A stretch of DNA of 64,000 nucleotides from a virus. Lineage: Duplodnaviria; Heunggongvirae; Uroviricota; Caudoviricetes. Under the pieces are notes generated by a model. It was not told where the DNA came from. It saw nothing but the letters and a program-made list of their open reading frames with translations, and did not search any database. Positions 1-64,000 of the stretch are shown here, one piece after another. The position numbers were made by a program, and so were the translations under genes. The DNA lies in the IMG/VR virus record IMGVR_UViG_3300025936_000018; one strand, written 5' to 3'. Each line of letters begins with the position of its first letter. Within the stretch, counting starts at the first letter, position 1.

Positions 1-60
1 ACGTGTCGATCGAGACGGCGAAGCCGGTCTCTCGAGCGAGCCGGCGCTGCTCGAGACTCT

Positions 61-300
61 TCATGAACGCAGCCGTCCCTCCACGAGCACCGGCACGATC
101 CGAACGGGCGGCTCGGGCGTGTGCAGGTTCGTGATCGTGACGGCCGGCTCCGGCGGCAGCGCCTTCAAGAGCCGGCGCACGTCGCGGTAGTAGTGCCGCG
201 CCCATTCGCGTTGAGTGTGCGGCCGGCGCGCGTCATGCGCCACGTTCCACGCGTCATCGGCACGCGCTTGCAGTGCCCGACGATCGACCCGCTCAGCCAT
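61..300 (-). CDS. hypothetical protein
   Basis: ORF-track frame; internal ATG at 300 overlaps the stop of the upstream Cys-rich gene; high GC3. Confidence 0.3.
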   Translation of the reverse strand: MAERVDRRALQARADDAWNVAHDARRPHTQREWARHYYRDVRRLLKALPPEPAVTITNLHTPEPPVRIVPVLVEGRLRS

Positions 301-499
301 CGCGGACAACTCCTATCACGGTCAGGTCTAGGAACGGCGGCTCGCCTCGGTTGTCGAGCAGATCGAGATGCGCGCAGCAGAAAGCCGAGTCGACCTCGTA
401 CTCGCCGTCGTCCTGCGTGACGATCGTGAACACGCGGCGATGAACGCCGTCCTCTTCGCACCCCGGCACGCAGCACTCATCGACCTTCGGCTTAGCCAC
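293..499 (-). CDS. small Cys-rich protein (CxxC...CC motif)
   Basis: 68-aa ORF MAKPKVDECCVPGCEE...AFCCAH; acidic with Cys cluster, not Arg/Ala-noise-like. Confidence 0.4.
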   Translation of the reverse strand: MAKPKVDECCVPGCEEDGVHRRVFTIVTQDDGEYEVDSAFCCAHLDLLDNRGEPPFLDLTVIGVVRDG

Positions 500-628
500 G
501 CTCGGACTCCGAGTAGAGCAGGAGATCGTCGCCGAGCGTCTCGATCCGCTCGCCGACGTCCATCAGGCGAAGGCCGACCCAGCCGACGAAGTACCGCCAG
601 ACCCGCGCGACGTCACGCATTGAGCCAC
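497..628 (-). CDS. small hypothetical protein (43 aa)
   Basis: Manual translation MRDVARVWRYFVGWVGLRLMDVGERIETLGDDLLLYSESERG; below the ORF-track size cutoff; packed between flanking genes. Confidence 0.25.
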
Positions 629-795
629 CCGTAGACCAGCGCGGCCGTGCGCGGCGAGCCGCCGAAGGCGTCGATCAGCGACGGCACGGCGTCGCGGACT
701 TGGCGAGCCGACTCAGCGACCGACATCAGGTGCAGGCTCTCCGATTCTGTGTCGGGCACGAACTCGTACCCCATGCGCTCGAGCGCGGCTAACAC
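613..795 (-). CDS. hypothetical protein
   Basis: 60-aa ORF with balanced composition; in the operon context. Confidence 0.3.
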   Translation of the reverse strand: MLAALERMGYEFVPDTESESLHLMSVAESARQVRDAVPSLIDAFGGSPRTAALVYGWLNA

Positions 796-881
796 CGCTC
801 ACCCCGGCGCCGTGACGACGGCGTGCTTGAGCCGGAGAAGGTCCGAGAGGACACGCTGTCGGCGCAGCGCCGCGGTGATCA

Positions 882-1067
882 TCAGCGCCGCCCCTTGTCG
901 GCGTCCTCGGCCAGCTGGTCGGCTGCGTGCCGAGCCGAGCAGAAGTGCTGAGCCTTACCTCCGTCGATCGACTCGACCTTGAGCCACGGATCGGGCAGCA
1001 TCGGCGGAAGATCCTCCTTGCGCGTCTGCGGACAGCCTTCGCGGTCGCAATGGATCAGCGTGCTCAT
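882..1067 (-). CDS. small zinc-ribbon-like protein
   Basis: Internal start MSTLIHCDREGCPQ...HFCSARH at 1067; its ATG overlaps the TGA of the SPFH gene (TGATG). Confidence 0.35.
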   Translation of the reverse strand: MSTLIHCDREGCPQTRKEDLPPMLPDPWLKVESIDGGKAQHFCSARHAADQLAEDADKGRR

Positions 1068-2122
1068 CACTTCGCTCCGGCGATGACACCGATCTTGCTC
1101 CCACCGGGCCAGCACGAGAAGCCGGCCGGGACAGGCTGGTTCTCCTTGACCATCTCGCCGAGGATCGTCATGCACTGCGCGACGAGGACGTTCGGTGACG
1201 TGTCGACCGACTTCGCGAGCGCCTTGTTGGCCTCCGCGAGCTTGACGTTCGTCTGGCGCTGCTGCTCCGCGATCAGGGTCGACGCGAACTGCTGCTGTAG
1301 CTGGTTGATTCGGTTCTGCGTCGCGGAATCGAACGTGACGATCGGGATGATCGTGTTCAGGATCTCAATCCCCTCGACGCCGATCTCCCGCTTCATCTGC
1401 TCGGTCACCGCGTTCGCGATGTCGGACAGCGACGGGTTCTTCTTCCCCGTCGTCGCGGCGGCGGCAATCGAGTTGAGCGGGTTGTAGTCCTTGAACTGCT
1501 CGTTCACGGCGGCGGTCAACTCACGCGTGACGAGGCTGTCGCGGACGTGCTCGAACGTGCGGTAGTTCTGGAAGAGCTCGTCGCTCATCGCCGGGTTGAT
1601 CCGCCACCGAATGCTGATCGACACGTCGGCGGTCTGCTGGTTCCCGATGCGGACCGCGATGGGTGCGCCGTTGTCGTTGTTCGCTCCGGTGTAGCTGTCG
1701 GTCTGGATCGCGGCGTCCATCTCGGTCACGCTCTCCCACGGCGCGATCAGGTGCGGCCCGTTGCCGACGTGTCCGCTCACCGCGCCGAACGACGTGACGA
1801 TGCCCTCGTTCTTCGTCGACACGATCGCGAACGAGAAGCCGAGCGTCTCGAGCACTGCGATTACGAGCAGACAGATCAGCGCGATCTTCGACACCTTCCG
1901 CTGGATCGCGTACGAGTCGGCGTTGGCCAACTTGGGCGCCGGCGGCGGCATGTACCGCCCCTGCCCGGCGTCGATGGCCTGCCGCTTCGCTTCCTCGTCC
2001 GCTGCGGCATGAGCGGCGAGCTCTTTCGCGTGTGTGTCGAGATGACGTTCCGCGCTGCGCTTCAGCAGCCACGCGACGAGCGCCGCGGCGAGAAGCAGTG
2101 CGGTGATGACGATCCAACCCAT
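1067..2122 (-). CDS. SPFH/band-7 (stomatin/prohibitin/HflK-like) membrane protein
   Basis: 351 aa; N-terminal TM helix (IVITALLLAAALVAWLL); central SPFH-like core (VSISIRWRINP...FQNYRTFEHVRDSLVTRELTAAVNEQF); C-terminal coiled coil (QQQFASTLIAEQQRQTNVKLAEANKAL). Confidence 0.7.
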   Translation of the reverse strand: MGWIVITALLLAAALVAWLLKRSAERHLDTHAKELAAHAAADEEAKRQAIDAGQGRYMPPPAPKLANADSYAIQRKVSKIALICLLVIAVLETLGFSFAIVSTKNEGIVTSFGAVSGHVGNGPHLIAPWESVTEMDAAIQTDSYTGANNDNGAPIAVRIGNQQTADVSISIRWRINPAMSDELFQNYRTFEHVRDSLVTRELTAAVNEQFKDYNPLNSIAAAATTGKKNPSLSDIANAVTEQMKREIGVEGIEILNTIIPIVTFDSATQNRINQLQQQFASTLIAEQQRQTNVKLAEANKALAKSVDTSPNVLVAQCMTILGEMVKENQPVPAGFSCWPGGSKIGVIAGAK

Positions 2123-2748
2123 GTGCGTTTCCTCCTAGTGGTGAACCTTGCGGGATAGGTACAACCGTGGTGCGTGAGCGGCCTGCTCAGCCAGCGCGAA
2201 GGTCCTCCGGGACCGCCGACTCGGACAGGCCAGCGGCGAGCGCGAGCGGCGCGCGGGAGATCCGGCCGGATGTTCTTCCAGAACCGGTGCGCCTGCCTGA
2301 TCGCGCGCTTCGCTTCGGCGTGGATCTGCGCGCGGTCGCGCTCGTTGGTCGCGCCGAGGTAGAGCGCCTTCGACCAGCGCAACTCCTCGCCGACCCACTC
2401 GCCGTGATCGTTGTCCTTCGCCTCCTCGATCAGCGCTTCGGAGAACTGGCCGTCCTCGGCGAGCGCGGCGCGGCCGGCGTCGGTGATGTAGAAGTCGGCG
2501 CTCGCGCGCGGCTCTCGGTATTTGATCCGAACGAGCCCCTTGCGCTCGAGCGCGAAGAGCGTGCCGCGCCACGAGTGGCCGACGCGGAATGCGGGGCGCT
2601 CGTTGTCGCCGGCGAGGACACCGATGCGGACGGGTGCGAGCGGCCGGTCGGCGCCGGCGAGCACGGTGAGAGCGGCGAGCTCGCGCTCGGAGAGCTGCGT
2701 GGCTACCGCCACGCGAACGTCCTCCCGAGCATCCCGAGCAGCGTCCAC
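2062..2748 (-). CDS. winged-helix DNA-binding regulator-like protein (3' end uncertain; overlaps the SPFH start)
   Basis: N-terminal 170 aa look genuine (GVLAGDNERPAFRVGHSWRGTLFALERKGLVRI = wHTH-like); C-terminal tail is Arg/Pro-rich and may be read-through. Overlaps the annotated SPFH start by 60 nt. Confidence 0.4.
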   Translation of the reverse strand: MDAARDAREDVRVAVATQLSERELAALTVLAGADRPLAPVRIGVLAGDNERPAFRVGHSWRGTLFALERKGLVRIKYREPRASADFYITDAGRAALAEDGQFSEALIEEAKDNDHGEWVGEELRWSKALYLGATNERDRAQIHAEAKRAIRQAHRFWKNIRPDLPRAARARRWPVRVGGPGGPSRWLSRPLTHHGCTYPARFTTRRKRTWVGSSSPHCFSPRRSSRGC

Positions 2749-2888
2749 ACCGCCGCGATGACGAGCCAGACGACCTCGATCATCGGCACGCGGCCGCCGC
2801 CGAGTGCGATGACGAACGCGCCCGAGACGAGTCCGCCAATGCCGAAGAACATCGAGCGGCCGAAGAACCGCAGCACTCGCCGAAGCAT
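2703..2888 (-). CDS. small membrane protein (2 TM)
   Basis: 61 aa, hydrophobic (FGIGGLVSGAFVIALGG...VVWLVIAAVWTLLGML). Confidence 0.4.
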   Translation of the reverse strand: MLRRVLRFFGRSMFFGIGGLVSGAFVIALGGGRVPMIEVVWLVIAAVWTLLGMLGRTFAWR

Positions 2889-3128
2889 CTAGGCGACGGC
2901 CTTCTCGCGTCGGACCCAGACGGCGACGGCGCTTGGATACGGCTTGCCGTCACGCATGAATGCTCGCTGCTCGACGCGCACGTTCTCCTCGCCGTACTTT
3001 TCGTGGAGCTCGGTGAGTGCGTCGTCGATGCCGGGCGCGTACGCCGTCGCCTTGCGCGCGTAGTTCGAGAGGAAACTCCAGTCTCCGACATCGTCCCATA
3101 GAGGGGTAGCAGCAGAGCGCTCGTCCAT
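2889..3128 (-). CDS. hypothetical protein
   Basis: 79-aa acidic ORF; start preceded by the TAGTAC..TCGTAC leaderless-promoter-like motif (3131-3148). Confidence 0.45.
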   Translation of the reverse strand: MDERSAATPLWDDVGDWSFLSNYARKATAYAPGIDDALTELHEKYGEENVRVEQRAFMRDGKPYPSAVAVWVRREKAVA

Positions 3129-3227
3129 CAGTACGACTGTACTACAAGCGTCGGAGCACCGCTAGGCCGTACGCAGTGGTGTAGACGCCATGCGATTACA
3201 CCAATACGACGGAATCGGCCCGATCCG

Positions 3228-3908
3228 TCAAGCAGTGGTGACGAACTGCGCCGCGGCGTCAAGCGCGGCGGCGGCCCACTCCTCGAGCTCCATGCCGGCG
3301 TCGCTCGCGGCCGCGCGCCAGCGGTGCACGCGGTCATCGACCTCGAACTCGAGCGTGAGCTGCTCCGGCAGCGCGACGACCTCGGCCGGCACGCGCGGCG
3401 CGCGCGGAGCTCGCTTCTCGACCGCGGTCTTGATCTTCGCCGCGGTCGCGGGACCGTCCGCGCTGGCCTCCGCGAGCGCCTCGCGCAGCGCCGGCGGATC
3501 GTCGAGCAGCGGAACGAGCTCGCGCGCCTGCCGCTCGTTCGGAATGGCAACCATGGTTGACACTTGTGCCGCCTCAATCATCTGGTGGCCGCGCTGTCGC
3601 GAGAAGCCGAACTGCTCCTTGCAGTACGCCTCGAAGCTGCTGTGCTCGTCGCGGTAGAGCCGGCGGTCGCGGATCTCGAGCAGCGCCATTCCGACCTCGG
3701 CGAACGTCTTCAGGCCGGCGCGGACGATCTGCTCGAGCTCTTGGACGCGCTCATGCTCGGCGTCGGTCAACGGCTCGAGCGCCGGCGTGGCCGCGGAGCC
3801 GAGACTCAGCCGCTCAACGCTGGCCTGCTCCGGCGCTGGCTCGCCGCGCTCGCATCGCTTGCAGAACGACGTCGCCGGCGTCCCGTGCGGGCACGTCTTC
3901 TCAGCCAC
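3228..3908 (-). CDS. DNA-binding protein, DUF3102-like (LYR..FE.YC..FG.S motif)
   Basis: Motif LLEIRDRRLYRDEHSSFEAYCKEQFGFSRQRGHQMIEAAQV is typical of a phage HTH family. Start reassigned to GTG 3908, overlapping the upstream stop (GTGGCTGA). Confidence 0.5.
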   Translation of the reverse strand: MAEKTCPHGTPATSFCKRCERGEPAPEQASVERLSLGSAATPALEPLTDAEHERVQELEQIVRAGLKTFAEVGMALLEIRDRRLYRDEHSSFEAYCKEQFGFSRQRGHQMIEAAQVSTMVAIPNERQARELVPLLDDPPALREALAEASADGPATAAKIKTAVEKRAPRAPRVPAEVVALPEQLTLEFEVDDRVHRWRAAASDAGMELEEWAAAALDAAAQFVTTA

Positions 3909-4089
3909 GAGTCGTGCTCCGCTCGAGCTCTGCCACGCAGCGGTCGCAGTCCTTCCGGTACGACGGGCAACCCTCGTCCTGGTGGAGCGCGAGATCGAGC
4001 GCGTCACGAGCTCGCTGCGCCCAGTTGTGATCGCCGCTGTAGCTGCCGAGCAGCCGCCGGACTACCTGCGGCAGCACCGGCTCAGCCAC
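3901..4089 (-). CDS. hypothetical protein
   Basis: GTG start at about 4087 (VAEPVLPQVV...); acidic C-terminus with Cys pairs. Confidence 0.35.
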   Translation of the reverse strand: MAEPVLPQVVRRLLGSYSGDHNWAQRARDALDLALHQDEGCPSYRKDCDRCVAELERSTTRG

Positions 4090-4270
4090 GCTTGCCCTTC
4101 GTGAAGCGGTGCCACCAGCGCGGCCGGTCAACGGCGTGCCGGCGGGCGATGTCAGCGACAGCGTGGAGGCCCGAACGGTCGAGCTCGTCGGCCATCGCCA
4201 TCGTTACCGGCCGGCGCGGGATGTCCGGCAACGTGATCAACGAGCGCGCGGCGAGGTCCTCGTTCATCGA
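4082..4270 (-). CDS. hypothetical protein
   Basis: Internal Met start MNEDLAARSLITLPD...; the upstream part of the ORF is Arg-rich noise. Confidence 0.3.
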   Translation of the reverse strand, partial: SMNEDLAARSLITLPDIPRRPVTMAMADELDRSGLHAVADIARRHAVDRPRWWHRFTKGKRG

Positions 4271-4665
4271 ATCGCTCCGATCTCTCGCGCGTTGGCGTAC
4301 GCGGCGTGACTGTCGTAGACGAGTCGGCCGCGCTGACTCGCGGTTAGCTGCGCGACGAGCATCGCGAGAGCGAGGCCGGCAGCCGAGCGCGCGTCTCTGA
4401 CCGCTTCGTCGGCGAGCCATTGCTCGTAGTTGTCGTCCTCGCAGATCGCGTGGAGGAAGTTGATCTCCTCGTACAGTCCCTCCGCGATCGCGTGGTCGAT
4501 CACGCGCTGAACTTCGGCAACGGTCGGTCGTCTGCCGGCGAGTTTGCCGTCGGTCACGTCACGATCCGCGCCGTGCTCGAGCCTCGATGTCGGCGAGCTC
4601 CTGCCGGCCGCGGTTCGTCGTCCACCGATCCGGCTGCCCCGGGATCGGCGTGTCGTCCGTCTCAC
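4264..4665 (-). CDS. hypothetical protein (start uncertain)
   Basis: C-terminal 100 aa have balanced composition (VIDHAIAEGLYEEINFLHAICEDDNYEQWLADEA...). Confidence 0.35.
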   Translation of the reverse strand: MRRTTRRSRGSRIGGRRTAAGRSSPTSRLEHGADRDVTDGKLAGRRPTVAEVQRVIDHAIAEGLYEEINFLHAICEDDNYEQWLADEAVRDARSAAGLALAMLVAQLTASQRGRLVYDSHAAYANAREIGAIR

Positions 4666-4849
4666 GCACGCGGACGTGGTCCATCTCGCGCGCCTGCGTG
4701 TCGTCGACGCCGCCGAGCATCTGCCGACGGTGGCTCTTGATCACCGACCGGATCGTGCCGCGCGGGACGACCTGCGCCTGCGTGCCGTTGACCACGCGCC
4801 CCTCGCGCGGCTCGCCGCCGCGCGCGCGCCGGAGGCCGAGCCTCATGAC
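4559..4849 (-). CDS. hypothetical protein
   Basis: Internal Met MRLGL...; ATGA overlap with the upstream membrane-protein gene at 4843-4849. Confidence 0.25.
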   Translation of the reverse strand, partial: VMRLGLRRARGGEPREGRVVNGTQAQVVPRGTIRSVIKSHRRQMLGGVDDTQAREMDHVRVRETDDTPIPGQPDRWTTNRGRQELADIEARARRGS

Positions 4850-5043
4850 CCCCGCCGATCTAATGACCGCCGCCGGCCTATCTCGAAGATGCTGAACACG
4901 AGATCGGCGGCAAGGATCCCAATCGCGATTCCCGTGAGCAGCGCTCCTCCTGCGTCGTGGCGCGCGAGCGAGTCGGACGCGCCCGCGACGAAGAGAGCCA
5001 TCAGCGCGACAGTGAAAATCAGCCGGATAGCCTCCCGCTTCAC
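4843..5043 (-). CDS. small membrane protein
   Basis: 66 aa with two hydrophobic helices (LIFTVALMALFVAGA; LLTGIAIGILAADLVF). Confidence 0.35.
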   Translation of the reverse strand: MKREAIRLIFTVALMALFVAGASDSLARHDAGGALLTGIAIGILAADLVFSIFEIGRRRSLDRRGS

Positions 5044-5293
5044 GCCGGCGCACCGACCGAGAGCGCTTCCCCGTCAAGCGGGAACGCGGAGCCGGCGCCT
5101 TCGACGTCGAGCCGGAGGACGAGCTCGTCGCCGACGAGCTCCGCAGCGATGACCGTGCCGACCGGCTCGCCGGAGTCGCCTCGGCGATCGACCAGCGGCT
5201 TGCCGACCGCTTCAGCTGCGTGCTCCGCCGTCCACCTGTAACCGCGCGGCGACGGAAGCCTGACTTCGACCTCGATGCTCACCGGCACGATCA
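5040..5293 (-). CDS. hypothetical protein
   Basis: MIVPVSIEVEV... start region carries TAGTATGATCGTGCC, a copy of the leaderless-promoter-like motif. True start may be GTG 5281. Confidence 0.35.
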
Positions 5294-5502
5294 TACTAGA
5301 GCGAGACGACGAGGCCGTCCTCCCCGAAGGTCGAACGGCCTCAGTCAGTCGCGAGTGCGGACTGCGCCTCATGATCCCGGGAGGCCAGCGGTACCCGCCG
5401 AAGCGGTTACGTTGCCCGACCCGGTGATCCCGTGGACTGCGCCAGCCGCCCACGGTTTCGCTGGCTCGGCGGAGTGCCCCGCTGCTCGCGTCGCGCAGGC
5501 TA

Positions 5503-5682
5503 TCACGCGCGCTTTCGGTTCGCGCGCTTCCGCGTGACGACGTGCTCTCGCCCCTGCGGATCCTTGAACACCTTGCCCGGCTCGTTGCCGGACGAATGCT
5601 TGTGGCTCTTGCCAGCACTCGTCGGCGCCGTCGCCGGCGGCCCGAGTTTCCGCTTCTTGTGGGGAGACGACCACATGCCCAT
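5503..5682 (-). CDS. small basic (Lys/His-rich) protein
   Basis: MGMWSSPHKKRKLGPP...; high GC3; SD GAGGAGG 8 nt upstream of the ATG; below ORF-track cutoff when started at this ATG. Confidence 0.4.
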   Translation of the reverse strand: MGMWSSPHKKRKLGPPATAPTSAGKSHKHSSGNEPGKVFKDPQGREHVVTRKRANRKRA

Positions 5683-5730
5683 CGCGAACACCTCCTCTCG
5701 AGGCGTCGTCGGTGCAGGGCATGTCGCGTG

Positions 5731-6657
5731 TTAGGTCGTCATCACTCCTCCGGCGCGGAGAATAGCGTCAGCGCCCTCCGCGCGGAGGCGCTCGAGCATG
5801 TCCCTCGCAGACGACGGCGTGATGCCGGAGAGCCGCGCGAGCTCAGCCGGGAACGGCCAGTAGCCCTGCCGCTCGAGGTACTCGAGCGCGATGTCGCGCG
5901 ACGTCAGGCGCCGGCTGGGATCCGATGGGCGCGCGAGCGCGCGTCGCGCTTGGTGGACGGTGCTCGCGGTGCCGTGGATCTCGAAGCCGATGGAGTAGCC
6001 ACGCGCGCGCAGGCCTGTGTCGTTCATGCAGAGCCGGCAGCTCGAGCACGTCACGTCGTCGCGAGTCTGCGCCGGGCACGGCACGATGTCGGCGCCAGAG
6101 TGGGAATAACGCGACGCGTCGCGGAATCCGTCGACGACGAGCGATGTCGCGTAGCCGCGCGCGCGGGCGAGCTCGACTTGCTCGGCCGTCTCGCACGAAG
6201 CGAGCACCGAGACGCGACCCCACGATTCGCGGTCGACGAGCCGCCACGCGTGCGTGTACGTCCAGACGGTCCCGCCACCGCGATCCATGTAGCGCTCGGC
6301 GGCAGCGGCGACGATCCGCGCGGCTTCGTCGGTGCGGCAGTCGCCGACCGTGTGTAGCCGCATCGGTCGGCCTTCTATGGTTGAACCATAGAGCGCGTCG
6401 ATCGCCGCGGCTTCCTCGAGCGCAACGGTGTGAGGATCGGCGTGTGAATATTCAGCAGCTTCATTCAGCGGCTTCGTCACGCCGGTGTAGAGCCGCCCGT
6501 TCTCGGCGTAGCAGCCGCCGCCGTTGAAAAACACGCAGGAGCTCGGGCATGAAGCCTGCGCCGCGTAGGTCGTCGCGCAGTCGCCGATCTTGGCGTTGTT
6601 GCTCTTCGCGACCGCGATCGCCAGGATGCCCTGTTCGGTAGAGAGTCCGCGCTTCAT
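5731..6657 (-). CDS. Cys-cluster protein with C-terminal winged helix (SCPSSC...GGGCYAE motif)
   Basis: 308 aa; N-terminal Cys motif resembling the DUF5131 (Gp37/Gp68) GC..CYxE signature; a second cluster VPCPAQ...CSSCRLC; C-terminal wHTH (RDIALEYLERQGYWPFPAELARLSGITPSSARDMLERL). Confidence 0.55.
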   Translation of the reverse strand: MKRGLSTEQGILAIAVAKSNNAKIGDCATTYAAQASCPSSCVFFNGGGCYAENGRLYTGVTKPLNEAAEYSHADPHTVALEEAAAIDALYGSTIEGRPMRLHTVGDCRTDEAARIVAAAAERYMDRGGGTVWTYTHAWRLVDRESWGRVSVLASCETAEQVELARARGYATSLVVDGFRDASRYSHSGADIVPCPAQTRDDVTCSSCRLCMNDTGLRARGYSIGFEIHGTASTVHQARRALARPSDPSRRLTSRDIALEYLERQGYWPFPAELARLSGITPSSARDMLERLRAEGADAILRAGGVMTT

Positions 6658-7976
6658 CGGTCGAGCTCATGCTCGAGCGCGTCGGCTGCGGCGCGCATGC
6701 CCGCGATCAGCGCTCGCGCATAGGCATGCGGCAAAGATACTTCAACTCCCTTTTCGGGCGATGTCTCGTGAATATTTTCGTGAATATTCCGCACCCCGTT
6801 TTCGCGCTCTCGCGCCTCGAACGCGTGCGCGGCGTCGCGGATCTTCTCGGCGAGCGCGCGCGACTGGTCGATGGCCTGCTCCGCCTTCGGCTCGTTGCCG
6901 TCGAAGCGCGCCTGCTCCGCGACCCTCTGGCCATCGTTCTCGATCTCGTCGGCGGCCATGTACGCCTCTTCCGGCGTGGCGTACGTGAGACCGGTCCCGC
7001 GCACGCGTACGCGCTTCGCCGGCGCGGCCGCTGGCTTGAGCGGTACGCCGCCGCGCGTCGGCCGCGGGAAGCCGGCCGCCTCGATCGCGTTCGCCCACGA
7101 GCCGAACCGCGCCTTCACGGTCGACGTCGTCGGGTAGCCCTCTATGTGGCGAGCCCACTCCGTCGATGTCGGCGGCTCGCCGTACTCGCGGCGCCAGCGC
7201 TGGATCGCGTCGATGATCTCGGCCTTTTCCCACGCGCGCCGGCGCGCTTGCTCGTTCTCGGGGCGGGACGGCTCCTCGCCGACCTCTGAAGCCGGCGGAG
7301 CCGAGACGGAAACCGAGGCAACCCCGCCCGGCCCTTCTGCATCCGCCATCGGTTCCCGCCCCGATTCGTGCCCGGGAAGCGCGTAGACGCCGCGCTCGAC
7401 TCGGACGATCTTCCCCGACTTGACGTGCGGCAGCAGCCAGCCGCCGATGTTCTCGCTCGAGTAGCCGACTAGCGCCGCGAGATCCGCGAGCCGTTGCGGG
7501 CCCAGCTCGAGCGCAGCCATGACTTCCTTGAGCAGCTGGCCGCGCGCGCGGTGCGGCCGGCGCTCGGCCGGCGCGCTCGAGGACTGATCCGGAACTGATC
7601 CAGAACTGAGCTCGCCGCTCTCTTCCGGATCATCGAGCTCGTCATCCTGCTCGAGCACGTCGTCGACGTCGAGCAGCGCTTCGATGTCGATCTCGGGCTC
7701 GACCTCGCGGAGAGGCTCGCCGGCGTCCATCCGATCCAGGAGCGCGCGCCCGTCGACAGCGCCGGCGCTCACGCCTGCCGCCAGCGCCGGACATGCACGG
7801 CTCGTTGGACCGCCTGGATAGTGCGGTACCGGCTCGAGATCAGCCTCGCAGCCGCAGCCAGAACACGTCTCGACCGTCTCGCCGTGATCGCGACGCCGAT
7901 CGACGTTCGCGACCGATGACCGGTAGTCGATGAAGTTCGGCTGCCACCGCTCGACGTCGCCGCCGGTGAGACCCAC
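6654..7976 (-). CDS. protein with zinc ribbon, winged helix and homing-endonuclease-associated repeat
   Basis: 440 aa; ETCSGCGC ribbon; wHTH (VMAALELGPQRLADLAALVGYSSENIGGWLLPHVKSGKIVRV); EWARHIEGYPTTSTVKARFGSWANAIEAAGF resembles an HNH-associated repeat. ATGA coupling to the downstream gene. Confidence 0.5.
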   Translation of the reverse strand: MGLTGGDVERWQPNFIDYRSSVANVDRRRDHGETVETCSGCGCEADLEPVPHYPGGPTSRACPALAAGVSAGAVDGRALLDRMDAGEPLREVEPEIDIEALLDVDDVLEQDDELDDPEESGELSSGSVPDQSSSAPAERRPHRARGQLLKEVMAALELGPQRLADLAALVGYSSENIGGWLLPHVKSGKIVRVERGVYALPGHESGREPMADAEGPGGVASVSVSAPPASEVGEEPSRPENEQARRRAWEKAEIIDAIQRWRREYGEPPTSTEWARHIEGYPTTSTVKARFGSWANAIEAAGFPRPTRGGVPLKPAAAPAKRVRVRGTGLTYATPEEAYMAADEIENDGQRVAEQARFDGNEPKAEQAIDQSRALAEKIRDAAHAFEARERENGVRNIHENIHETSPEKGVEVSLPHAYARALIAGMRAAADALEHELDR

Positions 7977-8016
7977 GAGGCTAAACGGGACGCGCGCGGG
8001 TTGCGCACTCAGGTTC

Positions 8017-8268
8017 CTACTCCCACGCGGCGTCCTCGAAGTCGAACGCGATCGGCTCTCGACCGGAGATCACGATGAGACCGCCGTTCAAGCCGAGCTC
8101 GTCGTTCGGTCTGACCGGCAGATCGAACGCCCGGAACGGCTCGCGCGCGCGGCGCGACGAGACGATGATCTCGTCGGGTCGGAAGCCGGCGACTCTGGCC
8201 TCCGTGACCTCGCGGTGGATCACGTCGAAGTCGTGACGGCTCAGCGGCGCTCCAGGTATCTCAGCCAC
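8017..8268 (-). CDS. hypothetical protein
   Basis: GTG start 8268, 5 nt after the upstream stop. Confidence 0.35.
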   Translation of the reverse strand: MAEIPGAPLSRHDFDVIHREVTEARVAGFRPDEIIVSSRRAREPFRAFDLPVRPNDELGLNGGLIVISGREPIAFDFEDAAWE

Positions 8269-8273
8269 TCCGC

Positions 8274-8567
8274 TCACAAGCACATCCCGAACCTGACGTA
8301 CCGCTTCGATCCGTCGACGCTCCGCATCCCCTTCGTACGGTACGTCTTGATCTCGATCTGCACCTTTCGAGCCGGTCCCGGTTCCCACGTCAGGACGTGA
8401 ATCGTGAACCATCGGTGCTCGTAGTGGAACGGCGGCTCGGGATCCTGCCAGCGGAGCCAGCCGACGATCCATCCGCGACGACGGAACGGGCGCCGGCCTC
8501 GCGAGATGTTGCGCTCGTCGATGTAGCGCGGACGGATGAACCTCCGCCGCGGCGTCTTCGGCTTCAT
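8274..8567 (-). CDS. hypothetical Trp-rich protein
   Basis: 97 aa (WIVGWLRWQDPEPPFHYEHRWFTIHVLTWEP); non-noise composition. Confidence 0.4.
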   Translation of the reverse strand: MKPKTPRRRFIRPRYIDERNISRGRRPFRRRGWIVGWLRWQDPEPPFHYEHRWFTIHVLTWEPGPARKVQIEIKTYRTKGMRSVDGSKRYVRFGMCL

Positions 8568-8818
8568 CTCTCGGCGTCCTCCGGATACGCCTGCTTCAGC
8601 GCTTCGGCGACGAGAGCCGTCGCGGTACGCCGGTGCCGCGGCCAGCGTCTCACGAACGCGCGACGGACGAGCCGCTTGCCTGACCGGTCGAACACCTTGA
8701 CGACGTAGTTCGCGCGGGTGGCCGTGCCGGTCAGATCGTTGCTGATCTCGATGTAACCGATCCGCTCGAGATGAGCGCCGGCGCCGGCCTTGTCGAGCGT
8801 GATCTCGACGCGAATCAT
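8564..8818 (-). CDS. hypothetical protein
   Basis: Internal start MIRVEITLDKAG...; ATGA overlap at 8815-8818. Confidence 0.4.
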   Translation of the reverse strand: MIRVEITLDKAGAGAHLERIGYIEISNDLTGTATRANYVVKVFDRSGKRLVRRAFVRRWPRHRRTATALVAEALKQAYPEDAER

Positions 8819-9234
8819 GCGGCCGCGCGGGCCTTCCGCTTCGACGCGCAGACCGGATGGTGCGGCCCGTCCTTCGGTTCCCAGCAGCAGCGGTGCGTCG
8901 CCTTGCCGAGCTCGACTTGCCGCTCGAGCGCCTCGAGCCCCTGCGCTCGGCCGAACTCGATGAGCTCGGTGCGCTTCCCGTGCGCGTACGCCGGGATCTT
9001 GAGCGTGTTCACGTAGCGGACGATCTCGACGTCGCACGGCCGGCGGAGCCAGTCGTCCGTGTACGCCGGCAGTCCGCATGCTGTCTTGAGCAGCGCGCCC
9101 TTCTCGGTGTTGCTGGTCGCGTGGATGACGTTCGTGCGCTTGTTGAGCAGGTCGAACCATCCCGGCGGCGGCTGCACGAGCTTCGATCCCCAGTGGCGCC
9201 GGCAGCGGCCGCACTCGCGCGGCTCAGCGCTCAC
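8815..9234 (-). CDS. hypothetical Cys-containing protein
   Basis: 139 aa; CGRCRRHWG...THRCCWEP. Confidence 0.4.
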   Translation of the reverse strand: MSAEPRECGRCRRHWGSKLVQPPPGWFDLLNKRTNVIHATSNTEKGALLKTACGLPAYTDDWLRRPCDVEIVRYVNTLKIPAYAHGKRTELIEFGRAQGLEALERQVELGKATHRCCWEPKDGPHHPVCASKRKARAAA

Positions 9235-10025
9235 GTGCTCACCGCCGCGCGGAGCTCCGAGGCGAGGCGCTCGGCTTGCTCGGCGAGCACGAGGTAGCGC
9301 CGCTCGAAGCGCTCGAGTTGCACGTCGCCGTCGAGTACCAGCCGGAGGGCCGCGGCGACACGCTTGACGCGCTCTATGCCGGCCGGACCGTCATAGCCCC
9401 AGCTGTCGAGCGAGATGCCGGTCGCTTCCTCGAACGCGCGCAAGTGGCCGCGGAGCCCGTCGCGGCTCTCGCGCCAACCTTCGATCTGCGCGGCATGGCG
9501 CTCTTCCCACTCCGCTCGAGCTGCTTCGACCGCAGCCTCGATCTGCGCCGGCGTCGTCTCGACCGTCCTGCAAGCCGACCGCAGCAGTGCGGCGAGGAAC
9601 GTCCTCGGCATCCACTCGGAGTCGGTCGGCGGTAGCGGCGGCGCCTCGACCACGACACGCAGACCGCGTCCGTGCGCGACCATCATCCCCCACGTCGGCG
9701 GCAGCTCGCCGGGCGAGACGATCTTCGCGTCGGAGACGACGAGCCACCAGCGATCGACAAGATCGGTGAACGCCTCGGCCTTCTGCGGGTCCTTCAACTC
9801 GCGCAGCCAGTCCGACCGCGACACCTTGATCTCGTGTCCGTGGAGCTCCAGGCCTCGCGACGGCCAGAGCGACATCGCGATCGCGTCGATCGTGCGCGTC
9901 GCCGAGAAGCCGGCCGCGTTCCTGACCTTCGGAATGAACGCCCATACGGGCCCGTTGCCGCTCGACTGCCGGTAGCGCGCTTCGAGGCGAGCGAGCATCG
10001 TCGCCTCGGTGTGCTTCTCAGCCAT
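9231..10025 (-). CDS. MmcB-like PD-(D/E)XK nuclease-family protein
   Basis: 264 aa; WAFIPKVRNAAGFSATRTIDAIAMSLWPSRGLELHGHEIKVSRSDWLRELKDP is characteristic of the MmcB/DUF1052 family. Confidence 0.5.
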   Translation of the reverse strand: MAEKHTEATMLARLEARYRQSSGNGPVWAFIPKVRNAAGFSATRTIDAIAMSLWPSRGLELHGHEIKVSRSDWLRELKDPQKAEAFTDLVDRWWLVVSDAKIVSPGELPPTWGMMVAHGRGLRVVVEAPPLPPTDSEWMPRTFLAALLRSACRTVETTPAQIEAAVEAARAEWEERHAAQIEGWRESRDGLRGHLRAFEEATGISLDSWGYDGPAGIERVKRVAAALRLVLDGDVQLERFERRYLVLAEQAERLASELRAAVST

Positions 10026-10881
10026 CCCCGAGTCTCGCCGCCACGAGCTCGCTGCCGAACCACACGCGCCACGGCGGCTTCATCTCCGATCCGTCGGGGA
10101 AGGTCAGCTTCGGCTCGGACTGGCTCTCTCGCGTGAGGAGCAGCTGCTCGCTGTCAGCCACGTCCTTCCACTCGCCATCGCGGAGGATCTCGACGCGGTA
10201 GGCCGAGCCGGCGGAGTAGAAGAACCCCGTCTCGCCATGCTCGGCGCAGACGAATCGCGTGAGGTTCGGGTGCTCGGGATCCGTGACGCGCTCGAGCGGC
10301 CGGTAGCACTTCGCGCAGACCGAGACCGTCTCGGAGCGCTCCGTCGGCTCGCCCCACGACCGGATCTCTTCCGCGAGCTGCGCGGCCCAGTAGTCGCCTT
10401 CGTAGTGGCCCTGGCCGTCGTCGCCGCCGGAGTCGCGCCACGTCTGCCGGTCGACCATCCCGAACAGGTGCGCGGCGAGATGACGCGCGCGGTCGCGCGC
10501 GCGGAGCGCTTCATCGAGCGCTTTCGCTTCCACGAAGAGCGTGTGATTCCACGCGATCGCAGATGCGGCGCTCTGATGGCGTGCCGCTTCCTCGGCTCCC
10601 TCGCCGGCGAAGATCAGCGGCCGGCGGTCAGCGTCCTCGTAGAGGACCGCCCAGACGACATCATCGAGGTCGAACCGCACTTCGCCGCCGAACCGCCGGC
10701 CGAGCCGTTCGCTCGTCTCGGCCGCGTGCGCCTGCAACCGCCGGACAAACTCGGCGCTCTCGAGCTCTGCCGCCGCTCGAGCAGCGTCCCATCCGCTAGC
10801 CGCTTCGACGGCCGCGAGGTCTTCCTCGGTGACGCCGAACGCCTCGAGGATCCTCCGCCGCGCGCTGTCGCGGTCGCTCAT
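10018..10881 (-). CDS. hypothetical protein
   Basis: 287-aa acidic ORF; CAKCYRP...FVCAEHG Cys pairs. Confidence 0.5.
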   Translation of the reverse strand: MSDRDSARRRILEAFGVTEEDLAAVEAASGWDAARAAAELESAEFVRRLQAHAAETSERLGRRFGGEVRFDLDDVVWAVLYEDADRRPLIFAGEGAEEAARHQSAASAIAWNHTLFVEAKALDEALRARDRARHLAAHLFGMVDRQTWRDSGGDDGQGHYEGDYWAAQLAEEIRSWGEPTERSETVSVCAKCYRPLERVTDPEHPNLTRFVCAEHGETGFFYSAGSAYRVEILRDGEWKDVADSEQLLLTRESQSEPKLTFPDGSEMKPPWRVWFGSELVAARLGDG

Positions 10882-11354
10882 TCGTGCACCTCGTAAGGGA
10901 TGACGCTCGCGGCATCGTCCCAGTCGGCGTCGAAGTGGTACATGCCGTCATCGTCCGGGCCGCTCCACTCGTAAGTGTCGCGGATTCGGTAAGCGGGACG
11001 TTCGGGGGCGTGCGCGGATGTCGCGGCCTCGGGATTCGCGTAGACGCCGGCGATGTATCGCTGCTCGTAGCAGCCGACTTCGAGCACGTAGACGGTGGTG
11101 CTCACGTCGCGCCGTCGGCGCCAACCGAAGATTCCACGCCGCCGGCCGGGCACCGCCGGCGGCCCGGACTCGAGCTCCTCGAATCCCTGCGCCAGCATCC
11201 GGAACTGCGTGACGCTCAACGCTCTCGCGTCGGCCGCTTCGAGTTTGTCGGCGACGCTGCGAATGGCGCTGACGACGCTCGCCTGCGTGAGGCACGGCAC
11301 ACCGCCGACCGTCAGCGCGTCGGCGTCGATGTCGACTTGGAGCTCGCGAATCAC
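10878..11354 (-). CDS. hypothetical protein
   Basis: 158-aa ORF; ATGA coupling to the downstream gene. Confidence 0.45.
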   Translation of the reverse strand: MIRELQVDIDADALTVGGVPCLTQASVVSAIRSVADKLEAADARALSVTQFRMLAQGFEELESGPPAVPGRRRGIFGWRRRRDVSTTVYVLEVGCYEQRYIAGVYANPEAATSAHAPERPAYRIRDTYEWSGPDDDGMYHFDADWDDAASVIPYEVHE

Positions 11355-11475
11355 GTCCGCCGCCTCCGCCTCTCAAGTTCACGCAGGAACCAGACGCGCT
11401 CAGCGATCGGCAACGGCGTACCAGCAGCCTTAGACGCGCGAAGGAAGCGAGCTCTCCTCACCCGCTGCCGGAGGT

Positions 11476-11769
11476 TCACGCCGCCATCGCCTTCGACGTG
11501 GGAAGCAGCTCGCCGGGCGTCCACTCGCCGATGTGCCACTGCCGGAACCGAAGCACGCCGTCGACCATCTCGGGCCGGAGCATGCCGGCGTCGACGAGCC
11601 GCTCACAGGTCGAGCAGTAGCAGGTCGTCTCGCGGAACTTCACCGTGAGCGTGAGCGGCCGCTCTTCGTACGTTGCGCCACAGACGTCGCAGCGCGGGGT
11701 CTCATTCGCGGCCAATGTCTTCCCTCTTCTGCTGATCGACCAGCGCATCGACGCACTCGGGGTGATCAC
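11476..11769 (-). CDS. zinc-ribbon protein
   Basis: CDVCGATYEE...CYCSTCERL. Confidence 0.35.
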   Translation of the reverse strand: MITPSASMRWSISRRGKTLAANETPRCDVCGATYEERPLTLTVKFRETTCYCSTCERLVDAGMLRPEMVDGVLRFRQWHIGEWTPGELLPTSKAMAA

Positions 11770-11941
11770 CGACCGTCGAGTCCTCGCCGCAGACGCGGCA
11801 GTGGGCCCGGCACGTGCACGGCGGCTCTTCGGGCTCGCGCAGATTGCCGCAGCCGAGGCAGTAGACGCGCCGGTCGCCGCTCATGAAGTGAGCCGCGGCG
11901 AGACGGACGCGATCTTCCGGCGCCATCAGGTCGCTAGCCAT
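11702..11941 (-). CDS. Cys-rich small protein
   Basis: YCLGCGNL...CTCRAHCRVCGE. Confidence 0.35.
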   Translation of the reverse strand: MASDLMAPEDRVRLAAAHFMSGDRRVYCLGCGNLREPEEPPCTCRAHCRVCGEDSTVGDHPECVDALVDQQKREDIGRE

Positions 11942-12161
11942 GACGCATCTCCGGATGGCCGAACAGCGGCAGCGCGTAGATCAGGAAGTCGCCGGCGTGG
12001 TCCTTGCACGTCGAGAGCCGGCGCTCGCCCTGGTCGGTCTTGACCGCGATCTGCACCCAGCCGATCTCGTCGCACCCCTCCTTCTCGCAATCCGTCGCGA
12101 GCTCGGCCGGGATCGTGTAGACGCAGGCGACGAGGTTCCGGTCGGGATCTCCAAGAGCCAT
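11934..12161 (-). CDS. hypothetical protein
   Basis: Start MALGDPDRN at 12161, preceded by CTAGTATTATCGTACGA (leaderless-promoter-like motif). Confidence 0.4.
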   Translation of the reverse strand: MALGDPDRNLVACVYTIPAELATDCEKEGCDEIGWVQIAVKTDQGERRLSTCKDHAGDFLIYALPLFGHPEMRHG

Positions 12162-12351
12162 TCGTACGATAATACTAGACCGAGCGGTTGTAGACCGGAG
12201 CGGCTCAGGCAACGGGCGGGTGAGATGCTCGCGCCCTCAGAGCACGCCGGCACGGGACACGCTCTCACCCATGCGCCCCGATCTCGGCTCGAGCAGGTCC
12301 GGTTTTACGGCTCAAGTCGAACTCCGGTCGGACGCGATGATAGCCAGCCGC

Positions 12352-13734
12352 TCAGAAGCCGGACGCGAAGCGGTCGTGCTGCGTCTTGATTCGGCCCTTC
12401 GCCGAGACGACGCGCATCGGCTTCGGCGTGTGCCCCTCGACGAGCTCGGTCGCGGCCCACACCATCGCGTCCATCCGATCCGGCGACCATCCCGAGTCGG
12501 GCGTCCAGTTGCGCTGCTGCGACTCGAGCAGCTCGTACTCGTTCTCGTCGCCGCCCTCCGGGATCACATGGTGGAACCGCCCCTGCTCGTAGAGTGCCGC
12601 GATCGGCTCCGCCCGGGCAGCCTTCCCACGCGACGCCGTCATCTTCTTGACCGTGATCCGGTCGGAGACCTCGAGCGCGGCCGCGGCGACCTTGATGTTC
12701 GAGACGACGAGATCGCCGCCGAAGTTCGTCTCGCCGACGATCTTGTCGGCGCCGAACTCGATCGCGGCGTTCACAGCGCGCTTGCCCCAGCCGTCCGGCG
12801 ACAGCTTGCACGACCGATCGGCGATCACGTAGTAGTCGCCGTCAACGCCCTTGCCGACGATGACGATGCCCTGCTCGTCGTTGCCGTCCTCGTCGCCGCC
12901 TGACGGGTCGACGCCTTCGATCACGCGCACGAAGTCGGGCGCGCTCGCCACGGAGATGCGGCAGTTCTGGATCGTCTCGAACGTCCACAGCGCGCCCTCG
13001 ACGTCCTCGATGTACTCGCCGAGGAGCTCCTGCCGCTCGAGCCGCGTGCCCTTGTACCGCGCAAGCAGACGCTCGCGCTGCCGCGCCGGCAGGTACGGGT
13101 TGTCGTGGATCGACGCGCGCGTCAGCGCCGTGTCCGACGCGGTCATCAGCTGCTTGAGGAACGGTCGCGTCTTCGGCGTCGTCGACGCGACGATGTGCGG
13201 GTGCGTGCCCATGCGGAGGCCGAGCTCCATGTTCTCCCACGCCTCCTTGAGATTGCGCCACGCCGCGAGCTCTTCGCACCAGTAGATGTGCCGGTTGCCG
13301 CCGGCGCGGAGCCGCTCGACGTCCTCCTTCGTGTACGCGCCGAACAGCTTCGCCTCGGAGCCGTTCGGCCAGACGACGTGCGTGCCGCCGGCGCGCGACC
13401 GCAGCTTCAGGAGCGGGTTGTGCGCCATCAGGCCCGACGCGCCGTAGACGCACGCCTCGGCCGCGTCGCCGAGCGTCGGCGCGATGATGCCGCCGCGCGC
13501 GCCCGGGTTGCGGCGCATGAACCGATCGAGGTAGCTCGCGCACGAGTCGGTCTTGCCGGCGCCGCGGCCGGCGAGCGTCAGCCAGAGGTACCAGTCGCCC
13601 TCGGGCGGGATCTGGTGCGGAAGCGGCCGCCATGGCGGCTTGCCCGTTGCGCGCGCGACCTCGAGCGCCCGGAGTTGCTCGAGCCGCTCGATCTTGAGCG
13701 CGAGCTCGGCGTCAGTCGTCGGGGCCGTCGTCAT
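12352..13734 (-). CDS. terL: terminase large subunit
   Basis: 460 aa; Walker A LAGRGAGKT; ATPase region (HIYWCEELAAW); C-terminal RNaseH-like nuclease (VIEGVDPSGG...GIVIVGKGVDGDYYVIAD). Confidence 0.9.
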   Translation of the reverse strand: MTTAPTTDAELALKIERLEQLRALEVARATGKPPWRPLPHQIPPEGDWYLWLTLAGRGAGKTDSCASYLDRFMRRNPGARGGIIAPTLGDAAEACVYGASGLMAHNPLLKLRSRAGGTHVVWPNGSEAKLFGAYTKEDVERLRAGGNRHIYWCEELAAWRNLKEAWENMELGLRMGTHPHIVASTTPKTRPFLKQLMTASDTALTRASIHDNPYLPARQRERLLARYKGTRLERQELLGEYIEDVEGALWTFETIQNCRISVASAPDFVRVIEGVDPSGGDEDGNDEQGIVIVGKGVDGDYYVIADRSCKLSPDGWGKRAVNAAIEFGADKIVGETNFGGDLVVSNIKVAAAALEVSDRITVKKMTASRGKAARAEPIAALYEQGRFHHVIPEGGDENEYELLESQQRNWTPDSGWSPDRMDAMVWAATELVEGHTPKPMRVVSAKGRIKTQHDRFASGF

Positions 13735-14338
13735 CGCTGGCCGCTACTGCGACTGTCTGCCGCGCGCGCTGCTCGAGCTCGGCGGAGAGCTCGGCGATCT
13801 GGCGGTCGATCGAGTCGAGCCCCTCGACACGGATCGGTCCGCCCTCGGCGCCCGTCAGCTCGGCACGCTCCGACCAGCGATAGCGATCGGGGAAGTGCGC
13901 CTTGAGCCAGAAGATCATCAGCGTCGCGTTCGTCTCCGCTGACTCCGTGGTGGTCGTCTCTTCCTCCACCACGACGCCGCCCTTCATCTTCTTTTTCGTC
14001 ACGGTCTTCTTCACCGGGACGCCGGTCATGATCCACTGGTACGCGCGCCGCTCAACGGCGTCACGAGCGAGGTCGAGCGCGTCATTCCACGCGCGATCGA
14101 AGTCCGGGTCGGCGTCGCGGACGCGGTACACCTGCTTGCGGCCGATGCCGGCGATCCGGCATGCCGCGCTCACGTCCGGCAGCGAGCTCAGCGAAGCAAG
14201 GAACGTGCGCTGCCACGGACGTTCCCAGCCGCGATCGGCCGGCGCCGGTAGAGCCTCCTCGCCCTCGAGCATGTCCGCGATCGACGGCTCCGGCTGCTCG
14301 ACGATGGGGAACTGCTGCATGAGCGGATGCGTGTTCAC
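13712..14338 (-). CDS. terS: terminase small subunit (HTH)
   Basis: HTH TFLASLSSLPDVSAACRIAGIGRKQVYRVRDADPDFDRAWNDAL typical of terS; immediately upstream of terL. GTG 14338 overlaps the methyltransferase stop (GTGA); alternative ATG at 14320. Confidence 0.65.
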   Translation of the reverse strand: MNTHPLMQQFPIVEQPEPSIADMLEGEEALPAPADRGWERPWQRTFLASLSSLPDVSAACRIAGIGRKQVYRVRDADPDFDRAWNDALDLARDAVERRAYQWIMTGVPVKKTVTKKKMKGGVVVEEETTTTESAETNATLMIFWLKAHFPDRYRWSERAELTGAEGGPIRVEGLDSIDRQIAELSAELEQRARQTVAVAASDDDGPDD

Positions 14339-15644
14339 GAGAGCACTCCCGCCGGCGCGAGGTCGGGCCGGTCGACGTAGTCCGCGTAACGCTGCCGGAT
14401 GACGTCGCAGTAGCGCGGGTCGATCTCCATCGAGAAGCACCGCCGGCCGTCGGTCTCCGCGGCGATCAGCGTCGTGCCGCTGCCGGCGAACGGATCCACG
14501 ATCAGCTCGCCCGGGTGCGTAACCGCTTCGATGTACGCCGACGGCAGCCCCACCGGGAACACCGCCGGGTGATCGCCCTGCGACGGACCCTTATGGCTCG
14601 GAAGCGTCAGCACAGACCCAAGACGCTTGAGATCGGCAACCGGATACGTGCGCGGCGGCGTGAACTCCCCGCTCGGCAACCGCTGCGCACGCGTCGTCGT
14701 CTTGCCGGCGTTCTTCGTCGGCAGCACCCGGTTCGACTCGCGCGGCTTCTCGCCGAACACGAACACCCACTCGTGCCACGGCGGGAACATCATCCGCTGC
14801 CCCGCCATGCTCGTTGCGTCCTCGCGGTTCCAGACGTTCCACGCGAGCAGCTTCAAGCCGGCGGCGCGCGCAGCCGCGATGAACGTCTGCCAGTGCTCCA
14901 CGATCTCCGAGTCGCGGAAGATGAGACCGAGGTTCACCGCCGCCAGATCGCATGGCCAGACGGCGAAGAACTCCGCCAGCCGGCCCGGGTCGAGATCGCC
15001 CTCGCCGTTGTAGTCGCGCAGATCGAGATACGGCGGTGACGTGAACAGCAACGCCGCGCTCTCGCCGTCCATCAGCACGTCGACGTCCTTCGCGAGCGTC
15101 GAGTCGCCGCACATCAGCCGATGCTCGCCGAGCTCGTACACCTCTCCGCGCTTCGAGACCGGCTCCGCCGGCGCGACCGGTACCGCGTCCGGGTCGCGCG
15201 GATTGTCGAGATGGTGCAGCGCCGCCACCGTCGCACGCAGCTCATCAAGGTCGTCGTCGTCGTAGCCGGTGCCGACGCGATCATCGAGCGCCTCGAGTTG
15301 AGCCAGCAGCAGCGAATCGTCCGTATAGCCGAGCTCGGCCGTGCGGTTGTCGGCGATGAGGAACGCGCGCGCCTTCTCCTCGTCGTCCAGCACCTCCGCA
15401 GCGTCGGCGACCGCGACATGCGTCCAGCCGAGCCCTCGAGCGGCGAGAACGATGTGGTGGCCGGCCGTGATGAGCGAGCCGGACGTGACGACCTGCTTCA
15501 GCTGGCCGAACCGCTTGAGCGACTCGCTGATCGCTCCGACGTCGCCCTGGCGCGGATTGCCGGGGAACGGGTCCAGGCTGTCGATCGGGACGAGACTGCC
15601 GCGGAACGCGGTCAGGCCGTTCCAGACGATGACGGCTTCTTTTA
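14335..15644 (-). CDS. ParB-like nuclease domain fused to an N6-adenine/N4-cytosine DNA methyltransferase (start non-canonical)
   Basis: Methyltransferase motifs TSPPY (motif IV) and DPFAGSGTT (motif I). Upstream in-frame ParB-N domain (PGNPRQGDVGAISESLKRFGQ...AGHHIVLAARGLGWTHVAV) is open back to 15704 with no ATG/GTG/TTG before 15393. SD GAGGA sits 6 nt before an ATA codon at 15644. Confidence 0.75.
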
Positions 15645-15711
15645 TGGCTGTGTCCTCGTGTGTCCCACGGCCCGAAGAGTCTACCGCCGCGTTTCGGTAT
15701 GACCGTAGTAG

Positions 15712-15888
15712 CTAGCCGGCGGCCTTCTCCATCGCGCGCTTCGTCCAGAGAAGCGACTGCTCGAGGTTCGTTGCGATGAGCGCCTTCATGCGGAGGTCGC
15801 CGTCGAACTGCTCGTCGCTGAGATCGTTGACTGCGAAGAGCGCGGCTTCGATGTCGTCGTGGAGCTCCTGGAGCGTCTTGGGATCCAT
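15712..15888 (-). CDS. small hypothetical protein (58 aa)
   Basis: MDPKTLQELHDDIEAALFAVNDLSDEQ...; SD GGAGGA 6 nt upstream; not in the ORF track. Confidence 0.35.
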   Translation of the reverse strand: MDPKTLQELHDDIEAALFAVNDLSDEQFDGDLRMKALIATNLEQSLLWTKRAMEKAAG

Positions 15889-15938
15889 CGGTCGGTCCTC
15901 CCGGGGTCGTGGTGCGGATTCGCGGCGATCCTATCCCT

Positions 15939-16029
15939 CGTATGGGCCATAGGTAGCTTCTCGGCTGCGGAGCGGTTCGCTAGGCCGGCCCACACTGGCT
16001 TGAGCCGCTCCGCACCTATGGGTCATAGG
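15939..16029. promoter_or_regulatory. Nested dyad-symmetric element (candidate cos/pac site or operator cluster)
   Basis: Two 15-bp palindromes CGTATGGGCCATAGG (15939-15953) and CCTATGGGTCATAGG (16015-16029) flank a perfect 10-bp inverted repeat TGCGGAGCGG/CCGCTCCGCA (15965-15974/16003-16012) centred on GGCCGGCC (15983-15990). Non-coding, between the HNH gene and terS. Confidence 0.5.
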
Positions 16030-16034
16030 TCGGT

Positions 16035-16341
16035 CTACGGTGTCATCTCGCCGTTCGTGATCCAGCCGTGCCAGTTGCCGTACGTGCCGGAGTCGTCGCC
16101 GGCGTTGATCGACGGGTGGACGGTCAGATTCGGCGGCTCGCCGGAGGCATCCCAGAGATCGTGCGGCGGATCCGTTGAGCGAGTCGTTGTCGCCCACAGA
16201 CCGGCGCCGTTCGGGAGGACGACGCACCACGCTTCGCGGCCGTCGCCGTCGAACTCGGGCGCGCGGAAGCAGTCGCCGTGGAGCGCTGCGTAGCCGCGGT
16301 AGCCGCCTTCCGGGGTCGGAACGATGCGGAGCGGGATCATC
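16035..16341 (-). CDS. hypothetical protein
   Basis: Start MIPLRIV at 16341 (ATGA overlap); Trp/Gly-rich C-terminus. Confidence 0.4.
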
Positions 16342-16639
16342 GGCGCGGGAGGTTGTAGAAGGTCCAGAGCCCCGTCCATTCCTCATGGATGCGGTCGCGG
16401 AGAAGGTGCGGCGGCTGCGGGATCGGGTTGCCGAGCGCGATGTCGGCCTCTCGGTTGGTGTACCGCGTGAACTCGACGCGTTCCATGACGAGCCGGTAGC
16501 CGGTGCGTGTCTCGACGATCCCGACGATCTCGTACGCGCGCAGCAGCTCGTACGGGTCGGAGCCGCTCGAGACCGTCTGCGCGGCTATGTCGCCGAGCTC
16601 CGGCGGAGCGTTATCGCGCGGCCAGTCCGGGAACCGCAT
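16338..16639 (-). CDS. hypothetical protein
   Basis: Internal start MRFPDWPRDN...; balanced composition. Confidence 0.4.
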
Positions 16640-16680
16640 CGTCGTGGTCGTGCCGAGCGGCCGATGGTGGCCCGGGCGTC

Positions 16681-16932
16681 TCATCTCACGGCGTACGTCG
16701 GGTCGATTGGGCGAGGCGGCGGCGGCGGTCGCTTGATCTCCCACGGATCGGGCCCGAGCTCGCACGTCGCCTCGAGCGCGCGAATGAGTGTCCGGCAGGC
16801 CTCGTAGGCGCGTCGCCGGCGCCACGGCCAGATCGACTCGCGGCCGCGGAGCTCGCGTCGGAGCCGTGGCTCGTGGAACGCGAGGAACTGCGCTGCGGAC
16901 CTCGGCATGGGCGGAATCGGCTGGTGGCCCAT
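16681..16932 (-). CDS. hypothetical protein
   Basis: 83-aa ORF. Confidence 0.3.
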   Translation of the reverse strand: MGHQPIPPMPRSAAQFLAFHEPRLRRELRGRESIWPWRRRRAYEACRTLIRALEATCELGPDPWEIKRPPPPPRPIDPTYAVR

Positions 16933-16960
16933 TAGCCGCCGACCCTATTGCGGCGGTCGG

Positions 16961-17332
16961 CTAGGCGGCTCGAGAGAGCGATCGCGCGCGCCGCTCGAGC
17001 GCGTCGCGGCGCCGGCGCTCTTCGCACGCGCGCCGGCCGGACTCGTACGGATGGCGGTGAGGGCAGCGCGTCGGCGCCTCATCGAGGATCGAGACGATCA
17101 GCCGGCGGACGGCCTCGAGCGTCGGATGGTGCGACGCGCACGCCGTGATGCAGTTCTCCTCGTCGAGCTCGAGGTCCGGCCGCTCGGAGCGCGGAATGAC
17201 GTGGTGGACGTGGAGGATGTCCGAGCAGCGGCCGCCGAGGAGCCGAGCCACCGTGCACCGGTGGCCGTCACGAACGCGGACGCGTTCGGCGAGCTCGAGC
17301 CAAGCTGCGGAGTTGTAGAACGGATCTGTCAC
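16961..17332 (-). CDS. HNH endonuclease
   Basis: HRCTVARLLGGRC...LHVHHVIPRS...EENCITACASHH, canonical HNH motif. Sits upstream of terS/terL, the typical position of the packaging-associated HNH. Confidence 0.8.
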   Translation of the reverse strand: MTDPFYNSAAWLELAERVRVRDGHRCTVARLLGGRCSDILHVHHVIPRSERPDLELDEENCITACASHHPTLEAVRRLIVSILDEAPTRCPHRHPYESGRRACEERRRRDALERRARSLSRAA

Positions 17333-17419
17333 GGCGGATCACCGATAGAAACGATGCCCACGCCATCGGACAGCAAACCACCCGTAGCGTGCGCGACGCT
17401 ACGCAAACTGTCGTGATCG

Positions 17420-19255
17420 TTACGCGAAGATCGACAACTGCTGCGTGCGCTGCGCGACGAGCTCGGCGTACTCCTGGTTGAGCTCGATGCCGACGCAGCG
17501 CCGGCCCATCTTCCGCGCGACGAGCGCGGTCGTGCCGGAGCCCATGAACGGGTCGAGAACCGTGCACGGCACCGGTGTCAGCGGAGCCGTCTCCGGGATC
17601 TCGACGCGCTCGAGCCATTCGTTCTCGATCCACCGCTCGAGCAGCTCCGGCGGGATCGGTCGCGCACCCGACGCGTCCGTGCGGACGTAGTGCGCGAACG
17701 CCTCAGCGCCAGCCTCGTCGCGCATCTCTTCCGCGAACGCCGACTGGCGCAGCTGGCGCGCGTACTCCGCCTGCTCGTACCGCGTGATCGGCCGCGTGCC
17801 CTCGCCGTCGCCGCGCGGCCGACCGAGGCCCTTCCGGCCGGTCTCCATCGTGGGATCGGCGCCATCGCTCTCGCCGAGCGGGGTCATGATCGGCGTCAGG
17901 TCGACGCCGGCGCACGCGCACGACGGCCGCCATCCCTTGAACACAGCCGTCGAGTAGACGCCGCCCTCGTTGCGGTGGAGCGACTTCGACGACTGCGCGT
18001 TGCTCGTCTGGCTGTGCGTGTTCGCCCAGCCGCGCGTGTCGTCATCCGCCGCATACTTCGACGGATTGTTCGTCTCGATGATGCGCTGCCACGGAGCTCC
18101 GCACTGCGGACAGCAGCCGTACTCGGATGTGCCGGCGGCGATGCAGCGGCGCGGCAACTCCTCCGGGAAGGTCGCAAAGTGGGCGTCGGCGAACTGCTGC
18201 GTCGCAACCGTCCAGACAGAACGCGCGTTGCGGGTCAGCGGCGACAGACTCGCCCCGTTCGTCGCTTCGATGTCATCCGTCAGACCGTGCTGCTCATCGA
18301 GCTCGGCCGCGCGTCGCTGCTGCGGATGCTTCGCCGCCGCGCGACCCTGCATCTGCTGCGCGTGCGGCCCGTTCTTCGGATTCCCGTTCGGACCCCACCA
18401 CGTCGCCGGCTCCGCGATCGCCGCGGCGTCGTAGAAGTAGCGCTGGCTCTTCGTCAGCAGGAACACGTACTCGTGCGACTTCGTCGGCCGGTCGGTCACG
18501 GACTCCGGCATTGGATTCGACTTCCGCCAGATCAGGTCGCGATCTTGGCTATAGCGCCAGACGCGTTCCTCGAGGACGTGGCCGCAGCCGCAGGGACAGT
18601 AGAGCTCGACCTCTTCGATGACGTCGCTGCGCAGGTACCAGCCGTCATCCTGGAGCGCGAATGCGAGCCGCCACGGGATCCCGATCAGGTCCTTCCTCTT
18701 GAACCCTGCCGGCAGCGACCGGGGCTCCTTCGACTCCGCGATCTCCCTGCCGCGACGCGAGAGATGGAACGAGCCGTGCTGCCCGGGCGCGCGCGTGTCG
18801 GCCGCGTAGCTGCCACCGTCGTATTGCGCGTAGCTATCCCCGATGTTGAGCCAGCATGTGCCGTCCGCGCGCAGGACACGCCGCACCTCGCGGAAAATCT
18901 CCACCACCTTCTCGACGTACTCGTCCGGCGACTGTTCGAGCCCGAGCTGCTGGTCGATCCGCGTGGCGCCGCAGAGTCCGCAAATCGCGCGCGCGCCGTT
19001 GTGTTGATGGCTTTGCTTCGCTCCTTCCAAACCGGATGTCGCGATGTTTCGGTCGATGTCGCCAGCCTTGGGATGCGGATGCTGACAGTCGGGATCGCCG
19101 CCTTCCCATGTGCCTGTCCCGTAGTCGCGCAGGCCCCAGTACGGCGGAGACGTGACGCAACAGTGCACGCTCGCGTCGGCGATCTCGCGCAGTTGCTCGA
19201 GCGCGTCTCCGACGTAGAGCGTGAGGTCGAGATCGGCGAGGAAGGGCTCGCTCAC
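17420..19255 (-). CDS. DNA methyltransferase (N6-adenine/N4-cytosine, beta-class) with large Zn-ribbon insertion
   Basis: LYVGDALEQL...SVHCCVTSPPYWGLRDY (motif IV) ... VLDPFMGSGTTALVA (motif I); CPCGCGH and CCPQCG ribbons between them. GTG start 19255 overlaps the upstream stop (GTGA). Confidence 0.85.
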   Translation of the reverse strand: MSEPFLADLDLTLYVGDALEQLREIADASVHCCVTSPPYWGLRDYGTGTWEGGDPDCQHPHPKAGDIDRNIATSGLEGAKQSHQHNGARAICGLCGATRIDQQLGLEQSPDEYVEKVVEIFREVRRVLRADGTCWLNIGDSYAQYDGGSYAADTRAPGQHGSFHLSRRGREIAESKEPRSLPAGFKRKDLIGIPWRLAFALQDDGWYLRSDVIEEVELYCPCGCGHVLEERVWRYSQDRDLIWRKSNPMPESVTDRPTKSHEYVFLLTKSQRYFYDAAAIAEPATWWGPNGNPKNGPHAQQMQGRAAAKHPQQRRAAELDEQHGLTDDIEATNGASLSPLTRNARSVWTVATQQFADAHFATFPEELPRRCIAAGTSEYGCCPQCGAPWQRIIETNNPSKYAADDDTRGWANTHSQTSNAQSSKSLHRNEGGVYSTAVFKGWRPSCACAGVDLTPIMTPLGESDGADPTMETGRKGLGRPRGDGEGTRPITRYEQAEYARQLRQSAFAEEMRDEAGAEAFAHYVRTDASGARPIPPELLERWIENEWLERVEIPETAPLTPVPCTVLDPFMGSGTTALVARKMGRRCVGIELNQEYAELVAQRTQQLSIFA

Positions 19256-19617
19256 GCGCTGGCGCCCAGCTCGAGCAGAGCTCGCTCGTACCGGTGCGCG
19301 TGGTGCGGCTTGATGTGGCCGCCATGCTCGCCGCGGCAACGCGCGAGGTTGTCGCGAAGATCGGCGATCTTGACCGCGATCGCGACCGGATCGCCGCTCG
19401 CCTTGACGCGCGCGATGTAGTCGGAGTAGACCTCGCCGGGTTGCCGCGTCAGCACCTCGACGTGAGAGCGGATCTCGGCCGGCACTCCATCGGTTCCGTC
19501 CTCGATGTGGTCGTGGAAGAGAGCAACCATCGCCTCAACCGAACCGGGCTCGAATCCGCTCGCGACTCGCCGGCAGTGTTCAACCGCTGCGGTCACTGAC
19601 TTCTCCATTCGGTACAA
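19252..19617 (-). CDS. HD-domain small alarmone hydrolase-like protein
   Basis: ALFHDHIEDG (HD...ED) and VKIADLRDNLA resemble the RelA/SpoT-type HD hydrolase core; 121 aa; translationally coupled to the downstream methyltransferase. Confidence 0.5.
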   Translation of the reverse strand: MYRMEKSVTAAVEHCRRVASGFEPGSVEAMVALFHDHIEDGTDGVPAEIRSHVEVLTRQPGEVYSDYIARVKASGDPVAIAVKIADLRDNLARCRGEHGGHIKPHHAHRYERALLELGASA

Positions 19618-20002
19618 CTATAGCGGAGTGGTGTGCGAGTCGAGAGACGTGATCGAGCATCTCGCGGCGATGCTCATGCCGAGGCGCCGCGTTGCGATCC
19701 GGATGGTTACGCGGCATCGCGATCGCGCGCACGACGCCGGCAGTGTCACGCAGCTTTAGCCAACGCGCGGGTTCCGCTGCTTGCTCGAGAATCCGCCCGA
19801 GCGTGACCGGGTCGAGGTCCGTCGCTTGCTGCAAGTCAGTGCCGGCCCAGACGTGAGTGCCGTGGAGCGCGAGCGAGTGGAACTTGTCGCCGTCGGCCGG
19901 GTCGATGAACGGCTGGCCATCGGAGCGCTTCCGCAGCCGATAGCGGCGAATGCTCGGCCGCACCTTCCCATCGGCACGGCGACGTTTGCGGTTGACGCTC
20001 AT
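19580..20002 (-). CDS. hypothetical protein
   Basis: Internal start MSVNRKRRR...; His-rich C-terminus. Confidence 0.35.
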   Translation of the reverse strand: MSVNRKRRRADGKVRPSIRRYRLRKRSDGQPFIDPADGDKFHSLALHGTHVWAGTDLQQATDLDPVTLGRILEQAAEPARWLKLRDTAGVVRAIAMPRNHPDRNAAPRHEHRREMLDHVSRLAHHSAIVVPNGEVSDRSG

Positions 20003-20634
20003 GTCGCGGTCGGCTCCAATTCCAAGCCGAGACTCTCGACGAGAGCGGCCACCCATGCGCGTCGCCACTCGTTGCGCTCCGCCGCTTCCGCGTTACGCGT
20101 GCGCTGATCTTCGGCTTGCTTCTCGAGCCGCTCGATCGTCTGCTCTCGCCAGGACAGGCTGACCTCCGGAACCTCGAACGTGAAGTCGTGGCAGTCGTGC
20201 TCGAGCGACTCATGGAGTTGCGAGAGCATGAACTCCTTCAAGCCCGCATGATCCGACGTCGGCGGATCCCAGGCCTCGACCTTCTCGATCATCGCCTCGT
20301 ACCGAGTACGCGTGCGTTCGCGCTCGGCTACGGACTCCTCGTTCAAGCGAACGGCGTCGTCGTGCTGTGCCTGCGCAGCGGCGAGCACAGCTCCGTCGTA
20401 CATGTCTCGCACACGGGCGAGCTCGGCCTCGATGTCCGTCAAGTGCTTCGCTCCATAGCTGTCGTCCTCGAGGTAGCGGCCTGTGACGATGGCGCGGCGA
20501 GTAGCCTCCGGCGAGGTATCCGAGTCGTCGCGCATCAGCACGAATGGGCCGATCGCGCGTGCGCATTTCAGCGCAAAGTCGGGGAACTCCGTGATCACCC
20601 CTTCCTGGACGGGACCCGTGAACGCGCTAGCCAT
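19999..20634 (-). CDS. hypothetical protein
   Basis: 211-aa acidic, coiled-coil-rich ORF. Confidence 0.45.
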   Translation of the reverse strand: MASAFTGPVQEGVITEFPDFALKCARAIGPFVLMRDDSDTSPEATRRAIVTGRYLEDDSYGAKHLTDIEAELARVRDMYDGAVLAAAQAQHDDAVRLNEESVAERERTRTRYEAMIEKVEAWDPPTSDHAGLKEFMLSQLHESLEHDCHDFTFEVPEVSLSWREQTIERLEKQAEDQRTRNAEAAERNEWRRAWVAALVESLGLELEPTAT

Positions 20635-20779
20635 CGGCTGACTGCTTGCTCGAGCTCTTGTCGCGTTCCGACGAGATCACGGCGATGATCACGACGATGA
20701 TCGCGATCACAAGCAGCGCGAGAACCGTCGCGATCACTCCCGCCCAGAAGTCCGGCACTACCAGAGCTACTACGTCCAT
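20632..20779 (-). CDS. small membrane protein (about 49 aa)
   Basis: MDVVALVVPDFWAGVIATVLALLVIAIIVVIIAVISS...; SD GGAGGA 4 nt upstream. Confidence 0.3.
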
Positions 20780-21250
20780 CTAGTCCTCCTTTTTCTTCGA
20801 CCGTTCCTTGAGCACGATCCGGAATGCGCGGTCCTCTTCGGGCTCGAGCACGCCGGCGCGCAGCATGCTCATCAGGAGACCGTTCCACTCGGCGTCCGAC
20901 ATCGACCGGAACCCCTCGAGAGAGCTCTGGAAGTCGCGTCCCGGCGTCATGCGCGGCAGCCTCGAGCGGACCCATGAGAGCCGCATCGCGTCGAGCTCCG
21001 CCCACCCGCTCATCGACGCCTCGGCAGCTTGGTCGTCCTCGGCGTAGCCGAGCAGCTCGACCGGGCCGCCTTTGCCGGGCCCGAGCCGGACGGCGTAGAA
21101 CTCGCCGGTCGACTCGACCCATGAGACGCGGTAGTGCGGGAAGTTGAGACCGCCGTCCGTCCACATCACGCCGTAGTCGACCTCGCGCGAGCGGTTGCGC
21201 TCCGGATTCGCAGCGTAGAAGTGGTCGGTGCTGCGGAAGTCCTCCCTCAT
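20780..21250 (-). CDS. hypothetical protein
   Basis: 156-aa ORF. Confidence 0.45.
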   Translation of the reverse strand: MREDFRSTDHFYAANPERNRSREVDYGVMWTDGGLNFPHYRVSWVESTGEFYAVRLGPGKGGPVELLGYAEDDQAAEASMSGWAELDAMRLSWVRSRLPRMTPGRDFQSSLEGFRSMSDAEWNGLLMSMLRAGVLEPEEDRAFRIVLKERSKKKED

Positions 21251-21639
21251 GGCGTCGCTCCTTTGCCGTAACCGTGGATGATCCGGTGGCCGTCCGAGTT
21301 GGCGATCGGGATCAGGTTGAATCCGCCGATCTCGATGCTGACGGCGCAGAAGACGCCGCGGCCGGCCGCGTACGCGATCGCGGCGAACACGAAGTTCGCG
21401 GCCGGACCCGCTGCTGCGGTGATCGCGATCTGGAGCCGCGTGAGCCGGATCGCTTCGGAGCCGATGATCATCGCCGGCCCGTGGCGCGTGAGCGTCGGGC
21501 GCACCGGGAGATGGAGCGCCAGCGCTGCGCCGGCGTGGCCGGCTTCATGGACGAGCAGCGCGACCAGCAACGCCATGAGGAACACCACGGGGATGATCCT
21601 GACGGCGGCGTCGGCCATCTCAGTCCTCATCGAGCTCAT
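21247..21639 (-). CDS. minimal site-2-protease/M50-like intramembrane zinc metalloprotease
   Basis: TM helix, then HEAGH (HExxH); second motif NLIPIANSDG matching N-x2-P-x4-DG of the S2P family; 130 aa. Confidence 0.5.
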   Translation of the reverse strand: MSSMRTEMADAAVRIIPVVFLMALLVALLVHEAGHAGAALALHLPVRPTLTRHGPAMIIGSEAIRLTRLQIAITAAAGPAANFVFAAIAYAAGRGVFCAVSIEIGGFNLIPIANSDGHRIIHGYGKGATP

Positions 21640-21760
21640 CGAGCTCGTCCTCCGGCTCTGGCTCCGGCGTCATCGCGTCGTAGTCCGGCTCTTGGAGTCC
21701 GTACGCCTCCGCGAACGCGTCGCCGAGGATCTCTTCGACGCGCAACCTAACTTGATCCAT
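21620..21760 (-). CDS. small acidic protein
   Basis: MDQVRLRVEEILGDAFAEAYGLQEPDYDAMTPEPEPEDELDELDED. Confidence 0.3.
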   Translation of the reverse strand: MDQVRLRVEEILGDAFAEAYGLQEPDYDAMTPEPEPEDELDELDED

Positions 21761-22131
21761 CAGCGTGACTCGCTCTCTCGATCGCGGCGCGCGTCGCCGA
21801 GGTCGCGGAGATGCTCCGCGTAGAGCGGCGACTTCGGATCGAATGGGTCGAGCAGTTCGGCCTCGCCGGGCAAGCAGTCGAAGTCGGCGCGTCCCGGGCC
21901 GGCCTCGTACTCGCGCAGCGCGGCCGCGCGTTCGCGCGCCCACTCGCCAATCTGCGTTTCGAGCAGGCCGAGAAGGTCGGCGGCTTCGGCGTTCGTCATG
22001 CGCAGCCGCAGCTTCGGGAGCTCGCCGAGCTCGAGCAACTCGAACGGGTTCTCAGCCTCGAGCAGCGCCGGCACAAAGTCCAGAACGACGTGCCGGCCTT
22101 CGTCCGAGTCGACATGGAACAACGACGTCAT
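21760..22131 (-). CDS. hypothetical protein
   Basis: Internal start MTSLFHVDSDEGR...; ATGA overlap with the C5-methyltransferase stop. Confidence 0.45.
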   Translation of the reverse strand: MTSLFHVDSDEGRHVVLDFVPALLEAENPFELLELGELPKLRLRMTNAEAADLLGLLETQIGEWARERAAALREYEAGPGRADFDCLPGEAELLDPFDPKSPLYAEHLRDLGDARRDRESESR

Positions 22132-23942
22132 GGCGCGACCGCCAGAGTCGGGATGAGCGCGGCACCCAGCATCGCCGCGACGGGCGAGCTGACAGCGTTG
22201 CCGATCATCTTGACCCGGTTCTCGTTCGAGATTTCGCGCATCTGGCCGCGATGGTTGCGCGTCTTCGCGTCGAGACGGTACGGCCGCCCGTCCGCGTGCT
22301 CGTGCATCTGCTGCGCACGAAGGAGCTCCGGCCACTGAAGCATTCGGAACAGGCATGCGTCGATCTCGTCGTCGGAGACGATGAGCGCTTCGCGGCTCGT
22401 CGTGGTCACGGTCCGGGGCGTGACCATGAGCGACTGCGAATCGCGGCCCTTGACGACGCCTGCTGGCTCGTCGAGCTCGCGGACGTGCCCGGGGTTGCCG
22501 TTGTAGACGAGCAGGCCGTGGTGGTAGCCGCCGCCGGTCACCGTCGCGGCCGGCTCGTCGGCGCTGTCAACGCCCCCGTGGTTTCGCAGCGTGACGAGCG
22601 CGAGCTCGCCGTGCCCGGCGATCGTGCGTGTCGGCTCGTCGAGATGCGACGGGAGGCGATCGCCCGGCTTGCCGCGGTTGACCTGCACCAGCATGTGCTG
22701 CGCCGGCGCCGTCGTCACGGTGCTCGCCGGCTCATCGAGGCCACCGCCGACGGCATGCTCGCGGTTCGGGATCAGGAGACCGATCTCGCGATCGTGCGCG
22801 GTGATCGTCTGCATTGGCTCCTGCGCGACGCGCGGCGACGCGCCTTGCCCGCCGTAGCGCATGACGACGGCCATCTGCGACGTGCACACGACGGTGCGGA
22901 GGGGATCGTCGACGCTCCACACGCGGACGCCGGGACGACGCTCGAAGAGGTTGCCGCCCACCTGCACGGTGATCGGCTCCGTCGTACGGAGACGCTCGAG
23001 CCCGGCACGGATCCGCTCGATCGTGTTCTTCGCGAGCGGCTTCTTACGGCCGCCGATCGACGCCGCTGGAAGCGCCCAGTCGATGATCGTCCGGGAGCCC
23101 GTGACCGCCGGCGCGACGGGATGCGTGCACGTCGGGCACGTGTAGACGTACTGCTGCCCGTACCGGCCCCACTCGAACAGGCCGGGCCGGTCGCGGATGC
23201 TGCCCTTCGACGCCTTCTTCCACGTCTGCACGCCGCGCACGACGATCTCGCAGCTCGAGCACCATGACATCGGGCAGAAGTCGAGGTTCGGCTCGGCGAG
23301 TCCGTCACGCCAGAACACGACGTACATCCGGTCGCGGGACTGCGGCGTCGGCAGCGCGAACTGCGAGTTGAAGTAGAGGACGCGGCCCTGGTAGCCGAGC
23401 TCGATGATCGCCCGGTACCACTGGTCGAAGTCGATCCCGCACGAGCAGCGGAACTTCCACTGCCGCGCCTTGCGGTCGTAGTAGCGGCCGTGTCCGTGCT
23501 CTTCGGCTTCGCACCACAGCCGCGCCTCGACGACGTTCTCGACGATGATCGCGTCGTACCGGTGGTGCTCCGTGAAGCGGACGATGTCGCCGAACGTCGC
23601 GCGCGAGCGCTGCGCGTCGGGGTCGTAGTCGCGCGGCCCGCGGCAGTACGCGTGGTGCGTGCACTCGGGCGACGCCCAGAGCAGCGGCGTCCGCCGGAAC
23701 CGCGCGGCCGGGATGAGCTCGACGTCGTGGACGTCATGGTCGGCGTCCGGGAAGTTCGCGTTGTGCGCTTCGACCGCGAGGTCCCAGTGGTTGAGCGCCT
23801 GCGTCACGCGGATCAGCGGCCGGCCGCATGCTGAGCACGCGACGCTCTCGAGGCCAAGCGACGAGCCGCCGGCGCCGGCGAACATGTCGGTCGCCTCGAG
23901 CTCGCCCCATCCAGTGCACGTAGGGCACATTGCGGCGCTCAT
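22128..23942 (-). CDS. DNA cytosine-5 methyltransferase
   Basis: FAGAGG (motif I), SPECTHH (motif IV, PC), ENV (motif VI), QFALPTPQSRDRMYVV (motif VIII), IGNAV (motif X). Start ATG 23942 overlaps the upstream stop. Confidence 0.9.
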   Translation of the reverse strand: MSAAMCPTCTGWGELEATDMFAGAGGSSLGLESVACSACGRPLIRVTQALNHWDLAVEAHNANFPDADHDVHDVELIPAARFRRTPLLWASPECTHHAYCRGPRDYDPDAQRSRATFGDIVRFTEHHRYDAIIVENVVEARLWCEAEEHGHGRYYDRKARQWKFRCSCGIDFDQWYRAIIELGYQGRVLYFNSQFALPTPQSRDRMYVVFWRDGLAEPNLDFCPMSWCSSCEIVVRGVQTWKKASKGSIRDRPGLFEWGRYGQQYVYTCPTCTHPVAPAVTGSRTIIDWALPAASIGGRKKPLAKNTIERIRAGLERLRTTEPITVQVGGNLFERRPGVRVWSVDDPLRTVVCTSQMAVVMRYGGQGASPRVAQEPMQTITAHDREIGLLIPNREHAVGGGLDEPASTVTTAPAQHMLVQVNRGKPGDRLPSHLDEPTRTIAGHGELALVTLRNHGGVDSADEPAATVTGGGYHHGLLVYNGNPGHVRELDEPAGVVKGRDSQSLMVTPRTVTTTSREALIVSDDEIDACLFRMLQWPELLRAQQMHEHADGRPYRLDAKTRNHRGQMREISNENRVKMIGNAVSSPVAAMLGAALIPTLAVAP

Positions 23943-24205
23943 GGCGTCTCTCTCCAGAACGGATTGACGACCCACTCGCCGACGACCGCGTCGAGCAGAC
24001 CGAACGCGCCGGAGTCGCCGAGCTCGCCGCCGATCTCCTTCGCGTCGGCGTGCAGCTGGCCGATGGCGACACCGACCGCCTCGAAGTCCGCGCACGTCGC
24101 GAGCACGTCGAGCGATCCGCCGCGGCGGCCGTAGAGCCGGTAGCGCTCTTCGGCTGTCCGCGGGTAGAGCTCGTCGCTGTCGATCACGTAGGCCGCCGCG
24201 CTCAT
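23939..24205 (-). CDS. hypothetical protein
   Basis: 88-aa acidic ORF. Confidence 0.4.
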   Translation of the reverse strand: MSAAAYVIDSDELYPRTAEERYRLYGRRGGSLDVLATCADFEAVGVAIGQLHADAKEIGGELGDSGAFGLLDAVVGEWVVNPFWRETP

Positions 24206-24402
24206 GCGACGCTCCGCTCAGGCAGGGAGCGAATCGCGACCTTGATCGCGACCGTCGTTCCGCGGATGATCTCCAGTCCGCGCTCTGATCCGTCGTCGAG
24301 CAGCACTTCCCACTTGCTTGACAGTATGTCGAAGTGACACTGCCGCAGGCCGTATCCGCGCTGAGCGGCGACCATCCGGAACTCGTCCTCCCAGTTGCCC
24401 AT
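24202..24402 (-). CDS. hypothetical protein
   Basis: Internal start MGNWEDEFRM...; TGATG junction. Confidence 0.35.
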   Translation of the reverse strand: MGNWEDEFRMVAAQRGYGLRQCHFDILSSKWEVLLDDGSERGLEIIRGTTVAIKVAIRSLPERSVA

Positions 24403-24623
24403 CAGACTTGCCCGCCGTGGTCGTAGACGCTGCGGATCTGGCTGACCTCGAACCATGCCTGCTCGCGCCGCGCGCGGCGGAGCTCGGCATCCTGCTCCTT
24501 CTGCTGCTGCCTCTTCTCGACGCGCTCGCCGATCGTCTCGATGATCGCGATGACCGCGAGCACCATGGAGCCGGCGCCGAGGTAGAAGATGAAGCCGGGC
24601 AGTTGCTCGGTCGCGACCCTCAC
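24402..24623 (-). CDS. small membrane protein
   Basis: GFIFYLGAGSMVLAVIAIIETI helix. Confidence 0.35.
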   Translation of the reverse strand: MRVATEQLPGFIFYLGAGSMVLAVIAIIETIGERVEKRQQQKEQDAELRRARREQAWFEVSQIRSVYDHGGQV

Positions 24624-25153
24624 GAGCTGACCTCCGACGGGACCTGCTCGCGCACGAGCCGCGCGAGCCGCAAGAGGTCCTCGTAGTCGGTGTGCTCGCC
24701 CTCGTCGAGGCCGGCCAGCGTCTCGAGCGCGTCGGCGATCGCGCCGGCGTCGCGCGAAGAGAGCACGATCCCGAGCGGGAGATCCGGCGGCTCCGCGATC
24801 TGCCGCACTTCGATTCCCAGCTCACTGAGCACGACATTGTTGAGGGAGCCGCGCACCGTCTCGACCGTCGCGGGCTCGTTTCTCCCATAGACGCCGTCGA
24901 TGAGCCAGCGCCCGTACTTGCTGTCGGCCCACGTGAAGAGATCGTCGGCGGTCATCAGGAGCTCGTTCGCGACCTCGATCACTGCCGCGTCGATCTCCCG
25001 CTGCCGCGTCCCATCGAGATAGCGCCGCTCGGCGTAGCCGAAGCCAGCGTGATCCTCGCGCTTGAGCGCCGTTTCCAAGTCCGCTACGACGAGCGGCTCC
25101 GCTCCGTCCGTGTTCGTGCTCATGCGACGTCTCCCTTCGCCGTGACTGACCAT
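24620..25153 (-). CDS. hypothetical protein
   Basis: 177-aa acidic ORF. Confidence 0.4.
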   Translation of the reverse strand: MVSHGEGRRRMSTNTDGAEPLVVADLETALKREDHAGFGYAERRYLDGTRQREIDAAVIEVANELLMTADDLFTWADSKYGRWLIDGVYGRNEPATVETVRGSLNNVVLSELGIEVRQIAEPPDLPLGIVLSSRDAGAIADALETLAGLDEGEHTDYEDLLRLARLVREQVPSEVSS

Positions 25154-25476
25154 GCAAAATCGACGAGCCTGTCGAGCGGCAGCCGCTCGAACTTCGCCTT
25201 GTTCTTCCGACTCAGAGCGTTGTAGACCTTGACGAGCAGCGCCGCCGTGGTGGTGTCGACGAGGTAGCCGTCGATCGTTGCGGCCATCCCAGAGCGGCCG
25301 ATCTCGAGGACCTTCGCGATCCTCGTGCGGCCCTCCGCCTCCGCCGGCACATAGACCTCGTGCCCGTTCGGGCAGTGCAGTTCCATCGCGGACGCGTCGC
25401 CGAGCTCCGGCTTATCGAGCGTCGCGGTCATCGGCTCGCCGCACTCGTCGCAGACCGTTCCGTCAAGCGAGCTCAT
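25120..25476 (-). CDS. zinc-ribbon protein
   Basis: Start MSSLDGTVCDECGEP...HCPNGH. Confidence 0.4.
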   Translation of the reverse strand: MSSLDGTVCDECGEPMTATLDKPELGDASAMELHCPNGHEVYVPAEAEGRTRIAKVLEIGRSGMAATIDGYLVDTTTAALLVKVYNALSRKNKAKFERLPLDRLVDFAWSVTAKGDVA

Positions 25477-25784
25477 GAGTGGCTCGCCTTCGGCATGCCT
25501 GCGTAGACCTCGTCGATCCATCCGTCATCGACCGGGATCGCGACGATCTCGTAGTTCGTGAACGGAGCCGTCCAGAGACCGACCAGCTGCTCGCCGTAGC
25601 GGTCGACCGCCGGCGAGATGTACTCGAGCTGGCTTGCCGTGATCGCGTCCGGCTCGGCGTCGGCCGACTCGCGCTCGTACCGTGCGAATCCTTCGCCCGT
25701 CGCGTAGGCGTTGAGCGCCTCGAATCCGTCTGGCGCGTCGACGCGCGCGAGGACATCGGTGAAGTCGCTGATCTCGAAGATCAT
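25473..25784 (-). CDS. hypothetical protein
   Basis: 103-aa acidic ORF. Confidence 0.4.
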   Translation of the reverse strand: MIFEISDFTDVLARVDAPDGFEALNAYATGEGFARYERESADAEPDAITASQLEYISPAVDRYGEQLVGLWTAPFTNYEIVAIPVDDGWIDEVYAGMPKASHS

Positions 25785-26062
25785 CAGGCGGTCACCCCGA
25801 AGTCGTCCAGCGCGACGACCGTGCGCATGGACTTCTCACCGGCGAACGCGGCGTAGTCGGTCTGGAGCGCGACGAGGAACGCCACCTGCGGCGACGGCGA
25901 CTCAGTCAGGCCGAACTTGAAAACCGTGCTGGCGAGAGCGCCCTGGACGGCGTTACCGACGCCGCCGCGCGCCTCGAAGTGCTCGCGGGGCCCGGTCAGG
26001 ACCTCCGTCGTGGTGTCGAAGGTGAAGCGTCCAACTTCGACGAGCGTTTCCGTTCCTGCCAT
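25784..26062 (-). CDS. hypothetical protein
   Basis: Start MAGTETLV with SD GGGAGA/AGGAG upstream. Confidence 0.4.
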   Translation of the reverse strand: MAGTETLVEVGRFTFDTTTEVLTGPREHFEARGGVGNAVQGALASTVFKFGLTESPSPQVAFLVALQTDYAAFAGEKSMRTVVALDDFGVTA

Positions 26063-26110
26063 CTCCTGATCTCCCTTCAGGTCCGATCTCTCTTCTCCCA
26101 TTACGGTATA

Positions 26111-26138
26111 AATATATCAGTAGAGCCGGGGAGGTCAA
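26111..26138 (-). promoter_or_regulatory. sigma-70-like promoter TTGACC-N16-TATATT
   Basis: On the minus strand: TTGACC (26138-26133), 16-nt spacer, TATATT (26116-26111). Only AT-rich patch locally; about 40-nt leader to the gene starting at 26062. Confidence 0.45.
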
Positions 26139-26494
26139 GGGTAGAACCGCTCGAGCAGATACTCAAGATCGAGCTCTCGTGCGAAGCGCTTGCACCGCTC
26201 CGGCACGACATCGAGCGCGATCCGCTCGGCGGCCAGCGTGTGTCGGTCGTGCGCGTGCTTGCAGATGGTCATGCCGTTCGCGGGATCCCAGAGCCGCCCG
26301 GCGTGGCCACGTTTCCGGAGCTGCTGCTGCGTGAGCACATGGTGCGCTTGCAGCGGGCCCGCGCAGTCCGCTTGATCGGCGTGCACGAGGCAGCGACCGT
26401 CGAGCGCGAGCACAGCGACCTTGAAGTCGAGCCGCTCGGCGCTCGATGCGTCATCGCTGGCCCGGCTCGGGCGCGGATCCGGAGCTCCTGCCAC
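26135..26494 (-). CDS. HNH-like endonuclease (short)
   Basis: CLVHADQADCAGPLQAHHVL...NGMTICKHAHDRH; GTG start 5 nt after the RuvC stop. Confidence 0.5.
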   Translation of the reverse strand: MAGAPDPRPSRASDDASSAERLDFKVAVLALDGRCLVHADQADCAGPLQAHHVLTQQQLRKRGHAGRLWDPANGMTICKHAHDRHTLAAERIALDVVPERCKRFARELDLEYLLERFYP

Positions 26495-26498
26495 CGAG

Positions 26499-27110
26499 TC
26501 AGTTTGCCGCTTCCGGTTTTTCCACCTCGGACGAGGTCGAAGAACCAGAAGTCGCCGCCGCGCGAGCGTTGAGCCTGCGGCCGCAGAACGCGATGCCGAA
26601 CGCGTCGAGCTGGTCGGGGGTCCAGTCGGTCGAGTCGACCTCGAGCAGCGTCTCCAGGAGCTCGCGGCATGCGGCGTTCGCGACGTCCTTCTTCGCATTG
26701 CCGTTGCCGGCACCCTTCGCGGTCCTGCCGATTCCCGACATGAAGGTCACGTCGCGCTTCCACTCGCCGGCGAGCATGAGGTTCACGATGTCATCGTCCG
26801 ACTGGCCGGCGAGCGCGGCCATGATCGCGCCGGTGAACGCGCCCACGATGAAGTCGCTGTGACGCGATGCGCCAAAGCCGCGCTCGACGAACCACACGTT
26901 CGGCTCCGCGGCGAAGCGATGAGGGCTAGCCTCGGCGAGCAATGCTCGGGCAGAGCGGATCGCCGCCGGGACCTTCACGAGGTACATGAGCGAGTCGCCA
27001 GTCTTGCTGTCCGGCCGAAAGCGTGCCTGCACGAGGATCGGCGTTCCGCCGTCGAACGGGACCGCGCAGATCGTCGCCTTGAACGAGTCGACGTCGACGC
27101 CGAGGATCAC
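26499..27110 (-). CDS. RuvC-like Holliday junction resolvase
   Basis: VILGVDVDSFKATICAV (catalytic Asp), NVWFVERGFG, DAFGIAF; GTG start with GTGA overlap. Confidence 0.7.
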   Translation of the reverse strand: MILGVDVDSFKATICAVPFDGGTPILVQARFRPDSKTGDSLMYLVKVPAAIRSARALLAEASPHRFAAEPNVWFVERGFGASRHSDFIVGAFTGAIMAALAGQSDDDIVNLMLAGEWKRDVTFMSGIGRTAKGAGNGNAKKDVANAACRELLETLLEVDSTDWTPDQLDAFGIAFCGRRLNARAAATSGSSTSSEVEKPEAAN

Positions 27111-27484
27111 GCCGCGCGGCGCCGCGTCTCGAAGATGCCGGCAAGGTCGGGCTCGAGCTCCATGATCCGTCGCGCGTACCACGCCTTGTAGTTCTGATTC
27201 AGCTTGTAGTCGTGGTCGTGGTCGGTCTGGAGCATCCAGTCCCACCGCATGCGGTTCCAGAGCAGCTCGATACCGATCCGGTCGACGCCGGCCGCGCGCG
27301 CCTGCCGCGCGTAGCGGACGAGCGCCTCGTAGACGTGCGGATTGACGAGATGGAACTCTCGAGCTCGGCTCTGCCAGACGGAGCTGATCTCGCGTGTTTG
27401 CTCATCGGCACGGAACGCGACGATCTCGCCTTCGGGGGTGAGAAACGAGATCGTCGGTTCCATCACTTCGCCGAGGCTCTCCAC
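27107..27484 (-). CDS. hypothetical protein
   Basis: 125 aa; VNPHVYEALVRYARQARAAGVDRIGIELLWNRMRWDW. Confidence 0.45.
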   Translation of the reverse strand: MESLGEVMEPTISFLTPEGEIVAFRADEQTREISSVWQSRAREFHLVNPHVYEALVRYARQARAAGVDRIGIELLWNRMRWDWMLQTDHDHDYKLNQNYKAWYARRIMELEPDLAGIFETRRRAA

Positions 27485-27945
27485 GGCTTTTCGACCGTGC
27501 GCTCGGCGAGCTCCGCGGCGGCCTTGTAGTCCTCGTTCGCGCCGGCCAGCTGGCGGAGCACGCTGCGGTTCACCTTGAACGTCTGCTCGATCTGGATGAC
27601 GCCGCGCGTCTCTGCCTCGGGGTTGTCGTAGATCCGATCCTCCGGGCAGCCGGCCTCGCGCAGAGCCTCGGCGAGATCGTGCGGGTCGTACTCGATCGTC
27701 GGGCCGCCGGAGAGCACGACGTCGCCGGCAGACGCGTGGAACGTCTTCGTGCCCTGCACGCGCGACTGCTCGAGCATGAACGCGGTGACCGCCGCCTTGA
27801 CCTCGCGGAGTTGCTGCTCGCGCTCGCGGATGGCCTCGAGGACCTGATGCGCGTTGTCGGGCGTCGCTGGCAGGACCTCGCCGGTCATGACGTCGAGCAG
27901 CACTTCCGGGATGGCGACCTCTGTGGAGACGGTGCCGTCCGTCAT
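27463..27945 (-). CDS. hypothetical protein
   Basis: 160-aa ORF. Confidence 0.45.
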   Translation of the reverse strand: MTDGTVSTEVAIPEVLLDVMTGEVLPATPDNAHQVLEAIREREQQLREVKAAVTAFMLEQSRVQGTKTFHASAGDVVLSGGPTIEYDPHDLAEALREAGCPEDRIYDNPEAETRGVIQIEQTFKVNRSVLRQLAGANEDYKAAAELAERTVEKPWRASAK

Positions 27946-28421
27946 AGCCCCAACTCCGCGACGGTGTTGCGGAGGATCTCGGCGAGTTGCTCGCCGATCC
28001 CGAATCGCTCGAAGTTGAACTCGAGTCCGGACTCGAACGTCGCGACCTTCTCGGGGTCGTCGGTGCGTTGCTTGCCGCGCTCGCTCGCTGCGCGCCAGTC
28101 GCAGAGCATCTCCATGACGGCCATGAGGCTCATGCCGTTGACGCCGTTCGGGAAGTGCTGAGCGTGGTGGTCGTTCTCCGCGAAGTGGTGATCGAGCGCG
28201 GCGCCGAGCTCGTCTGTCGCTGCCTTGTACTCCGGACTTCCGTAGACGAGCTCGGCGAGTTTCGGCGTGGCGATGTCGAATGCCTCGACCTCGGGCGAGA
28301 CGAGTTTGCTCGCGTCGTGCACGCTCGCGCGTTCCTCGAGATTCGCGATCGCCGCGCGCATGAAGAACCGCACGCGTTCGATGTGCTCGAGCGTCTCCGG
28401 CCGAGAGTCGTAGTCGCTCAT
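27942..28421 (-). CDS. His-rich metal-binding (HD-like) protein
   Basis: HDASKL ... LDHHFAENDHHAQHF. Confidence 0.4.
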   Translation of the reverse strand: MSDYDSRPETLEHIERVRFFMRAAIANLEERASVHDASKLVSPEVEAFDIATPKLAELVYGSPEYKAATDELGAALDHHFAENDHHAQHFPNGVNGMSLMAVMEMLCDWRAASERGKQRTDDPEKVATFESGLEFNFERFGIGEQLAEILRNTVAELGL

Positions 28422-28717
28422 GCCTCCTTGTCCGCCTTGATCGTGATCCGCGCCTTCGGGTCGGTCTCGAACGAGACGCTGCGGCTGGGAGTCACCGTCT
28501 TGGAGATGCGGAACTTCCCGATGCGGCCGACCTCGCCCTCCTGGAGGTCGAACTCGCCGATCAGCGCCTTCGCGCGTTCGTCGGCTTCCTTGAACTGCCG
28601 GCGGAGCTCGCGCATCGAGTTCTTCCGCTTCTCGCGGGTCTCGAGCGCGTCCTCGAGCGCGTCGGACTCGAGTATCCGCTCGTCGGTCGCCAACTGAGGC
28701 ACCGCTGCCAATGGCAT
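28418..28717 (-). CDS. hypothetical protein
   Basis: 99-aa charged ORF. Confidence 0.4.
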   Translation of the reverse strand: MPLAAVPQLATDERILESDALEDALETREKRKNSMRELRRQFKEADERAKALIGEFDLQEGEVGRIGKFRISKTVTPSRSVSFETDPKARITIKADKEA

Positions 28718-28734
28718 TGCTCTGCTCCTCTCGG

Positions 28735-29568
28735 TTACGCCGTCTGGCTCTCGACGGCCATCTTGAACTGCTCGAACACGCCGGCTGTGACCATGTAGAA
28801 GCCGTCGGACAGCGTTGCGTCCTTCACGACCGTCCGTGCCGACTCGATCACTTTCTTCTCGCCGGAGGCCTTCCTGACCGGCTCTGACGCGTCCTCGAGC
28901 GCGCGTAGCGCCTCGGGCAGCCTCGCCGCGAGTTGCTCCACGATCTCGCCGGCGTCGCCCTCGCCAGCGTCCAGGGCCGCGCTGACGAGGTCGAGCGTCT
29001 CGCGGACGACCGAGAGGTTCCGCGCCGCGTCGATCGTCTCACCGGGCCCGAGCTCGCCGCCGCCGGCCGCGCCGGCGCTGCTCGAGCTCGGCTGTCGCGG
29101 CGGCCGCGCCGCCAGCTGCTCCGCCTCGCGCAGCGCCTCGCGCAGCTGCTCCTTCGACCAGCCGGAGCGGACCGCGACCTCGAGCCACTCGCTCTGAGCG
29201 GCAGGCTCGAGCGCCGCGACCGTCTCGTGATGCGAGAACGAGAGCTCGGCGCGTCGGCGCTCCGGAGCGACGCGCTCGCAGACCGAGACGATGATCATCA
29301 GCCGGCCGATCGAGAGACCCGTCGCATCGACGGCCTGCGCGTACTTCTCGCCGTGCCGCGCCTCCGAGAAGCGGATCAAGTCGCCCGTCCACCAGCTGCC
29401 GGCGTCGCGCATCCCGCGGATCCGATCGAGAACCTCGGCAACGCGTTCGACTGTCATCTCCGGGTCGGTCACGCTCAGACTGTTTGGCGTCAGAGCGATT
29501 CCGTCAGGCGCGCGCCACGGCAGCAAATCTAACGCCGCGGCGTTAGATTCGGTCTCGGTCTCAGTCAT
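28735..29568 (-). CDS. hypothetical protein
   Basis: 277 aa; SD GAGGAGG 7 nt upstream of the ATG. Confidence 0.45.
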   Translation of the reverse strand: MTETETESNAAALDLLPWRAPDGIALTPNSLSVTDPEMTVERVAEVLDRIRGMRDAGSWWTGDLIRFSEARHGEKYAQAVDATGLSIGRLMIIVSVCERVAPERRRAELSFSHHETVAALEPAAQSEWLEVAVRSGWSKEQLREALREAEQLAARPPRQPSSSSAGAAGGGELGPGETIDAARNLSVVRETLDLVSAALDAGEGDAGEIVEQLAARLPEALRALEDASEPVRKASGEKKVIESARTVVKDATLSDGFYMVTAGVFEQFKMAVESQTA

Positions 29569-29610
29569 TCGGGTGTTCCTCCTCGGGATGAAGTTGCCGG
29601 ATCGTCGTGC

Positions 29611-30636
29611 TCACGCCGCGACCATGCTTGCCGGGAAGTCGCGGACGCGGAGGTCGGGTGGCCATTCGTCCCAGTCGCCGCCCTTCGAGTCGCGCAGCGA
29701 GAGCGGGAATGGCCCGAGTTCGTGATCGCTAGTCGGACGCGAGCCGAGCTGCTTGACGAACACGGCCGTGACGGGCTCTATCTGTCCGCGCGGCACGGGC
29801 TCGTTGCAGCATTCGCCGTCGCGGTTGCCGCAGCAGACCGGCTCGTACGGGTCGCAGCGGCGGATGATCTCACGTGCCCACTCGATCCGCATCGGTCGAG
29901 CTCCGGGCCCGGACTCGCCGCCGACGATGATCCAGTCGATGCCGGTCAGGTCGAGCGGCCGCTTGGACTTGACGAGCGCGTTCCATGCGCCGACGCCTTC
30001 GATCTTCACCGTCGCTGCCGGCTCGAGGAACGCGCCTGTCGGATAGAGCGACTCGAGCAGCGGTTCGGCGCTGATGAAGCGCAGTGCCGCGGGGATCTCG
30101 CGGAGCACGTCCGCGCGCCATGTGTAGCGAGCGTTCTCGATCGAGACGCCAAGCCAGACGTTCGGCAGCGGCCCGTGGACGGCGAGCGTCTCGCTCGTGT
30201 CCTCGCCGGTCGTCTCGAAGGTCACGCGCTGCGCGACGCCTTCGACCTTCGCCCAGAAGAACGGATTCGTGAGCACTTCGCGCATCCCCTCGGGGCGCTT
30301 CGTCAGCACTTGGAAAACGTGCCTGTGCGCGAGCGCCATGCGGCCGAAGACCTCGGCGATGTATGCCACGGGGACGTCATCGTGGAAGAGGTCGGCGAGC
30401 GAGCAGACGAACACGCGTCGCGGCTTCGTCCAGTGGAGCGGCTGCTCGAGTCGGTCGTGGTGCAGCATGACGCCGGTGGTCTCCTCGTTCCCAACCCGGG
30501 CGAAGGTGCGGCCGTTCATGCGGAACGGCGGCGTGCGCTCGATGTAGCAGTGCGCACAGCCGGGCGAGACGCGCGTGCACCCGGTCACGGGATTCCACGT
30601 GGAATCGGTCCACTCGATCTTGCTCTGCTCAGCCAC
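29611..30636 (-). CDS. DUF5131 (phage Gp37/Gp68 family) Cys-cluster protein
   Basis: N-terminus IEWTDSTWNPVTGCTRVSPGCAHCYIERT is the family signature; GTG start overlaps the ATPase stop (TAGTG). Confidence 0.8.
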   Translation of the reverse strand: MAEQSKIEWTDSTWNPVTGCTRVSPGCAHCYIERTPPFRMNGRTFARVGNEETTGVMLHHDRLEQPLHWTKPRRVFVCSLADLFHDDVPVAYIAEVFGRMALAHRHVFQVLTKRPEGMREVLTNPFFWAKVEGVAQRVTFETTGEDTSETLAVHGPLPNVWLGVSIENARYTWRADVLREIPAALRFISAEPLLESLYPTGAFLEPAATVKIEGVGAWNALVKSKRPLDLTGIDWIIVGGESGPGARPMRIEWAREIIRRCDPYEPVCCGNRDGECCNEPVPRGQIEPVTAVFVKQLGSRPTSDHELGPFPLSLRDSKGGDWDEWPPDLRVRDFPASMVAA

Positions 30637-32486
30637 TATGCGACGGCGCCTTCACGGACCGCGTCGACGAACTCGGGAGTCAGCTGCCGGCGGCCCTTCT
30701 CGACAAGGCCGAGTTTGCGCAGGCTCGAGAGGATGACGGCCATCGTGGAAGCTGTCGGCGAGTAGCCAGTGATCTCGCAGAGCCGATCCTGCGTCGGCTC
30801 TTCCGGGTAGAGATCGAGAAGGGTGAGGATCACTTCGCGCTCGCCCTTGCCGACGCGCGGGTGTTGCAGCCATTGCTCGAGCAGCGCGCGACCCGTTGGC
30901 CGTTCGATCGGGCCGCCGATGAGGTCGAGTCCCTCCTGCGTGATGCGGACAGGCTGGTTGCCGGGATGGACGTAGCCGCTCTTGCGGAGGTTCGAGAGGA
31001 TGACGGCGACGGTCGACGCCTTCGCGGAGTAGCCGGCGAGGAACGCGAGCTCGTTGCTGGTGCGACCGTTGGGGTAGCCGGCGAGGATGCCGAGGATCGT
31101 GCGCTCGCCTTTGCCGAACTTGACGTCGCCGTTCGTCGCGTCAACGCGCTCCGCGCGCCGCGAGTCGCGAGCGCCATCGAACGTGAACGTCTCTCGCCCC
31201 ACAGCAGCTAGCGCCGGCGGTGCCTCGGCGGCCGCGCCGTTCCCCTTCCATGTGTCGCCGGCGGCGTCGGTCGCATGCGCTGGCGGCGCCGGAAGGGACT
31301 CGAGCTCGCTGTCGATGCGCTCTCGAGCGCGTGAGAGCGTCTCCTGCACGCTCTCGAGATGCGATGCAACGCTCTCGTAGTCGCCGCGGATGGCGGCTTT
31401 CAACGCGTCGGGGAACACCTGCACGATCTCGGGCTCGCGCGCCTCGAGCTCCGCGATCCGCGACTGGAGCTCGGCGACGAGAGTCGAGTCGCCATCGGCG
31501 GCCGGCTTCTCGGCGAGCTCTCGCTCGAGCGTGGCGATCCGCTTGCGCAGCTCCTTCGGATCGTTCTCCTTCGCGCGCTCGACCGTCGCCTTCATCTGCT
31601 CGCCGAGCGCGTCGAGGTCGAGCTCCTTGCGCACGGTGGGCTCGACGCGTGTCTCGCCCGGCGTCGGCGTCTTGTACGAGTCGAACGTCTTGATCCGACG
31701 CAGCGCGACCTTCTCGAGTATCCCGCGCAGCGGCGACCAAATCCACGCCGTGCCAGTCGGCAGCGAGTCGAGCGTGGAGATCACGCCGACGCGGTCGTCC
31801 TCCTGCTTCTCGCGGATCCAGTCCTTCACGGCGTCGCGCGCGCGCGGTGACAGCATCCGCATCACGAGCAGCGTCTCGATGAGGTCCAGGATCGCCTTGT
31901 TGAGCGCCTGCGTCCGCTGCGTCGTGAGAACGACGCCGAGACCACGAGAACGGCCGAGGCCTACGACGTCCTCCATAGCGCCCATCAGCCGTGCCGAGTC
32001 GCCCTTGAATCCGCCGCGCGGCGTCTGCGGCGCGTAGAAGTGCGCCTCGTCCATGACGAGCAGCAGCGTCGTGCGCGAGCGCGCCTTGCGGTCGTAGAGC
32101 CGCTCGAGGAAGTCAGCGGAGAACCGAATCGCAGCGGACTTCGAGAAGTCGCTCAGGTCGAGCACGAACGAGTGGCCGGAGTCGACGACAAGGTCGGCGA
32201 TCAGCGCGCCGGCTTGCGGCTCAAGCGGCACGTCTCCGTGCGGACCGCCGAGGACGTAGATCGGCAGCCCGGGCCCGTTGCCGGCCGCGTTGGAGCGGAG
32301 GCCGTGATAGACGCCGGTCCGGTCGAAGATCACCGATTGGACGCCGAGCGCGAACGCTTCCTCGACGATCACGGCGGAGCCGGATGACTTGCCGGCGCCG
32401 CGCGTCGCGACGATCGCTGTCGCCTCGGTGACAAGCTCGAGCGGGAGCGTGAACCCGCGCGCGATCTTCAGGCCAGCAGCAGCCAC
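30636..32486 (-). CDS. P-loop ATPase (HerA/FtsK-like) with C-terminal tandem winged-helix domains
   Basis: Walker A ATRGAGKS; Walker B LLLVMDEAHF; coiled-coil linker; two wHTH repeats (ILGILAGYPNGRTSNELAFLAGYSAKASTVAVILSNLRKSGYV / ILTLLDLYPEEPTQDRLCEITGYSPTASTMAVILSSLRKLGLV). Confidence 0.65.
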   Translation of the reverse strand: MAAAGLKIARGFTLPLELVTEATAIVATRGAGKSSGSAVIVEEAFALGVQSVIFDRTGVYHGLRSNAAGNGPGLPIYVLGGPHGDVPLEPQAGALIADLVVDSGHSFVLDLSDFSKSAAIRFSADFLERLYDRKARSRTTLLLVMDEAHFYAPQTPRGGFKGDSARLMGAMEDVVGLGRSRGLGVVLTTQRTQALNKAILDLIETLLVMRMLSPRARDAVKDWIREKQEDDRVGVISTLDSLPTGTAWIWSPLRGILEKVALRRIKTFDSYKTPTPGETRVEPTVRKELDLDALGEQMKATVERAKENDPKELRKRIATLERELAEKPAADGDSTLVAELQSRIAELEAREPEIVQVFPDALKAAIRGDYESVASHLESVQETLSRARERIDSELESLPAPPAHATDAAGDTWKGNGAAAEAPPALAAVGRETFTFDGARDSRRAERVDATNGDVKFGKGERTILGILAGYPNGRTSNELAFLAGYSAKASTVAVILSNLRKSGYVHPGNQPVRITQEGLDLIGGPIERPTGRALLEQWLQHPRVGKGEREVILTLLDLYPEEPTQDRLCEITGYSPTASTMAVILSSLRKLGLVEKGRRQLTPEFVDAVREGAVA

Positions 32487-32764
32487 TACGCCGACTCGAC
32501 CACGGTCCACTCGTCCGAGCCGTGTTCGCCCTGGAAGTCGTCGACGGGCAGCGCCTCGACGGTGACACGGAATGCACGGAACCAGTCGCGACCGATGCAG
32601 TCGAACTCCAGCCGGCCGTCGCGGTTCTGCCACGTGTTCGTCGGCGTCTCACCCTCGGCGAGCGGACGCGGGTGGATCCGGACTTCGCTCTGAGTCGGAC
32701 ACATGTCCGTCACCTTGAGCGCGTCGCGAACCGTGCGTACGACATCGTCTGCGTGAACGCCCAC
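32486..32764 (-). CDS. hypothetical protein (93 aa)
   Basis: GTG start preceded by GTAGTATCGTCGTACC (leaderless-promoter-like motif); coupled to the ATPase (TAGTG). Confidence 0.35.
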   Translation of the reverse strand: MGVHADDVVRTVRDALKVTDMCPTQSEVRIHPRPLAEGETPTNTWQNRDGRLEFDCIGRDWFRAFRVTVEALPVDDFQGEHGSDEWTVVESA

Positions 32765-32798
32765 TAGGTACGACGATACTACAGCGACCGGTCGGGCG

Positions 32799-33137
32799 CT
32801 ATAAACCGAGCCGGCGCCGAAGAACGCGGTCGATGACCGCTCGAGCGGAGCGCGGCTCTTCTTTCGTACCGGCCGGCAGCCGCCGCTTCTCGCTCTCGAT
32901 CTTGTCGCGGAGCTCGAGCGGGATCCGGCGGAGCTGCGTGACGCCACCCTTGCTGGTGCGCGGCTCGCTGCCGACGCGGCCGGTGGGCTCGTATGGAATG
33001 TCCCACTCCGCGGCGAGCTCTCCCACGATGACGTCGTTGATCGACATCTCTCGCTCGGCAGCGACTCGAATGGCCGCCTGCTTGACGTCATCGGCGAGGA
33101 CGACGGGGAGGACGCATTCGTCGGCGACTGCTGCCAT
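32799..33137 (-). CDS. ribbon-helix-helix (FitA/VapB/Arc-like) DNA-binding protein
   Basis: VVLADDVKQAAIRVAAEREMSINDVIVGELAAEW; start ATG preceded by TATAGT-N7 (leaderless arrangement). Confidence 0.5.
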   Translation of the reverse strand: MAAVADECVLPVVLADDVKQAAIRVAAEREMSINDVIVGELAAEWDIPYEPTGRVGSEPRTSKGGVTQLRRIPLELRDKIESEKRRLPAGTKEEPRSARAVIDRVLRRRLGL

Positions 33138-33166
33138 TGCCATAACTATACCGCAGCTTCGGCGGA

Positions 33167-33964
33167 CTAGGTCATGCAGTAGCCAGATTCGCAGCCGTCG
33201 TCCTCGAAGAGCACCTGCTGCTCGGTGTCCACGATCAACGGCAGCTTCATCCCGAACCGCGTCATGAAGAACTCGCCGCGGCCGAGACGCTGGCCGCGCT
33301 CGTGCAGCTTCTCCTCGAGCGCGCACGCCTTCGCGAATAGATCAGGTCGCGTGCGCGCGAGTTTCCGCCACTCCTCGAGCGAGTGGAATGGGCAGTAGAA
33401 GCATGACGACCGGCCCGGCTGCGGCAACCCTTCGTCGGCGATGACGTTCAAGCAGTCCTGCCGGTCGAGGTTGAGGTCGAGCAGCGGGTACTCGCGCAGC
33501 TGGTACGGCGATCGCGGATCGTCGGCGGTCTTAGCTCTCTGCCACTCGTCCGTGCTGATCCCGAGGCCAATGATCGCGCGTCTCTCCTTCGTTGCTCCAC
33601 GCCGGCGCACCTCCTTCTGGACGACGCGGATCTTGAACTCGGCCGTGCAGGTGCGATTCCCGGGCGCCCCGTTCTCGCCCATCCGGACGGGGATCGGGAT
33701 GCTCGTCTCGGACTTCTCGATGCGCTCCATGAGCGTCTGCGTCGACCCGTCGCGCAGCCGCTTGCGCAGCTCGAGGAGCTCGATGCCCTTCTCGCGTGCG
33801 TACGGCACCGCGACCTGTTCGACGTAGCGGAGTGTGTCAGGGTGCTCGCTGTCCTCGCCGACGTTCGCGAAGAGGAAGAGCGGGAAGTCAATCTCGCCGC
33901 GAGCAGCAAGGACGAGGGCGGCGGTCGACTGGACGCCGCCGCCGTAGGAGAACGCTCGGATCAC
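33167..33964 (-). CDS. PAPS-reductase-like PP-loop ATP pyrophosphatase
   Basis: PP-loop FSYGGGVQSTAAL (SGGxDS-type); C-terminal Cys pairs (CFYCPFH). Confidence 0.75.
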   Translation of the reverse strand: MIRAFSYGGGVQSTAALVLAARGEIDFPLFLFANVGEDSEHPDTLRYVEQVAVPYAREKGIELLELRKRLRDGSTQTLMERIEKSETSIPIPVRMGENGAPGNRTCTAEFKIRVVQKEVRRRGATKERRAIIGLGISTDEWQRAKTADDPRSPYQLREYPLLDLNLDRQDCLNVIADEGLPQPGRSSCFYCPFHSLEEWRKLARTRPDLFAKACALEEKLHERGQRLGRGEFFMTRFGMKLPLIVDTEQQVLFEDDGCESGYCMT

Positions 33965-33973
33965 ACGGTCACC

Positions 33974-34546
33974 TTATGCCGGGACGGTTGCCTTGACCGC
34001 GTCCGGGACGGTTGTCGTGACCGCGCCATCGAGAACCTCTGCCGGCGACTCTGAGCGCGGCGATCCGGCCTTGATCCATGCCTGACGAATCCGCTCGTAC
34101 TCCTCCATCGTGTACGCGTCCGGGCCCGGGTTCTCGTACTGCGGGAAGTCACGCATCTTCACCGGCGGCCGCGTCTCGACAGGACCGAGCGCCTTCGTGT
34201 TCGCCGCCTGACGAGCTGCCATCGTCGTGTCGCTGCGCCACCGCCAGACGTGCACCCACTCCGGGATGCCGCGCTCGTCAGGTGGCGGAGCGACGTCACG
34301 CTCGAGCGCCTGCCGCTGCGCGATGTGCGCGTCGTTGACCGACCGGTACGCGAGCCGGATGCGCGCGATCGGCGGGAAGCGCTCTTCGCGCTGGATCAGA
34401 TGGCCGACGGCCTCGTCGAGGACCGCGGGGTCGTAGAGCAGCGCGATCTCCTTGAGCAGAGTCTCGGCTTGATCCTCGTCCAGCGTCATCGCCGGGAACG
34501 CCGACTTCAACCGGCCGAGGATTCTGGCTGCGTCATCCAGGTGCAA
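33974..34546 (-). CDS. hypothetical protein
   Basis: 190-aa ORF. Confidence 0.45.
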   Translation of the reverse strand: MHLDDAARILGRLKSAFPAMTLDEDQAETLLKEIALLYDPAVLDEAVGHLIQREERFPPIARIRLAYRSVNDAHIAQRQALERDVAPPPDERGIPEWVHVWRWRSDTTMAARQAANTKALGPVETRPPVKMRDFPQYENPGPDAYTMEEYERIRQAWIKAGSPRSESPAEVLDGAVTTTVPDAVKATVPA

Positions 34547-35384
34547 GTTCTCTCCTTTCGCTCGCTTCTCGTTCGGCTTTGAGCCTGTCCGCGACGTCGC
34601 TGAACTCGCGCGAGCTCACGTCACGCCGGCCGAACTTCTCGCCGCGAACCCTGAAGTTGCGGAGCGGCTGCGCCTCCGACACGAACCGATCGAGGCCGCG
34701 CTTGAGGAAGTCCACGATCGTCCAGCGGTAGTCCCAGCGGTACTCGTCGCCAGCGAGCACGGTCGCGTAATTCTCGACGGCCGCGACCACCGCCTCAACC
34801 GGGTAGACGCGCAGTGCTCGCTCGACGGCCGCGCGCGTTTTCGCATCGGCGAGATACGACTCGCGATGTTCGATGAGAGGCGGCGCGTGCTCCGACCACT
34901 TCGCCGTGACCAACTGCACATTCTGCGCTCGAGCATTCGTATTAGGGCTTACCTCTTGATCAGTAGGAGGAGGGATCCGCTGATTCCGAGTTTCCTGATC
35001 CGCAATATCTGCGTTTCCATCCCGCAAGTCTTGCGGCGGTTCGATCTCGACCCCGGGCTCGTGGACGACGTAGATGTTCGGCTTGCCGAGTCCGCGCCGG
35101 CGCGTCTCCACAAGGCCGATAGTCGAGAGCTCGCGGACGTAGCCGCGCGCGGTGTTCTCGGAGATCGCGAGGTCGCGACAAAGCGTCGTCAGTGCCGACT
35201 CGACAGCATCGCTCTTCGTGCTCCACGCGAGATGCTTGAGGTAGCCGTACGTCATCTTCGCGCCGAGCGAGATCCGCTCGTCGAGCACGACGGCGTTCGG
35301 AATCATCGTGAATCCGGCTTGCGAGATCGGGTTCGAGTGGACGACTGCGGGTCCACGTCCGCCGGCTTCTATACGCTTTTCCAC
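34533..35384 (-). CDS. HTH replication-initiator/DnaD-like protein
   Basis: N-terminal wHTH (GYVRELSTIGLVETRRRGLGKPNIYV); C-terminal DnaD-like helical region; GTG start with SD GGAG 7 nt upstream. Confidence 0.45.
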   Translation of the reverse strand: MEKRIEAGGRGPAVVHSNPISQAGFTMIPNAVVLDERISLGAKMTYGYLKHLAWSTKSDAVESALTTLCRDLAISENTARGYVRELSTIGLVETRRRGLGKPNIYVVHEPGVEIEPPQDLRDGNADIADQETRNQRIPPPTDQEVSPNTNARAQNVQLVTAKWSEHAPPLIEHRESYLADAKTRAAVERALRVYPVEAVVAAVENYATVLAGDEYRWDYRWTIVDFLKRGLDRFVSEAQPLRNFRVRGEKFGRRDVSSREFSDVADRLKAEREASERRELAPG

Positions 35385-35492
35385 AGGCCGCTCCTACGGC
35401 TTGAGACGCCGGTCACCGCGAAGTCGAGGACGCGGGGCCGGCGTCGTTCTTTGTGTTGCGCGGGACGCCGACTCTACTACGGTCCGGCCGGA

Positions 35493-35774
35493 TCACAAAA
35501 TCGCCGCGTCGATGATCTCGGTCAGCGCGTCGCGGAGTTGCCTCGCCTGCTCGTAAGACGCTGCGAGCATGAGCCGCGCTTCGGCCTTCGTCGCGGGGAT
35601 CTCGCAGCGGAGCACGCCGAGCTCGAGCGCAGCGTCCTCGAGCAGAAGCGACGTCTCGATCTCGATCAGGACGGCCGGGCCGATCTGTCCGCCGTCGAGC
35701 GTGACGAGGTCGGTGACGACGTCGATCGACGCAGGACCGTCCTGCCACTTCTCCTGGAGCGCGATCTTCGTCAC
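35493..35774 (-). CDS. hypothetical protein
   Basis: GTG start 35774 (GTGA overlap); tail of a long artefactual Arg-rich ORF in the track. Confidence 0.35.
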   Translation of the reverse strand: MTKIALQEKWQDGPASIDVVTDLVTLDGGQIGPAVLIEIETSLLLEDAALELGVLRCEIPATKAEARLMLAASYEQARQLRDALTEIIDAAIL

Positions 35775-36112
35775 AGCCGGCCGCCGTCCCAGAGCGGGAT
35801 CGGCGTCTTCACCTCGATCGGCGTGACGCCGTGCTGGTGCGCGAGAAACGCGGTGATCTTCTCCCACGCCTTCGTCTCGTGCCGGTAGCGAACTGCGCTC
35901 GTCACGCCCATGCCGACGCCGACGTACTGGTCTGAGAGCTCGAGCACGGTAGCGTTCGCGAGCGGCCCGGAGTACTGCGTCACGCACACCTTGACGGTTC
36001 CGCCAGCGAGAAGCGCGGACGCGTTGAGAGCGTCGAGCTCGAGCGCCGGGCAGTGCGAGTCCGGTTTGCCGGCTCCGACCTGTGGTCCGAGGAGTACGAC
36101 GCGATCGGCCAT
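35771..36112 (-). CDS. hypothetical protein
   Basis: 113 aa; LLGPQVGAGKP Gly-rich. Confidence 0.45.
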   Translation of the reverse strand: MADRVVLLGPQVGAGKPDSHCPALELDALNASALLAGGTVKVCVTQYSGPLANATVLELSDQYVGVGMGVTSAVRYRHETKAWEKITAFLAHQHGVTPIEVKTPIPLWDGGRL

Positions 36113-37602
36113 CAGAACGGGATGTCGTCGAGCTCGGATGGCGGGGCGGCAGGTGGAGCAGCGGGTGGAGCAGCGGCGGGCTCATCCGTGTATTCGCCCT
36201 CCACAGGCGTCCATTCGGCGTCCTCCGCGTCGGAAGCGTCCGGTGCTGCCTCCGACTCAGCCGGCGGTTCTTCCACAGCAGAAGGCTGCTCAGCGTCGCC
36301 GGCGCTCTCGACGGTCGAGCTCGAGTCGAGCGGCGGCCGACCGGCTTCGGCTTCGGCACTGGTAAGCGCCCAGTCGGGCCCGTCGATTGCGAGACCGTCG
36401 AACGCGGCCGCGAAGGCCTTCTGGACGACCTCGCGCGCGTCCGGCCGCAGCTGGCACTCGCCTTCGCCCTCGAGCGCATTGAGCACGCGCAGGAGACGCT
36501 GCCAGAGATCGGCCTTCCGTTCGTCCGTGATCTCCGGATCGGAGACGACCGCGCCGATCGTCTCGAGCGCGTAACCCTTCACCGCGAGCTCTCCCAGCCA
36601 TTCGCTTGCAGCTGGAGCTCCAACCGTCTCCGCAAACCGAGCGCCGAACTCCTTCCAGCTGGCCGGCGGCTGCCACTTCCCCGTCTGCCGATCGGAGCCG
36701 TACATCTTGCGCTGATCGGTTGCGTCGAAGTCGTCCCAGTCCTGGACCTCCTCCGACGTGTACGGCATCGCGGCGCCGATGAGGTCCGGACCTAAGCGCC
36801 GAGCGAGCCGGCCGACGCACCGTGCCCAGAGCATGTCTGCTCGGTAGTTCTTCCAGTTGTCCTTCTCGACGAGCCGCTTGCCCTTCGTGACGATCTGCTC
36901 GGCCTCTTCGTACGTCCACTCGACCTCGGCGATCTCCTTCGTGTCGCGGCGCTGCGCCTTGATCCACGCGCGATCGCGCGTCGAGTCGGACTCGAGGATG
37001 ATGATGCCGCCCTCGCGCATCCGCGCGAGGAGAAGGTTCGCCGACAGTGACGGCTTGCCGTCGACGACGTAGATGTCGCGGAGCGACTGCATCGGGCCGA
37101 GCCCCATCTCGCGGCCGGTCAAGATCGCCGCGAGCACGTCATCCGGCTTGTTGCGGTACGCCATCGGGACCATCTGCGTCGACGCGATCGCGCCGGCCAT
37201 CTCGCGCATCGCGACGAACTCGGCCGTGGTCGGAAGCAGTGCCGGAGCCTGCACAACGGCCTCTTCGCGGAGCGCGAGCGCCCGACTCTCGGCGGCAGCG
37301 ATGTCCTCGGCTGTCGGCTCCGGCTCTTGCTCCGGCTCGGGCTCGGGCTCGGCCGGCGTGGCCGCAGCATCGCCGGAGCCGCTCTCTTCCGCGGCCTCTG
37401 CCGCCGGCGCGGCCGGCTGCTCTTCCGGCTGTGGCTCCGACGCCGCGGCCGGCGCACCTTCTTTCGCTCGAGCGGATTCGACGAGCCTGACGAGCAGCTC
37501 CTTCTTCGTTCCAGTCGGAGCGTCGATCCCGGCCTTACTGAGCTCGGCACGGAGCTCCGCGACGGTCATCTCCTCGAGCGGCTTCTGTTCGATCGTGCTC
37601 AT
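36112..37602 (-). CDS. recT: RecT-family single-strand annealing protein with N-terminal SAP domain and SSB-like C-terminal DDIPF tail
   Basis: SAP MTVAELRAELSKAGIDAPTGTKKELLVRLVE; RecT core QMVPMAYRNKPDDVLAAILTGREMGLGPMQSLRDIYVVDGKPSLSANLLLARMREGG; acidic tail ending ELDDIPF; SD AAGGAGG. Confidence 0.8.
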   Translation of the reverse strand: MSTIEQKPLEEMTVAELRAELSKAGIDAPTGTKKELLVRLVESARAKEGAPAAASEPQPEEQPAAPAAEAAEESGSGDAAATPAEPEPEPEQEPEPTAEDIAAAESRALALREEAVVQAPALLPTTAEFVAMREMAGAIASTQMVPMAYRNKPDDVLAAILTGREMGLGPMQSLRDIYVVDGKPSLSANLLLARMREGGIIILESDSTRDRAWIKAQRRDTKEIAEVEWTYEEAEQIVTKGKRLVEKDNWKNYRADMLWARCVGRLARRLGPDLIGAAMPYTSEEVQDWDDFDATDQRKMYGSDRQTGKWQPPASWKEFGARFAETVGAPAASEWLGELAVKGYALETIGAVVSDPEITDERKADLWQRLLRVLNALEGEGECQLRPDAREVVQKAFAAAFDGLAIDGPDWALTSAEAEAGRPPLDSSSTVESAGDAEQPSAVEEPPAESEAAPDASDAEDAEWTPVEGEYTDEPAAAPPAAPPAAPPSELDDIPF

Positions 37603-37976
37603 TCCTCTGCTGCCTCCTTCGCCTGCGCGTGTGCTTTAGCAAGTTGCCGGGTGATCGGCGCGAGACTGCGGAACGCGCTCGTCGCTGCCTCGATGAACGA
37701 GATACTTATCGTGTTGAGCCACTTGATCGTCGGCGCCCACTTCTCGGCGATGAACGCGAGCGTGACCACGCGCGCGAGATCCTCTTCGGCACGGCGCAGC
37801 TGCCGCTCGTGGTGAGCGCCGTACCGCATCGCGCGCCGGCGGACGCGCCAGTAGCGCGCGAGCGCGGCGTACTCGTAGCGCGTCATCGACCGCTTCTCCA
37901 TCCGGGCACGGATCAGGTTCCAGACCGTTGCGGTCAGCGGAGACGTCTTCGATCTCACAGGTGCGCCCGGCGTCAT
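37599..37976 (-). CDS. hypothetical protein
   Basis: Internal start MTPGAPVRSK...; ATGA overlaps. Confidence 0.4.
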   Translation of the reverse strand: MTPGAPVRSKTSPLTATVWNLIRARMEKRSMTRYEYAALARYWRVRRRAMRYGAHHERQLRRAEEDLARVVTLAFIAEKWAPTIKWLNTISISFIEAATSAFRSLAPITRQLAKAHAQAKEAAEE

Positions 37977-38338
37977 TGCGGCGTGTAGATGTGTAGACGA
38001 AACGGCTCGCCGCAGCCGAGGCACGCGCAGAGGTAGTCGGTGAATGGCTGCTTGTATGAGATCCCGACCCACTCCCATTCCGAGACGACGATCTTCGGAA
38101 GGTCGCGCCGGATGAACGGCCGGCACTCGCGGCCGCAGTTCGGGCACGCGACGCGGATCAGGTGGCGCGTGTAGTCCTCGAGCCGCTCGGAGTACGACTC
38201 GTCAGCGTCGAAGCTGACGGACGGCAGCCGATGCGCGAGCGCGCGCTCGTCGTCGGTCGCGCGCGGACACTCGCGTTGGCGTGGCTCCTCTTCGACAAAC
38301 ATCGCGCCGGCGCCGTCGCCGAGGGTCATCCTGCTCAT
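37973..38338 (-). CDS. Cys-rich hypothetical protein
   Basis: CPNCGREC...CACLGCGEP. Confidence 0.4.
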   Translation of the reverse strand: MSRMTLGDGAGAMFVEEEPRQRECPRATDDERALAHRLPSVSFDADESYSERLEDYTRHLIRVACPNCGRECRPFIRRDLPKIVVSEWEWVGISYKQPFTDYLCACLGCGEPFRLHIYTPQ

Positions 38339-38721
38339 GCCGCTGCTGCTTCCCTCGGGCAATCGCACGTGGCGCCGGCGTGATCTTCGATCTCGTGCAC
38401 GCGGAGCCAGAGCCGCGCGTAGAGGCTTTCCGCCGGCGGATCGCCGCCATCAGCCATCGCTTCGTAGACGGGATCTCCGGGCTTCGGCTCGGCGAGCGGG
38501 CCCGATGGCGCGTCGATCTCTCGAGCGAGGATCCGCGTGCGCACGTCGACGAACTCTTCCGCGTGGACATCGCGGCCGTGATCGGCGATCAGCATCAGCT
38601 TCGCGCGGCCGCGCGTCTCGGCGAGGTAGATACCGCACGGCACGGTGTACTCGCCGGGATCGGGCGGCTCATAGCTTCGCCCGACGATGCGGCCCTCGAG
38701 TTTGCACCAGTACGCGTTCAC
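38335..38721 (-). CDS. hypothetical protein
   Basis: GTG start VNAYWC (GTGA overlap). Confidence 0.4.
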   Translation of the reverse strand: MNAYWCKLEGRIVGRSYEPPDPGEYTVPCGIYLAETRGRAKLMLIADHGRDVHAEEFVDVRTRILAREIDAPSGPLAEPKPGDPVYEAMADGGDPPAESLYARLWLRVHEIEDHAGATCDCPREAAAA

Positions 38722-39122
38722 GCGGCGACCTTCGGCTCGTCGACGACGAGTTGCAGCGCCGCGAGATGCGAGCAGCGGCGCGTCCTCTTCCCGCCGCGCT
38801 CGAGCGAGCATGTGCACCGCCACTGGCGCCTGACGGGGTCGTAGCCGAGCGAGTACGTCGCGCCCGTGCCGCGGCATGACGCGACGATCAGGCCGGTCGG
38901 CTCCATGCGCTCGATGCGGAGCCGGCCCTCGATGACGTAGCGCTTCCCCTTCTGCTCGACGTTCTCTGTCCCGCGGATCACGAGCGGCGACTCGTCCAGC
39001 ACCTTGTCGCGCAACTGCTCGAGCTCTTCCTGCTCGAAGAACGTGTCGTGCTCTTCCTCGCCTCGCCGGAGCCGCTCGAGGTACTCGTCGAGCAGCCGGC
39101 GCGCAAACTTCTTGGGAATCAA
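38718..39122 (-). CDS. SWIM zinc-finger protein
   Basis: CTCSLERGGKRTRRCSHLAA (CxC..CxH); probable TTG start overlapping the HNH stop. Confidence 0.45.
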   Translation of the reverse strand: MIPKKFARRLLDEYLERLRRGEEEHDTFFEQEELEQLRDKVLDESPLVIRGTENVEQKGKRYVIEGRLRIERMEPTGLIVASCRGTGATYSLGYDPVRRQWRCTCSLERGGKRTRRCSHLAALQLVVDEPKVAA

Positions 39123-39574
39123 CTCGCCGCCGCCTTCCTGTCCAAGTAGCGGCGCTGAGCGGCCGTGCGGCACTTGCGGCACGCGCGACCGCCAGTCGGC
39201 CGCCGGTACGTGTTCTTCGGCGTGAACTCGTGCCCACGCCTGCAATGCGTCTGCGCTTCTCCCCGCGCCTTATTGAGAGCGGGCCCGGCTCCGCGCCGTA
39301 GATTCTCGGCACGGGTGACGGCTTCGAGATGCTCGGGATTTACGCAATGCCTGACCCGGCAGAGATGGTCGGGCTCAAGTCCGCTCGGGATCGGGCCGAT
39401 GAAATACCGATAGGAGATGCGATGCGCTCCGTAGTTGCGCCGGCCGACACTGAATGAGCCGTATCCGTTGCTGCTCCGACCACCCGTCCAGAACCAGCAA
39501 CCGTCCTCCTGGACTTCGATTCGCGCCATGAAGCGACGCAAACCTTGCGCGTCGATCAGCGGGACCGCGCTCAC
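39119..39574 (-). CDS. HNH homing endonuclease (HNH_3/AP2-like)
   Basis: CWFWTGGRSSNGYGSF...AHRISYRYFIGPIPSGLEPDHLCRVRHCVNPEHLEAVTRAENL. Confidence 0.8.
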   Translation of the reverse strand: MSAVPLIDAQGLRRFMARIEVQEDGCWFWTGGRSSNGYGSFSVGRRNYGAHRISYRYFIGPIPSGLEPDHLCRVRHCVNPEHLEAVTRAENLRRGAGPALNKARGEAQTHCRRGHEFTPKNTYRRPTGGRACRKCRTAAQRRYLDRKAAAS

Positions 39575-40233
39575 GCTGCATCCATCCGATCAGCGAGCGC
39601 CTCAGCTTCACGCACACGCCTGATTGCTTCATCTATCCACTGCTCGTCGCACTCGATTAGCACCGCGCGTCGACCGCGCATGATCGCTGCTACCCCGGTC
39701 GAGCCAATCCCGGCGCATGGATCAAGTACGACATCGCCGATGCGACTCGATGACTCGATGAGCTCAGAGAGCAGCGCGAGCGGCTTCTCGGATGGGTGGC
39801 GAACCTTGCGACCAGTGGGTCGGTTCGCGCGAAGGACGGTGCCCTTGCGGATGCGGGCGGGAATGGCGTCGCTGCCGGCTTGACCGCCGTGTCGGTGCTT
39901 GGAGACGAGGAACGAGATCGACTCGTGCGCGGGGCCGAATGGCGCGGAGAGGTCGCCGCCGCTCATCATCAGCTTGTCCCAGACGAGCGCGACGGGCGCT
40001 GTCGTTTTCAGTCCTTCGACTACGTCGGTCGGGCCGAACACGTACAGGTGGCGGTTCTGGCCGACGACGCGCACGCAGTCGCGGAGGATCTCACGGATGC
40101 CCTCGCGATCAGCGTGGCCGTCGCCGACCAGCATCTCGAAACGTGCGGCTCGCTGGTTCGAGCGCCATTCGACGCCGTAGGGCGGATCCACGATGACGAG
40201 ATCGACCGACTCCGTTTCCATCTCAGCGAGCAC
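39571..40233 (-). CDS. DNA methyltransferase (PF01555-like N6A/N4C), N-terminus separated from body by a G9 tract and in-frame stop
   Basis: DPPY (motif IV), HPSEKP, DPCAGIGSTGVAA (motif I). Conserved N-terminal block GTIFQADARDVLAEMETESVDLVIVDPPY continues upstream of the first usable start and is cut by TGA 40291-40293. With G8 the frame would fuse to GTG 40294. Confidence 0.8.
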   Translation of the reverse strand: MLAEMETESVDLVIVDPPYGVEWRSNQRAARFEMLVGDGHADREGIREILRDCVRVVGQNRHLYVFGPTDVVEGLKTTAPVALVWDKLMMSGGDLSAPFGPAHESISFLVSKHRHGGQAGSDAIPARIRKGTVLRANRPTGRKVRHPSEKPLALLSELIESSSRIGDVVLDPCAGIGSTGVAAIMRGRRAVLIECDEQWIDEAIRRVREAEALADRMDAA

Positions 40234-40266
40234 GTCGCGAGCGTCGGCTTGGAAGATCGTGCCACG

Positions 40267-40275
40267 CCCCCCCCC
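40267..40275. repeat. C9/G9 homopolymer tract in the methyltransferase 5' region
   Basis: ccccccccc on the plus strand; the only homopolymer of 9 or more noticed in the window. Confidence 0.9.
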
Positions 40276-40290
40276 GGTAGACAGGTTCGA

Positions 40291-40671
40291 TCACGTGCGC
40301 TCCGGGACGTTGTCCATGAAGAGCGGCAACACGACCCGACTGACGTTCTCCTCTGCATCGGCTTCGCCGGCGAGGAACGCATCCGCCTCGCTCGTCCAGA
40401 CGCCGGATGCGTTGATCGCGTCGCCGCCGTCCGCGAACGTCACGTAGACGAAGAGGCCGTTCTCGATGCGGCCTTCGGCGACGCAGACGTCCATCGCCGC
40501 GAGCAGCCGCGCGCGCGGATCCGGAAGCGAGCCCACGGTCGCCGCGAGCTCGGCGCGTCGGCTGCACCGGCGGAACTCGGCGCGTCCGACGTCGACCAGC
40601 CGCTTGAGCTCGCTCAGACTCTCGACCTCGAGGCCGGCGAGTAGGAGCTCGAGATCCTCGCTCGTCACCAT
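40291..40671 (-). CDS. acidic hypothetical protein (same frame as the methyltransferase; stop TGA shared)
   Basis: 126 aa MVTSEDLELLLAGLEVESLSELKRLVDVGRAEF... Confidence 0.45.
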   Translation of the reverse strand: MVTSEDLELLLAGLEVESLSELKRLVDVGRAEFRRCSRRAELAATVGSLPDPRARLLAAMDVCVAEGRIENGLFVYVTFADGGDAINASGVWTSEADAFLAGEADAEENVSRVVLPLFMDNVPERT

Positions 40672-40791
40672 CGTCTTGACCTCCCATTCGTCCTGCTCGA
40701 CGCCCCCGCCTCGGGAGACCCTCCGGGTAGAGCTGGGAGAAGAGGGATTGAGACGGAGACGCCGAGCACGACGAACGAGATGTTCAACGCT

Positions 40792-40953
40792 TGCTCCCGA
40801 ACATGTAGAGGAACGCGGCGATCGCGAGAACGATCACAGCGACGAGGATGACGATGCCGCCGGCCCACGCGACCCAGGTCGGTTCACCGTTCGGATAGCC
40901 GCCGATCATGTCCATGTAGCTGCCAATCTGGGTCTCCCTCCCCATTCGCGAGG
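40792..40953 (-). CDS. small membrane protein (about 53 aa)
   Basis: MGRETQIGSYMDMIGGYPNGEPTWVAWAGGIVILVAVIVLAIAAFLYMFGSKR. Confidence 0.25.
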
Positions 40954-41010
40954 CGCCAATCGCCGCGCCACGCTAGTCTCTCGACGACTTCACGGCTCCA
41001 CCGTGCTTGA

Positions 41011-41020
41011 TATAGCTATA
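41011..41020. promoter_or_regulatory. Perfect 10-bp palindrome TATAGCTATA in an AT-rich divergent intergenic region
   Basis: Within TTGATATAGCTATAGCACTTTAG; lies between the minus-strand early-gene block and the plus-strand gene 41158-41928; -35-like TTGATA adjacent. Confidence 0.4.
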
Positions 41021-41157
41021 GCACTTTAGCCGGACGGTGGGAAGGCCGAATCACTCGAGAGAGGAGAGCATCCAGACGGACCCAGTGAGCTGTATCGCGC
41101 GAGCCGCTCGCCAACGAGCGTGACCGAACTCCTCGCGTCCTACGACCTGGAGGTGAC

Positions 41158-41928
41158 GTGAAACTTCTCGTTCTTCTAACGGCCGCCGTCGCCGCGGCCG
41201 CGACTTTGGCGACAGCATCGACTCCGGTGATCGGAGCAGCAGTACCGGCGGCGGAGGCACCAGCGCCGCAGCATCAGGACCACGGTGCGCGTATGACGGC
41301 CGAGGAGTTGCGTGACGCGCGCGGCGCCGTCGTCTACTTCATGCACAAGACGTGGCGCGTCCAGCATCGCATCCCGGTCCCTCCGACGCCGACGAACCAC
41401 GCCGAGAGACGCTGGCGATCGCCGGCGGCTCTGCACTGGCTCAAGCACCGATGGAACGTCCGCTGGCACAAGGCGAAGCACTTCCTCGCCGCGCACCGTC
41501 TGCCGCTAACGAACGACTGGCAGACCGCCGTCCGGATCGTGCAGCGCGTCTGGCCCGGCACCTCGAGTTGGTTGCTCTCGTGCTCGAGCGGCGAAGGAGG
41601 ACACGGCGAGTGGGTCTGGAACGGGCCCGTCCACGGCATTCCGTACGCCGGCACTCTCACGCCGCCGTCGGGCTCGTCCGGCGCCGGCGGATGGATGCAG
41701 TTCATGCGCGACACGTTCACAGGGAAGTACGCCGCAGCCGTCAGCGAAGCCCGGCAGCGCCACTGGCATCTTCCGATCTTGAAGGACTTGCCGTACGTTC
41801 CGCCCGGTACCCCGGCCATCGTGCGAGCGTGGCTGAGCCCTCTCGCGCAGGCTTTCGCGGCCGGCTGGGCTCGGTTCCACCACGCGACCAGCGCGTGGGA
41901 TCCGGGGATCGACCCGGCCTGCGCCTGA
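41158..41928 (+). CDS. secreted lytic-transglycosylase-like protein (signal peptide)
   Basis: GTG start with SD GGAGGTGA; signal peptide MKLLVLLTAAVAAAATLATAS; GGWMQFMRDTFTGKY resembles the SLT G-LMQ motif; one of three plus-strand genes. Confidence 0.5.
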   Translation: MKLLVLLTAAVAAAATLATASTPVIGAAVPAAEAPAPQHQDHGARMTAEELRDARGAVVYFMHKTWRVQHRIPVPPTPTNHAERRWRSPAALHWLKHRWNVRWHKAKHFLAAHRLPLTNDWQTAVRIVQRVWPGTSSWLLSCSSGEGGHGEWVWNGPVHGIPYAGTLTPPSGSSGAGGWMQFMRDTFTGKYAAAVSEARQRHWHLPILKDLPYVPPGTPAIVRAWLSPLAQAFAAGWARFHHATSAWDPGIDPACA

Positions 41929-41937
41929 CTCTCGGAC

Positions 41938-41955
41938 GGGCGCCTTCGGGCGCCC
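41938..41955. terminator. Bidirectional stem-loop between convergent genes
   Basis: GGGCGCC-TTCG-GGCGCCC: 7-bp GC stem, 4-nt loop, followed on the plus strand by TCCGATCTTCG. Confidence 0.45.
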
Positions 41956-41983
41956 TCCGATCTTCGCTCTCGAGGTCGCCGGC

Positions 41984-42769
41984 TCAGTAGCCGACGTGCA
42001 CGTGGTTGCAGTGCTCGGAGAGCGTCGGCTCGCCGTAGTAGGCCGCGTACGGGATGCACAGGCTCTGGCACGTCTTGTCCTCGTGGTACGCGTACCCGCC
42101 CGAGATCAGCTGCCACGGCTTGTGCTCGCCCGACTGGAGCACGCGGAGCAGCTTGAGCAGCGACGTGTAGACGCCGGCGTTGTTCACGGTGACGCCGTTG
42201 ATCGAAGAGATGTCGACCGCGTGGCCGCCCATATGTCCGCGCTCGCCATCGTTGCCGTGGTCGGAGCAGAGCGCGTAGCAGCCGAGCGTGAAGCCCTTCT
42301 CGTCGATCAGCCAGACGAGGCACTCGAGGACCTTCGGGTCGATGTGGATCTGCTCGCCGATGATGTTCGTGACCGTCTGGCCCTTCGCGGTCGCCTGGAT
42401 CTGCGGAAGCACCGATCCGCGGTCATCGCGGAACTTGCCCTCGTCGGCGAGGACGAGCAGCCGCTTCGCGGCAGCCGTGGCCGACGTCGGCGGAGCCGGC
42501 GGGACGTGCTGGCTCGAGTAGAGCTGCCGAGCCCACGCCGAGAAGTGCGGCGCCAGCTTCGCGTGCGTGGCGGGGCCGTAGATGCCGTCGGGGTGCAGGC
42601 CCATGTGCTGCTGGAACGCCTTCAGCTGCACGCCCATGCGCGGACCGAACACGCGGCTCTGCGTGAGTCCGCCTCCGTACCCGATTCGGCGAAGGCCGAT
42701 CTTGACGGCCTTCACGTCTCTGCCGCGCATCCCCTGGTGGAGCACCCTCTTGAACGGCACGACGGTCAT
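41984..42769 (-). CDS. endolysin: peptidoglycan-binding domain + M15-family peptidase
   Basis: PG_binding_1-like MRGRDVKAVKIGLRRIGYGGG...GIYGPATHAKL; M15 motifs SDHGNDGERGHMGGHAVDIS; start MTVVPFKR (ATGA overlap). Confidence 0.7.
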   Translation of the reverse strand: MTVVPFKRVLHQGMRGRDVKAVKIGLRRIGYGGGLTQSRVFGPRMGVQLKAFQQHMGLHPDGIYGPATHAKLAPHFSAWARQLYSSQHVPPAPPTSATAAAKRLLVLADEGKFRDDRGSVLPQIQATAKGQTVTNIIGEQIHIDPKVLECLVWLIDEKGFTLGCYALCSDHGNDGERGHMGGHAVDISSINGVTVNNAGVYTSLLKLLRVLQSGEHKPWQLISGGYAYHEDKTCQSLCIPYAAYYGEPTLSEHCNHVHVGY

Positions 42770-43176
42770 GCGGCCACCTGGACGCCGGCGTGGCGTACTC
42801 GAAGAGCGGCAACGAGTGACTGCTTGCCGGCCGTTCGGCGCCGCTCCGCGTCCTCGAGGACAGCGCTCCGATCGGTGATCGTCACGCGCGGGTCGTGGAA
42901 CAGCTGCGGACAATCCATCGCGGCGCACAGACGGTCGAACACGCAGAGCTCGACCATGCGCACGGAGCGCCGCCGGATCGCGCGGACGAGCTCCTCGTCA
43001 ACGTCGGCGTTCTCGGCGAGCCACTCGGTGCCGCGCAACGGAATCGGCGCGTCCGGATCGAGGCCCCACTGGCCGGCGATCTGCGGATGGTTGAGGTTCC
43101 AGTCGTCCAGGAACGAGCCAATCGCTTCCGCCAGCGGCTCTACCACAACGAGGCACGGATCGGGCTCGCGGTCCAA
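42766..43176 (-). CDS. hypothetical protein (lysis cassette)
   Basis: 136-aa ORF. Confidence 0.4.
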   Translation of the reverse strand: MDREPDPCLVVVEPLAEAIGSFLDDWNLNHPQIAGQWGLDPDAPIPLRGTEWLAENADVDEELVRAIRRRSVRMVELCVFDRLCAAMDCPQLFHDPRVTITDRSAVLEDAERRRTAGKQSLVAALRVRHAGVQVAA

Positions 43177-43285
43177 GTCGGCCGTAATCGTAGTCAGAAC
43201 CGTCGGACGTTACGCTTACAGCGTGGCGGACTGGGTGTGCGTAGCGATGTTCGAGTTCCAGTCGGGCCCGACCGAGACCGTCGAG

Positions 43286-43624
43286 TTATGCCGAGGGAAG
43301 CGAGCTCTCTGCGACGCCGTCGCCGACCGTCTCGATCTCCGCGCCGGCGTCGTCCCCTACCGCGGCACCCGCACCGAGCCCCTCGTCGGCGTCTCCCTCG
43401 CCACCTGCCCCGTCTCCGCTCTCGGCGACGATCTCGTCGGCGGTGATGGGGTCGCCGTCGATGACTAGATAGCCCTTCTCGATGTGAAGAGCCGTCCGGG
43501 GATCGTCCGGGTCAACGAGGACGCGCTCGCCGGCCCGAGCTCCGACGAGGTTGATCGCTGCGCGACATGGAACGAGTGGCACGCCGAGGATTCTACGCTG
43601 GCGCGTCGGTTCCTGTGTCGTCAT
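43286..43624 (-). CDS. hypothetical Gly/Asp-rich protein
   Basis: 112-aa ORF. Confidence 0.35.
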   Translation of the reverse strand: MTTQEPTRQRRILGVPLVPCRAAINLVGARAGERVLVDPDDPRTALHIEKGYLVIDGDPITADEIVAESGDGAGGEGDADEGLGAGAAVGDDAGAEIETVGDGVAESSLPSA

Positions 43625-43937
43625 GGTCGACGTGGTCGCGGAAGAGGGGGACGAGGCCGACCGTGCCGGCGTCGGCGGCGTCGGCGATGCTGACCCACAT
43701 TCGGTAGACCGCGTAGATGTCGACTACGACAGCGACGAGACCGATCGGGAGGCGCCACCAGTCCGGAGTGCCCCAGATGACAGAGGTTGCAACGTAGACG
43801 AGCAGGAGCGTGGCGGCGACGATCTTCACCGTGAACCACGGCACGAAGCGGCGGCCGAGGTGGGCGAGGAACGCAATGTTTGCGCCGACGAGGAATACGG
43901 CGAGTCCGGCGATGACGACGTGCAGAAACGCGATCAT
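43593..43937 (-). CDS. holin-like membrane protein (3 TM)
   Basis: MIAFLHVVIAGLAVFLVGANIAFLAHL...IVAATLLLVYVATSVIWG...IGLVAVVVDIYAVYRMWV. Confidence 0.45.
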   Translation of the reverse strand: MIAFLHVVIAGLAVFLVGANIAFLAHLGRRFVPWFTVKIVAATLLLVYVATSVIWGTPDWWRLPIGLVAVVVDIYAVYRMWVSIADAADAGTVGLVPLFRDHVDHDDTGTDAPA

Positions 43938-44215
43938 GAGCAGGTCACGTCCTTCAGCGCTGCGAGCTCCGTTTGGAGCTGCCTCTGGCCGTCGAGGACC
44001 TCGGCCCGCGAGATCCTGAATCTCTTGACGATGAAGTCGATGTTCTCGTTCACGTAGTTGTACTGACGCTGGTCGCTGGCCTTGATCGCGCAGACCGCGC
44101 GGTGCGCGTCGTTAGCCGCGGCAACGACCGTCTCGATGCCGAACGCGGCCGCCGAGATAACGACGCAGGCCGTCGCCAGAACGATCCATGTGAGCGGGTT
44201 ACGGACGTTCATCAT
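43934..44215 (-). CDS. membrane-anchored protein (spanin/LysB-like position)
   Basis: N-terminal TM LTWIVLATACVVISAAAF followed by soluble coiled coil. Confidence 0.4.
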   Translation of the reverse strand: MMNVRNPLTWIVLATACVVISAAAFGIETVVAAANDAHRAVCAIKASDQRQYNYVNENIDFIVKRFRISRAEVLDGQRQLQTELAALKDVTCS

Positions 44216-44432
44216 CGCCTCCGTTCGCTCGAATCGTACGGACGAGCGGCGTGATGATCTGAACCCCGAAGACGTACCCGCAGAGCAGCAGCAGCGCGGG
44301 AGTCGTCCACTTCAGCGCCACGTACTGCTGCGATGTCAGCGCGACGACGAGAGACGAGAGCCAGCCGAGACCGATGATCGCGGCGAGCGGAAAGACGAGA
44401 CGATCGCGCGGCGTAAGTGTGTCGCTTTTCAC
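44199..44432 (-). CDS. holin-like membrane protein (2 TM)
   Basis: LVFPLAAIIGLGWLSSLVVAL ... PALLLLCGYVFGVQIITPLV. Confidence 0.4.
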   Translation of the reverse strand: MKSDTLTPRDRLVFPLAAIIGLGWLSSLVVALTSQQYVALKWTTPALLLLCGYVFGVQIITPLVRTIRANGGDDERP

Positions 44433-44571
44433 GCGATGTATCCGTCGGCGTCAACGAGCACCACATCTATCTCGCCGGCGGTCCGGATGCAAGATCGTCG
44501 GCGATGACGACGCACGGCTCGAGCGCATCGGCGGTCATAGGCCGAAGGCTACAACGGGACTCGGCTGCGGA

Positions 44572-45189
44572 TTAGTACGCAGTGAGCGCGAACCACGAGC
44601 CGACCGCGAACTGCTGCCGGGCGAAGTCGGACTCGGCCAGAGCGATCATCGAGAGCGCGGAGAGGACAAAGCCGGTACCGGAGTCGTCCCGGGCGCCGGA
44701 GCAGACGCCGGGGATCGTGTCGTTGCCGTTGTTTATGGAGCTATCGCCGTGCCACTCACCACCGGCGATGTTGTAAGCGGGGAACTGGATGCGCCCGAAG
44801 GAGGCCATGCCCAGGTTGATCCAGCCGACGGCAGCGAACTCCTCGTTGGAGTGGACCGAGACGAAGTCGGGGCCGATGGGGTTCGGGATGCCGATGTTCC
44901 AGCGGTACTCGGACTCGTCAGTCCATTCGTTAGCGATCGCGTCGCCGTTGAGAAACAGGCCTGAGTAGCACGGGTCGCCGACCGAGGCGTCGTCGAGAAG
45001 CGCGAACCACGCGAGCTCCAGGATCGTGCGGCCGGACGGGATGGCGTCGAAGAGGACGTGGTCGGCGGCCGCTTCGAGGACGCGGCTGTCGACGAAGATC
45101 GAACCGCCGCCGGGCGCACGCTCGAGCCGGGCAATCCGGGCCTCGTGGTCCTTCATGACCTCGATCGGACTTGAGCGACGAACGTCCAC
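44572..45189 (-). CDS. tail fibre-like protein
   Basis: N-terminal coiled coil (EARIARLE); Gly-rich beta-like C-terminus. Confidence 0.4.
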   Translation of the reverse strand: MDVRRSSPIEVMKDHEARIARLERAPGGGSIFVDSRVLEAAADHVLFDAIPSGRTILELAWFALLDDASVGDPCYSGLFLNGDAIANEWTDESEYRWNIGIPNPIGPDFVSVHSNEEFAAVGWINLGMASFGRIQFPAYNIAGGEWHGDSSINNGNDTIPGVCSGARDDSGTGFVLSALSMIALAESDFARQQFAVGSWFALTAY

Positions 45190-45195
45190 GGGCGC

Positions 45196-48100
45196 CTAGG
45201 TGATCGACTCGTTCGGATCGGTCAGGAGAAGCCCGGTCACTGTCTCCTGGAGGTCGTCGGAGAGATCGAGCACGAAGCCGTAGACGCGGTTGGCGCCGAG
45301 CGTGCGCGAGCGGATCGCCGACCGGAGCGCGTTGCCGACGGAGTTCCCCGTGAGCGGCGGCGGCGGCGGCATCGGGCGGCCGGCCCAGACGGGCACTTGG
45401 TCGCCGAGGAACCACTGTGTGAACGGGTCAGGCGCGAGTCCCGGCGACGGCTCGATGACGAGCGTCTTCTTGCCCTGCTTGCGGAGCGCGACCTCGGCGA
45501 GCGCGAGGAGCTCGACAGCCGACACAGCCGACGGCGCCGGGTAGCTTCTCTGCACGTAGTACGGGCCGTACTTGTTGATCGACGACGTCGACTGCTGAGC
45601 AGGGACAGGCTTGTTGCCGGCCCAGTACTGCGCGTAGTTCTCGATCAGCGTGCCGTCGAGGAGGTTGTCGACGCCGACGAGGTTGCGCGGGAACATGTCC
45701 CAACCGAACACGGCGTTCGGCCGCTTCTTTCCGGCCGTCTTGTAGACGTTCATCACGCAGAGGATCCCCGGCCGGCCGTACACCGGCGTCAGAACGATGT
45801 CGATCGTGCCGGTCTGACAGAGCTGCGTCCACGCCTCGCCGACGGAAGTGCCCTGCGAGAAGTTGATCGTCGGGATGACATCGGCGCGCTGGAAGCGGCC
45901 GGTCGTGATGTCGATGAAGTTGTGCTCGCCGTCGTTGGGGAGATGGACGATGTCGCCTTGCTCGGACCACGGCATCGGATTCGGGAACGTCGCGACGATC
46001 CACGCGTACGCGTTCGCGATGAGATCGCGCGCGATGTAGTCGGCGGTCTTGCCTTCGTAGGTGAGACCGTCCGAGCCGAGCAGACTGCCGTCCGGGTTGA
46101 GTACCGGGAGCGTCTTCGCCCACATCCACGGGTCGTACGCGGTCAGATGGGAGACGGGCTCGTCCTGTGTCGCCTGGTCTTGCATGATCGAGATGAGCCC
46201 GGCGAACCGACACTTCCACGGCGGCTTCCCGGGGCGGGTCTCGCGGCGGAGGCCGTAGATGACCCTGATGCCGTAGTCCACTCGAGGGTTGCCGTCGTTG
46301 GCGTGCTGGTAGACCTCGAAGTGATCGGATGGAAGATCGCACGTCATGACTTGGCCGTCATCGAGGACAAAGCCGACCTGGACGTTCGTGGCGAGTTTGT
46401 CGAGGAACGACTTCGTGACGCCGTCGAGTCCCTGCACGACCCAGCGCCATGTGTTCTTCAGAGCCTTCGGGATCGGCTCGTCGGGTGTGGCCGCCGGCGT
46501 GTAGACGACAGCCGCGGCGGGATTCGTTGCCACTCCACTCGTGGTCGACGCGACCGCCCAATCCGACGTGCGGACGATCGTGATCGTGTCGTCGCCTGAA
46601 TTGGGAACGGCGACGAAGCTGGAGTCGGGCGCGATGTCGAGAAGCCCCGGCGATGGGCCTACAGCGGCCGCCGAGGGGATCGACCAGTCGGACGGGTCGA
46701 TGACGAAGATGTCGTTGTCGCCGGAGTTGGAGACAACGACGAAGGCGAGATCGGGGTCGATGCGCACTCCGACAGGGCTGGTGCCGACCACGATGGTCTG
46801 AGTGACGTCGAGCGTGACCGGGTCGAGGATGAACACGTCATTGGTCGATTCGCCGGCGACGGCGATGAACGAGCCGTCAGATGCGACGTCGATGCCGCGC
46901 AGCGACGCGAAGGTGTCCACACCGAGGAGGAGCGACCAGTCGGACGTGTCGTACTTGAGGACCTTCCCGAAGACGCCGTCCGCGTGCGAGACGACGAGAT
47001 AGGAGTCGTCCGGAGCGAAGCAGACACCGAACGGTTCGACGTTCGTGCCAACAGTGTCCGTGACTGCGCGTGTGACGACGTCGATGACCGAGAAGGTGTT
47101 GTCGTCCTTGTTGGCGACCACGAGGATGTCGCCGCTCTTCGAGAACGCGACGCCGGATGGCGTGTTGCCGACGTCAATGATGGCGACCGGGGAGTTGAGC
47201 GTCGTCTCGAGCAGAGTGACGGTGTTGTCGCCGGGGTTCGTCACGGCGAGGAGCGCCCCGTCAGGAGAGACGGCGACGTCTGCGCCGGCCGAGCCGGCGA
47301 CGGTGTCGTCAACGGCCGCGACGCCGGCGGAGTCGACCTCGAGGATTGTTCCCATGTTGTCGGCGGTGTTAGCGGTGGCGACCTTGAACTCGCCGACCTC
47401 TGGCGGCGCCGGCTGCGGAAGGAAGATGACGAGCGCCTGCGGATTCGTGACAGCCGTTGTCGAACCGACGGCCCAGTCGACCGTCCGGATGATCGAGAGG
47501 GTGTCGTCTCCGGAGTTCGGAACAGCCACGAACGACGAATCCGGCGCGACGTCGAGGACGTACGGGTTGGCTCCGACCGTGATCGTGTTCGTGACCGTCC
47601 AACCGGCCGTCTCGATGACGGAGACGGTGCCATCGCCGTTGTTGGAGCAGACGACGAACGCGAGCCCCGGGTCGATGGCGGCCATAACGGGGCCGCTGCC
47701 GACCGGGATCGTCTGGCTGACCGTTAGCGCGGCAGGGTCGACGATGTAGACGTTGTTGTCGGCGGAGTCGGCGACGGCAATGTAGGAGCCGTCGACGGCG
47801 ATGTCCAACCCTGCCGGACCCGTCCCAACAGCACCGGTGTTCGTGATCGTCCAGCCGGCCGTCTCAACCGTCGAGATGGTGCTGTCGCCCTGCTCCGAGA
47901 CGGCGAAGTATGAGCCGTCGAGTGCGAAGCAGATGCCGAGCGGGCCGTTGCCGACGGCGACCGTCTCGATGACGGTGAGCGTCGAGAGCTCGATGATTGA
48001 AACGGTGTTGTCGTTGTAGTTCGTGACCGCCACGAGCTCGCCGTCCGGCGAGAACGCCGGAGTGATCGGGTTCGCGCCAACGGCGATGGCCGCGAGGACG

Positions 48101-48363
48101 ACGTAGTCCGATGCCCGGATGATCGAGACGGTGTTGTCGCTCGAGTTGGCGACCGCGAGGAAGAGCCCGTCAGGTGATGCCGCGATCCCGTCGGGGAACG
48201 TCCCGACGCCGACGTCCGCGAGGAGCGAGACGCTCGCGTCGGTGGCGACGCTGAAGATCGACGCGTTGTCGGCAGAGCCGTCGGCGGTGGCGAGGAGGTA
48301 CGCCCCGATCGGCGGCGGCGGCACAGGCGACGTCGGAAGCCCATACGCGATGACGGTCGTCAT
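45196..48363 (-). CDS. giant tail protein: tandem YVTN-type beta-propeller repeats + C-terminal minor-tail-like domain
   Basis: About 14 repeats of the 40-residue YVTN pattern (...AVANSSDNTVSIIRASDYVVLAAIAVGANPITPAFSPDGELVAVTNYNDNTVSIIE...); C-terminal 400 aa unrelated; start MTTVIAYG with ATGA overlap. Confidence 0.7.
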   Translation of the reverse strand: MTTVIAYGLPTSPVPPPPIGAYLLATADGSADNASIFSVATDASVSLLADVGVGTFPDGIAASPDGLFLAVANSSDNTVSIIRASDYVVLAAIAVGANPITPAFSPDGELVAVTNYNDNTVSIIELSTLTVIETVAVGNGPLGICFALDGSYFAVSEQGDSTISTVETAGWTITNTGAVGTGPAGLDIAVDGSYIAVADSADNNVYIVDPAALTVSQTIPVGSGPVMAAIDPGLAFVVCSNNGDGTVSVIETAGWTVTNTITVGANPYVLDVAPDSSFVAVPNSGDDTLSIIRTVDWAVGSTTAVTNPQALVIFLPQPAPPEVGEFKVATANTADNMGTILEVDSAGVAAVDDTVAGSAGADVAVSPDGALLAVTNPGDNTVTLLETTLNSPVAIIDVGNTPSGVAFSKSGDILVVANKDDNTFSVIDVVTRAVTDTVGTNVEPFGVCFAPDDSYLVVSHADGVFGKVLKYDTSDWSLLLGVDTFASLRGIDVASDGSFIAVAGESTNDVFILDPVTLDVTQTIVVGTSPVGVRIDPDLAFVVVSNSGDNDIFVIDPSDWSIPSAAAVGPSPGLLDIAPDSSFVAVPNSGDDTITIVRTSDWAVASTTSGVATNPAAAVVYTPAATPDEPIPKALKNTWRWVVQGLDGVTKSFLDKLATNVQVGFVLDDGQVMTCDLPSDHFEVYQHANDGNPRVDYGIRVIYGLRRETRPGKPPWKCRFAGLISIMQDQATQDEPVSHLTAYDPWMWAKTLPVLNPDGSLLGSDGLTYEGKTADYIARDLIANAYAWIVATFPNPMPWSEQGDIVHLPNDGEHNFIDITTGRFQRADVIPTINFSQGTSVGEAWTQLCQTGTIDIVLTPVYGRPGILCVMNVYKTAGKKRPNAVFGWDMFPRNLVGVDNLLDGTLIENYAQYWAGNKPVPAQQSTSSINKYGPYYVQRSYPAPSAVSAVELLALAEVALRKQGKKTLVIEPSPGLAPDPFTQWFLGDQVPVWAGRPMPPPPPLTGNSVGNALRSAIRSRTLGANRVYGFVLDLSDDLQETVTGLLLTDPNESIT

Positions 48364-50381
48364 GCCGAGTTGTTTCCGAAGACGACGGCGAGAGGGATCG
48401 AAGGCGAGTACGCGAAGCCATAGGCAGCTGTGCTCGGATCGAACGGCGACGGGTTGGCGTCGAACTCCCATGTCGCTCCGTCATCGGTCGAGATGCACAT
48501 CTGCTTCTCGAGGGTGTTGTCGATGCCGCAAAGCCCGAGCACGGTGCCGGCCCGAACCATCCCCCACGCAGCGCCGACCCCGTCGACGGGATCGAGTGGC
48601 GACGAGACCTCCGTCCACGTCGCGCCGTTGTCGTCGGAGCGCGCGAGCGACATTCCGCCGGTCGTCTGGCCGAGGAGCCACCACGTGTTCGTGTCCTCGT
48701 CGCGGTAGACGCGCGGCCATGACGGCGCCGTCCAGAGGAGGTATGACGCGTCGACCGGGTTGGCGACCGCCGTCCACGTCGCGCCGTCGTCGTCGGAGTA
48801 CGCGACGATCGGGGCGAACGTGTAGTCGACCCCGGCGGCGACCCACCGGTCCTCGCTCGGCGAGTAGTCGATCCCGGTGACCTGGCCGCCGTCGAATGGC
48901 GAGCTACGGGGTGTGAACGTGACGCCGTCCGGCGACGTCCCGATCACGTTGATGGACTGGCCCAACCCGACGACGAGCGCCCCCGTCGACTGCTTGCAGG
49001 CGACGCAGAATCCGGTGCCGCTGGGACTCGTGGAGAACGGGCCAGCGTCGATAGCCGACCACGAGGAGCCCGAGTCGGATGAGACGGCAACCTGCTTTAC
49101 GCCGACTCCGTCGTAGCCGACGGCGATGAGGAGGTCGTCCGCGGGCCGGACAGCGACGGCGAGCACCTGCGCGTACGCCCCGGTGAAGATCGAGGTTACG
49201 TCGGTCCAGGTCGTTCCGCCATCGGCGGAGACGGCGACCTGACCTTCACCGTCGCCGCCGCCGATGAGGATGAGGTCGTCGGAGTCACGCACGACAACGG
49301 AACGGGGCATGAACGGTGTGTCGATGAGCGTCCAGCTCGTCCCGCCGTCCGTCGAGATGGAGAGGTGAGGGTTGTCGTCTGTTCCGGCACCGGCGACGAT
49401 GAGCGCGTCGTCAGACGCGCGCACGGTGAGGTCGAACCCGGTCGAGAGCCCGGCGCCGAACGGCTCGCTGAAAGTCCACGTGGCTCCGTCGTCGTCGGAG
49501 ATCCCGACCAGGAGGTCGAAGGTGCCGACGAAGTCGGAATTGAGGAACTTGAAACCGAGGATCACGAGAGCGCCGTCTGATGGCCGGACGGCGACGTAGT
49601 CGACGGCAGAGGTTTCGTCGGCGGCCGTGGTGATCGGGTTGTGGTACGTCCACGACGCGCCCGAGTCGGTGGAAAGGCTTAGGAAGCCGAACTGGTGCGA
49701 GCCGTCGCTGTCGACGCCACAGACGACCAGGGCGTCATCCGAAGCGCGTGCGGCGCAGCCGATTCCGCAGAGGCCGCCGGGGTCGGCGGTGGGAACCCAC
49801 GTCGTGCCACCGTCGGCCGAGGTGGCGGCCTTCGGAGCGAGTCCGCCGCAGCCGACGACGAGGATCAGTTCGTCCGAGAGCCGGACGGCGACTTGGCCGA
49901 GGTCGGCGTAAAGCCCGAGCGGGTTCGAGAGAACCCACGTTGCGGTGTCGTCGTCGGAGATGGCGAACGTGTGCGCGTGGCCTCCATCCTGGCCGGCGGC
50001 AAGGATCGCGCCGTCCGATGCGCGCGTGGTTACGGCAGCCGCGAACCCGCCGCCGACGAACGTGTTGGGGATCCCCGACCATGCGGTCGTCCCGTCGGGC
50101 GCCGTAGCGATGACGGGGTCGCCGGGCGTCCCGGTGCCGCCGACGCCGACGTACAGGCCGAGCGCGGCCGCGCGGACGGCCGCGAGCAGGCCGTAGGAGC
50201 CAGCGTCCCACGGCGTCGCTCCGGCCGCATCCCATGTGATCCCGTCAGCGGACCGCAGAGCCGCCGCGATGCCGTCGCTGCCGCCGCCGAGGAACTCCTC
50301 GAGGTCGTCCGCCCAGCACCCGCCCTTCGCGGCGCCTCCGTCGTCGTCATATGGCGTTGTGGCAGGTGCCCAGGGCGCCAT
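48360..50381 (-). CDS. BNR/Asp-box repeat beta-propeller protein (sialidase-like fold), tail module
   Basis: About 12 Asp-box motifs S-x-D-x-G-x-T-W (STDGGTSWT, SDDDGATWT, SADGGTTWV, SRDGGATWT ...). Confidence 0.7.
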   Translation of the reverse strand: MAPWAPATTPYDDDGGAAKGGCWADDLEEFLGGGSDGIAAALRSADGITWDAAGATPWDAGSYGLLAAVRAAALGLYVGVGGTGTPGDPVIATAPDGTTAWSGIPNTFVGGGFAAAVTTRASDGAILAAGQDGGHAHTFAISDDDTATWVLSNPLGLYADLGQVAVRLSDELILVVGCGGLAPKAATSADGGTTWVPTADPGGLCGIGCAARASDDALVVCGVDSDGSHQFGFLSLSTDSGASWTYHNPITTAADETSAVDYVAVRPSDGALVILGFKFLNSDFVGTFDLLVGISDDDGATWTFSEPFGAGLSTGFDLTVRASDDALIVAGAGTDDNPHLSISTDGGTSWTLIDTPFMPRSVVVRDSDDLILIGGGDGEGQVAVSADGGTTWTDVTSIFTGAYAQVLAVAVRPADDLLIAVGYDGVGVKQVAVSSDSGSSWSAIDAGPFSTSPSGTGFCVACKQSTGALVVGLGQSINVIGTSPDGVTFTPRSSPFDGGQVTGIDYSPSEDRWVAAGVDYTFAPIVAYSDDDGATWTAVANPVDASYLLWTAPSWPRVYRDEDTNTWWLLGQTTGGMSLARSDDNGATWTEVSSPLDPVDGVGAAWGMVRAGTVLGLCGIDNTLEKQMCISTDDGATWEFDANPSPFDPSTAAYGFAYSPSIPLAVVFGNNSA

Positions 50382-50385
50382 CCGG

Positions 50386-51426
50386 CTAGGCCCATGCGTT
50401 GCGGTAGATGACGTCGACGCCGTTGCCGGCATAGAACGGATTGCTCAGATCAAGCGCCTTGTTGACGAACAGATCGTTGTCGCCCGGGGCGAGACCGAAG
50501 AAGTCAGTGTGAAGGACGTCGATCCCAGCTTTCGCGTTGGCCGTCCCGAGTCCCGACCCATAGATGAGACGAGCGGTGCTGCGGAAACAGTCGATCTCGA
50601 CATACGAGTGAGCCGGGATGTCGAATGCGCCGCGCTGACTTCCGTCGTAGACGATCTGGAGCGGGTTCCCGATCTCGTCCACCACGGACTCGTTGACGAT
50701 CGCGCAATAGGTCGTCGGGCCGTGGATGCGGAGAACGGGGTAGTACTCGGCGGTGCCGAGATTGGGGATCGTGACGTGCGCGTCTGGCGCCTGCATGTGG
50801 AGACCGGGCGACGGCTCCGTGGCGAACGAGACGATCTCGTCCGGCGATGCCGGCCAGTTCATGTAGTCGGTGACGTACGGGAACGGCGATAGGAACGCGA
50901 ACGTGACTTCGGTGAGAGGCGATCCTTCGTCTCTCTGCGTTGTGACGGAGACGAAGCCCGAGCCCGAAGCGTCGTTGCCGGATGGCCCCATCGACCGCGC
51001 CTGATCGAGGAGCCGCGGATTCGGCTCCGGCCCATCGACCGGCCACGCCGACGGCTGCCATACGAGTTGCGCGTCGTTGTTGGCGCACGCCTCGAGATAG
51101 CCGGCAAGGAGGTCGGAGAGCTCGCGGAGGACGCCGTCGCACGCGGGGCGCTCGACCGTCTCCCAAAGTTGCGCGGTCAACTCGATCACGAAGCCGGTCT
51201 TGAACTTCCGATACGTGAGCTCGCCGTCAGCCTGCGCAAGGTTGCGGCGAGTGAGACGGCGTGCCGACCCGCCCACGCACTTCGCCGAGTCGAGCAGCAT
51301 GATTCCGAGCGGCGTCGTGCCGGCGGAGATGAGCTCGTTGAACATCAGCGGCCCGAGACCCGGCACCGTGTCGGCGAAGTTGACCGACGGGATCAGTTGC
51401 CACTCGTTGTCCCATTCGTTGATCAT
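50386..51426 (-). CDS. minor tail protein (Dit-like position after tape measure)
   Basis: 346 aa; immediately downstream of tape measure with ATGA overlap. Confidence 0.55.
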   Translation of the reverse strand: MINEWDNEWQLIPSVNFADTVPGLGPLMFNELISAGTTPLGIMLLDSAKCVGGSARRLTRRNLAQADGELTYRKFKTGFVIELTAQLWETVERPACDGVLRELSDLLAGYLEACANNDAQLVWQPSAWPVDGPEPNPRLLDQARSMGPSGNDASGSGFVSVTTQRDEGSPLTEVTFAFLSPFPYVTDYMNWPASPDEIVSFATEPSPGLHMQAPDAHVTIPNLGTAEYYPVLRIHGPTTYCAIVNESVVDEIGNPLQIVYDGSQRGAFDIPAHSYVEIDCFRSTARLIYGSGLGTANAKAGIDVLHTDFFGLAPGDNDLFVNKALDLSNPFYAGNGVDVIYRNAWA

Positions 51427-54400
51427 GCGCGGTTACCCACCTTCGCGCCGATACGCGCGTCCTCGCCGCCCTTACCGGGCGGAATGTTGCCGAAGCCGGG
51501 AGTTCGTCCTCTCCGCAGACCGCGGAGCTCGGTGTTCGTCCGCTGCGCTGCCCTGAGGAGCGCTGCCCGCTGATGCTCGGCCTTCGCAGCAATGCGATTG
51601 TTGTCGCGGTGCAGAATGGCCAGCGGCCGAGCGACGTGCGCCTCCTCGGACCTGGCGAACTCCCCACCGAGCCGGCCGATCTCAGCCGAGACGTGCTGCA
51701 CGGCGATCAGCTGTTGCTTCCGCTGGACGGAGTCCGTTGCGGTCTGGTGCACGATGCCGGCGCGGATCCGCTCGAGATGCGTAGACGGACCCATCGGCCC
51801 TCGAGGACCGCCGGGGCCGAGCCGCTCTGTGGTCGGTGGCGCACCTGCGCCCGTCGAGCCGGTGTTACCCATCATCGGCCCGACCGGGCCCGCTGGTCCG
51901 CTTGCGTCGTGCTGCCGCTTGACGGCGGCACGATGCGCCGCTTCGCGCGCGGCCTTCCGAGCGTGCGCGTGCGCCTCCTTCTCGCGCTGAGCCTGGACTC
52001 GAGCTCGGTGCTCTTCCTTCTGCTGCTCGAGCAGGTTCGCCTGGTACTTCGCCATCTGGTGCGCGTACCGGATGAGTTGATGCCGCTGCCGCTCGGCGGC
52101 AGCGCCGATCTTCGCCTGCTCCTGCTGGATGACCTGGAGCGGCCGAATGATCCTGATGTTCGCGTCGCCGCCGGCGCCGCCGATCCCGCGGTACTTCGCC
52201 GGGACCGCCGCGATCGCCTTCGCCTGCTCGCCGAGCGCGGCGATCTGCGCCTTCATCGTCTGAGCGAACGCGGCACCGCCGATCTTGAGAGCCTGCGCCA
52301 TCGTGACGCCGTCCTCGCGGAGGATCTTGTGAAGCCGATCCTGGAACTGCGCGTAGGTGATCTTCCCCCGGTTGAACGCGGAGGTGAGGTTGTCGAGGTC
52401 GGTCTTGATCTGCGGCTGCGTCGTCTTGCCGACGTTCTGGAGTTGAGAGGCGAGCTCCGCTCGAGCTCGAGCGATCTGGAAACTCGGAGCTCCGGACTCG
52501 ATCAGATGCTTCAGCTTCGCGAACGCCTGACCCTGCGGCGACCCGGCGATCGCGCCGGCGGCTCCGCCGATCTTCTCCTGAATCCTCGCGATCGTCTTGG
52601 CGAGGTCGTCGCCGATCTTGACGAGGTTGTCCTTCGCGTCGCTGACGGTCTGATGGATCTTCGTCTTTGCGGACTGGATCGCGTTGTGCAGTGCCGTCAG
52701 GACCGGCTTGAGCGGCTTCTCCAGGTTTGTCGCCGCGCCGGCGACGCCGTCGCCGAGCGCCTGCCCGAGCTCTCCGCCGGCCTTCTTCATCTTGTCCTTC
52801 GCCGACGGCGAGCTCGCAGACGCCGCCATCGAGTCCGACCACGCCTGCCCGACCTTGCCGATGTCGCGCGCGCCCTGGACGATCTGATCCTTGCCGTGGC
52901 TCGCGAGGTTCTTCATCGAGTCGTAGAGCCCGTCGACCTTGTCCCGGACAGCGCTGACGCCGTCGCCGACCCAAGGAATCCATCCGACGGCGCTCGCGGC
53001 GATGTCGATGAACTCCTTCATCGGGAAGATCATGAACGCGACGATGCCGCCGCCGATCGCCTCGGCTGCGCCGATGATGATCTCCTTGATCCCCTTCCAG
53101 ATTTGGGCCATGACCGCGCCGAGCGCCATCGTCCACCGCTTGACCTGATCCCAGTGGGTGATGATGTAGGCGGTCGCGATCCCGATCCCGACGATGATCG
53201 CTCCGATGCCGGTCGAGACGATGGCCGCCTTGATGGTGAGCCCGGTCGCGATCGACGCGGCGTCGATGATGCCGAGCGCCACGCCGACTCTCGCGCTGGC
53301 CATGAGCGCCGTCTTGCCGAGGCCGAGGATGGTGCTGCCGGTCATCTTGATCGAGCTGACGACCGACGCGAACTTGGAGACGGCCATCGCGCCGAGCAGA
53401 ATCGTGATGGCGGTCTTTGCTCCGCCGACCGCGTCCGAGAACGTGTTCCAGACACCGACGCCGATCTTGATCGCGCCGACGACGCCGTCGATGATGCCCT
53501 TGGCCGTGCGCGCGATGCTGTTGAAGTCGTGCTGGAGTTTCCCTGACTTCTGCATCCGACCGAGCCAGTGGACGAGCTCGCCGGTGTACTTCGAGAACGC
53601 TGGGATCAGCGCTTCGCCGAGCGCACCCTTCGCGTTCGCGAACTCGGCTGCCAGTTGGCGCTGCTTGAAGGAGAGGTCGCCGGAGTTCGCGCTCACCCGC
53701 GCCATATCGACTCCGAGCTGCCGGGTCGCGATCCGGTAGATCGCGAGTGTCTTCTCCGCAGCCGTAAGTGGGCGCGTGATGAGCGAGGCGTTCTTCCCGA
53801 AGATCGCCTGCTTCATGCTCGCCGAGTCGATGACGATGTCGAGTTGCTTGAGCGCCCTCGTGCTTCCCCTCGCGGCATTGAGGACTGCATTCATTGCGTC
53901 GGTCGGGTCACTTCCTCTGATTGCCGCTTGAGCTCCGGCGAGTTTCTCGAAGCCGAGCGCCATCTGCGCCGACGCCTTCGCGCCGAAGCCGAGGTTGCGG
54001 AAGAGGGCTCCGAACCGTGCCGACGTGTCGTCGGCGAGCGTGGAGCTAATGCCGAGCGAGCGCGCCGCTTTATCGCCGAACTGCACAACGGTTTCGCTGG
54101 CAGCGCCGAAGCGTGACCGGATCGCCTCCACCGCCCTCTGCGATTCGGCGGCTCCGCCGACGATCTGCTTGACGAAGTGGATGCCGATCGCGGCTCCGAA
54201 GCTGACGCCGAGAATGTTCCCAAGGCTAAGCAGGTGCTTCTTTACGCCGCCGATCGCGGCGGACTCCGCGGCAGCGGCACCGCGTACTTCGACGCCGGCT
54301 CTCACGGCCGCCTCCGCCGCCAGCTTCGTCGCAGCGATCTGCTGCTCCGAGCCGTGGATCGCCGCCTTCGCGATCGTCTCGTACGACGCCGCGAGTTGAA

Positions 54401-54728
54401 GGTTCGCGTCTCGCTCGACCATGAGTTGCGCGACGTTCGCCTTCGCGACGGAAGCGACGGTGGCCTGCTCCTTCACGGCCGCCGCCTGGATCTCCGCCAT
54501 CGACCGGATCGGCGCCTGCGCTGCCTCGGCGATGCCGAGATACGAGCCGGCCACGGCCCGATTCGCGTCGATCTCTGTGGCGGCGGCGGCGACGTTCGCC
54601 TTCGCCCCCGCCGCCACCTGCGCATTGACCTCGGTCAGAGCTCCGCGAATCCCCGCGGTCGTCTCGGCCGCGAAGCCGGCGATCTCCGGGCGGATTCTTA
54701 CGAATACTTCGTCAATAAGCCCCGGCAT
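51423..54728 (-). CDS. tail tape measure protein
   Basis: 1101 aa; long alpha-helical Ala/Gln/Lys-rich segments; Gly-zipper TM region (GVALGIIDAASIATGLTIKAAIVSTGIGAIIVGIGIATAYIITHW). Confidence 0.85.
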   Translation of the reverse strand: MPGLIDEVFVRIRPEIAGFAAETTAGIRGALTEVNAQVAAGAKANVAAAATEIDANRAVAGSYLGIAEAAQAPIRSMAEIQAAAVKEQATVASVAKANVAQLMVERDANLQLAASYETIAKAAIHGSEQQIAATKLAAEAAVRAGVEVRGAAAAESAAIGGVKKHLLSLGNILGVSFGAAIGIHFVKQIVGGAAESQRAVEAIRSRFGAASETVVQFGDKAARSLGISSTLADDTSARFGALFRNLGFGAKASAQMALGFEKLAGAQAAIRGSDPTDAMNAVLNAARGSTRALKQLDIVIDSASMKQAIFGKNASLITRPLTAAEKTLAIYRIATRQLGVDMARVSANSGDLSFKQRQLAAEFANAKGALGEALIPAFSKYTGELVHWLGRMQKSGKLQHDFNSIARTAKGIIDGVVGAIKIGVGVWNTFSDAVGGAKTAITILLGAMAVSKFASVVSSIKMTGSTILGLGKTALMASARVGVALGIIDAASIATGLTIKAAIVSTGIGAIIVGIGIATAYIITHWDQVKRWTMALGAVMAQIWKGIKEIIIGAAEAIGGGIVAFMIFPMKEFIDIAASAVGWIPWVGDGVSAVRDKVDGLYDSMKNLASHGKDQIVQGARDIGKVGQAWSDSMAASASSPSAKDKMKKAGGELGQALGDGVAGAATNLEKPLKPVLTALHNAIQSAKTKIHQTVSDAKDNLVKIGDDLAKTIARIQEKIGGAAGAIAGSPQGQAFAKLKHLIESGAPSFQIARARAELASQLQNVGKTTQPQIKTDLDNLTSAFNRGKITYAQFQDRLHKILREDGVTMAQALKIGGAAFAQTMKAQIAALGEQAKAIAAVPAKYRGIGGAGGDANIRIIRPLQVIQQEQAKIGAAAERQRHQLIRYAHQMAKYQANLLEQQKEEHRARVQAQREKEAHAHARKAAREAAHRAAVKRQHDASGPAGPVGPMMGNTGSTGAGAPPTTERLGPGGPRGPMGPSTHLERIRAGIVHQTATDSVQRKQQLIAVQHVSAEIGRLGGEFARSEEAHVARPLAILHRDNNRIAAKAEHQRAALLRAAQRTNTELRGLRRGRTPGFGNIPPGKGGEDARIGAKVGNRA

Positions 54729-54766
54729 ATCTAGACGTAGACCTCACTCCGCGATAGGGTCGCCGG

Positions 54767-55438
54767 ATGCTCTGCAAATGTGGCTGCGGTCAAGACGCCG
54801 GTACCTACCCGAGAACGCGCGGCAGCCAGAAGAAAGGCGACGAGCGGGAATGGATCCGGGGACACTGGGCGCGACGACAGCGAACGACCCTCGGGCCACC
54901 GAATCCATCTGGCATATGTCAGTGCGGCTGCGGCCAGTCGACACCTATCGCGAAGCAGACGAACGAGCGAGCGGGCCACGTTGCTGGTGAGCCGATGCGG
55001 TACATCCTCGGCCATTTCGGTAGCACGCTCACCCGGGATCGCTTGACGGAGGATCTGTGGGAAGAGCGCGATTGCGGCTACGAAACGCCCTGCTGGATCT
55101 GCCGACTCGCACCATCCGCTGCTCCCGGATACACGCGGGTGATGTTCGGGGGCCGGCTCCAGGGGACGCATCGAGTCATGTACGAGCAGGAGGTCGGACC
55201 GATCCCGGAGGGACTCGTCCTCGACCACCTCTGCCGCCAACCTCCGTGCATCAACCCGTCCCACCTGGAGCCGGTCACGAACGCCGAGAACCTTCACCGC
55301 GGCCGAATCGCGCAACTCGCCGGCGAACTGGTCGAGACGCACGTCGACCTGATCCGCTCGTCGCCGCTGTCCACGCCTCGGATCGCGTACCTCTACAGCG
55401 TCCCGATCGAGACGATCGAGAAGGTCAGAGCCGCCTAG
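54767..55438 (+). CDS. HNH homing endonuclease (HNH_3) with N-terminal duplicated C-x-CGCGQ...GH zinc motifs
   Basis: CKCGCGQ.../CQCGCGQ... then CWICRLAP...GYTRVMFGGRLQGTHRVMYE...GLVLDHLCRQPPCINPSHLEPVTNAENL. Plus-strand gene inserted between tape measure and chaperone genes. Confidence 0.8.
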   Translation: MLCKCGCGQDAGTYPRTRGSQKKGDEREWIRGHWARRQRTTLGPPNPSGICQCGCGQSTPIAKQTNERAGHVAGEPMRYILGHFGSTLTRDRLTEDLWEERDCGYETPCWICRLAPSAAPGYTRVMFGGRLQGTHRVMYEQEVGPIPEGLVLDHLCRQPPCINPSHLEPVTNAENLHRGRIAQLAGELVETHVDLIRSSPLSTPRIAYLYSVPIETIEKVRAA

Positions 55439-55457
55439 TGTCAGACCCGACATCGGG

Positions 55458-56062
55458 CTAGCCCTCCCCGCCGCCCATCATCGCGAGCAGGCCTGGATCG
55501 ACGCGACTCCGTCTCGAGCCACGGCGCAGCCAGCCTGCCGGCGGCTTGTTGAGCTCGAGCTCGAACTTCTGTGCATCCACGTCGCTCTTCCCTTCGAGTT
55601 GGATCACGTACGACACGTTCAGCGATTGCTTGAGGGTTAGGCCGTCGAAACCTCCCGCAAGCCCCGCGAGGAGGAGCCTGCCGTCGATCGTCCCGCGGTT
55701 CGCGCGCGCGAACGCTGCGAGTCGCTCTGCGACGTAGGAGGGCGGCCGGTGTGCTCTTCCACCATCCAGTCGAGAACTTCGCGGAGGTCGCGCACGCCGA
55801 GGACCTCCTCCTGTGCGCGCAGTGCGCGGTAGCGCTTCTCGGCATCTTCGCCCTCTTCGCCGTCCTCGATCATCGACAAGAACTGGCCGTCGATGACCGC
55901 GTACGTCGCAGCGATGTCGGCGTCGTCCGGGATGTCCTCCATCTCGTCGAACAACTCCGGGCGAACGGCCTTCTTCAGCACGAAGGTCTCGCCGCCCATG
56001 ACGAAGGTCCGGGCCTCAACTGACTTCCGGCCTTCCCACTCTTGATCGAAGTTCTTAGCCAT
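55458..56062 (-). CDS. tail assembly chaperone G-T fusion via programmed -1 frameshift (slip site not canonical)
   Basis: The -1 frame is open from at least 55900 to TAG 55458-55460. It encodes a protein-like extension SYVAERLAAFARANRGTIDGRLLLAGLAGGFDGLTLKQSLNVSYVIQLEGKSDVDAQKFELELNKPPAGW..., whereas the zero-frame tail is low-complexity. Confidence 0.5.
55637..56062 (-). CDS. tail assembly chaperone (G-like)
   Basis: 141-aa acidic protein directly upstream of tape measure; C-terminal 35 aa are Arg/Ser-rich (out-of-frame-like). Confidence 0.55.
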   Translation of the reverse strand: MAKNFDQEWEGRKSVEARTFVMGGETFVLKKAVRPELFDEMEDIPDDADIAATYAVIDGQFLSMIEDGEEGEDAEKRYRALRAQEEVLGVRDLREVLDWMVEEHTGRPPTSQSDSQRSRARTAGRSTAGSSSRGLREVSTA

Positions 56063-56081
56063 GCGTGTGTGCTCCTTTTCG

Positions 56082-56507
56082 CTAGGTGCTGCGCGCCGCG
56101 GAGAGTGCGGGGCGCAGGAACGGATACGCCGGGGTCGGCTTGGCCGAGACGAATCCGAAGTTGCCGGTGAACTTCCCTCCCGGCGTGAGGATCGGAAATA
56201 CGTGCGGGGTGTTGTTGTGGCCCATCTCGACGTACGGCGCGTAGTGCACGCTCGAGCCGATGTCGACGTAAGGGCTCTTCGAGTCGGCGCCCGGGCGCCA
56301 TGTGATCGAAGCGCGGAGCCGGCCGGTCCGAACCTTCGGGCCCGGGCGTCCGGTGGCGTTCCGCTTCGCCGCGGCCTCCACGCGGATAGCTCGCCGCGTG
56401 AGGTTCTTCATGACCGGCCCGCGAAGGAGCGCCTCGAGGTTCCTGGACTCGAAGCGGAACCGGTTCGCGAGCACCTGCGCGTCTACGCGGACTGTCGCGA
56501 TCATTCC
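56082..56507 (-). CDS. HK97 gp10-family tail-completion/neck protein
   Basis: TGRLRASI...YAPYVEMG signature; start MIATVRVDAQ. Confidence 0.45.
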   Translation of the reverse strand, partial: GMIATVRVDAQVLANRFRFESRNLEALLRGPVMKNLTRRAIRVEAAAKRNATGRPGPKVRTGRLRASITWRPGADSKSPYVDIGSSVHYAPYVEMGHNNTPHVFPILTPGGKFTGNFGFVSAKPTPAYPFLRPALSAARST

Positions 56508-57046
56508 GACGCTCCGCCGTAGCCGGGCAGCTGGAAGCGAACGGGGATCTCCCATCCGCCGACGCCGCCGCCGTTGTTGAGCGGCTGCGCCGGCTCGAGC
56601 GCGAACTCGCGCCGACCGGACGGCGTCTGGAAGAGGTTGCCCTCGCGGTGCTCCTTGACGAGATGGTTCCAGATCGCCCAGAGGTCGCCGTAGCAGGTCT
56701 CGGCGTCATTGCTCAGCGACTCCGGCGACGGCAGGATGACCGACTGGCCTTCCTGCTCGAGCGTCTGCACGCAGCGGGTCACGGTGATCGTCATCACCAC
56801 GAGATTGACCTGCCCAGCCGTGACGATTCGCTGCATCGGCTGGAGCGGCGGCTGGAGCGGATACGTGTCGGCTACCGACGGCCCGCCGGCGTGCACCGAG
56901 AGCTGCGGAGCGCAGTCGAACACCGGCGCGCTCTGAGAGATCAACTTCCGGTCGATCGGCCCCGCCGGCGCGTCCTCGAGCGCGGCCGCGGCGGCCGCGA
57001 GCAGCGTTTCGGCTGCGGCGTAGAGATCGCCAGCTGAGCCGGCCAT
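56501..57046 (-). CDS. structural hypothetical protein
   Basis: 181-aa ORF in the head-tail joining region. Confidence 0.4.
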   Translation of the reverse strand: MAGSAGDLYAAAETLLAAAAAALEDAPAGPIDRKLISQSAPVFDCAPQLSVHAGGPSVADTYPLQPPLQPMQRIVTAGQVNLVVMTITVTRCVQTLEQEGQSVILPSPESLSNDAETCYGDLWAIWNHLVKEHREGNLFQTPSGRREFALEPAQPLNNGGGVGGWEIPVRFQLPGYGGASE

Positions 57047-57402
57047 CTAGCAACCCTCCGACGCGCTGTGCGCCGTTCTGCCGTAGGTGAGAGCTCGAGC
57101 GGCTGGTCGACCGCGCGCTGGTCGCGCCGGCGTTCTCACGCCGCTACGCCGCGCCGTGGCTACCTTCGCGCGATGACGGCGTGCGCGCGGCGCGCGCGAG
57201 CTCGCGATACACCCGGCTCGCGGCAGCCGGCGGAGGCTCGAGCAGGCGAGGCGAAGACGGCTGAGCGCCGACTGGCAGCGGTGAGCGCGGAGCGCGTCGC
57301 GTCGGAGCGCGGCCGCGTTGATCGGTCCGGGCGACCTCATGAGCGCTCCGACGTAGCCAGCGGCTGCTTCACCTTCGAGCACGCACGAGATTCTAGGCCG
57401 GA

Positions 57403-58620
57403 CTACCCGTTGACGCCAACTCGCCGCGCGAACTGCTGCATGTCCGGGCTCCAGAGAGCGCTCTTGCGGCCTCCGCGCTGGCCGCGGCAGTACGCGGCAA
57501 GGAACGTGTCGAGTTGGACGAGACCGGTCGGCTTGGACGGGTCGAGGAAGTTCGCGAGCAGACCACGCTCGACCTCGATCCCCTGCCTAACCGCGCGCAC
57601 GACACCGGTCGGCAGCACGCATTCCTGGCCGCCGCAGGCGAGGAAGAACTGGTTCGCGAGCTCGACGGCCGCGTCTCGGCCGAGCTGCGGGACATCCGTT
57701 CCCCAGCGGTACGTGACGGAGAAGGTGCCCGGCTGGTCGTCGTCGAGGCTCATGTTCTGACACGACGGCCAGAACCGCGGCGTGGCCGCTCCGCCGTCGA
57801 CGCCCGGCGCGTCCATTCGGATGAGGTAGCGCCACTTGTCGAGCCGCCAGTTGCGAGCTCCGGTCTCGGGATCGAACTCCGGGAGCTCTTCGCCGCCGAT
57901 CAGGACCTCGAGGATCTGGCTGACCGGGTAGCCGGCGAGCCGCACGCGCGACATGGGCGAGCAGCCGAACTTGTCGCCGCGCTCGTTGTACCAACCCCAT
58001 GCGCCGCCGAAGCCCCACGGGACGGTCGTCCAGAACCACGGCCCCATGCCGAAGCTGATCGGCCCGTTCGTCCAGCAGCCGCAGTCGCTTCGGCACGGCC
58101 GGACCTTCCGTTCGCACAGGCCGGGGAATTGGCGCTGGCTGATCTCGTAGAGCGCGAGGCTCGCGGTGTACGCGACCTTGTCGAAGACGTAGGCGGAGTC
58201 GTCGCCGTAGTCGATGCGCGTGCACGCCGCGACGTCCTGTCCGCTGATCCACTGCGAGCACGGGCCCATGACGGGCGCCGGCGGCGGGTCGGCCGGCTCG
58301 ATCGACGACTCGATGACCGGGAAGAAGTCCTCGAAGTGCGCTGCGTAGGTCGGGTCGTCTCCGCCGAGGCCGTCAGCCGCCCAGCGGTAGTAGCCGACCG
58401 GGAGCTCCGGGTCGAGCGCGCAGAGGTAGACGCCGACGTCGGGGTTCGTGACGTTGCTGTCGGTGCCGAACGTGTATGTCGTCTCGGTGTCGTCCGGCGC
58501 GACGATGGTAAAGACGACCGAGCCCGGGTCGTAGAGCGTCGCTTCATCCGTGAGCGGGTCGACGCGCCGGAAGAACTGGCGAATCGCGTTGGCGTTACCG
58601 CGAAGGAATGGGCGTGCCAT
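57403..58620 (-). CDS. structural hypothetical protein (Trp/Gly/Cys-rich)
   Basis: Start MARPFLRGN with SD AGGAGG 5 nt upstream. Confidence 0.45.
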   Translation of the reverse strand: MARPFLRGNANAIRQFFRRVDPLTDEATLYDPGSVVFTIVAPDDTETTYTFGTDSNVTNPDVGVYLCALDPELPVGYYRWAADGLGGDDPTYAAHFEDFFPVIESSIEPADPPPAPVMGPCSQWISGQDVAACTRIDYGDDSAYVFDKVAYTASLALYEISQRQFPGLCERKVRPCRSDCGCWTNGPISFGMGPWFWTTVPWGFGGAWGWYNERGDKFGCSPMSRVRLAGYPVSQILEVLIGGEELPEFDPETGARNWRLDKWRYLIRMDAPGVDGGAATPRFWPSCQNMSLDDDQPGTFSVTYRWGTDVPQLGRDAAVELANQFFLACGGQECVLPTGVVRAVRQGIEVERGLLANFLDPSKPTGLVQLDTFLAAYCRGQRGGRKSALWSPDMQQFARRVGVNG

Positions 58621-58642
58621 CTGACCTCCTAGGTTAGTCCGG

Positions 58643-60223
58643 TCATGGCTGGATAGACCCGTCCGTAGATGCCGTGCCAACGACGTCGCCATCCGAGACT
58701 CCGGTCGGAGCGATCGACCCGTCCGCAGCGACGATCGCGACGATCATCCCGTCCGTGACGCCGATCATGACCGCAGCGGGTCCGAGCGTCTCGAACGGCA
58801 ACACGACGAACGCCGAGATGAACTCCGTGCCCTCAAGCGTTTCGTAGGGGAGATCGGCGACATGCGCGAGCCCGACGAGCGTCTCGAACGGAATGACGGC
58901 CGTCTGCGAGACGTTCCCGGCCGAAGCGAGCGTCTCGTACGGAATGCCGGCGGCGGCCGCGAGACCCTCGAGCGTCTCGTACGGATTGGCCTCGAGCGCG
59001 CTGACGAGCTCCGCCAGCGTCTCGTATGGCAGCTGGTTCGTGAAGGCCACGCCGGCGAGCGTCTCGTAGTCGAGCGTGGCGTCGGCTGAGATCCCGGTGA
59101 GCGTCGAGTACGGCAGTGCGCTCGAGGTTGCGACCGCGCGCAACGCGGAGTATGGAAGCTGCCGAGCCTCCGCAATGGCGGCGAGCGTCTCGTACGGGTC
59201 GCCGGCCGTGGCCGCGACTCCGACGAGCGCCTCGAATGGGAGGGATCCCGTCAATGCGAGAGCGACGAGCGTTTCGTACGGAATGAGCGCCGTCGAACGG
59301 AGCGCGGCGAGCGCCTCGTACGGCAGCGCGCCCGACTTCGCGATGCCAGCGATCGTCTCGTACGGAAGCTGAGCGGTCGCGGCGAGCGCACGGAGTGTCT
59401 CGTACGGCAACTGGCCGGACGCCGCGAGAGCTCGCAGCGCCTCGTACGGCAGAGCTCCGGACTTCGCTAGCCCGGTGAGCGTCTCGTACGGATCGCCGAG
59501 CGACTTCGCGATCCCCTGCATGCTCTCGTACGGGAGAACAGCGGTGTTGGTGATCGCGACGAGTGGTCGAAACGAAGCGATGGTTAGTGCGACGAGGGTG
59601 TTGTTCGGATCGCCGCGATGCGTGAACGTACGCGTGTCGGAATCGGCCACCGAGTTGCCCGTCGTCACGCCATACGCGAAGGCATAGTGGTCGCGGGTCG
59701 AGGTTCCGTTGTTGTTGACGGCGTTCGCGGTCGCTCCGTTGTTGTACGTGTCCGTCCCGGTCGTGTTCGCAGCGGTGAGGTACTGGATGACGCACGCTGT
59801 AACGATGAGGGAACCCGCTACAGCGTCGGCCGCGGCGGCGGTTGCGACGCAGCCGCCGGAGGTCGTGTCGTCTGCGATGCCGTCGCCGACCTGATCCAGA
59901 GGGGAGACGTAGGCGGCACCCGCGAACTCCGAGAGTTGCGCCGTGAAGATGGTGCCAGCCTTCGCGGTAATGGTCGGGGCCGCGTCTGCGCCAGCGGCGA
60001 CCTTGTAGAAGAGCGTCGACGAGCATGAGCCGTTCTGTCTCTGACGGGCGACGCTCCATCCGGACGGCGTGTCGGGCAGCGTCGTAGTGCGCGTCCCAAC
60101 CACCTTCAGGATCAGGAGGTTGTTCGCAGTGCGGGACTCGCCGGTCCCCCACGCGGGCGTGACGCTCGCTCCTGCTGTGCCTTGAGAGACGGCACCTTCC
60201 GATCCGACTAGCGTGATTGCCAC
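58643..60223 (-). CDS. structural (fibre-like) protein with about 18 tandem 14-aa LPYETLxxLAxxxx repeats
   Basis: Repeats PYETLTGLAKSGAL/PYEALRALAASGQL/PYETLRALAATAQL...; 42-bp DNA periodicity with conserved core gagcgtctcgtacgg. Confidence 0.6.
   Translation of the reverse strand: MAITLVGSEGAVSQGTAGASVTPAWGTGESRTANNLLILKVVGTRTTTLPDTPSGWSVARQRQNGSCSSTLFYKVAAGADAAPTITAKAGTIFTAQLSEFAGAAYVSPLDQVGDGIADDTTSGGCVATAAAADAVAGSLIVTACVIQYLTAANTTGTDTYNNGATANAVNNNGTSTRDHYAFAYGVTTGNSVADSDTRTFTHRGDPNNTLVALTIASFRPLVAITNTAVLPYESMQGIAKSLGDPYETLTGLAKSGALPYEALRALAASGQLPYETLRALAATAQLPYETIAGIAKSGALPYEALAALRSTALIPYETLVALALTGSLPFEALVGVAATAGDPYETLAAIAEARQLPYSALRAVATSSALPYSTLTGISADATLDYETLAGVAFTNQLPYETLAELVSALEANPYETLEGLAAAAGIPYETLASAGNVSQTAVIPFETLVGLAHVADLPYETLEGTEFISAFVVLPFETLGPAAVMIGVTDGMIVAIVAADGSIAPTGVSDGDVVGTASTDGSIQP
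58840..59560 (-). repeat. 42-bp in-frame tandem repeat array (about 18 units)
   Basis: Recurrent gagcgtctcgtacgg every 42 nt on the plus strand; encodes the 14-aa repeats. Confidence 0.7.
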
Positions 60224-60225
60224 AG

Positions 60226-60996
60226 CTAGCGCCTACGTTCTTGACCAGCACGGATCTGTGCGATACGCAACGCCCGAATCTCCGGGTCGGCCCACTCGCG
60301 GCGTCTCGTCTCAGCGATAGATGCGCGACCTTCCGCGCTCTTCTGACAGCGACCCTCGGCGTTTGCGATCCGTAGCGACTCGCTGATCTTCGCTCGCGAC
60401 TCCGGGGTGTGGCGGAACGTCTTGCGCTTCTCGCGAAGGACGCCCTTTGTTTCGTCTCCGTGCGACCGTCCGTAGAACGAGTTCCCTTCGCCGCGCATCC
60501 GCTCCGAATGCTCCCGCGCCGCCCTGACTTGAGCCTCTGAGCGCGGCTCACCGCGTCTAGCGATGTGCGCTGCGCTGATAGCGCGACCAGCGCGTGCGCG
60601 GACCTCTGGATCGCGCGCCGCTTCGACCCCTCGCCTGCGTCCCTCTTCTTGCTTCCGCCTACCCTCATCGGTAAGGCCACGAAATCCGTCTCCGCCCTCG
60701 GTCATGTTGCAGAGCCGAGCGCCATCGCCCCGTAGCTGCGCGATCCAGCGCTGCTCAGCATCGTCGAGATCAGTCGTCTCTTCGAGGACGATGAGGAGAG
60801 GCTTCTCCTGAAGAGATCGCAGCCACGCTCGCAACCTCCGCTGGCTACCAGCACCGCGACGGAGAGGCTTCTGTGCGACGGCGAGATGCTCTCCCAAGCG
60901 AGTACGGGGAGATCGCGTCGTCTGCCCGACGTAGCGAATCTCCTCCGTTTTCGGATCAGCGAGCGCGTAGATCGTTCCACCTTTCATCAGCGACAT
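60226..60996 (-). CDS. GIY-YIG homing endonuclease with NUMOD3-like repeats
   Basis: GTIYALADPKTEEIRYVGQTTRSPRTRLGEH (GIY...YIG...R...E); C-terminal SESRAKISESL / NSFYGRSH repeats. Confidence 0.8.
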   Translation of the reverse strand: MSLMKGGTIYALADPKTEEIRYVGQTTRSPRTRLGEHLAVAQKPLRRGAGSQRRLRAWLRSLQEKPLLIVLEETTDLDDAEQRWIAQLRGDGARLCNMTEGGDGFRGLTDEGRRKQEEGRRRGVEAARDPEVRARAGRAISAAHIARRGEPRSEAQVRAAREHSERMRGEGNSFYGRSHGDETKGVLREKRKTFRHTPESRAKISESLRIANAEGRCQKSAEGRASIAETRRREWADPEIRALRIAQIRAGQERRR

Positions 60997-61025
60997 TTTC
61001 GCCGCAGGAGCGGACGATCTAGCCG

Positions 61026-61895
61026 CTAGGTCGTGTTCCCATCCACTTCGAGCGTCACGGTGCTCTTGAGCGCGGCGTTCGCGGCGGCGAGGGTGAGGTC
61101 CATCCAGATCCCCTGCGCCGAGCCCGACGAGAGCGACCCCGAGTTCGCGACGTTCTTCGTCGACGTGTTGAACGTGATTCCGGCCGGCGCGGTCGTCCTG
61201 TTCGTCGTTGTCGCCGTGTCGTCCAGCGTCGACGGAAGCCCGAACGTGAACACCGACTGGGGATCCGAGTTGATCAGGACCGTCGCCGACGTGAGCGCGA
61301 GCGACCCGTTCGTGTTCTTCACGAAGATTTTCTCGTACCAGTTCGTGATCGAGCCGGTCGCCGACGCGAGCTGCTGGAACATCGCCTGGAAGCCGCGCTC
61401 ACCGATCGGGATCACCCGGATCGTGGTCGGCCCGGTCGTCCGCGCGACCGTGACGGTTCCGGCACACGTCGCGGAGAGCTCGGCCTTGAGCAGACGCTCG
61501 TACGTGTTCGACGACGTGACGACCGTCGTGCCGTTGAGGTTGAGCGTCTCGGACGCGAGCGAACCGTCGGCCTTGCGGCCCGTGATCGAGAGGGTCTGCG
61601 TCGTGTCGCCGGCGGCAGATGAGACGACGCGGACGGTGTCGTTCGCGCTCATCTGCGTGAAGTCGGGGCGCCGCAGCGTGTCGATCGCGCCGCCGGTCGT
61701 CGTGGTCGAGTCGGTCGTCATGGCGGCCGAGTTGTAGAACACGAGGTCCGACGCGACGATGGAACCGCCCTTGATGACCGGGATGAGGTAGCCGTCCTCG
61801 ATCCGGACAGCGCCGCGGTTGACGGCGGCGCGGAGCTCCATCCGCGACAACGAGCGGAGCGGTGGAAGGATTCTCAGACCGTCGAGCTCCATTAC
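61026..61895 (-). CDS. Thr/Ser-rich structural protein (possible major tail protein)
   Basis: 289 aa; Ig-like T/S/N-rich composition; start MELDGLRIL with ATGA overlap. Confidence 0.35.
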   Translation of the reverse strand, partial: VMELDGLRILPPLRSLSRMELRAAVNRGAVRIEDGYLIPVIKGGSIVASDLVFYNSAAMTTDSTTTTGGAIDTLRRPDFTQMSANDTVRVVSSAAGDTTQTLSITGRKADGSLASETLNLNGTTVVTSSNTYERLLKAELSATCAGTVTVARTTGPTTIRVIPIGERGFQAMFQQLASATGSITNWYEKIFVKNTNGSLALTSATVLINSDPQSVFTFGLPSTLDDTATTTNRTTAPAGITFNTSTKNVANSGSLSSGSAQGIWMDLTLAAANAALKSTVTLEVDGNTT

Positions 61896-62410
61896 TCCTC
61901 TCCCTCCTCGATGACGATGGTCGGCTCGCCGCGCTCGCGCGCCTCCCGGTCGAGCGCAGCCTGCATCTCGTGGCCTTCCTGCCATGGGCCCGACCAGTGG
62001 CCCGGCTCGGCGAGGCGCTGCCCGATGACCTCGCCGTCGTCGTCCGTGACGTCCTCGTAGACCGGCTCGATCCACTCGCCTTGCGCCTCGGCGTACGCGG
62101 CTTCGCCGTCCTCCTGCGACTGGACGCCGTGCTCCTCGAGCGCGTCGGTGTCGACGCCCTGGACGATCTCGATGACGCCGGCCGCGTGCGCGTGCGCGGC
62201 CGCGCGGATCAGATCCTCCGACGGGTCCTCGACGACGCAGAGGTCGGAGTACGTGGTGCCGTCGAACATCCACGCCCCCGCATGGGAGTGCGTCTTGAAG
62301 ACGAGCGCGCCTTCCGGGTACGTCTCCTCGGCCTGCTCAGCCTGCTCAGCCTGCTCAGGCTGCTCGCCCTGCTCTTCCTCGAGCGGAGCGTCCGTGCCCT
62401 CGTCTGGCTC
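61892..62410 (-). CDS. acidic head/neck protein with EQAEQAEQAE microrepeat
   Basis: Start MEPDEGTD; 9-nt repeat at 62331-62366. Confidence 0.4.
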   Translation of the reverse strand, partial: EPDEGTDAPLEEEQGEQPEQAEQAEQAEETYPEGALVFKTHSHAGAWMFDGTTYSDLCVVEDPSEDLIRAAAHAHAAGVIEIVQGVDTDALEEHGVQSQEDGEAAYAEAQGEWIEPVYEDVTDDDGEVIGQRLAEPGHWSGPWQEGHEMQAALDREARERGEPTIVIEEGEE

Positions 62411-62433
62411 CATGCGGTGGTCCCTCCCCTCGA

Positions 62434-63081
62434 TTACGTGATCGGCTGCGAGCCCCAGCCGCAGAGCGCCGTCGGGAGCTCCGTGTCGAAGAACCACTGC
62501 CCGTTCTTCCCGACCGCGGCGGTGAGGTCGTCGTAGATGCCCTCGCCCCAGTTGTCGTTCGCGACCGAGAAGCCGGTGAACTTCGGCTGGTCGAAGTCGT
62601 TCTGGAGCGTCTCCGGGCCGCGCTGCCAGCGCGACGCCGGGAACACCCAGCGGCGGTACGGATACGGCGCGGACGGCTGGTGGTCGCAGTCCCAGAGGTC
62701 CTGCCATGCCTCGAACGCGACGTACGGCTGCTGCGAGCCGCACGGCACCTGGAACTGCACGCCGATCGGCTCGCCGTCGTCGTCGACGATCGCGGAGCCG
62801 CCGGTGAGGAGCTCCTCGAGCGCCGGCAGGGTCTTGCCCATGTCGAGCTCGAGGTTGAACCGCTTCAGGATGTCCTGGCCGCGGTACGTGGCGACGAGCT
62901 GGTCGCAGCCACCCTTCAGGTCCTTGACCTCGCCGGCGAGAATGTCCGGCGTGATCGTGAGCATCATCGGCGTGTCGTCGCAGACGTAGTTGTTCGGGCC
63001 CGCGACGGGGTTGCCGAGAGAGTCGAGTCGGGTTGCGCGGATGAAGCAGAGATGGATTGCGCTCGCGCAGACAGCGGTCAT
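62434..63081 (-). CDS. structural hypothetical protein
   Basis: 215 aa; SD AAGGAG 9 nt upstream. Confidence 0.4.
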   Translation of the reverse strand: MTAVCASAIHLCFIRATRLDSLGNPVAGPNNYVCDDTPMMLTITPDILAGEVKDLKGGCDQLVATYRGQDILKRFNLELDMGKTLPALEELLTGGSAIVDDDGEPIGVQFQVPCGSQQPYVAFEAWQDLWDCDHQPSAPYPYRRWVFPASRWQRGPETLQNDFDQPKFTGFSVANDNWGEGIYDDLTAAVGKNGQWFFDTELPTALCGWGSQPIT

Positions 63082-63137
63082 GTCCTAGCTCCTTTCGTTA
63101 CGGCAGACGAACCGCTGCCGATCCGGGTTCGGGGCGG

Positions 63138-63989
63138 TCACGACGACGACCCCACGACGCATTCGGTGCCGCAGCGATCAACGAGGACCGCTGCTTGCAG
63201 GGCGGTGTCCCAGACGGCAACCGAGTAGCGCTCCGCCCGGTACGTGAAAGTGTTCGGCCGGTCGTTCGTGGCGCCGAGCCCACGATCGAGCGCTTCGGCG
63301 CGCGTGTCCGGAGTGGTGAAAATCTCCGAGCGGCGAATGTCGATCGGGCCCGTCGCGTACGCCCACTCTTCGGTCGCCGAGAGAGGGTCGGGCGCGCTCT
63401 CGGGCATTGACGCGCCGACGTAGCCGGCGTCCGGGATGACGACGTTGCCGTTGATCGTCCGGATGACGCCGCTCTTGTCGCTGATCGCGAAGCCCTGGCC
63501 GAGCAGCGCCGTCGCCAGCATCGGCGAGCAGTGGATCACGCCGAGGCGGCCGGTCTCGGCGATCGCCTCCTCGAGGACCTGCACCGCGTGGTTGGGCCGT
63601 GTCGCGGCGGTGCCGTTCGGGAACGTCGCGCCAGAGTCGGCGAAGTAGCGGCCGCCATCGACGTTCTCGCCGCTCATCAGGGCGCGCGCAATGCCGTAGC
63701 TCTCGGTGGCCGCGAGCACGGCGACCGCTCGAGCGCGGAATGCCGCATCGTCGGGCACCTGCTGAGCCGTGCACGAGATCGGCAGGGACAAGGTCAATGC
63801 GCGGAACTCCGGCGGCGCCTTCGCCGTGCCGTCGCTCTTCTCGCCTCGCGTGGACGCCGACGCGCAGGCGTCCCAGCCTTCTGGCACGTCGACCGGGTAC
63901 GGGTAGACCTCGACGGAGTTCAGCCAGCGCTCGCGGCCGGCGTTCGCCGGGACGAACACCTGCATGTCCTCCGTGCCGGCCTGCCGCAT
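63138..63989 (-). CDS. major capsid protein-like (HK97-fold), may extend past the window edge
   Basis: GVIHCSPMLATALLGQGF ... RTINGNVVIPDAGY resemble the MCP C-terminal region; first gene of the structural block; ORF open to the window end. Confidence 0.5.
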   Translation of the reverse strand: MRQAGTEDMQVFVPANAGRERWLNSVEVYPYPVDVPEGWDACASASTRGEKSDGTAKAPPEFRALTLSLPISCTAQQVPDDAAFRARAVAVLAATESYGIARALMSGENVDGGRYFADSGATFPNGTAATRPNHAVQVLEEAIAETGRLGVIHCSPMLATALLGQGFAISDKSGVIRTINGNVVIPDAGYVGASMPESAPDPLSATEEWAYATGPIDIRRSEIFTTPDTRAEALDRGLGATNDRPNTFTYRAERYSVAVWDTALQAAVLVDRCGTECVVGSSS

Positions 63990-64000
63990 CCAGATCGACC

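Follow-up and report, generated by a model that had tools for sequence, protein, structure and literature searches.

The question raised by this locus is whether a symmetric, non-coding element, lying between an HNH endonuclease gene and the terminase genes of a tailed virus, marks the place at which DNA packaging begins, or whether it serves in the control of the genes around it. An earlier note, made from the letters of the sequence, had proposed a cos or pac site used with an HNH partner, and had listed a repressor/operator array and a replication origin as alternatives. The window (the whole stretch of 64,000 nt that was analysed) has a GC content of 67.5%, and nearly all of its plausible genes are on the minus strand; tail genes fill the region from 45 to 64 kb. 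Proteins adjoining the element are on record from metagenomic contigs of 52 kb and ~96.3 kb (96,331 bp), and the 52-kb contig (L031) carries a 20-kb stretch that is 100% identical to the window, so that the source can be recognised as an uncultured siphovirus of ~96 kb with a high-GC host, here termed an actinophage. No near isolate was found, the closest isolated phage by its large terminase (TerL) being Streptomyces phage mu1/6 at only 43%, and a TerL search of GTDB genomes gave identities of at most 44%. Searches of IMG/VR with the ParB-N/methyltransferase fusion (ParB-MTase) and with the DUF6527 protein returned distant loci or none.

The gene order read by the earlier note (HNH, small genes, the element, a small gene, ParB-MTase, terS, terL) agrees with the HMM matches (Table 1). 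The HNH gene is ~2.5 kb upstream of terS with five ORFs in between, while the element is ~1.5 kb from terS and separated from it by two genes, the 58-aa ORF and ParB-MTase. The gap that holds the element is 146 bp long, as previously described, and is bounded by the DUF6527 stop codon and the start codon (ATG) of the 58-aa ORF, the two genes being on the minus strand. Only one other non-coding stretch of any size is found between HNH and terL.

Table 1. Coordinates, in the window, of the genes, sequence features and other dyads discussed in the text.
Feature	Position	Strand	Details
N6/N4 methyltransferase	17420-19339	minus	HMM scan
HNH endonuclease	16961-17332	minus	PF01844; HMM scan
DUF6527 (BubE-like) ORF	16035-16379	minus	directly upstream of the element; stand-alone gene
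Indel cassette	15710-16336	minus	DUF6527 gene, element and 58-aa gene; ~630 bp; relative to L033, blastn boundaries
Non-coding gap	15889-16034		146 bp
Element	15939-16029		91 bp
Palindrome A	16015-16029		CCTATGGGTCATAGG; minus-strand reading CCTATGACCCATAGG; one mismatch to CCTATGG-C-CCATAGG; starts 5 nt past the DUF6527 stop
GC-rich inner inverted repeat	15966-16014		arms 15966-15978 and 16002-16014; perfect 10 bp TGCGGAGCGG (15966-15975) / CCGCTCCGCA (16005-16014); loop 23-29 nt
Octamer GGCCGGCC	15983-15990		
Palindrome B	15939-15953		CGTATGGGCCATAGG; minus-strand reading CCTATGGCCCATACG; one mismatch to the consensus CCTATGG-C-CCATAGG
-10-like hexamer TAGGAT	15928-15933	minus	resembles actinobacterial -10 (TAnnnT); weak, inferred promoter element of the 58-aa ORF
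Shine-Dalgarno-like GGGAGGA	15896-15902	minus	7 nt upstream of the ATG at 15888
58-aa ORF	15712-15888	minus	directly downstream of the element; Acb2/Tad1 hairpin domain-like
Conserved non-coding block	15634-15711	minus	ACTACSGTCATACCGAA-N6-RCGGTAGACT ... ACACCCATAAAAGA; TAGACT at 15678-15683
ParB-N/methyltransferase fusion (ParB-MTase)	low end 14335	minus	HMM scan
terS	13712-14440	minus	HMM scan
TerL	12352-13734	minus	Terminase_6N/6C; HMM scan
Related 19-bp perfect palindrome TCTATGGTTGAACCATAGA	6374-6392		in frame inside the DUF7227-wHTH ORF (5731-6657, minus); same arms, 5-nt centre
Perfect 14-bp inverted repeat	28202-28257		other dyad
Perfect 24-bp palindrome	29526-29549		other dyad
~30-bp-stem hairpin	~40680-40780	minus	other dyad; fold z -5.2

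The symmetry of the element is real and non-random. Two 15-bp near-palindromes, 76 bp apart from start to start, flank a perfect 10-bp inverted repeat, and all of these were confirmed. Each outer site agrees with a shared consensus at 14 of 15 positions, and the arms of the inner repeat can be extended to 13 bp at 92% identity. When up to three mismatches are allowed, the 15-mer motif matches the window only at palindromes A and B; this gives a count of four, because each palindromic site counts on both strands, against 0.56 expected, and none of 100 shuffles reached four. The direct repeat between the two sites is limited to the 14–15 bp of the palindrome itself, and the dyads are AT-rich within this high-GC DNA. 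Other details of the original description needed revision. The element spans 91 rather than 95 bp, and the arms of the inner repeat are 29 rather than 28 nt apart. The octamer GGCCGGCC, placed by the earlier note at the exact centre, has its midpoint at 15986.5, against 15990 for the middle of the inner repeat and 15984 for that of the outer pair, so that it is displaced by 2.5–3.5 nt from either centre of symmetry. It also occurs eight times in the window against 3.6 expected and is, for that reason, not a meaningful third layer; as a core of the element it was dropped. Since the window contains 88 inverted repeats of at least 10 bp, the inner repeat taken alone is unremarkable. Nor does the statement hold that nothing comparable occurs elsewhere in the 64 kb, as other strong dyads are present (Table 1, last four rows).

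The small gene downstream of the element belongs to a family of which all ten members match PF24729 (best E 7e-6), with the window's own copy falling below threshold at E 0.013. Comparison of the family profile with the PDB gave 'Acb2 homolog 43' at E 0.033 and Tad1 at ~0.3, both of them weak matches, and homologs of the ORF are 61–80% identical to it. Because of this similarity to the Acb2/Tad1 hairpin domain, the 58-aa product is considered a candidate anti-defence sponge. On the other side, the DUF6527 gene probably starts at the ATG at 16340, overlapping the stop codon of the preceding ORF; the 114-aa form is absent from records because the gene is called from this later ATG. BubE, a name that is also the Pfam label, is a component of bacterial ubiquitination-like operons (bioRxiv 10.1101/2024.11.21.623953).

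Comparison with related contigs places both genes, and the element between them, within a single indel. Homology with contig L033 ends at position 16337, at the stop of the ORF that precedes DUF6527, and restarts at 15709, just past the stop of the 58-aa ORF, so that the DUF6527 gene, the element and the 58-aa gene together make up an insertion or deletion of ~630 bp. At the corresponding position L033 has 118 bp with a single, perfect 19-bp palindrome, CCTATGGTTCAACCATAGG, composed of 7-nt CCTATGG arms around a 5-nt centre. It lies 11 nt past the stop of the homologous upstream gene and ~160 nt before ParB-MTase, i.e., between that same upstream gene and a conserved non-coding block that is found directly upstream of ParB-MTase and is common to L033, L034 and L037. 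At the same spot L037 has a different, AT-rich palindrome, ATTACGTAAT, which is unable to form a hairpin, and L034 has a different gene of 145 aa. L032 has a DUF6527 gene of 76% identity, with another gene coming straight after it. At three loci that carry the 58-aa gene (L107-L109), homology with the window is limited to the CDS, and no such element was seen upstream of the 58-aa homologs there or in IMG/VR locus L124. From these gene arrangements, the DUF6527 and 58-aa genes are judged to be independently mobile.

These comparisons bear directly on packaging. The proposal that packaging begins with recognition or cutting of the element by terminase, alone or together with the HNH protein, has in its favour the position of the element between the HNH gene and terS/terL, the synteny of HNH with ParB-MTase-terS-terL that is retained in L034, L036 and L040/L041, and the dyad symmetry, which some cos nicking sites also show. 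It is nonetheless very improbable. A search with TerS found relatives at 55–72% protein identity, with nucleotide identities to the window of 70–83% across terS/terL and ParB-MTase, and the element was present in none of the eight TerS-relative contigs that were fetched (L033, L034, L035, L036, L037, L040 and L041 among them). Absence from related phages, which the earlier note had named, along with genome ends mapping elsewhere, as evidence against its own proposal, is what was found in the close terS/terL relatives. The cos/pac reading is not supported, in view of this absence, of the location of the element within an accessory-gene indel two genes from terS, and of the lineage of the TerL, a Terminase_6N/6C protein. 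The RcGTA-like TerL group that includes mu1/6 is nested among headful packagers (PMC7947584). A related dyad occurs 9.6 kb away, whereas a cos site should be unique. The nearest isolate in SEA-PHAGES (the next match after mu1/6) has a record that begins at base 1 of terS, and under the SEA-PHAGES numbering convention this would indicate a circularly permuted genome. The available assemblies, namely the 52-kb L031 and the continuous window itself, run straight through the element, which is weak evidence against genome ends there; the 52-kb assembly ends at about window coordinate 39101, in ordinary coding DNA, and so gives no information on termini. The locus does resemble the HNH-assisted cos region of HK97-type phages in having an HNH gene upstream of terS/terL with dyad-symmetric, non-coding sequence between, but the TerL is not of the HK97 class, the HNH gene is separated from terS by the distance and the ORFs noted above, and the site is not conserved among relatives while related dyads are found elsewhere in the genome. 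With SPP1/P22-type pac systems it shares a TerL lineage that is probably headful, in which case some pac signal must exist. Known pac sites, however, are within terS or right at it, in contrast to an element ~1.5 kb upstream, and even close terS relatives (55–72% aa identity) are without it. If phages of this family do have a late promoter or packaging signal between HNH and terS, the conserved block at 15634-15711 is a better candidate for it than the element, as it is for the promoter of the packaging operon.

Folding of the element lends some weight to another possibility, that of a strand-specific structured nucleic acid, in which all 91 nt form one long hairpin on the plus strand, antisense to all local genes. 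It could itself be an antisense RNA, form a stable hairpin closing the 5' or 3' terminus of such a transcript, or be bound as a ssDNA hairpin by a structure-specific protein. The element ranked first of 6391 sliding 100-nt windows in GC-corrected folding of the plus strand (z -4.7). Over a 116-nt region the plus strand outfolds the minus (MFE of -59.4 kcal/mol, shuffle z -4.2, against -46.7 kcal/mol, z -2.2), as it does for the inner hairpin (-38.6 kcal/mol, z -5.3, against -29.4 kcal/mol, z -2.3), and all five non-Watson-Crick pairs are G-U on the plus strand, with none on the minus, where they would be A-C, a count that is biased by the folding algorithm and reaches p ~0.06 at best. Against this, the Rfam 15 covariance models gave no match over the element at E values up to 10, the plus-strand promoter and terminator scan was null, and the structure occurs in no relative, L033 retaining only its single palindrome. 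Such a role is unlikely, if still worth keeping in mind. Across the whole window nothing in Rfam reached its gathering score, and a tRNA/tmRNA scan found none. The inner hairpin does not have the form of an intrinsic (rho-independent) terminator: a scan of 15300-16700 found no terminator, neither strand has a T-run after the hairpin that would supply a U-tract, and the loop is 23–29 nt, as against the short loop of such terminators. It is distinctly unlikely that the element is instead a relic of recombination or duplication with little or no function, in which an ancestral, L033-like 19-bp operator lost its central 4 bp and was duplicated when accessory genes were inserted, the GC-rich repeat being incidental. 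This would suit its location exactly at the junction of independently mobile genes, the one mismatch to the dyad consensus in each 15-mer, the restriction of the direct repeat to the palindrome, the ordinariness of the inner repeat among the 88 in the window, and the fact that the perfect 15-mer consensus is missing from high-GC contigs of IMG/VR, where its 14 matches are all on unrelated contigs of no more than 59% GC. It is harder to reconcile with a combined fold that is the extreme of the window, with the rarity with which phage genomes keep 146 bp of useless spacer, and with a downstream gene that requires either a promoter or read-through. The least probable of the explanations weighed, and one with little support, is that a miniature mobile element, i.e., a MITE/REPIN/PATE-like hairpin, landed in the phage. 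REPIN and PATE elements are extragenic long hairpins of ~90 nt with palindromic ends, and the element recalls them in its 91-bp size, long-hairpin shape, palindromic ends and extragenic position just past a stop codon. Unlike them it is single copy in the window, has no visible target-site duplication and no transposase or RAYT gene that could be seen, and is without copies in the collections searched. Neither the IMG/VR scan for the two-palindrome pattern (0 matches) nor blastn of a 1.1-kb segment and of the 116-nt element against 50,697 GenBank phages (an unrelated ParB match or nothing) recovered it, and strings of its sequence were met in the literature only as primers. The composite element is thus known from the source phage only. 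The replication origin suggested as an alternative finds no support, as iterons and an AT-rich tract are both lacking and the cumulative GC skew has its minimum near 41 kb. A reading of the 49-bp inner repeat as a serine-integrase attP-like site was set aside, no recombinase gene being nearby; the only integrase seen in a relative is of the tyrosine type and far downstream.

Dyads related to those of the element were found well beyond it. In the window itself, the 19-bp palindrome at 6374-6392 shares an exact 17-nt core with that of L033, for which the chance expectation, estimated from base composition, is ~4e-7, and sites with at most one mismatch per arm and a spacer of 0–9 nt number three, against 0.14 in shuffled sequence. 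A scan of IMG/VR for the 19-mer found a single high-GC contig, L049, which is otherwise an unrelated phage contig; there the 19-mer is intergenic, follows three 31-bp tandem repeats, and precedes a 70-aa ORF by 35 nt; a putative terS, recognised by eye (Pfam was null for that gene), is three genes downstream of the 19-mer. The 19-mer had no true match in GenBank phages. A wider scan of metagenomes gave 57 loci. Thirteen high-GC (64–71%) metagenomic contigs with a regulator gene, most of them labelled as soil samples, share one layout, in which the 19-mer occupies a divergent intergenic region, 20–30 nt upstream of a conserved 111-aa gene (33 nt in L078), with a gene of ~205 aa opposite across the palindrome. 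The 111-aa product begins MPNYG... and matches HTH_20/ArsR-type winged-helix models. On sequence grounds this has the classic layout of an autoregulated operator, and the 111-aa ArsR-type regulator with its 19-bp operator is an uncharacterised pair recognised in the present analysis. Two of the contigs (L105 and L078) also encode nearby an HD-domain protein that weakly matches dGTPase defence proteins (E 1e-8), and a protein with a weak likeness to DarG; on this account the locus may represent a defence island.

Taken with the arrangement of the gap, these dyads point to regulation. Most likely, the element is nothing out of the ordinary in kind, being an operator/promoter spacer, though its neighbourhood is unusual, and its best explanation in particular terms, which is tentative and a little short of an even chance, is as a predicted operator/promoter control region, with a stem-loop, for an accessory gene. 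The repressor/operator alternative raised earlier is in this respect favoured by the evidence, although it is not proven. Dyads of ~14–20 bp recur in the window, the two 15-bp sites within a gap at the junction of two genes that are found separately elsewhere, and the related 19-mer at 6374-6392. The CCTATGG arm is common to the palindrome at the equivalent position in L033, and operators would be expected to show just this, a dyad that differs from one related phage to the next at a fixed position. The 19-mer itself is found upstream of ArsR/HTH_20 genes in the 13 high-GC contigs, and in an intergenic position upstream of an ORF in the unrelated L049. Palindrome B by itself does not fold, and this, together with the AT-richness of the dyads in DNA of such high GC content, favours their recognition as double-stranded DNA. 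Counted from the ATG of the 58-aa ORF, palindrome B covers the positions 51–65 nt upstream, and 5 nt separate its end from the -10-like hexamer, after which comes the Shine-Dalgarno-like sequence.

It is proposed that the paired 15-bp dyads are putative binding sites of a dimeric helix-turn-helix regulator, encoded by either phage or host. Palindrome B would cover the spacer and -35 zone of the predicted promoter of the 58-aa gene, and because of this overlap its occupancy would gate both that gene and read-through into ParB-MTase-terS-terL. The GC-rich inner hairpin would insulate against, or terminate, transcription arriving from the HNH...DUF6527 genes or, alternatively, may stabilise the 3' end of that upstream transcript.

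Several observations weigh against an operator. The visible 64 kb of this ~96-kb phage yielded no cognate regulator: the window and the related loci were translated in six frames, and tblastn and profile HMM searches of these ORFs with the 111-aa wHTH protein and the product of the divergent gene returned no homolog, and PHROG/Pfam scans of ~50 window ORFs gave no clear regulator. Weak hints of regulators were noticed as a C-terminal wHTH on the DUF7227 protein and as an Arc-like N-terminal match on a RecT-like ORF (36112-37602). The half-sites are separated by 1 nt in the element as against 5 nt in the 19-mer, and a rigid dimer would not bind both geometries, so that the 15-mers may be decayed copies or the sites of a different protein. 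At 76 bp, or ~7.2 helical turns, the two palindromes are out of helical phase. Consensus scans (15300-16700) found neither a sigma-70 promoter nor a U-tract terminator, the -10 being a single hexamer; the composite occurs in the source phage only; and the markedly better fold of the antisense (plus) strand hints at strand-specific structure.

Among known systems, the element may be compared with the lambda operators OR and OL and with the Aca-bound repeats in anti-CRISPR promoters. It resembles these in having short, multi-copy dyads beside or over a promoter-like hexamer, immediately followed by a small gene whose product has an anti-defence-like domain, and in that related phages carry different dyads at the same place. 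It differs in that no regulator gene is adjacent, the promoter and the binding are predicted only, and the sites are 76 bp apart around a hairpin rather than adjacent. In an Aca-type locus, moreover, the aca HTH gene would follow the anti-defence gene, whereas here ParB-MTase follows. The likeness to the 19-bp operator of the 111-aa ArsR/HTH_20 regulator, TCTATGGTTSAACCATAGA, is one of sequence: the element shares its 5–7-nt arms (CTATGG / CCATAG), and the exact 19-mer is present at 6374-6392 in the window and at the equivalent intergenic position of L033. Yet the sites of the element have a 1-nt rather than a 5-nt centre and one mismatch each, and the visible 64 kb has no homolog of the regulator. 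In a more specific and decidedly improbable version of the operator explanation, the phage would carry its dyads as copies of the operator that a host ArsR-type regulator binds, or as sequences derived from it, serving in coupling or cross-talk.

For the annotation of phage genomes, the lesson is that a striking dyad found between HNH and terS needs conservation or mapped genome ends before it is labelled cos; in the phage family that carries the block at 15634-15711, that block is the better place to search for packaging or late-promoter signals. What deserves further work is the connection of the dyads with the operator that the high-GC contigs carry upstream of an ArsR-type regulator gene. 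Should the dyads derive from a host operator, the phage would couple its Acb2/Tad1-like gene and packaging operon to a host regulator or, alternatively, its DNA would be targeted by that regulator, or titrate it, as part of a sensing or immunity mechanism. The in-frame 19-mer at 6374-6392 would then represent functional cross-talk between a host regulon and the phage, and the same would cover the 19-mers upstream of packaging genes in two other phage contigs. If the element is an operator, as we favour, it would be the site from which a ~96-kb actinophage activates, ahead of the packaging operon, a gene that is a candidate for anti-defence, and would connect this phage with the recurrent 19-bp operator of an ArsR-type regulator that is itself uncharacterised.

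Directly upstream of the ParB-methyltransferase gene lies a non-coding block that is common to the window and to L033, L034 and L037, three contigs that carry related terS/terL genes and lack the symmetric spacer. Its conservation is about equal to, or above, that of the adjoining coding DNA, and either a late promoter or a packaging signal may reside here. The ParB-methyltransferase frame itself (15393-15714, minus strand) is open from 15711, and no ATG, GTG or TTG was found in it from there down to 15393. This first possible start lies well past the codons for the conserved N-terminus of ParB (IKEAxIVWNG...PGNPRQGD), and the TAG stop of the preceding 58-aa ORF (15712-15714) shares the frame. 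A start codon is likewise missing in L033, and is TTG or GTG in L034, L037 and L040 (another contig with related terminase genes). Its absence could reflect a non-canonical start, read-through or decay. In L037, the large terminase (4591-7032) is 813 aa long and has Hom_end/LAGLIDADG matches, a sign that an intein or a homing endonuclease has been inserted.

The two accessory genes flanking the spacer encode the 58-aa protein, homologs of which occur in varied phage contexts, and a stand-alone DUF6527 protein. As a pair, these genes resemble an islet for anti-defence or host interaction that has been inserted in front of the packaging genes. At least three methyltransferase genes of the window were confirmed by HMM (14335-15393, 17420-19339 and 22128-24095). 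Besides these, a methyltransferase-like reading frame with a DPPY motif, for which no in-frame start codon was found nearby, has a homopolymer of nine G at its 5' end (40267-40275, minus strand). This run may be phase-variable, or it may be an artefact of assembly.

Conserved, palindromic and flanking features of the window, and bacterial copies of the 19-bp palindrome
Feature	Position	Strand	Location or family
Non-coding block ACTACSGTCATACCGAA-N6-RCGGTAGACT ... ACACCCATAAAAGA	window 15634-15711	minus	directly upstream of ParB-methyltransferase
58-aa protein gene	window 15712-15888		Acb2/Tad1-hairpin-like family
Stand-alone DUF6527 (BubE-like) protein gene	window 16035-16379		flanks the spacer
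Perfect 19-bp palindrome TCTATGGTTGAACCATAGA	window 6374-6392		inside DUF7227 ORF (5731-6657, minus)
Same palindrome, bacterial module	L105:9783-9801; L096:6282-6300; L060:397-415; L078:7904-7922; nine more loci
Perfect 14-bp inverted repeat CGCCGAGCTCGTCT	window 28202-28215 / 28244-28257		spacer 28 nt
Perfect 24-bp palindrome AATCTAACGCCGCGGCGTTAGATT	window 29526-29549		codons 7-14 of ORF 28735-29568 (minus)
Long hairpin, stem ~30 bp	window ~40680-40780	minus	gap between ORFs 40784-40945 and 40291-40671

Several other dyads occur in the window. The long hairpin is its best minus-strand fold (z -5.2; -74 kcal/mol for 141 nt), and GGGAGG, the ribosome-binding site of the ORF downstream, falls within the 3' arm. 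By chance, about 0.004 perfect 24-bp palindromes would be expected per window.

The 19-bp palindrome is in frame with the DUF7227 ORF, where it encodes L-Y-G-S-T-I-E; the DUF7227 protein has a weak winged-helix match at its C-terminus. The 17-nt core of the palindrome is the same as in intergenic palindromes of L033 and of L049, an otherwise unrelated viral contig of 71% GC. Three tandem 31-bp repeats, GGGCCCCACTCGTGGCAGCTCAGGCCGCCGC, are also present in L049 (7560-7700, minus strand), about 65 nt upstream of its palindrome. A scan of metagenomic contigs for the 19-mer recovered it in L050, L052, L053, L065 and about 25 other loci, where it forms the centre of a palindrome of 31 bp, ATAGCCCCTATGGTTSAACCATAGGGGCTAT. 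This longer palindrome occupies one conserved locus in contigs of ~40-58% GC from gut and other metagenomes, and is probably an unrelated hairpin or operator of a different organism. A 19-bp palindrome identical to that of the window is found in 13 high-GC metagenomic contigs, most of them labelled as soil samples, where it precedes genes for ArsR-type regulators. There it belongs to a conserved bacterial module, with a 111-aa HTH_20/ArsR-like gene (MPNYG...) on one side and, on the other, a divergent gene of ~205 aa for which there was no Pfam match. In L105 and L078 the module is accompanied by genes for an HD-domain protein (with a weak PADLOC dGTPase match), a protein of 181 aa that weakly resembles DarG, and a protein of 365 aa, and with these neighbours it may constitute a regulated defence island.

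Follow-up and report, generated by a model that had tools for sequence, protein, structure and literature searches.

A PP-loop enzyme, a HerA-type ATPase and a DUF5131 protein encoded in one block of a tailed phage genome are probably separately inherited early-region genes

In this study, we ask whether a block of five genes in a phage genome encodes a single DNA-modification machine or a set of genes that happen to lie together. The block belongs to a window of 64,000 nucleotides (IMG/VR record IMGVR_UViG_3300025936_000018), the whole stretch analysed, and a sequence-only reading had joined its PP-loop enzyme, P-loop ATPase and DUF5131 cysteine-cluster protein into one module of the Dnd/Ssp type. 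That interpretation is partly supported. Comparison with several hundred related phage contigs makes it probable that these are early-region genes inherited separately, not one DNA-modification machine, and the only recurring link, weak and facultative, is that between the ATPase and DUF5131 genes.

The five open reading frames are confirmed, all on the minus strand with a coding-type GC3 of 0.81–0.89 (Table 1), and the genes are closely packed, with gaps of 9–42 nt or overlaps. The 93-aa ORF, the ATPase gene and the DUF5131 gene are translationally coupled, as had been proposed, through TAGTG stop/start overlaps at 32484–32488 and 30634–30638, the latter with a shared G. The ENA gene call for the 93-aa ORF gives a 92-aa product; this ORF has no homolog in 145 ATPase loci and no family or PDB match. 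The 114-aa product, possibly a tandem ribbon-helix-helix (RHH) protein, has no match in Pfam, PHROG, NCBIfam or the PDB; in the closest relative, a homolog that shares the motif AEEREMS(I/L)ND and a 36%-identical stretch is encoded upstream of the ATPase gene. Elsewhere in the genome, the four DNA methyltransferases reported earlier, one with a ParB-like fusion, are indeed present. A further protein said to resemble DUF5131 does contain GGGCYAE, but it belongs to DUF7227/GP88 (hhalign probability 0.2% versus DUF5131).

Table 1. Features of the block and of the surrounding genome (positions in the window)
Feature	Position	Strand	Evidence or remark
DUF7227/GP88 protein	5731-6657		GGGCYAE
Classical TerL	12352-13734		
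DNA methyltransferase	14335-15393		ParB-N fused to N6_N4 MTase
DNA methyltransferase	17420-19339		
DNA methyltransferase	22128-23942		
LmbU-like DNA-binding protein, 277 aa	28735-29568	-	NF038070 E 7e-26, 91.2 bits (below cut-off of 125 bits)
DUF5131 (Gp37/Gp68), 341 aa, radical-SAM-superfamily subgroup	29611-30636	-	PF07505 E 7e-71, 238.9 bits (cut-off 28.9)
DUF5131 Cys-rich insert, residues 261-289	29770-29856	-	
DUF5131 CX6CX2C, residues 20-30	30547-30579	-	
ATPase protein, 616 aa	30636-32486	-	HerA fold, coiled coil, two wHTH
Tandem winged helices (wHTH), residues 459-525 and 532-615	30642-31112	-	AF2 helices
Direct repeat, 65 nt, 75% identical	30708-30772 / 30975-31039		within wHTH region
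Long helical (coiled-coil) segment 291-396, disordered linker 401-454	31125-31616	-	AF2 secondary structure, pLDDT
HerA/FtsK-clade P-loop ATPase core, residues 1-262	31701-32486	-	Pfam DUF87, HerA_C; PADLOC HerA models, mad8
93-aa ORF	32486-32767	-	stop overlaps ATPase start; GC3 0.83
114-aa protein, possibly tandem RHH	32799-33143	-	GC3 0.81
Stand-alone PP-loop ATP pyrophosphatase, phage 'PAPS-reductase-like' family, 265 aa	33167-33964	-	phrog_424 E 1.9e-36
CFYC of PP-loop enzyme	33392-33403	-	
SYGGGVQS of PP-loop enzyme	33926-33949	-	
190-aa protein	33974-34546	-	upstream backbone
DnaD-like replication initiation protein	34533-35384	-	phrog_270, phrog_7882, phrog_428 (replication-initiation/DnaD-like); upstream backbone
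DNA methyltransferase	39571-40221		

The PP-loop enzyme carries the predicted SYGGGVQST motif at residues 6–14, and its kinship with SspD/DndC-type enzymes is right at the superfamily level: the PADLOC SspD model matches residues 101–225 only (E 4.4e-13), and the AF2 model (pLDDT 90) has TtuA, NcsA, LarE and PAPS reductase as its top folds. Ten residues (S6, G8, G10, Q12, C106, D139, E140, C188, C191 and C263, hence four cysteines) are invariant in an alignment that includes homologs from Thermus, Vibrio, Pelagibacter and archaeal viruses. The cysteine pattern resembles that of DndC, in which a three-Cys 4Fe-4S centre is accompanied by a Cys dyad (PMC10853773). At least 4254 homologs were found, nearly all single-domain proteins of ~265–280 aa, and full-length members occur alone in Thermus phage P23-77, SSIP-1, Pelagibacter HTVC034P, Vibrio oyster phages, M. 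abscessus prophages and Nitrosopumilaceae spindle viruses. Individual homologs are surrounded by PDDEXK/HNH, MT-A70, or C5 and N6 methyltransferase genes, or by bacterial chromosome.

Might this be an auxiliary metabolic gene whose product, a true PAPS/APS reductase (CysH), raises the host's assimilation of sulfate? Phosphoadenosine phosphosulfate reductase is the name given to the PHROG family and used in many GenBank records, and the fold matches include yeast PAPS reductase and plant APS reductase. However, the Pfam PAPS_reduct match spans only the PP-loop and falls below its cut-off (14.3 versus 22.5 bits), the Fe-S sulfurtransferases TtuA, NcsA and LarE are better fold matches, and the tail of our protein (GCxSGxC) belongs to a conserved family C-terminus, GCxSGxC(M/F)T, that differs from the ECGLH motif of CysH. 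Moreover, the gene often stands beside DNA methyltransferases, and it is typically found near these, WhiB and nucleases and not near genes of sulfur metabolism. The literature favours an anti-defence role instead (PMC13551039), and we consider the metabolic reading extremely improbable. There, the PAPS reductases of phages are described as predicted homologs of DndC/SspD located in anti-defence hotspots (PMC13551039, 2026), and a phage PAPS reductase is cited as promoting evasion of host Dnd (Piel et al., 2022, Nat Microbiol, as cited in PMC13551039); the anti-Dnd result as given there concerns a Vibrio phage protein, which may not be the Vibrio homolog found here (30% identity). For the PP-loop gene on its own, a part in anti-defence or DNA modification agrees with this literature and with its position beside DNA methyltransferases. 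We propose that the enzyme would bind ATP at the SxGxGxQS loop and hold an Fe-S cluster on C106/C188/C191, that it may adenylate its substrate, a nucleic acid or a nucleotide, and move sulfur from host donors via the C-terminal Cys, and that it would need no phage-encoded partner. The phage would presumably gain by being protected from host immunity that is based on phosphorothioates or related to such systems, or by interfering with it.

The larger proposal, that PP-loop enzyme, ATPase and Cys-cluster protein form a new system akin to Dnd/Ssp for hypermodifying the DNA backbone or bases, draws on the co-orientation of the three genes within 4.4 kb, the four methyltransferases and the SspD match. 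Its natural check is co-occurrence across related phages, which does not support it. With each scan taken as its best 80 loci, phylogenetically non-independent, 0 of 145 ATPase loci have the PP-loop gene within 10 kb, and neither the ATPase (0/80) nor DUF5131 (0/80) occurs within 10 kb of the PP-loop gene. Seen from 80 DUF5131 loci, a PP-loop gene does occur within 10 kb in three (adjacent in one, L235) and the ATPase in five. Against a joint system there is also the autonomy of the PP-loop family in viruses that have neither partner. Profile and structure comparisons upheld the family calls at superfamily level. The neighbours scanned showed no sign of a cysteine desulfurase, a DndD/SspC-type ATPase or DndE/SspB, and the ATPase is of the HerA type, unlike the SMC-like DndD. 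Finally, between the PP-loop gene and the three coupled genes lie the RHH-like gene and intergenic gaps of 23 and 31 nt. We therefore hold a three-component system to be very unlikely, although the three genes may be co-expressed and interact opportunistically in this particular phage.

The description of the second protein as a HerA/FtsK-like ATPase with two C-terminal winged helices is borne out. The core (AF2 pLDDT >90) has Walker A GAGKS (30–34), Walker B DEAH (146–149), GRSRG (178–182) and sensor Q190/R191, with G32, K33 and E147 invariant in 28 homologs (alignment A1), and its Foldseek matches are HerA-NurA, S. solfataricus HerA, Sir2-HerA and STIV2 B204; a HAS-barrel N-domain is absent. 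HTH_Crp_2 and MarR_2 match residues 555–600, both under Pfam gathering cut-offs (MarR_2 at 555–599, 22.9 versus 27 bits), relatives show HTH_IclR, HTH_5 or TrmB matches, and a direct DNA repeat runs through the winged-helix region. Close relatives swap the C-terminal half, with 80–90% identity over the N-terminal half only. At least 470 IMG/VR contigs carry a member of this large, uncharacterised HerA-wHTH family.

The pairing of a HerA/FtsK core with a C-terminal winged helix has parallels in the FtsK gamma domain and in Streptomyces TraB. This would fit a pump of the FtsK/TraB type for DNA of the element itself, associated with segregation, transfer or packaging and serving prophage or plasmid maintenance or concatemer handling, in place of a factor for replication or recombination. 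Among viral packaging NTPases, STIV2 B204 is one that the core resembles (TMt 0.8), phrog_2666, a 'terminase large subunit', matches the protein (E 3e-11), and at least 21 other loci have a large terminase ~5–6 kb downstream, 17 an integrase nearby and 8 an adjacent ParB-like gene. However, the ATPase has no FtsK_SpoIIIE Pfam match, the phage has a classical TerL ~17 kb away, and the genes next to it, in this phage as in its closest relatives, are DnaD-like, DnaC-like, SSB, Ku and RecT-like; a pump of this kind is decidedly unlikely. Homologs more widely lie near SSB, Ku, HNH or ParB. The context leans towards replication, a role that the sequence-only reading had set against its own proposal, and does so on neighbourhood, not homology. 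We suggest that the protein may be a ring-forming dsDNA translocase whose exchangeable winged-helix tail targets phage DNA, acting in replication, recombination or DNA processing.

For the third protein, the Cys-cluster assignment stands on its PF07505 match, and phrog_2045 agrees (E 4e-80). It has GGESG at residues 239–243 (alignment A2), matches PADLOC PDC-M41B and PDC-M30B, and is hit by TIGR04471 'radical SAM mobile pair protein A' (E 1e-10) at 41.6 bits, far under the 355-bit cut-off. At RadicalSAM.org, DUF5131 is Megacluster-5-2 (PMC9477430). The roles given here to the DUF5131 and ATPase families are drawn from fold and neighbourhood; more generally, we infer the substrates and biological roles of all three proteins, and what the analysis shows is their gene content and synteny, the folds with their conserved residues, and the co-occurrence statistics.

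DUF5131 is the commonest neighbour family of the ATPase, found within 10 kb in 23/145 ATPase loci versus 0/80 control loci (Fisher p=3e-5, an optimistic value because each scan was sampled at its best 80 loci, which are not phylogenetically independent). It is directly adjacent in nine of the 23, five times upstream and four times downstream, in lineages that diverge to 30–71% (ATPase) and 30–62% (DUF5131) identity, and three of these nine pairs overlap or lie no more than 4 nt apart. Together with the coupling seen here, and with methyltransferases within 5 kb of DUF5131 in ~24 of 80 loci, this would fit a two-gene DNA-tracking module in which the HerA-type ATPase, as a motor loaded where its winged helices read the DNA, would move along the phage genome. 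The motor would bring or couple a radical-SAM-type DUF5131 enzyme that modifies or repairs bases, with a ParB-like substitute elsewhere. Set against this proposal, which we rate as unlikely, are the absence of the partner within 10 kb in 84% of ATPase loci and 94% of DUF5131 loci, the lack of DUF5131 in the closest relative, the single record with this ATPase family as against 165 annotated phage records with DUF5131, and the absence of fusions among the 120 ATPase homologs listed. The slot beside the ATPase gene also holds HNH, ASCH-like, ParB-like and integrase genes, as expected of an accessory-gene hotspot. Even so, the enrichment could reflect a true two-gene module that a mosaic reading under-rates.

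On balance we favour the mosaic reading: the block is probably a stretch of the early arm (replication, recombination, methylation) of an uncultivated high-GC tailed phage, not one enzyme system. The conserved backbone comprises the DnaD-like initiator and further genes, the RHH-like gene, a small ORF, the HerA-type ATPase with its coiled coil and two winged helices, and the LmbU-like gene; into it two accessory genes would have been independently gained. DUF5131, a putative Fe-S/SAM enzyme acting on DNA, would be an insertion into the variable slot that separates the ATPase gene from the LmbU-like gene, and a facultative, not obligate, companion of the ATPase. The closest relative (L001/L017), whose ATPase is 90% identical over residues 5–315, lacks both the PP-loop gene and DUF5131 within 10 kb. 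Its order is DnaD-like (41% identity in L001), DnaC-like, RHH-like, a g27463-like gene, ATPase and, starting 42 nt downstream, the LmbU-like gene, which is a backbone gene. In another relative, L002, an ORF with an HNH motif lies between the ATPase and LmbU-like genes.

The analysis favours reading the five-ORF block as an unremarkable mosaic segment from the early region of a phage, a run of separately inherited genes that are members of known families. The sequence-only reading had called its three enzymes a PP-loop protein, a HerA/FtsK ATPase and a DUF5131 protein, which is right, and had proposed that together they might form one Dnd/Ssp-like DNA-modification system, which the data do not support. 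To locate each gene among its relatives, the loci around its homologs were collected and scanned reciprocally; DUF5131 was searched with phmmer, the other two families with HMMs. Within 10 kb, none of the 145 ATPase loci (the best 80 of at least 470 IMG/VR contigs, plus 65 GTDB genome contigs) had a PP-loop gene and 23 had DUF5131; the best 80 PP-loop loci had neither the ATPase nor DUF5131; and among the best 80 DUF5131 loci a PP-loop gene was found in three and the ATPase in five. In the closest relative (L001/L017), whose ATPase is 90% identical in its N-terminal half, the gene order is DnaD-like, DnaC-like, ..., RHH-like, g27463-like, ATPase, LmbU-like (42 nt downstream) and g28418-like, and neither a PP-loop gene nor DUF5131 lies within 10 kb of the ATPase. 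In a further locus (L002), the ATPase is separated from the LmbU-like gene by an HNH-motif ORF that fills this slot. The reciprocal scans and these loci indicate that a conserved backbone has received DUF5131 and the PP-loop gene as two separate insertions. With co-occurrence at 0/145, 0/80 and 0/80 and a closest relative that lacks both genes, a single three-enzyme module is not supported, and LC-MS or iodine-cleavage work aimed at such an operon would be mis-designed, an effort that can be saved.

The window is a tailed-phage genome with a G+C content of 66-70% and nearly every gene on the - strand. The same ATPase protein, identical, is encoded on a 96-kb metagenome contig (ena:ERZ27264490:k141_6087910). 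When the block was compared by megablast with 50,697 phage records, the sole match was a 57-nt DUF5131 fragment, so that no annotated phage is a close relative in DNA sequence. A promoter and terminator scan of 28500-35500 gave no signal above shuffles and so defined no transcription units; a repeat search of 26000-38500 found no iterons and no candidate wHTH sites, only the wHTH gene duplication described below.

Features of the window, read from high to low coordinates, which is the direction of transcription
Feature	Coordinates	Remark
Major tail protein	62434-63081	
Dit	50386-51426	
Endolysin	41984-42928	
N6_N4 DNA methyltransferase	39571-40221	opens the long early region
RecT-like protein	36112-37602	
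DnaD-like initiator	34533-35384	
190-aa protein	33974-34546	
Studied block	29611-33964	five ORFs, - strand
PP-loop protein	33167-33964	in block; 265 aa
Putative RHH-like protein	32799-33143	in block
93-aa ORF	32486-32767	in block
HerA-type ATPase	30636-32486	in block
DUF5131 protein	29611-30636	in block
LmbU-like protein	28735-29568	
C5 methyltransferase	22128-23942	604 aa
N6_N4 methyltransferase	17420-19339	
ParB-N + N6_N4 methyltransferase fusion	14335-15393	just upstream of the terminase region
Large terminase	12352-13734	
HNH-associated repeat + AbiEi_4 HTH protein	6654-7976	440 aa; downstream of the terminase region
DUF7227/GP88 protein	5731-6657	
SPFH/Band-7 protein (phrog_200 'lipoprotein')	1067-2122	downstream of the terminase region

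All five block ORFs described earlier have codon-position GC of the coding type, and the four methyltransferases, including the ParB fusion, are likewise real. Both TAGTG junctions stand as described, with gcgTAGTGgct at 32484-32488 joining the 93-aa ORF to the ATPase and gcaTAGTGgct at 30634-30638 joining the ATPase to DUF5131. The small 'RHH' protein had no match in Pfam (to E 10), PHROGs, NCBIfam or the PDB, and its ribbon-helix-helix identity, a matter of pattern, is suggestive only. Elsewhere in the genome, the RecT-like protein (phrog_4171, E 2e-26) combines a SAP/HeH domain at its N terminus with long low-complexity tails rich in Pro, Glu and Ala, an architecture unusual for RecT. In the N6_N4 methyltransferase at 17420-19339, Pfam positions 1-181 are spread over residues 58-406, which indicates a large insert, and in the C5 methyltransferase the Pfam match is confined to residues 17-138. 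The stretch 13712-14440 lies between the ParB fusion and TerL.

As judged from sequence, the PP-loop protein belongs to the phage PAPS-reductase-like family phrog_424 ('phosphoadenosine phosphosulfate reductase'; E 1.9e-36, residues 1-256), and its SYGGGVQST motif is at residues 6-14, as first noticed. Stand-alone phage members of this family, such as P23-77 ORF3, the Vibrio oyster-phage homologs and the 'PAPS reductase-like domain protein' of a M. abscessus prophage, are likewise single-domain and of similar length (about 255-340 aa), share with it an invariant SxGxGxQS, C106, S.DE..R, CxxCP and a C-terminal Cys, and are found solitary among small early genes or beside DNA methyltransferases. 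Across homologs that took in Thermus phage P23-77, a Vibrio oyster phage, a Pelagibacter phage, the M. abscessus prophage and a Nitrosopumilaceae spindle-shaped virus, S6, G8, G10, Q12, C106, D139, E140, C188, C191 and C263 are invariant, and the conserved Cys set offers clear targets for mutagenesis. Members from cultured viruses are only 26-33% identical to the PP-loop protein, and the nearest relatives among the matches listed (53-78% identity) are all uncultivated; the gene brings a clade from soil, with high GC, into the stand-alone family. It is found as a single gene in bacterial and archaeal viruses with unrelated virion types.

The protein was also compared with other known PP-loop enzymes. 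A role as a true CysH (assimilatory PAPS/APS reductase) was rejected because Pfam PAPS_reduct (PF01507) scored below its gathering score (14.3 bits vs 22.5), aligning residues 5-62 only. In the AF2 model (pLDDT 90), the best fold matches in a Foldseek PDB set that did not include 21fy were TtuA, NcsA and LarE (E 1e-4 to 4e-4), followed by PAPS reductase, TilS and GMP synthase. TtuA, NcsA and LarE share with our protein the PP-loop fold and the logic of a Cys-ligated cluster; however, TM-scores of only about 0.4-0.47 and identities of 10-18% separate them from the model, and the match does not imply that it acts on their substrates (tRNA U54/U34 and nicotinic acid adenine dinucleotide). Among solved structures, only PDB 21fy chain C, 'PptA' (270 aa, E 8e-7), is similar to it in sequence, and a literature search on 'PptA' found nothing relevant. 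DndC and SspD are also PP-loop ATP pyrophosphatases, and the PADLOC SspD model matches the core (E 4.4e-13), over residues 101-225 only and model positions 80-206 of 277; for DndC, there was no PADLOC model at E <= 0.01 and no NCBIfam match. DndC has a three-Cys 4Fe-4S centre and a Cys dyad, to which the three conserved Cys and the extra C-terminal Cys of the PP-loop protein run parallel (PMC10853773). In contrast to DndC and SspD, the PP-loop gene is autonomous across viruses. No DndA/SspA, DndD/SspC or DndE/SspB was found by Pfam, PHROGs, NCBIfam or PADLOC among the eight genes of 28735-35384, SspA, SspB and SspC had no PADLOC match among the neighbours of the PP-loop gene, and no common ATPase partner recurs across the 80 PP-loop loci. 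Moreover, the Dnd system has an SMC-like DndD, whereas the ATPase of the block has a HerA fold by Foldseek.

In 12 of the 80 PP-loop loci, the gene immediately upstream, in the same orientation, encodes a C5 DNA methyltransferase; a WhiB-like gene is close by in 16, and precomputed Pfam annotation places PDDEXK/HNH/GemA, MT-A70, or C5 and N6 methyltransferases beside its homologs. In the M. abscessus prophage, a DNA methylase is three genes upstream. A homolog with 61% identity (L014, 5001-5834, on the 109-kb contig JGI 3300086455) is on an apparent bacterial chromosome, where it immediately follows dprA and a gene for a ComM-like Mg-chelatase and is surrounded by housekeeping genes, no phage gene being near it. 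According to a 2026 paper, phage PAPS reductases are predicted homologs of DndC/SspD and occur in anti-defence hotspots (PMC13551039), and one such enzyme promotes evasion of host Dnd (Piel et al. 2022, as cited in PMC13551039); as far as this secondary account goes, the literature ties the family to evasion of phosphorothioate-based immunity. We propose that the PP-loop protein would be an autonomous, Fe-S-dependent enzyme that adenylates nucleic acid or nucleotides and transfers sulfur, and its pay-off may be anti-defence.

The ATPase is a P-loop ATPase of the HerA/FtsK clade with a HerA-fold motor. It has the GAGKS and DEAH motifs first read in it, and its motif set comprises Walker A/B, GRSRG and sensor Q190/R191; among homologs G32, K33, E147, G178, G182 and R191 are invariant and Q190 is nearly so. 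The clade signature is a sensor-1 Gln ending strand 4, an Arg finger just upstream and Walker A/B (PMC10853773). Pfam DUF87 and HerA_C match the protein, and the top Foldseek matches of its AF2 model (mean pLDDT 84) were all HerA (HerA-NurA, S. solfataricus HerA and the anti-phage complexes Sir2-HerA and DUF4297-HerA), with E values of 3e-13 to 1e-9 for the RecA-like core; STIV2 B204 was also found. It is not HerA proper: the model begins at the ATPase core and does not have the N-terminal HAS barrel of HerA, and NCBIfam HerA equivalogs scored 27-44 bits vs cut-offs of 800-970. No NurA, Sir2 or DUF4297 partner lies beside it, and no NurA-like gene was found among the neighbour clusters of the 145 ATPase loci. 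A match to phrog_2666 'terminase large subunit' was not adopted as evidence for a packaging role, the classical TerL being encoded elsewhere in the window.

The ATPase is also set apart from HerA by a unique C-terminal half, a long helical/coiled-coil segment followed by a disordered linker and two wHTH domains; its matches in the viral structure library (BFVD) do not extend beyond the core. The pair of winged helices, already described from sequence, are borne out by the AF2 model, by a MarR_2 match under the Pfam cut-off and by a 65-nt direct repeat (30708-30772 and 30975-31039, 75% identical, 267 nt apart), which is the DNA trace of the duplication behind them. FtsK, with its gamma wHTH, and Streptomyces TraB are ring pumps of the HerA/FtsK clade in which a C-terminal winged helix steers the motor to DNA motifs. 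The ATPase resembles them in clade and in C-terminal wHTH, a likeness that may be read as architectural only, but differs in having no membrane or alpha domain, two wHTH domains instead of one, a phage early-region context and no Pfam match to the FtsK_SpoIIIE motor domain. Many homologs (P0002, P0012, P0016, P0017, P0027 and others, and L001 6001-7797) are 80-90% identical to the window protein solely in the motor half, at the N terminus, and have another coiled-coil/wHTH half in place of its own, as though close relatives traded DNA-binding halves as modules; a swapped DNA-binding half on a kept motor would fit a specificity module. At least 470 IMG/VR contigs carry the HerA-core/coiled-coil/tandem-wHTH family, which also occurs in prophage-like regions of many phyla and has one annotated phage record and no cultured-phage member. 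It is a large and widespread phage family, without prior characterisation and with an exchangeable DNA-binding half, that is worth its own study. In contexts with precomputed Pfam annotation, homologs adjoin SSB, Ku, HNH or ParB_N genes. The protein would be a ring translocase steered by its tandem wHTH, and a role in replication, recombination or DNA processing is suggested, since the DnaD-like, DnaC-like, SSB, Ku and RecT neighbours point there.

One link within the block survives, in that the ATPase-DUF5131 association is facultative and statistically detectable. When ATPase neighbours were clustered de novo, DUF5131 ranked first (19 loci in the BLAST clusters and 23 with phmmer), followed by a ParB-like protein of about 540 aa (18 loci), integrase (17), ASCH-like (14) and HNH (12) proteins. 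DUF5131 is near the ATPase in 23/145 loci vs 0/80 of the PP-loop loci, which served as control on comparable viral contigs (Fisher p=3e-5, for loci that are not phylogenetically independent). Direct adjacency, with a gap of at most 501 nt, was found in nine of the 23, five upstream and four downstream, against an expectation of 5-10% for random placement in roughly 26 gene slots (binomial p <=2e-4), and the nine lineages share only 30-71% ATPase and 30-62% DUF5131 identity. Serious caveats attach to this link: 84% of ATPase loci have no DUF5131, and DUF5131 is common in cultured actinobacteriophages (165 records) that lack the HerA-wHTH ATPase, for which there is one annotated record. The ParB-like protein, which has a Cys-rich C-terminal half, adjoins the ATPase in eight loci, about as often as DUF5131, and the regions beside the ATPase resemble a slot for accessory genes in general. 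A large terminase gene lies about 5-6 kb downstream of the ATPase in at least 21 loci. It is improbable, in our estimate, that the HerA-wHTH ATPase serves as a sequence-guided translocase platform for interchangeable DNA-acting partners (a radical-SAM-type DUF5131 in the window; ParB-like, ASCH or HNH proteins elsewhere), with the coupled DUF5131 pair as a motor-coupled DNA modification or repair device.

The DUF5131 protein is a full-length PF07505 member (238.9 bits vs a cut-off of 28.9), with an N-terminal three-Cys CX6CX2C motif (C20 invariant, C27 and C30 nearly so in the alignment) and GGESG. An extra Cys-rich insert with five Cys at residues 261-289 is common to only one other DUF5131 copy in the alignment. 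RadicalSAM.org places DUF5131 in radical SAM subgroup Megacluster-5-2, the same megacluster as spore photoproduct lyase in sub-cluster 5-3 (PMC9477430), and this classification is all that a literature search on DUF5131, Gp37-Gp68 and TcmP returned. The radical SAM motif type is CX3CX2C, in contrast to the CX6CX2C found here. PADLOC matched PDC-M41B (E 4e-68) and PDC-M30B (E 1e-63), and TIGR04471 matched at E 1e-10 but with 41.6 bits vs a cut-off of 355. Unlike the DUF5131-TcmP mobile pairs, this copy is coupled to a HerA-type ATPase, and no TcmP partner was found by NCBIfam in the eight neighbouring proteins. The annotated phage records with DUF5131 are mostly Mycobacterium and Gordonia phages, and methyltransferases accompany it in about 24 of 80 loci. 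Its superfamily placement and this frequent company suggest that DUF5131 may be an Fe-S/SAM enzyme acting on DNA. It ranks among the more common enzymes of unknown function in actinobacteriophages, and its facultative linkage to the ATPase gives a concrete handle on its substrate.

In the cultured mycobacteriophage LunaStella (L327 2623-4415, gp63-gp64), an ATPase of the AAA_24 family overlaps the start of DUF5131 by 4 nt and is followed by HNH and, farther on, a DNA methyltransferase. This 'ASCE ATPase' was rejected as an extension of the ATPase-DUF5131 pairing, its hhalign probability to the HerA type being 18% and confined to the P-loop. Within the window, the protein at 5731-6657, taken earlier for a second DUF5131-like protein, proved to be of the DUF7227/GP88 family (E 7e-19) and is unrelated to DUF5131 by hhalign; the motif that it carries is CPSSC-x7-CYAE.

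Follow-up and report, generated by a model that had tools for sequence, protein, structure and literature searches.

A 14-residue tandem repeat in a candidate head or neck fibre protein of a tailed phage

Introduction

The phage shafts whose structures have been solved are built as triple beta-helices, triple beta-spirals, coiled coils, collagen-like helices, or the helix-turn-helix supercoil of phage phi29. The last of these is found in gp8.5, a non-essential capsid fibre whose gene is among the head genes of the late operon, and which sits on the capsid as a homotrimeric three-stranded supercoil. It has a beta-structured N-terminal base consisting of two small beta-barrels, and behind it a stem in which short helices, each of about 8-10 residues, alternate with turns and which rises about 1 Å per residue. 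We measured a period of 26 residues from the sequence of this stem, and it can be read as two 13-residue helix-turn halves. A period of exactly 14 residues is found in the YadA-type head of the trimeric autotransporter adhesins, where it forms a left-handed beta-roll.

Here we describe a protein in which a 14-residue unit is repeated 18 times, encoded in a 64,000-nucleotide stretch of DNA (the window) from an uncultured, high-GC member of the Caudoviricetes. Our preferred interpretation, held with about even confidence, is that it is an accessory head or neck fibre or adhesin, in which a helix-turn stalk, probably oligomeric, holds a beta-sandwich module off the virion.

The Gene and its Three-Part Product

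The repeat-protein gene (58643..60223, minus strand) is complete and encodes 526 amino acids, with a GTG start at 60223, two bases past the stop of the upstream GIY-YIG gene, and a TGA stop at 58643-58645. It overlaps a 615-aa ORF at 58833-60680, and GC3 is 0.82 in the 526-aa frame versus 0.59 in the longer one; together with homologues down to E 1e-89 this identifies 58643..60223 as the true reading frame.

The protein has three parts. The first is an N-terminal beta-sandwich domain of an unnamed family (aa 1-226; 59546..60223, minus strand), here called the N-domain. The second is the array of 18 tandem units (aa 230-488; 58760..59536, minus strand), and the third is a C-terminal DG-rich tip (aa 489-526; 58646..58759, minus strand; VTDGMIVAIVAADGSIAPTGVSDGDVVGTASTDGSIQP) of about four short x-D-G-x-h units. 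The original prediction, made from the letters of the DNA, had described the array and missed the two flanking parts, which carry much of the functional information of the protein.

The array units were counted using the anchor [PD][YF][ES][TAS][LIM], which occurs 18 times at aa 231-476, in agreement with the initial estimate of about 18 repeats; the array itself extends over aa 230-488 rather than the aa 220-470 first proposed. Successive anchors are separated by 14 residues twelve times and then by 15, 14, 17, 14 and 17, and the strict 14-residue period that had been claimed therefore holds for the first 13 units, which are in strict 42-nt register, but not for the last five, which carry 1- or 3-residue insertions. 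Residue self-identity is 0.345, 0.312, 0.335 and 0.311 at lags of 14, 28, 42 and 56, and about 0.04-0.16 at other lags. The unit consensus derived from the 62 units of the four closest proteins is L-P-Y-E-T/A-L-x-G-[LVI]-A-x-x-x-x (numbered L1 to x14). In the window protein proline is present at position 2 in 17 of the 18 units, position 8 is glycine or alanine, and Y3 and E4 form a conserved aromatic and acidic pair. Alanine (19.5%), leucine (15.3%) and glutamate (8.4%) are prominent and there is little lysine or arginine, a composition that makes the array helix-favouring and acidic.

Relatives and Distribution of the Repeat

Searching with the whole protein identifies 12 matching proteins (P0001-P0012), and these fall into three types. 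P0001-P0003 have both the N-domain and a PYETL array (39-44% identity), whereas P0004-P0008 and P0010-P0012 have the N-domain alone in common, followed by quite different repeat arrays. In P0009 a 14-mer array lies behind a Laminin_G_3 domain; by eye, the N-terminus of this protein resembles a distant N-domain.

The repeat is considerably more widespread than the whole protein. A HMMER search with the array alone against 1.84 billion representatives gives 393 matches at E<=1e-3, of which 131 reach E<=1e-10, and in 133 of 146 top family members (91%) the dominant lag is 14, 28 or 42. The signature common to this 14-mer family is P-x-E-x-L, and the aromatic residue is not conserved across the wider family. 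The window protein has the attributes of this unnamed family, namely tandem P-x-E-x-L 14-residue units positioned C-terminal to another domain, and on sequence grounds we place it there. As a rule the carriers are large phage proteins that also have lectin- or glycosidase-like domains, and partner domains among the top 50 include Laminin_G_3 (7 of 50), BNR (4 of 50), CBM96, fn3, Big_7 and subtilase. Of these 50, nine match phrog_6079, annotated as 'tail protein' (best E 6.2e-20), and other PHROG matches carry the labels 'virion structural protein' and 'minor tail protein'. The proteins of phrog_6079 and the metagenomic P-x-E-x-L 14-mer proteins share the 14-residue repeat with the window protein, and phrog_6079 matches both the window protein (E 2.7e-4) and P0009 (E 2.8e-9), the repeat covering about 120 of the 605 positions of a model whose 'tail protein' label is unverified. 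The repeat is thus an uncurated module that is widespread among the appendage proteins of phages, and recognizing it would allow head and tail fibres to be better annotated in the genomes of actinophages and in metagenomic genomes. Of the proposal that the array is a novel fibrous module, the fibrous stalk remains the most plausible reading, but other proteins carry the repeat too, as its 393 representatives and its partial coverage by phrog_6079 show.

Curated resources say little about the repeat. Pfam at E<=1 yields only sub-threshold matches to LysM, Sp-DndD, an Xre-like HTH and DUF6052, NCBIfam yields nothing for the repeat protein, and a PDB sequence search with the array has no significant match. 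Collagen-like, Big_2 and Phage_fiber_2 repeats were considered and rejected for lack of any Pfam or NCBIfam match, and the early impression that no known fibre repeat is involved is thus borne out. Comparison of the whole protein and three different arrays with 50,697 INPHARED phage records by tblastn gives no genuine match (one to Aeromonas phage AVP3, E 8e-4, lies on the strand opposite an annotated gene and was discarded), and the 20-kb structural region has no megablast match among phages. No relatives were found in GTDB genomes scanned with the array alignment and the protein, the array-alignment profile has a single, uninformative match in an index of 5.8 billion proteins, and a literature search on the repeat core motif found nothing relevant.

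Genomic Context and Probable Virion Location

The genes in the structural part of the window all run on the minus strand. Those transcribed ahead of the repeat gene are, in order, a phrog_779 gene, a phrog_792 'major tail protein'-like gene, a gene for an acidic 170-aa protein, and then its nearest upstream neighbours, coding for a 288-aa protein (weak phrog_34360) and a GIY-YIG/NUMOD3 homing endonuclease. Directly after it are a head-to-tail adaptor gene (phrog_783), a phrog_810 gene, and ORFs of 244 and 240 aa; further downstream are genes for a 1101-aa protein in the tape-measure position, a Dit-like protein, proteins of 690, 1091 and 205 aa, and a PG_binding_1 lysis protein. The true start of the adaptor gene is an ATG near 58620 with an AGGAGG ribosome-binding site 22 nt past the repeat gene stop, and the two genes therefore do not overlap. 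PDB sequence searches with three neighbouring proteins gave nothing significant, and no tRNAs were found. The location of the gene within a virion-morphogenesis operon supports its initial designation as a structural protein gene.

Phages of Gordonia, Mycobacterium, Microbacterium and Streptomyces have adaptor homologues that share about 27-35% identity with it, and in Streptomyces phage Xkcd426 the major tail protein likewise precedes the adaptor. Relative to classical gene orders, having a major-tail-protein-like gene upstream of the adaptor weakens a 'head module' argument for this part of the window.

The positions of related genes are informative. In the window and in a sister phage contig, L002, the repeat gene lies between the phrog_792-like gene and the adaptor. 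P0040 is encoded between portal/capsid genes and a head-closure-like gene; P0041 is encoded one gene upstream of a phrog_442 adaptor, with a second repeat protein just before it; and P0045 is encoded upstream of connector-sized genes, a tail tube gene and a tape-measure gene. P0009 and P0037, which combine LamG domains and 14-mer repeats with other N-termini, are each encoded by the last tail gene before the endolysin/holin genes. From the positions of P0040, P0041 and P0045 versus those of P0009 and P0037 we conclude that the stalk module serves appendages encoded in both head-connector and tail regions, with the window copy in a head-neck block. A head or neck fibre is the most likely assignment because the gene is directly upstream of the adaptor and three unrelated contigs likewise place such genes in the head-connector region. 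Such a fibre would aid reversible attachment to the host envelope.

The same modules could instead be mounted on the tail or baseplate, as a tail-associated side fibre or receptor-binding protein, and we regard this as improbable though worth serious consideration. P0009 and P0037 occupy the classical tail-fibre slot directly before endolysin/holin, phrog_6079 carries the label 'tail protein', mycobacteriophage 'minor tail proteins' are among the structural neighbours of the N-domain, and the phrog_792 major-tail-protein-like gene is in the same block as the repeat gene. However, a canonical tail-tip block lies separately in the window, past the gene for the 1101-aa protein, and does not include the repeat gene. 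In four independent contexts, moreover, 14-mer proteins are encoded in the head-connector region, ahead of connector or head-closure genes.

Predicted Structure of the Array

An AlphaFold2 model of the full-length protein as a monomer, with 36 homologues in the alignment, has one helix of 9-10 residues and a turn of 4-5 residues in each unit at pLDDT 50-60, and across aa 232-472 helices are all that DSSP assigns. Each unit is thus predicted to be a short helix plus a turn, and a pLDDT in this range would be expected if the array needs partner chains in order to fold. Proline is favoured at helix position N1 and glutamate at N3, and P2-x-E4 would start the short helix of each unit. Its hydrophobic face would be formed by Y3, L6, [LVI]9 and A10, with G8 permitting close packing and residues 11-14 plus L1 forming the turn.

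Two folds suggested at the outset do not fit. First, the presence of proline in 17 of 18 units makes a continuous heptad coiled coil impossible, and a canonical two-heptad arrangement was rejected on this count, on the Gly/Ala at position 8, and on helices of merely 9-10 residues. Second, a beta-solenoid, or a 14-residue beta-roll of the YadA head or Hep_Hag type, is rejected by the lack of a Pfam match and by the exclusively helical DSSP assignment across the array. The YadA head resembles the array in its period of 14 within a trimeric fibrous adhesin; it differs in that the window units are rich in alanine, leucine and glutamate, have a proline each and are predicted to be helical.

The phi29 fibre is the closest solved analogue in build, its half-unit of about 13 residues comparing with a 14-residue helix-turn unit here that is predicted at pLDDT 50-60. 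It has about 4-5 half-units versus 18 units in the window protein, and a base of two small beta-barrels versus a 226-aa beta-sandwich. Homology between the two was considered and rejected: hhalign gives a probability of 0.2% for the gp8.5 stem, and neither 3QC7 nor 6QYY is among the phmmer matches in the PDB. The units probably assemble by stacking as an oligomeric rod, probably trimeric, with the build of the phi29 head-fibre stem but no sequence relationship to it. The stalk would be a spacer, with the unit number setting its length, and on the phi29 rise the 260-residue array would span about 25 nm.

A fibre stalk is a familiar kind of phage protein, and the 14-mer repeat itself is probably another stalk type. 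We put forward only tentatively the broader hypothesis that the P-x-E-x-L 14-mer is an undescribed oligomeric helix-turn supercoil fold, convergent with the phi29 stem, and acts as a length-tunable stalk for head and tail appendages in hundreds of uncultured phages. A 14-residue helix-turn repeat spread over about 400 clusters and lying outside Pfam, NCBIfam and the PDB would extend the catalogue of shaft folds, and the significance of the repeat would be greater were its stalk a new oligomeric fold.

The helices predicted by AlphaFold2 formed in a monomer, and the array might accordingly be a monomeric alpha-solenoid, an ARM/HEAT-like superhelix acting as a binding scaffold, which we consider unlikely. 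Armadillo proteins are similarly composed of helical repeats, with 42 residues equal to three times 14; there is a weak PDB match to designed armadillo proteins (E 0.0099), and 42 is the strongest lag in 27 of 146 family members. However, this best PDB match is non-significant and follows from the periodicity, and the equally strong lags of 14, 28, 42 and 56 in the window protein point to an array with no 42-residue, three-helix super-period. The predicted helices are also uniform in length, unlike H1, H2 and H3 of an armadillo repeat, and the confidence of the monomer model is low. An armadillo/HEAT assignment was rejected on the PDB E value and the equivalent lags.

It is quite unlikely that the repeats are multivalent units for binding cell-wall polymers, in the manner of choline-binding or LysM arrays. 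Y3 and E4 are conserved in every unit, the repeat co-occurs with carbohydrate-active domains, and LysM scores near its threshold (20.4 bits versus a cut-off of 20.9). Yet LysM was rejected for want of any individually significant stretch, a helix start signal fully accounts for P-x-E, and the wider family conserves P, E and L only and not the aromatic residue. Moreover, positions 7 and 11-14 are small (Ala, Gly, Ser or Thr) and offer no binding surface.

The Array at the DNA Level

The core sequence GAGCGTCTCGTACGG is present on the plus strand in four exact copies and in 16 when up to three mismatches are permitted, mostly 42 nt apart. The recurrence of a 42-nt core noted initially is thus real, but the DNA array is much weaker than was implied. 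Tandem Repeats Finder (TRF) reports just 3.4 copies of a 42-bp unit with 68% matches, the mean pairwise identity between units is 56% (range 36-76%), and the longest exact stretch common to units is 17 bp. The DNA array is old and diverged. Because its units are only about 56% identical and share no more than 17 exact bp, the evidence does not support the suggestion that recombination should readily lengthen and shorten it, and homologous recombination has no obvious hot spot in the present array. The possibility of an assembly artefact or a non-coding repeat can be dismissed, since units so diverged, with exact repeats of 17 bp at most, could not cause reads to collapse, GC3 is 0.82-0.85, and four independent homologues from other samples retain the repeat; this also answers the concern raised with the original prediction that the assembly might have collapsed or expanded. 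In the tip region (58692-58766) TRF finds periods of 30 bp and 9 bp.

Evolution and Length Variation

Comparison with the sister phage contig L002 shows that the repeat gene is a cassette that has been swapped relative to that phage. Flanking proteins are 78-94% identical and the flanking DNA about 80%, whereas the repeat protein has only 39% identity to its L002 counterpart; it appears from these values to be accessory and fast-evolving. No collinear DNA similarity to L002 is detected by blastn across window positions 61032-58740, which contain the endonuclease, the N-domain and the array. Collinearity resumes at 58740, inside the tip, at 82.6% identity, and the tip is the sole part of the gene that is still collinear in DNA with L002. 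L002 does not have the endonuclease, and its repeat protein has an N-terminal extension that is common to P0001-P0003 and missing from the window protein.

The modules have also been shuffled, since the closest N-domain and the closest array are in different proteins. The window N-domain is closest to that of P0004 (54-57% identity), whereas the closest arrays are those of P0001 and P0003 (51-52%), two proteins with N-domains that match the window's at only about 28-35% identity. Unit numbers vary from 18 in the window protein to 16 in P0003, 15 in P0001 and 13 in P0002, and the alignment gaps between close homologues are mostly about one or two units long. Unit number therefore does change over evolutionary time, with 13-18 units in close homologues.

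The N-Terminal Domain, the Tip and the Polarity of the Proposed Fibre

The N-domain is all-beta, and when modelled alone it has a pLDDT of 94.6 and a pTM of 0.92. It aligns over its full length with homologues at E values of 1e-28 to 1e-89, the common fold is modelled with confidence, and the conserved positions of the family are W56, P83, E99, G102, D133, G137, N161, T187 and F218. Its profile identifies 28 clusters, mostly stand-alone proteins of 225-250 aa, and none of the 28 has a Pfam domain or a name. The profile finds nothing significant among PDB sequences, and Foldseek of the full-length model against the PDB, a query spoiled by its low-confidence tail, gives only non-significant matches to concanavalin A and to jelly-roll proteins. 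A BFVD structure search with the N-domain, however, gives 61 matches at E<=1e-3 with TM of about 0.6-0.73, including several mycobacteriophage 'minor tail proteins' and one Microbacterium phage phosphodiesterase fibre.

Relatives of the N-domain are found alone in phages, fused to other repeat arrays, or at the C-terminus of a bacterial protein that resembles type IV pilins. The last of these came from a metagenome scan, which located an N-domain with 44% identity at the extreme C-terminus of a 1123-aa protein encoded on a 640-kb contig; the N-terminus of this protein matches type IV pilins (geopilin, E 1.7e-8, and also PilE and PilA). An N-domain at the end of a pilin-like protein must be exposed at the surface, and this position favours an adhesin or ligand-binding role. 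Most likely, the N-domain is a ligand- or glycan-binding module or a docking module.

These observations bear on which end of the candidate head or neck fibre would be attached to the virion, and they point both ways. Stand-alone N-domains, and N-domains followed by unrelated C-terminal arrays, make up most of the family and argue for an N-terminal anchor. The conservation of the tip with L002 and the distal location of the N-domain in the pilin-like protein argue for a C-terminal anchor, in which case the polarity of the fibre may be reversed, with the DG tip on the virion and the swappable beta-sandwich acting as a distal lectin. The tip, which has an AlphaFold2 pLDDT below 40, is also present in P0001 and P0003. 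A swappable domain, a tunable stalk and a conserved tip together would make a candidate scaffold for engineering virion reach or display.

The pilin-like protein is also one of two leads on glycan recognition, the other being the linkage of the N-domain to phage modification genes. Were this linkage functional, it would add to the significance of the protein, and the N-domain could putatively recognise glycans built or modified by the phage itself. The N-domain is repeatedly linked to phage methyltransferase and glycosyltransferase genes.

The homing endonuclease gene and the edge of the swapped cassette

Immediately upstream of the repeat gene (minus strand) lies a homing endonuclease gene with GIY-YIG and NUMOD3 matches (window 60226-60996, minus strand; Pfam E 4.4e-5 and 2.1e-7), the stop codon of which is followed after two bases by the GTG start of the repeat gene. 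This endonuclease gene is absent from L002, the contig of the sister phage. It also marks one edge of the swapped cassette (window 61032-58740), and because of this position we propose co-conversion associated with homing as a possible driver of the swap.

The C-terminal tip and the neighbouring genes

The C-terminal tip of the repeat protein (window 58646-58759, minus strand) is itself repetitive, consisting of four x-D-G-x-h units of about 10 aa each, seen by TRF as a 30 bp period. Among the related proteins that carry both the N-domain (the N-terminal beta-sandwich) and the PYETL array, P0001 and P0003 appear by eye to have more of these units than the window, and P0002 lacks the tip and has a different C-terminal end.

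The head-to-tail adaptor ORF is listed as 429 aa but is over-extended at its start. An internal ATG with AGGAGG ahead of it, 22 nt past the stop of the repeat gene, gives a product of about 405 aa, in agreement with the 406 aa adaptor of L002. With this true start (window 58620 to 57403, minus strand) there is thus no overlap between the adaptor gene and the repeat gene. In L002, seven small reverse-strand genes (5755-7400) separate the adaptor gene from the phrog_810 gene, a block that is not present in the window. The gene order is unusual in that a gene similar to phrog_792 ('major tail protein'; window 62434-63081, minus strand) is located upstream of the adaptor rather than downstream of the connector genes. 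Streptomyces phage Xkcd426 (L005) is annotated with the same unusual order.

All large ORFs in the window (1-64000) are on the minus strand, and no tRNA genes were found within it. Downstream of the tail genes are a PG_binding_1 lysis gene and genes for an N6/N4 DNA methylase, a RecT-like protein, a HerA-like helicase and a DUF5131 protein. The 20 kb structural region has no match above 85% identity among 50,697 deposited phage genomes.

Other settings of the 14-residue repeat and the N-domain

On contig L015, two consecutive genes (3-1877 and 2122-4629), both containing the 14-residue repeat, are located immediately upstream of a head-tail adaptor gene; one product is a 624 aa protein matching phrog_6079 (E 2.5e-13), and the other is P0041 (835 aa).

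Other N-domain proteins have unrelated C-terminal arrays (L007 10001-13309, P0004, P0008, P0010, P0011 and P0012), with units such as RTATDALSTAEA (~20 aa), VIPGVLNLTSTEFAPT (~22 aa) and FTANAVLKKT (13-14 aa). P0005 contains two tandem N-domains, as confirmed by tblastn; a possible second copy in P0010 was seen by eye only.

Within phage structural modules, N-domain genes are repeatedly found directly downstream of or adjoining SAM-methyltransferase, glycosyltransferase or pyruvyl-transferase genes (L012 7449-8735; L003 8440-11005 and 13651-14892; the P0005 contig L006 6439-9420; L013; L014), and the N-domain may thus be linked to glycan modification of the virion or host. Several glycosyltransferases are also present in the head module of L009, the contig encoding the 14-residue-repeat protein P0040.

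The N-terminus of a 1123 aa protein of contig Ga0183100_1000009 (639,667 bp; L018 3262-6633, plus strand) is that of a type IV pilin, with matches to geopilin and PilA. The interior of this protein contains three repeats, each about 190 aa long, and its C-terminal end is homologous to the window N-domain (44% identity); the N-domain is therefore not restricted to phages. The next gene on this contig encodes a UvrD-like helicase.
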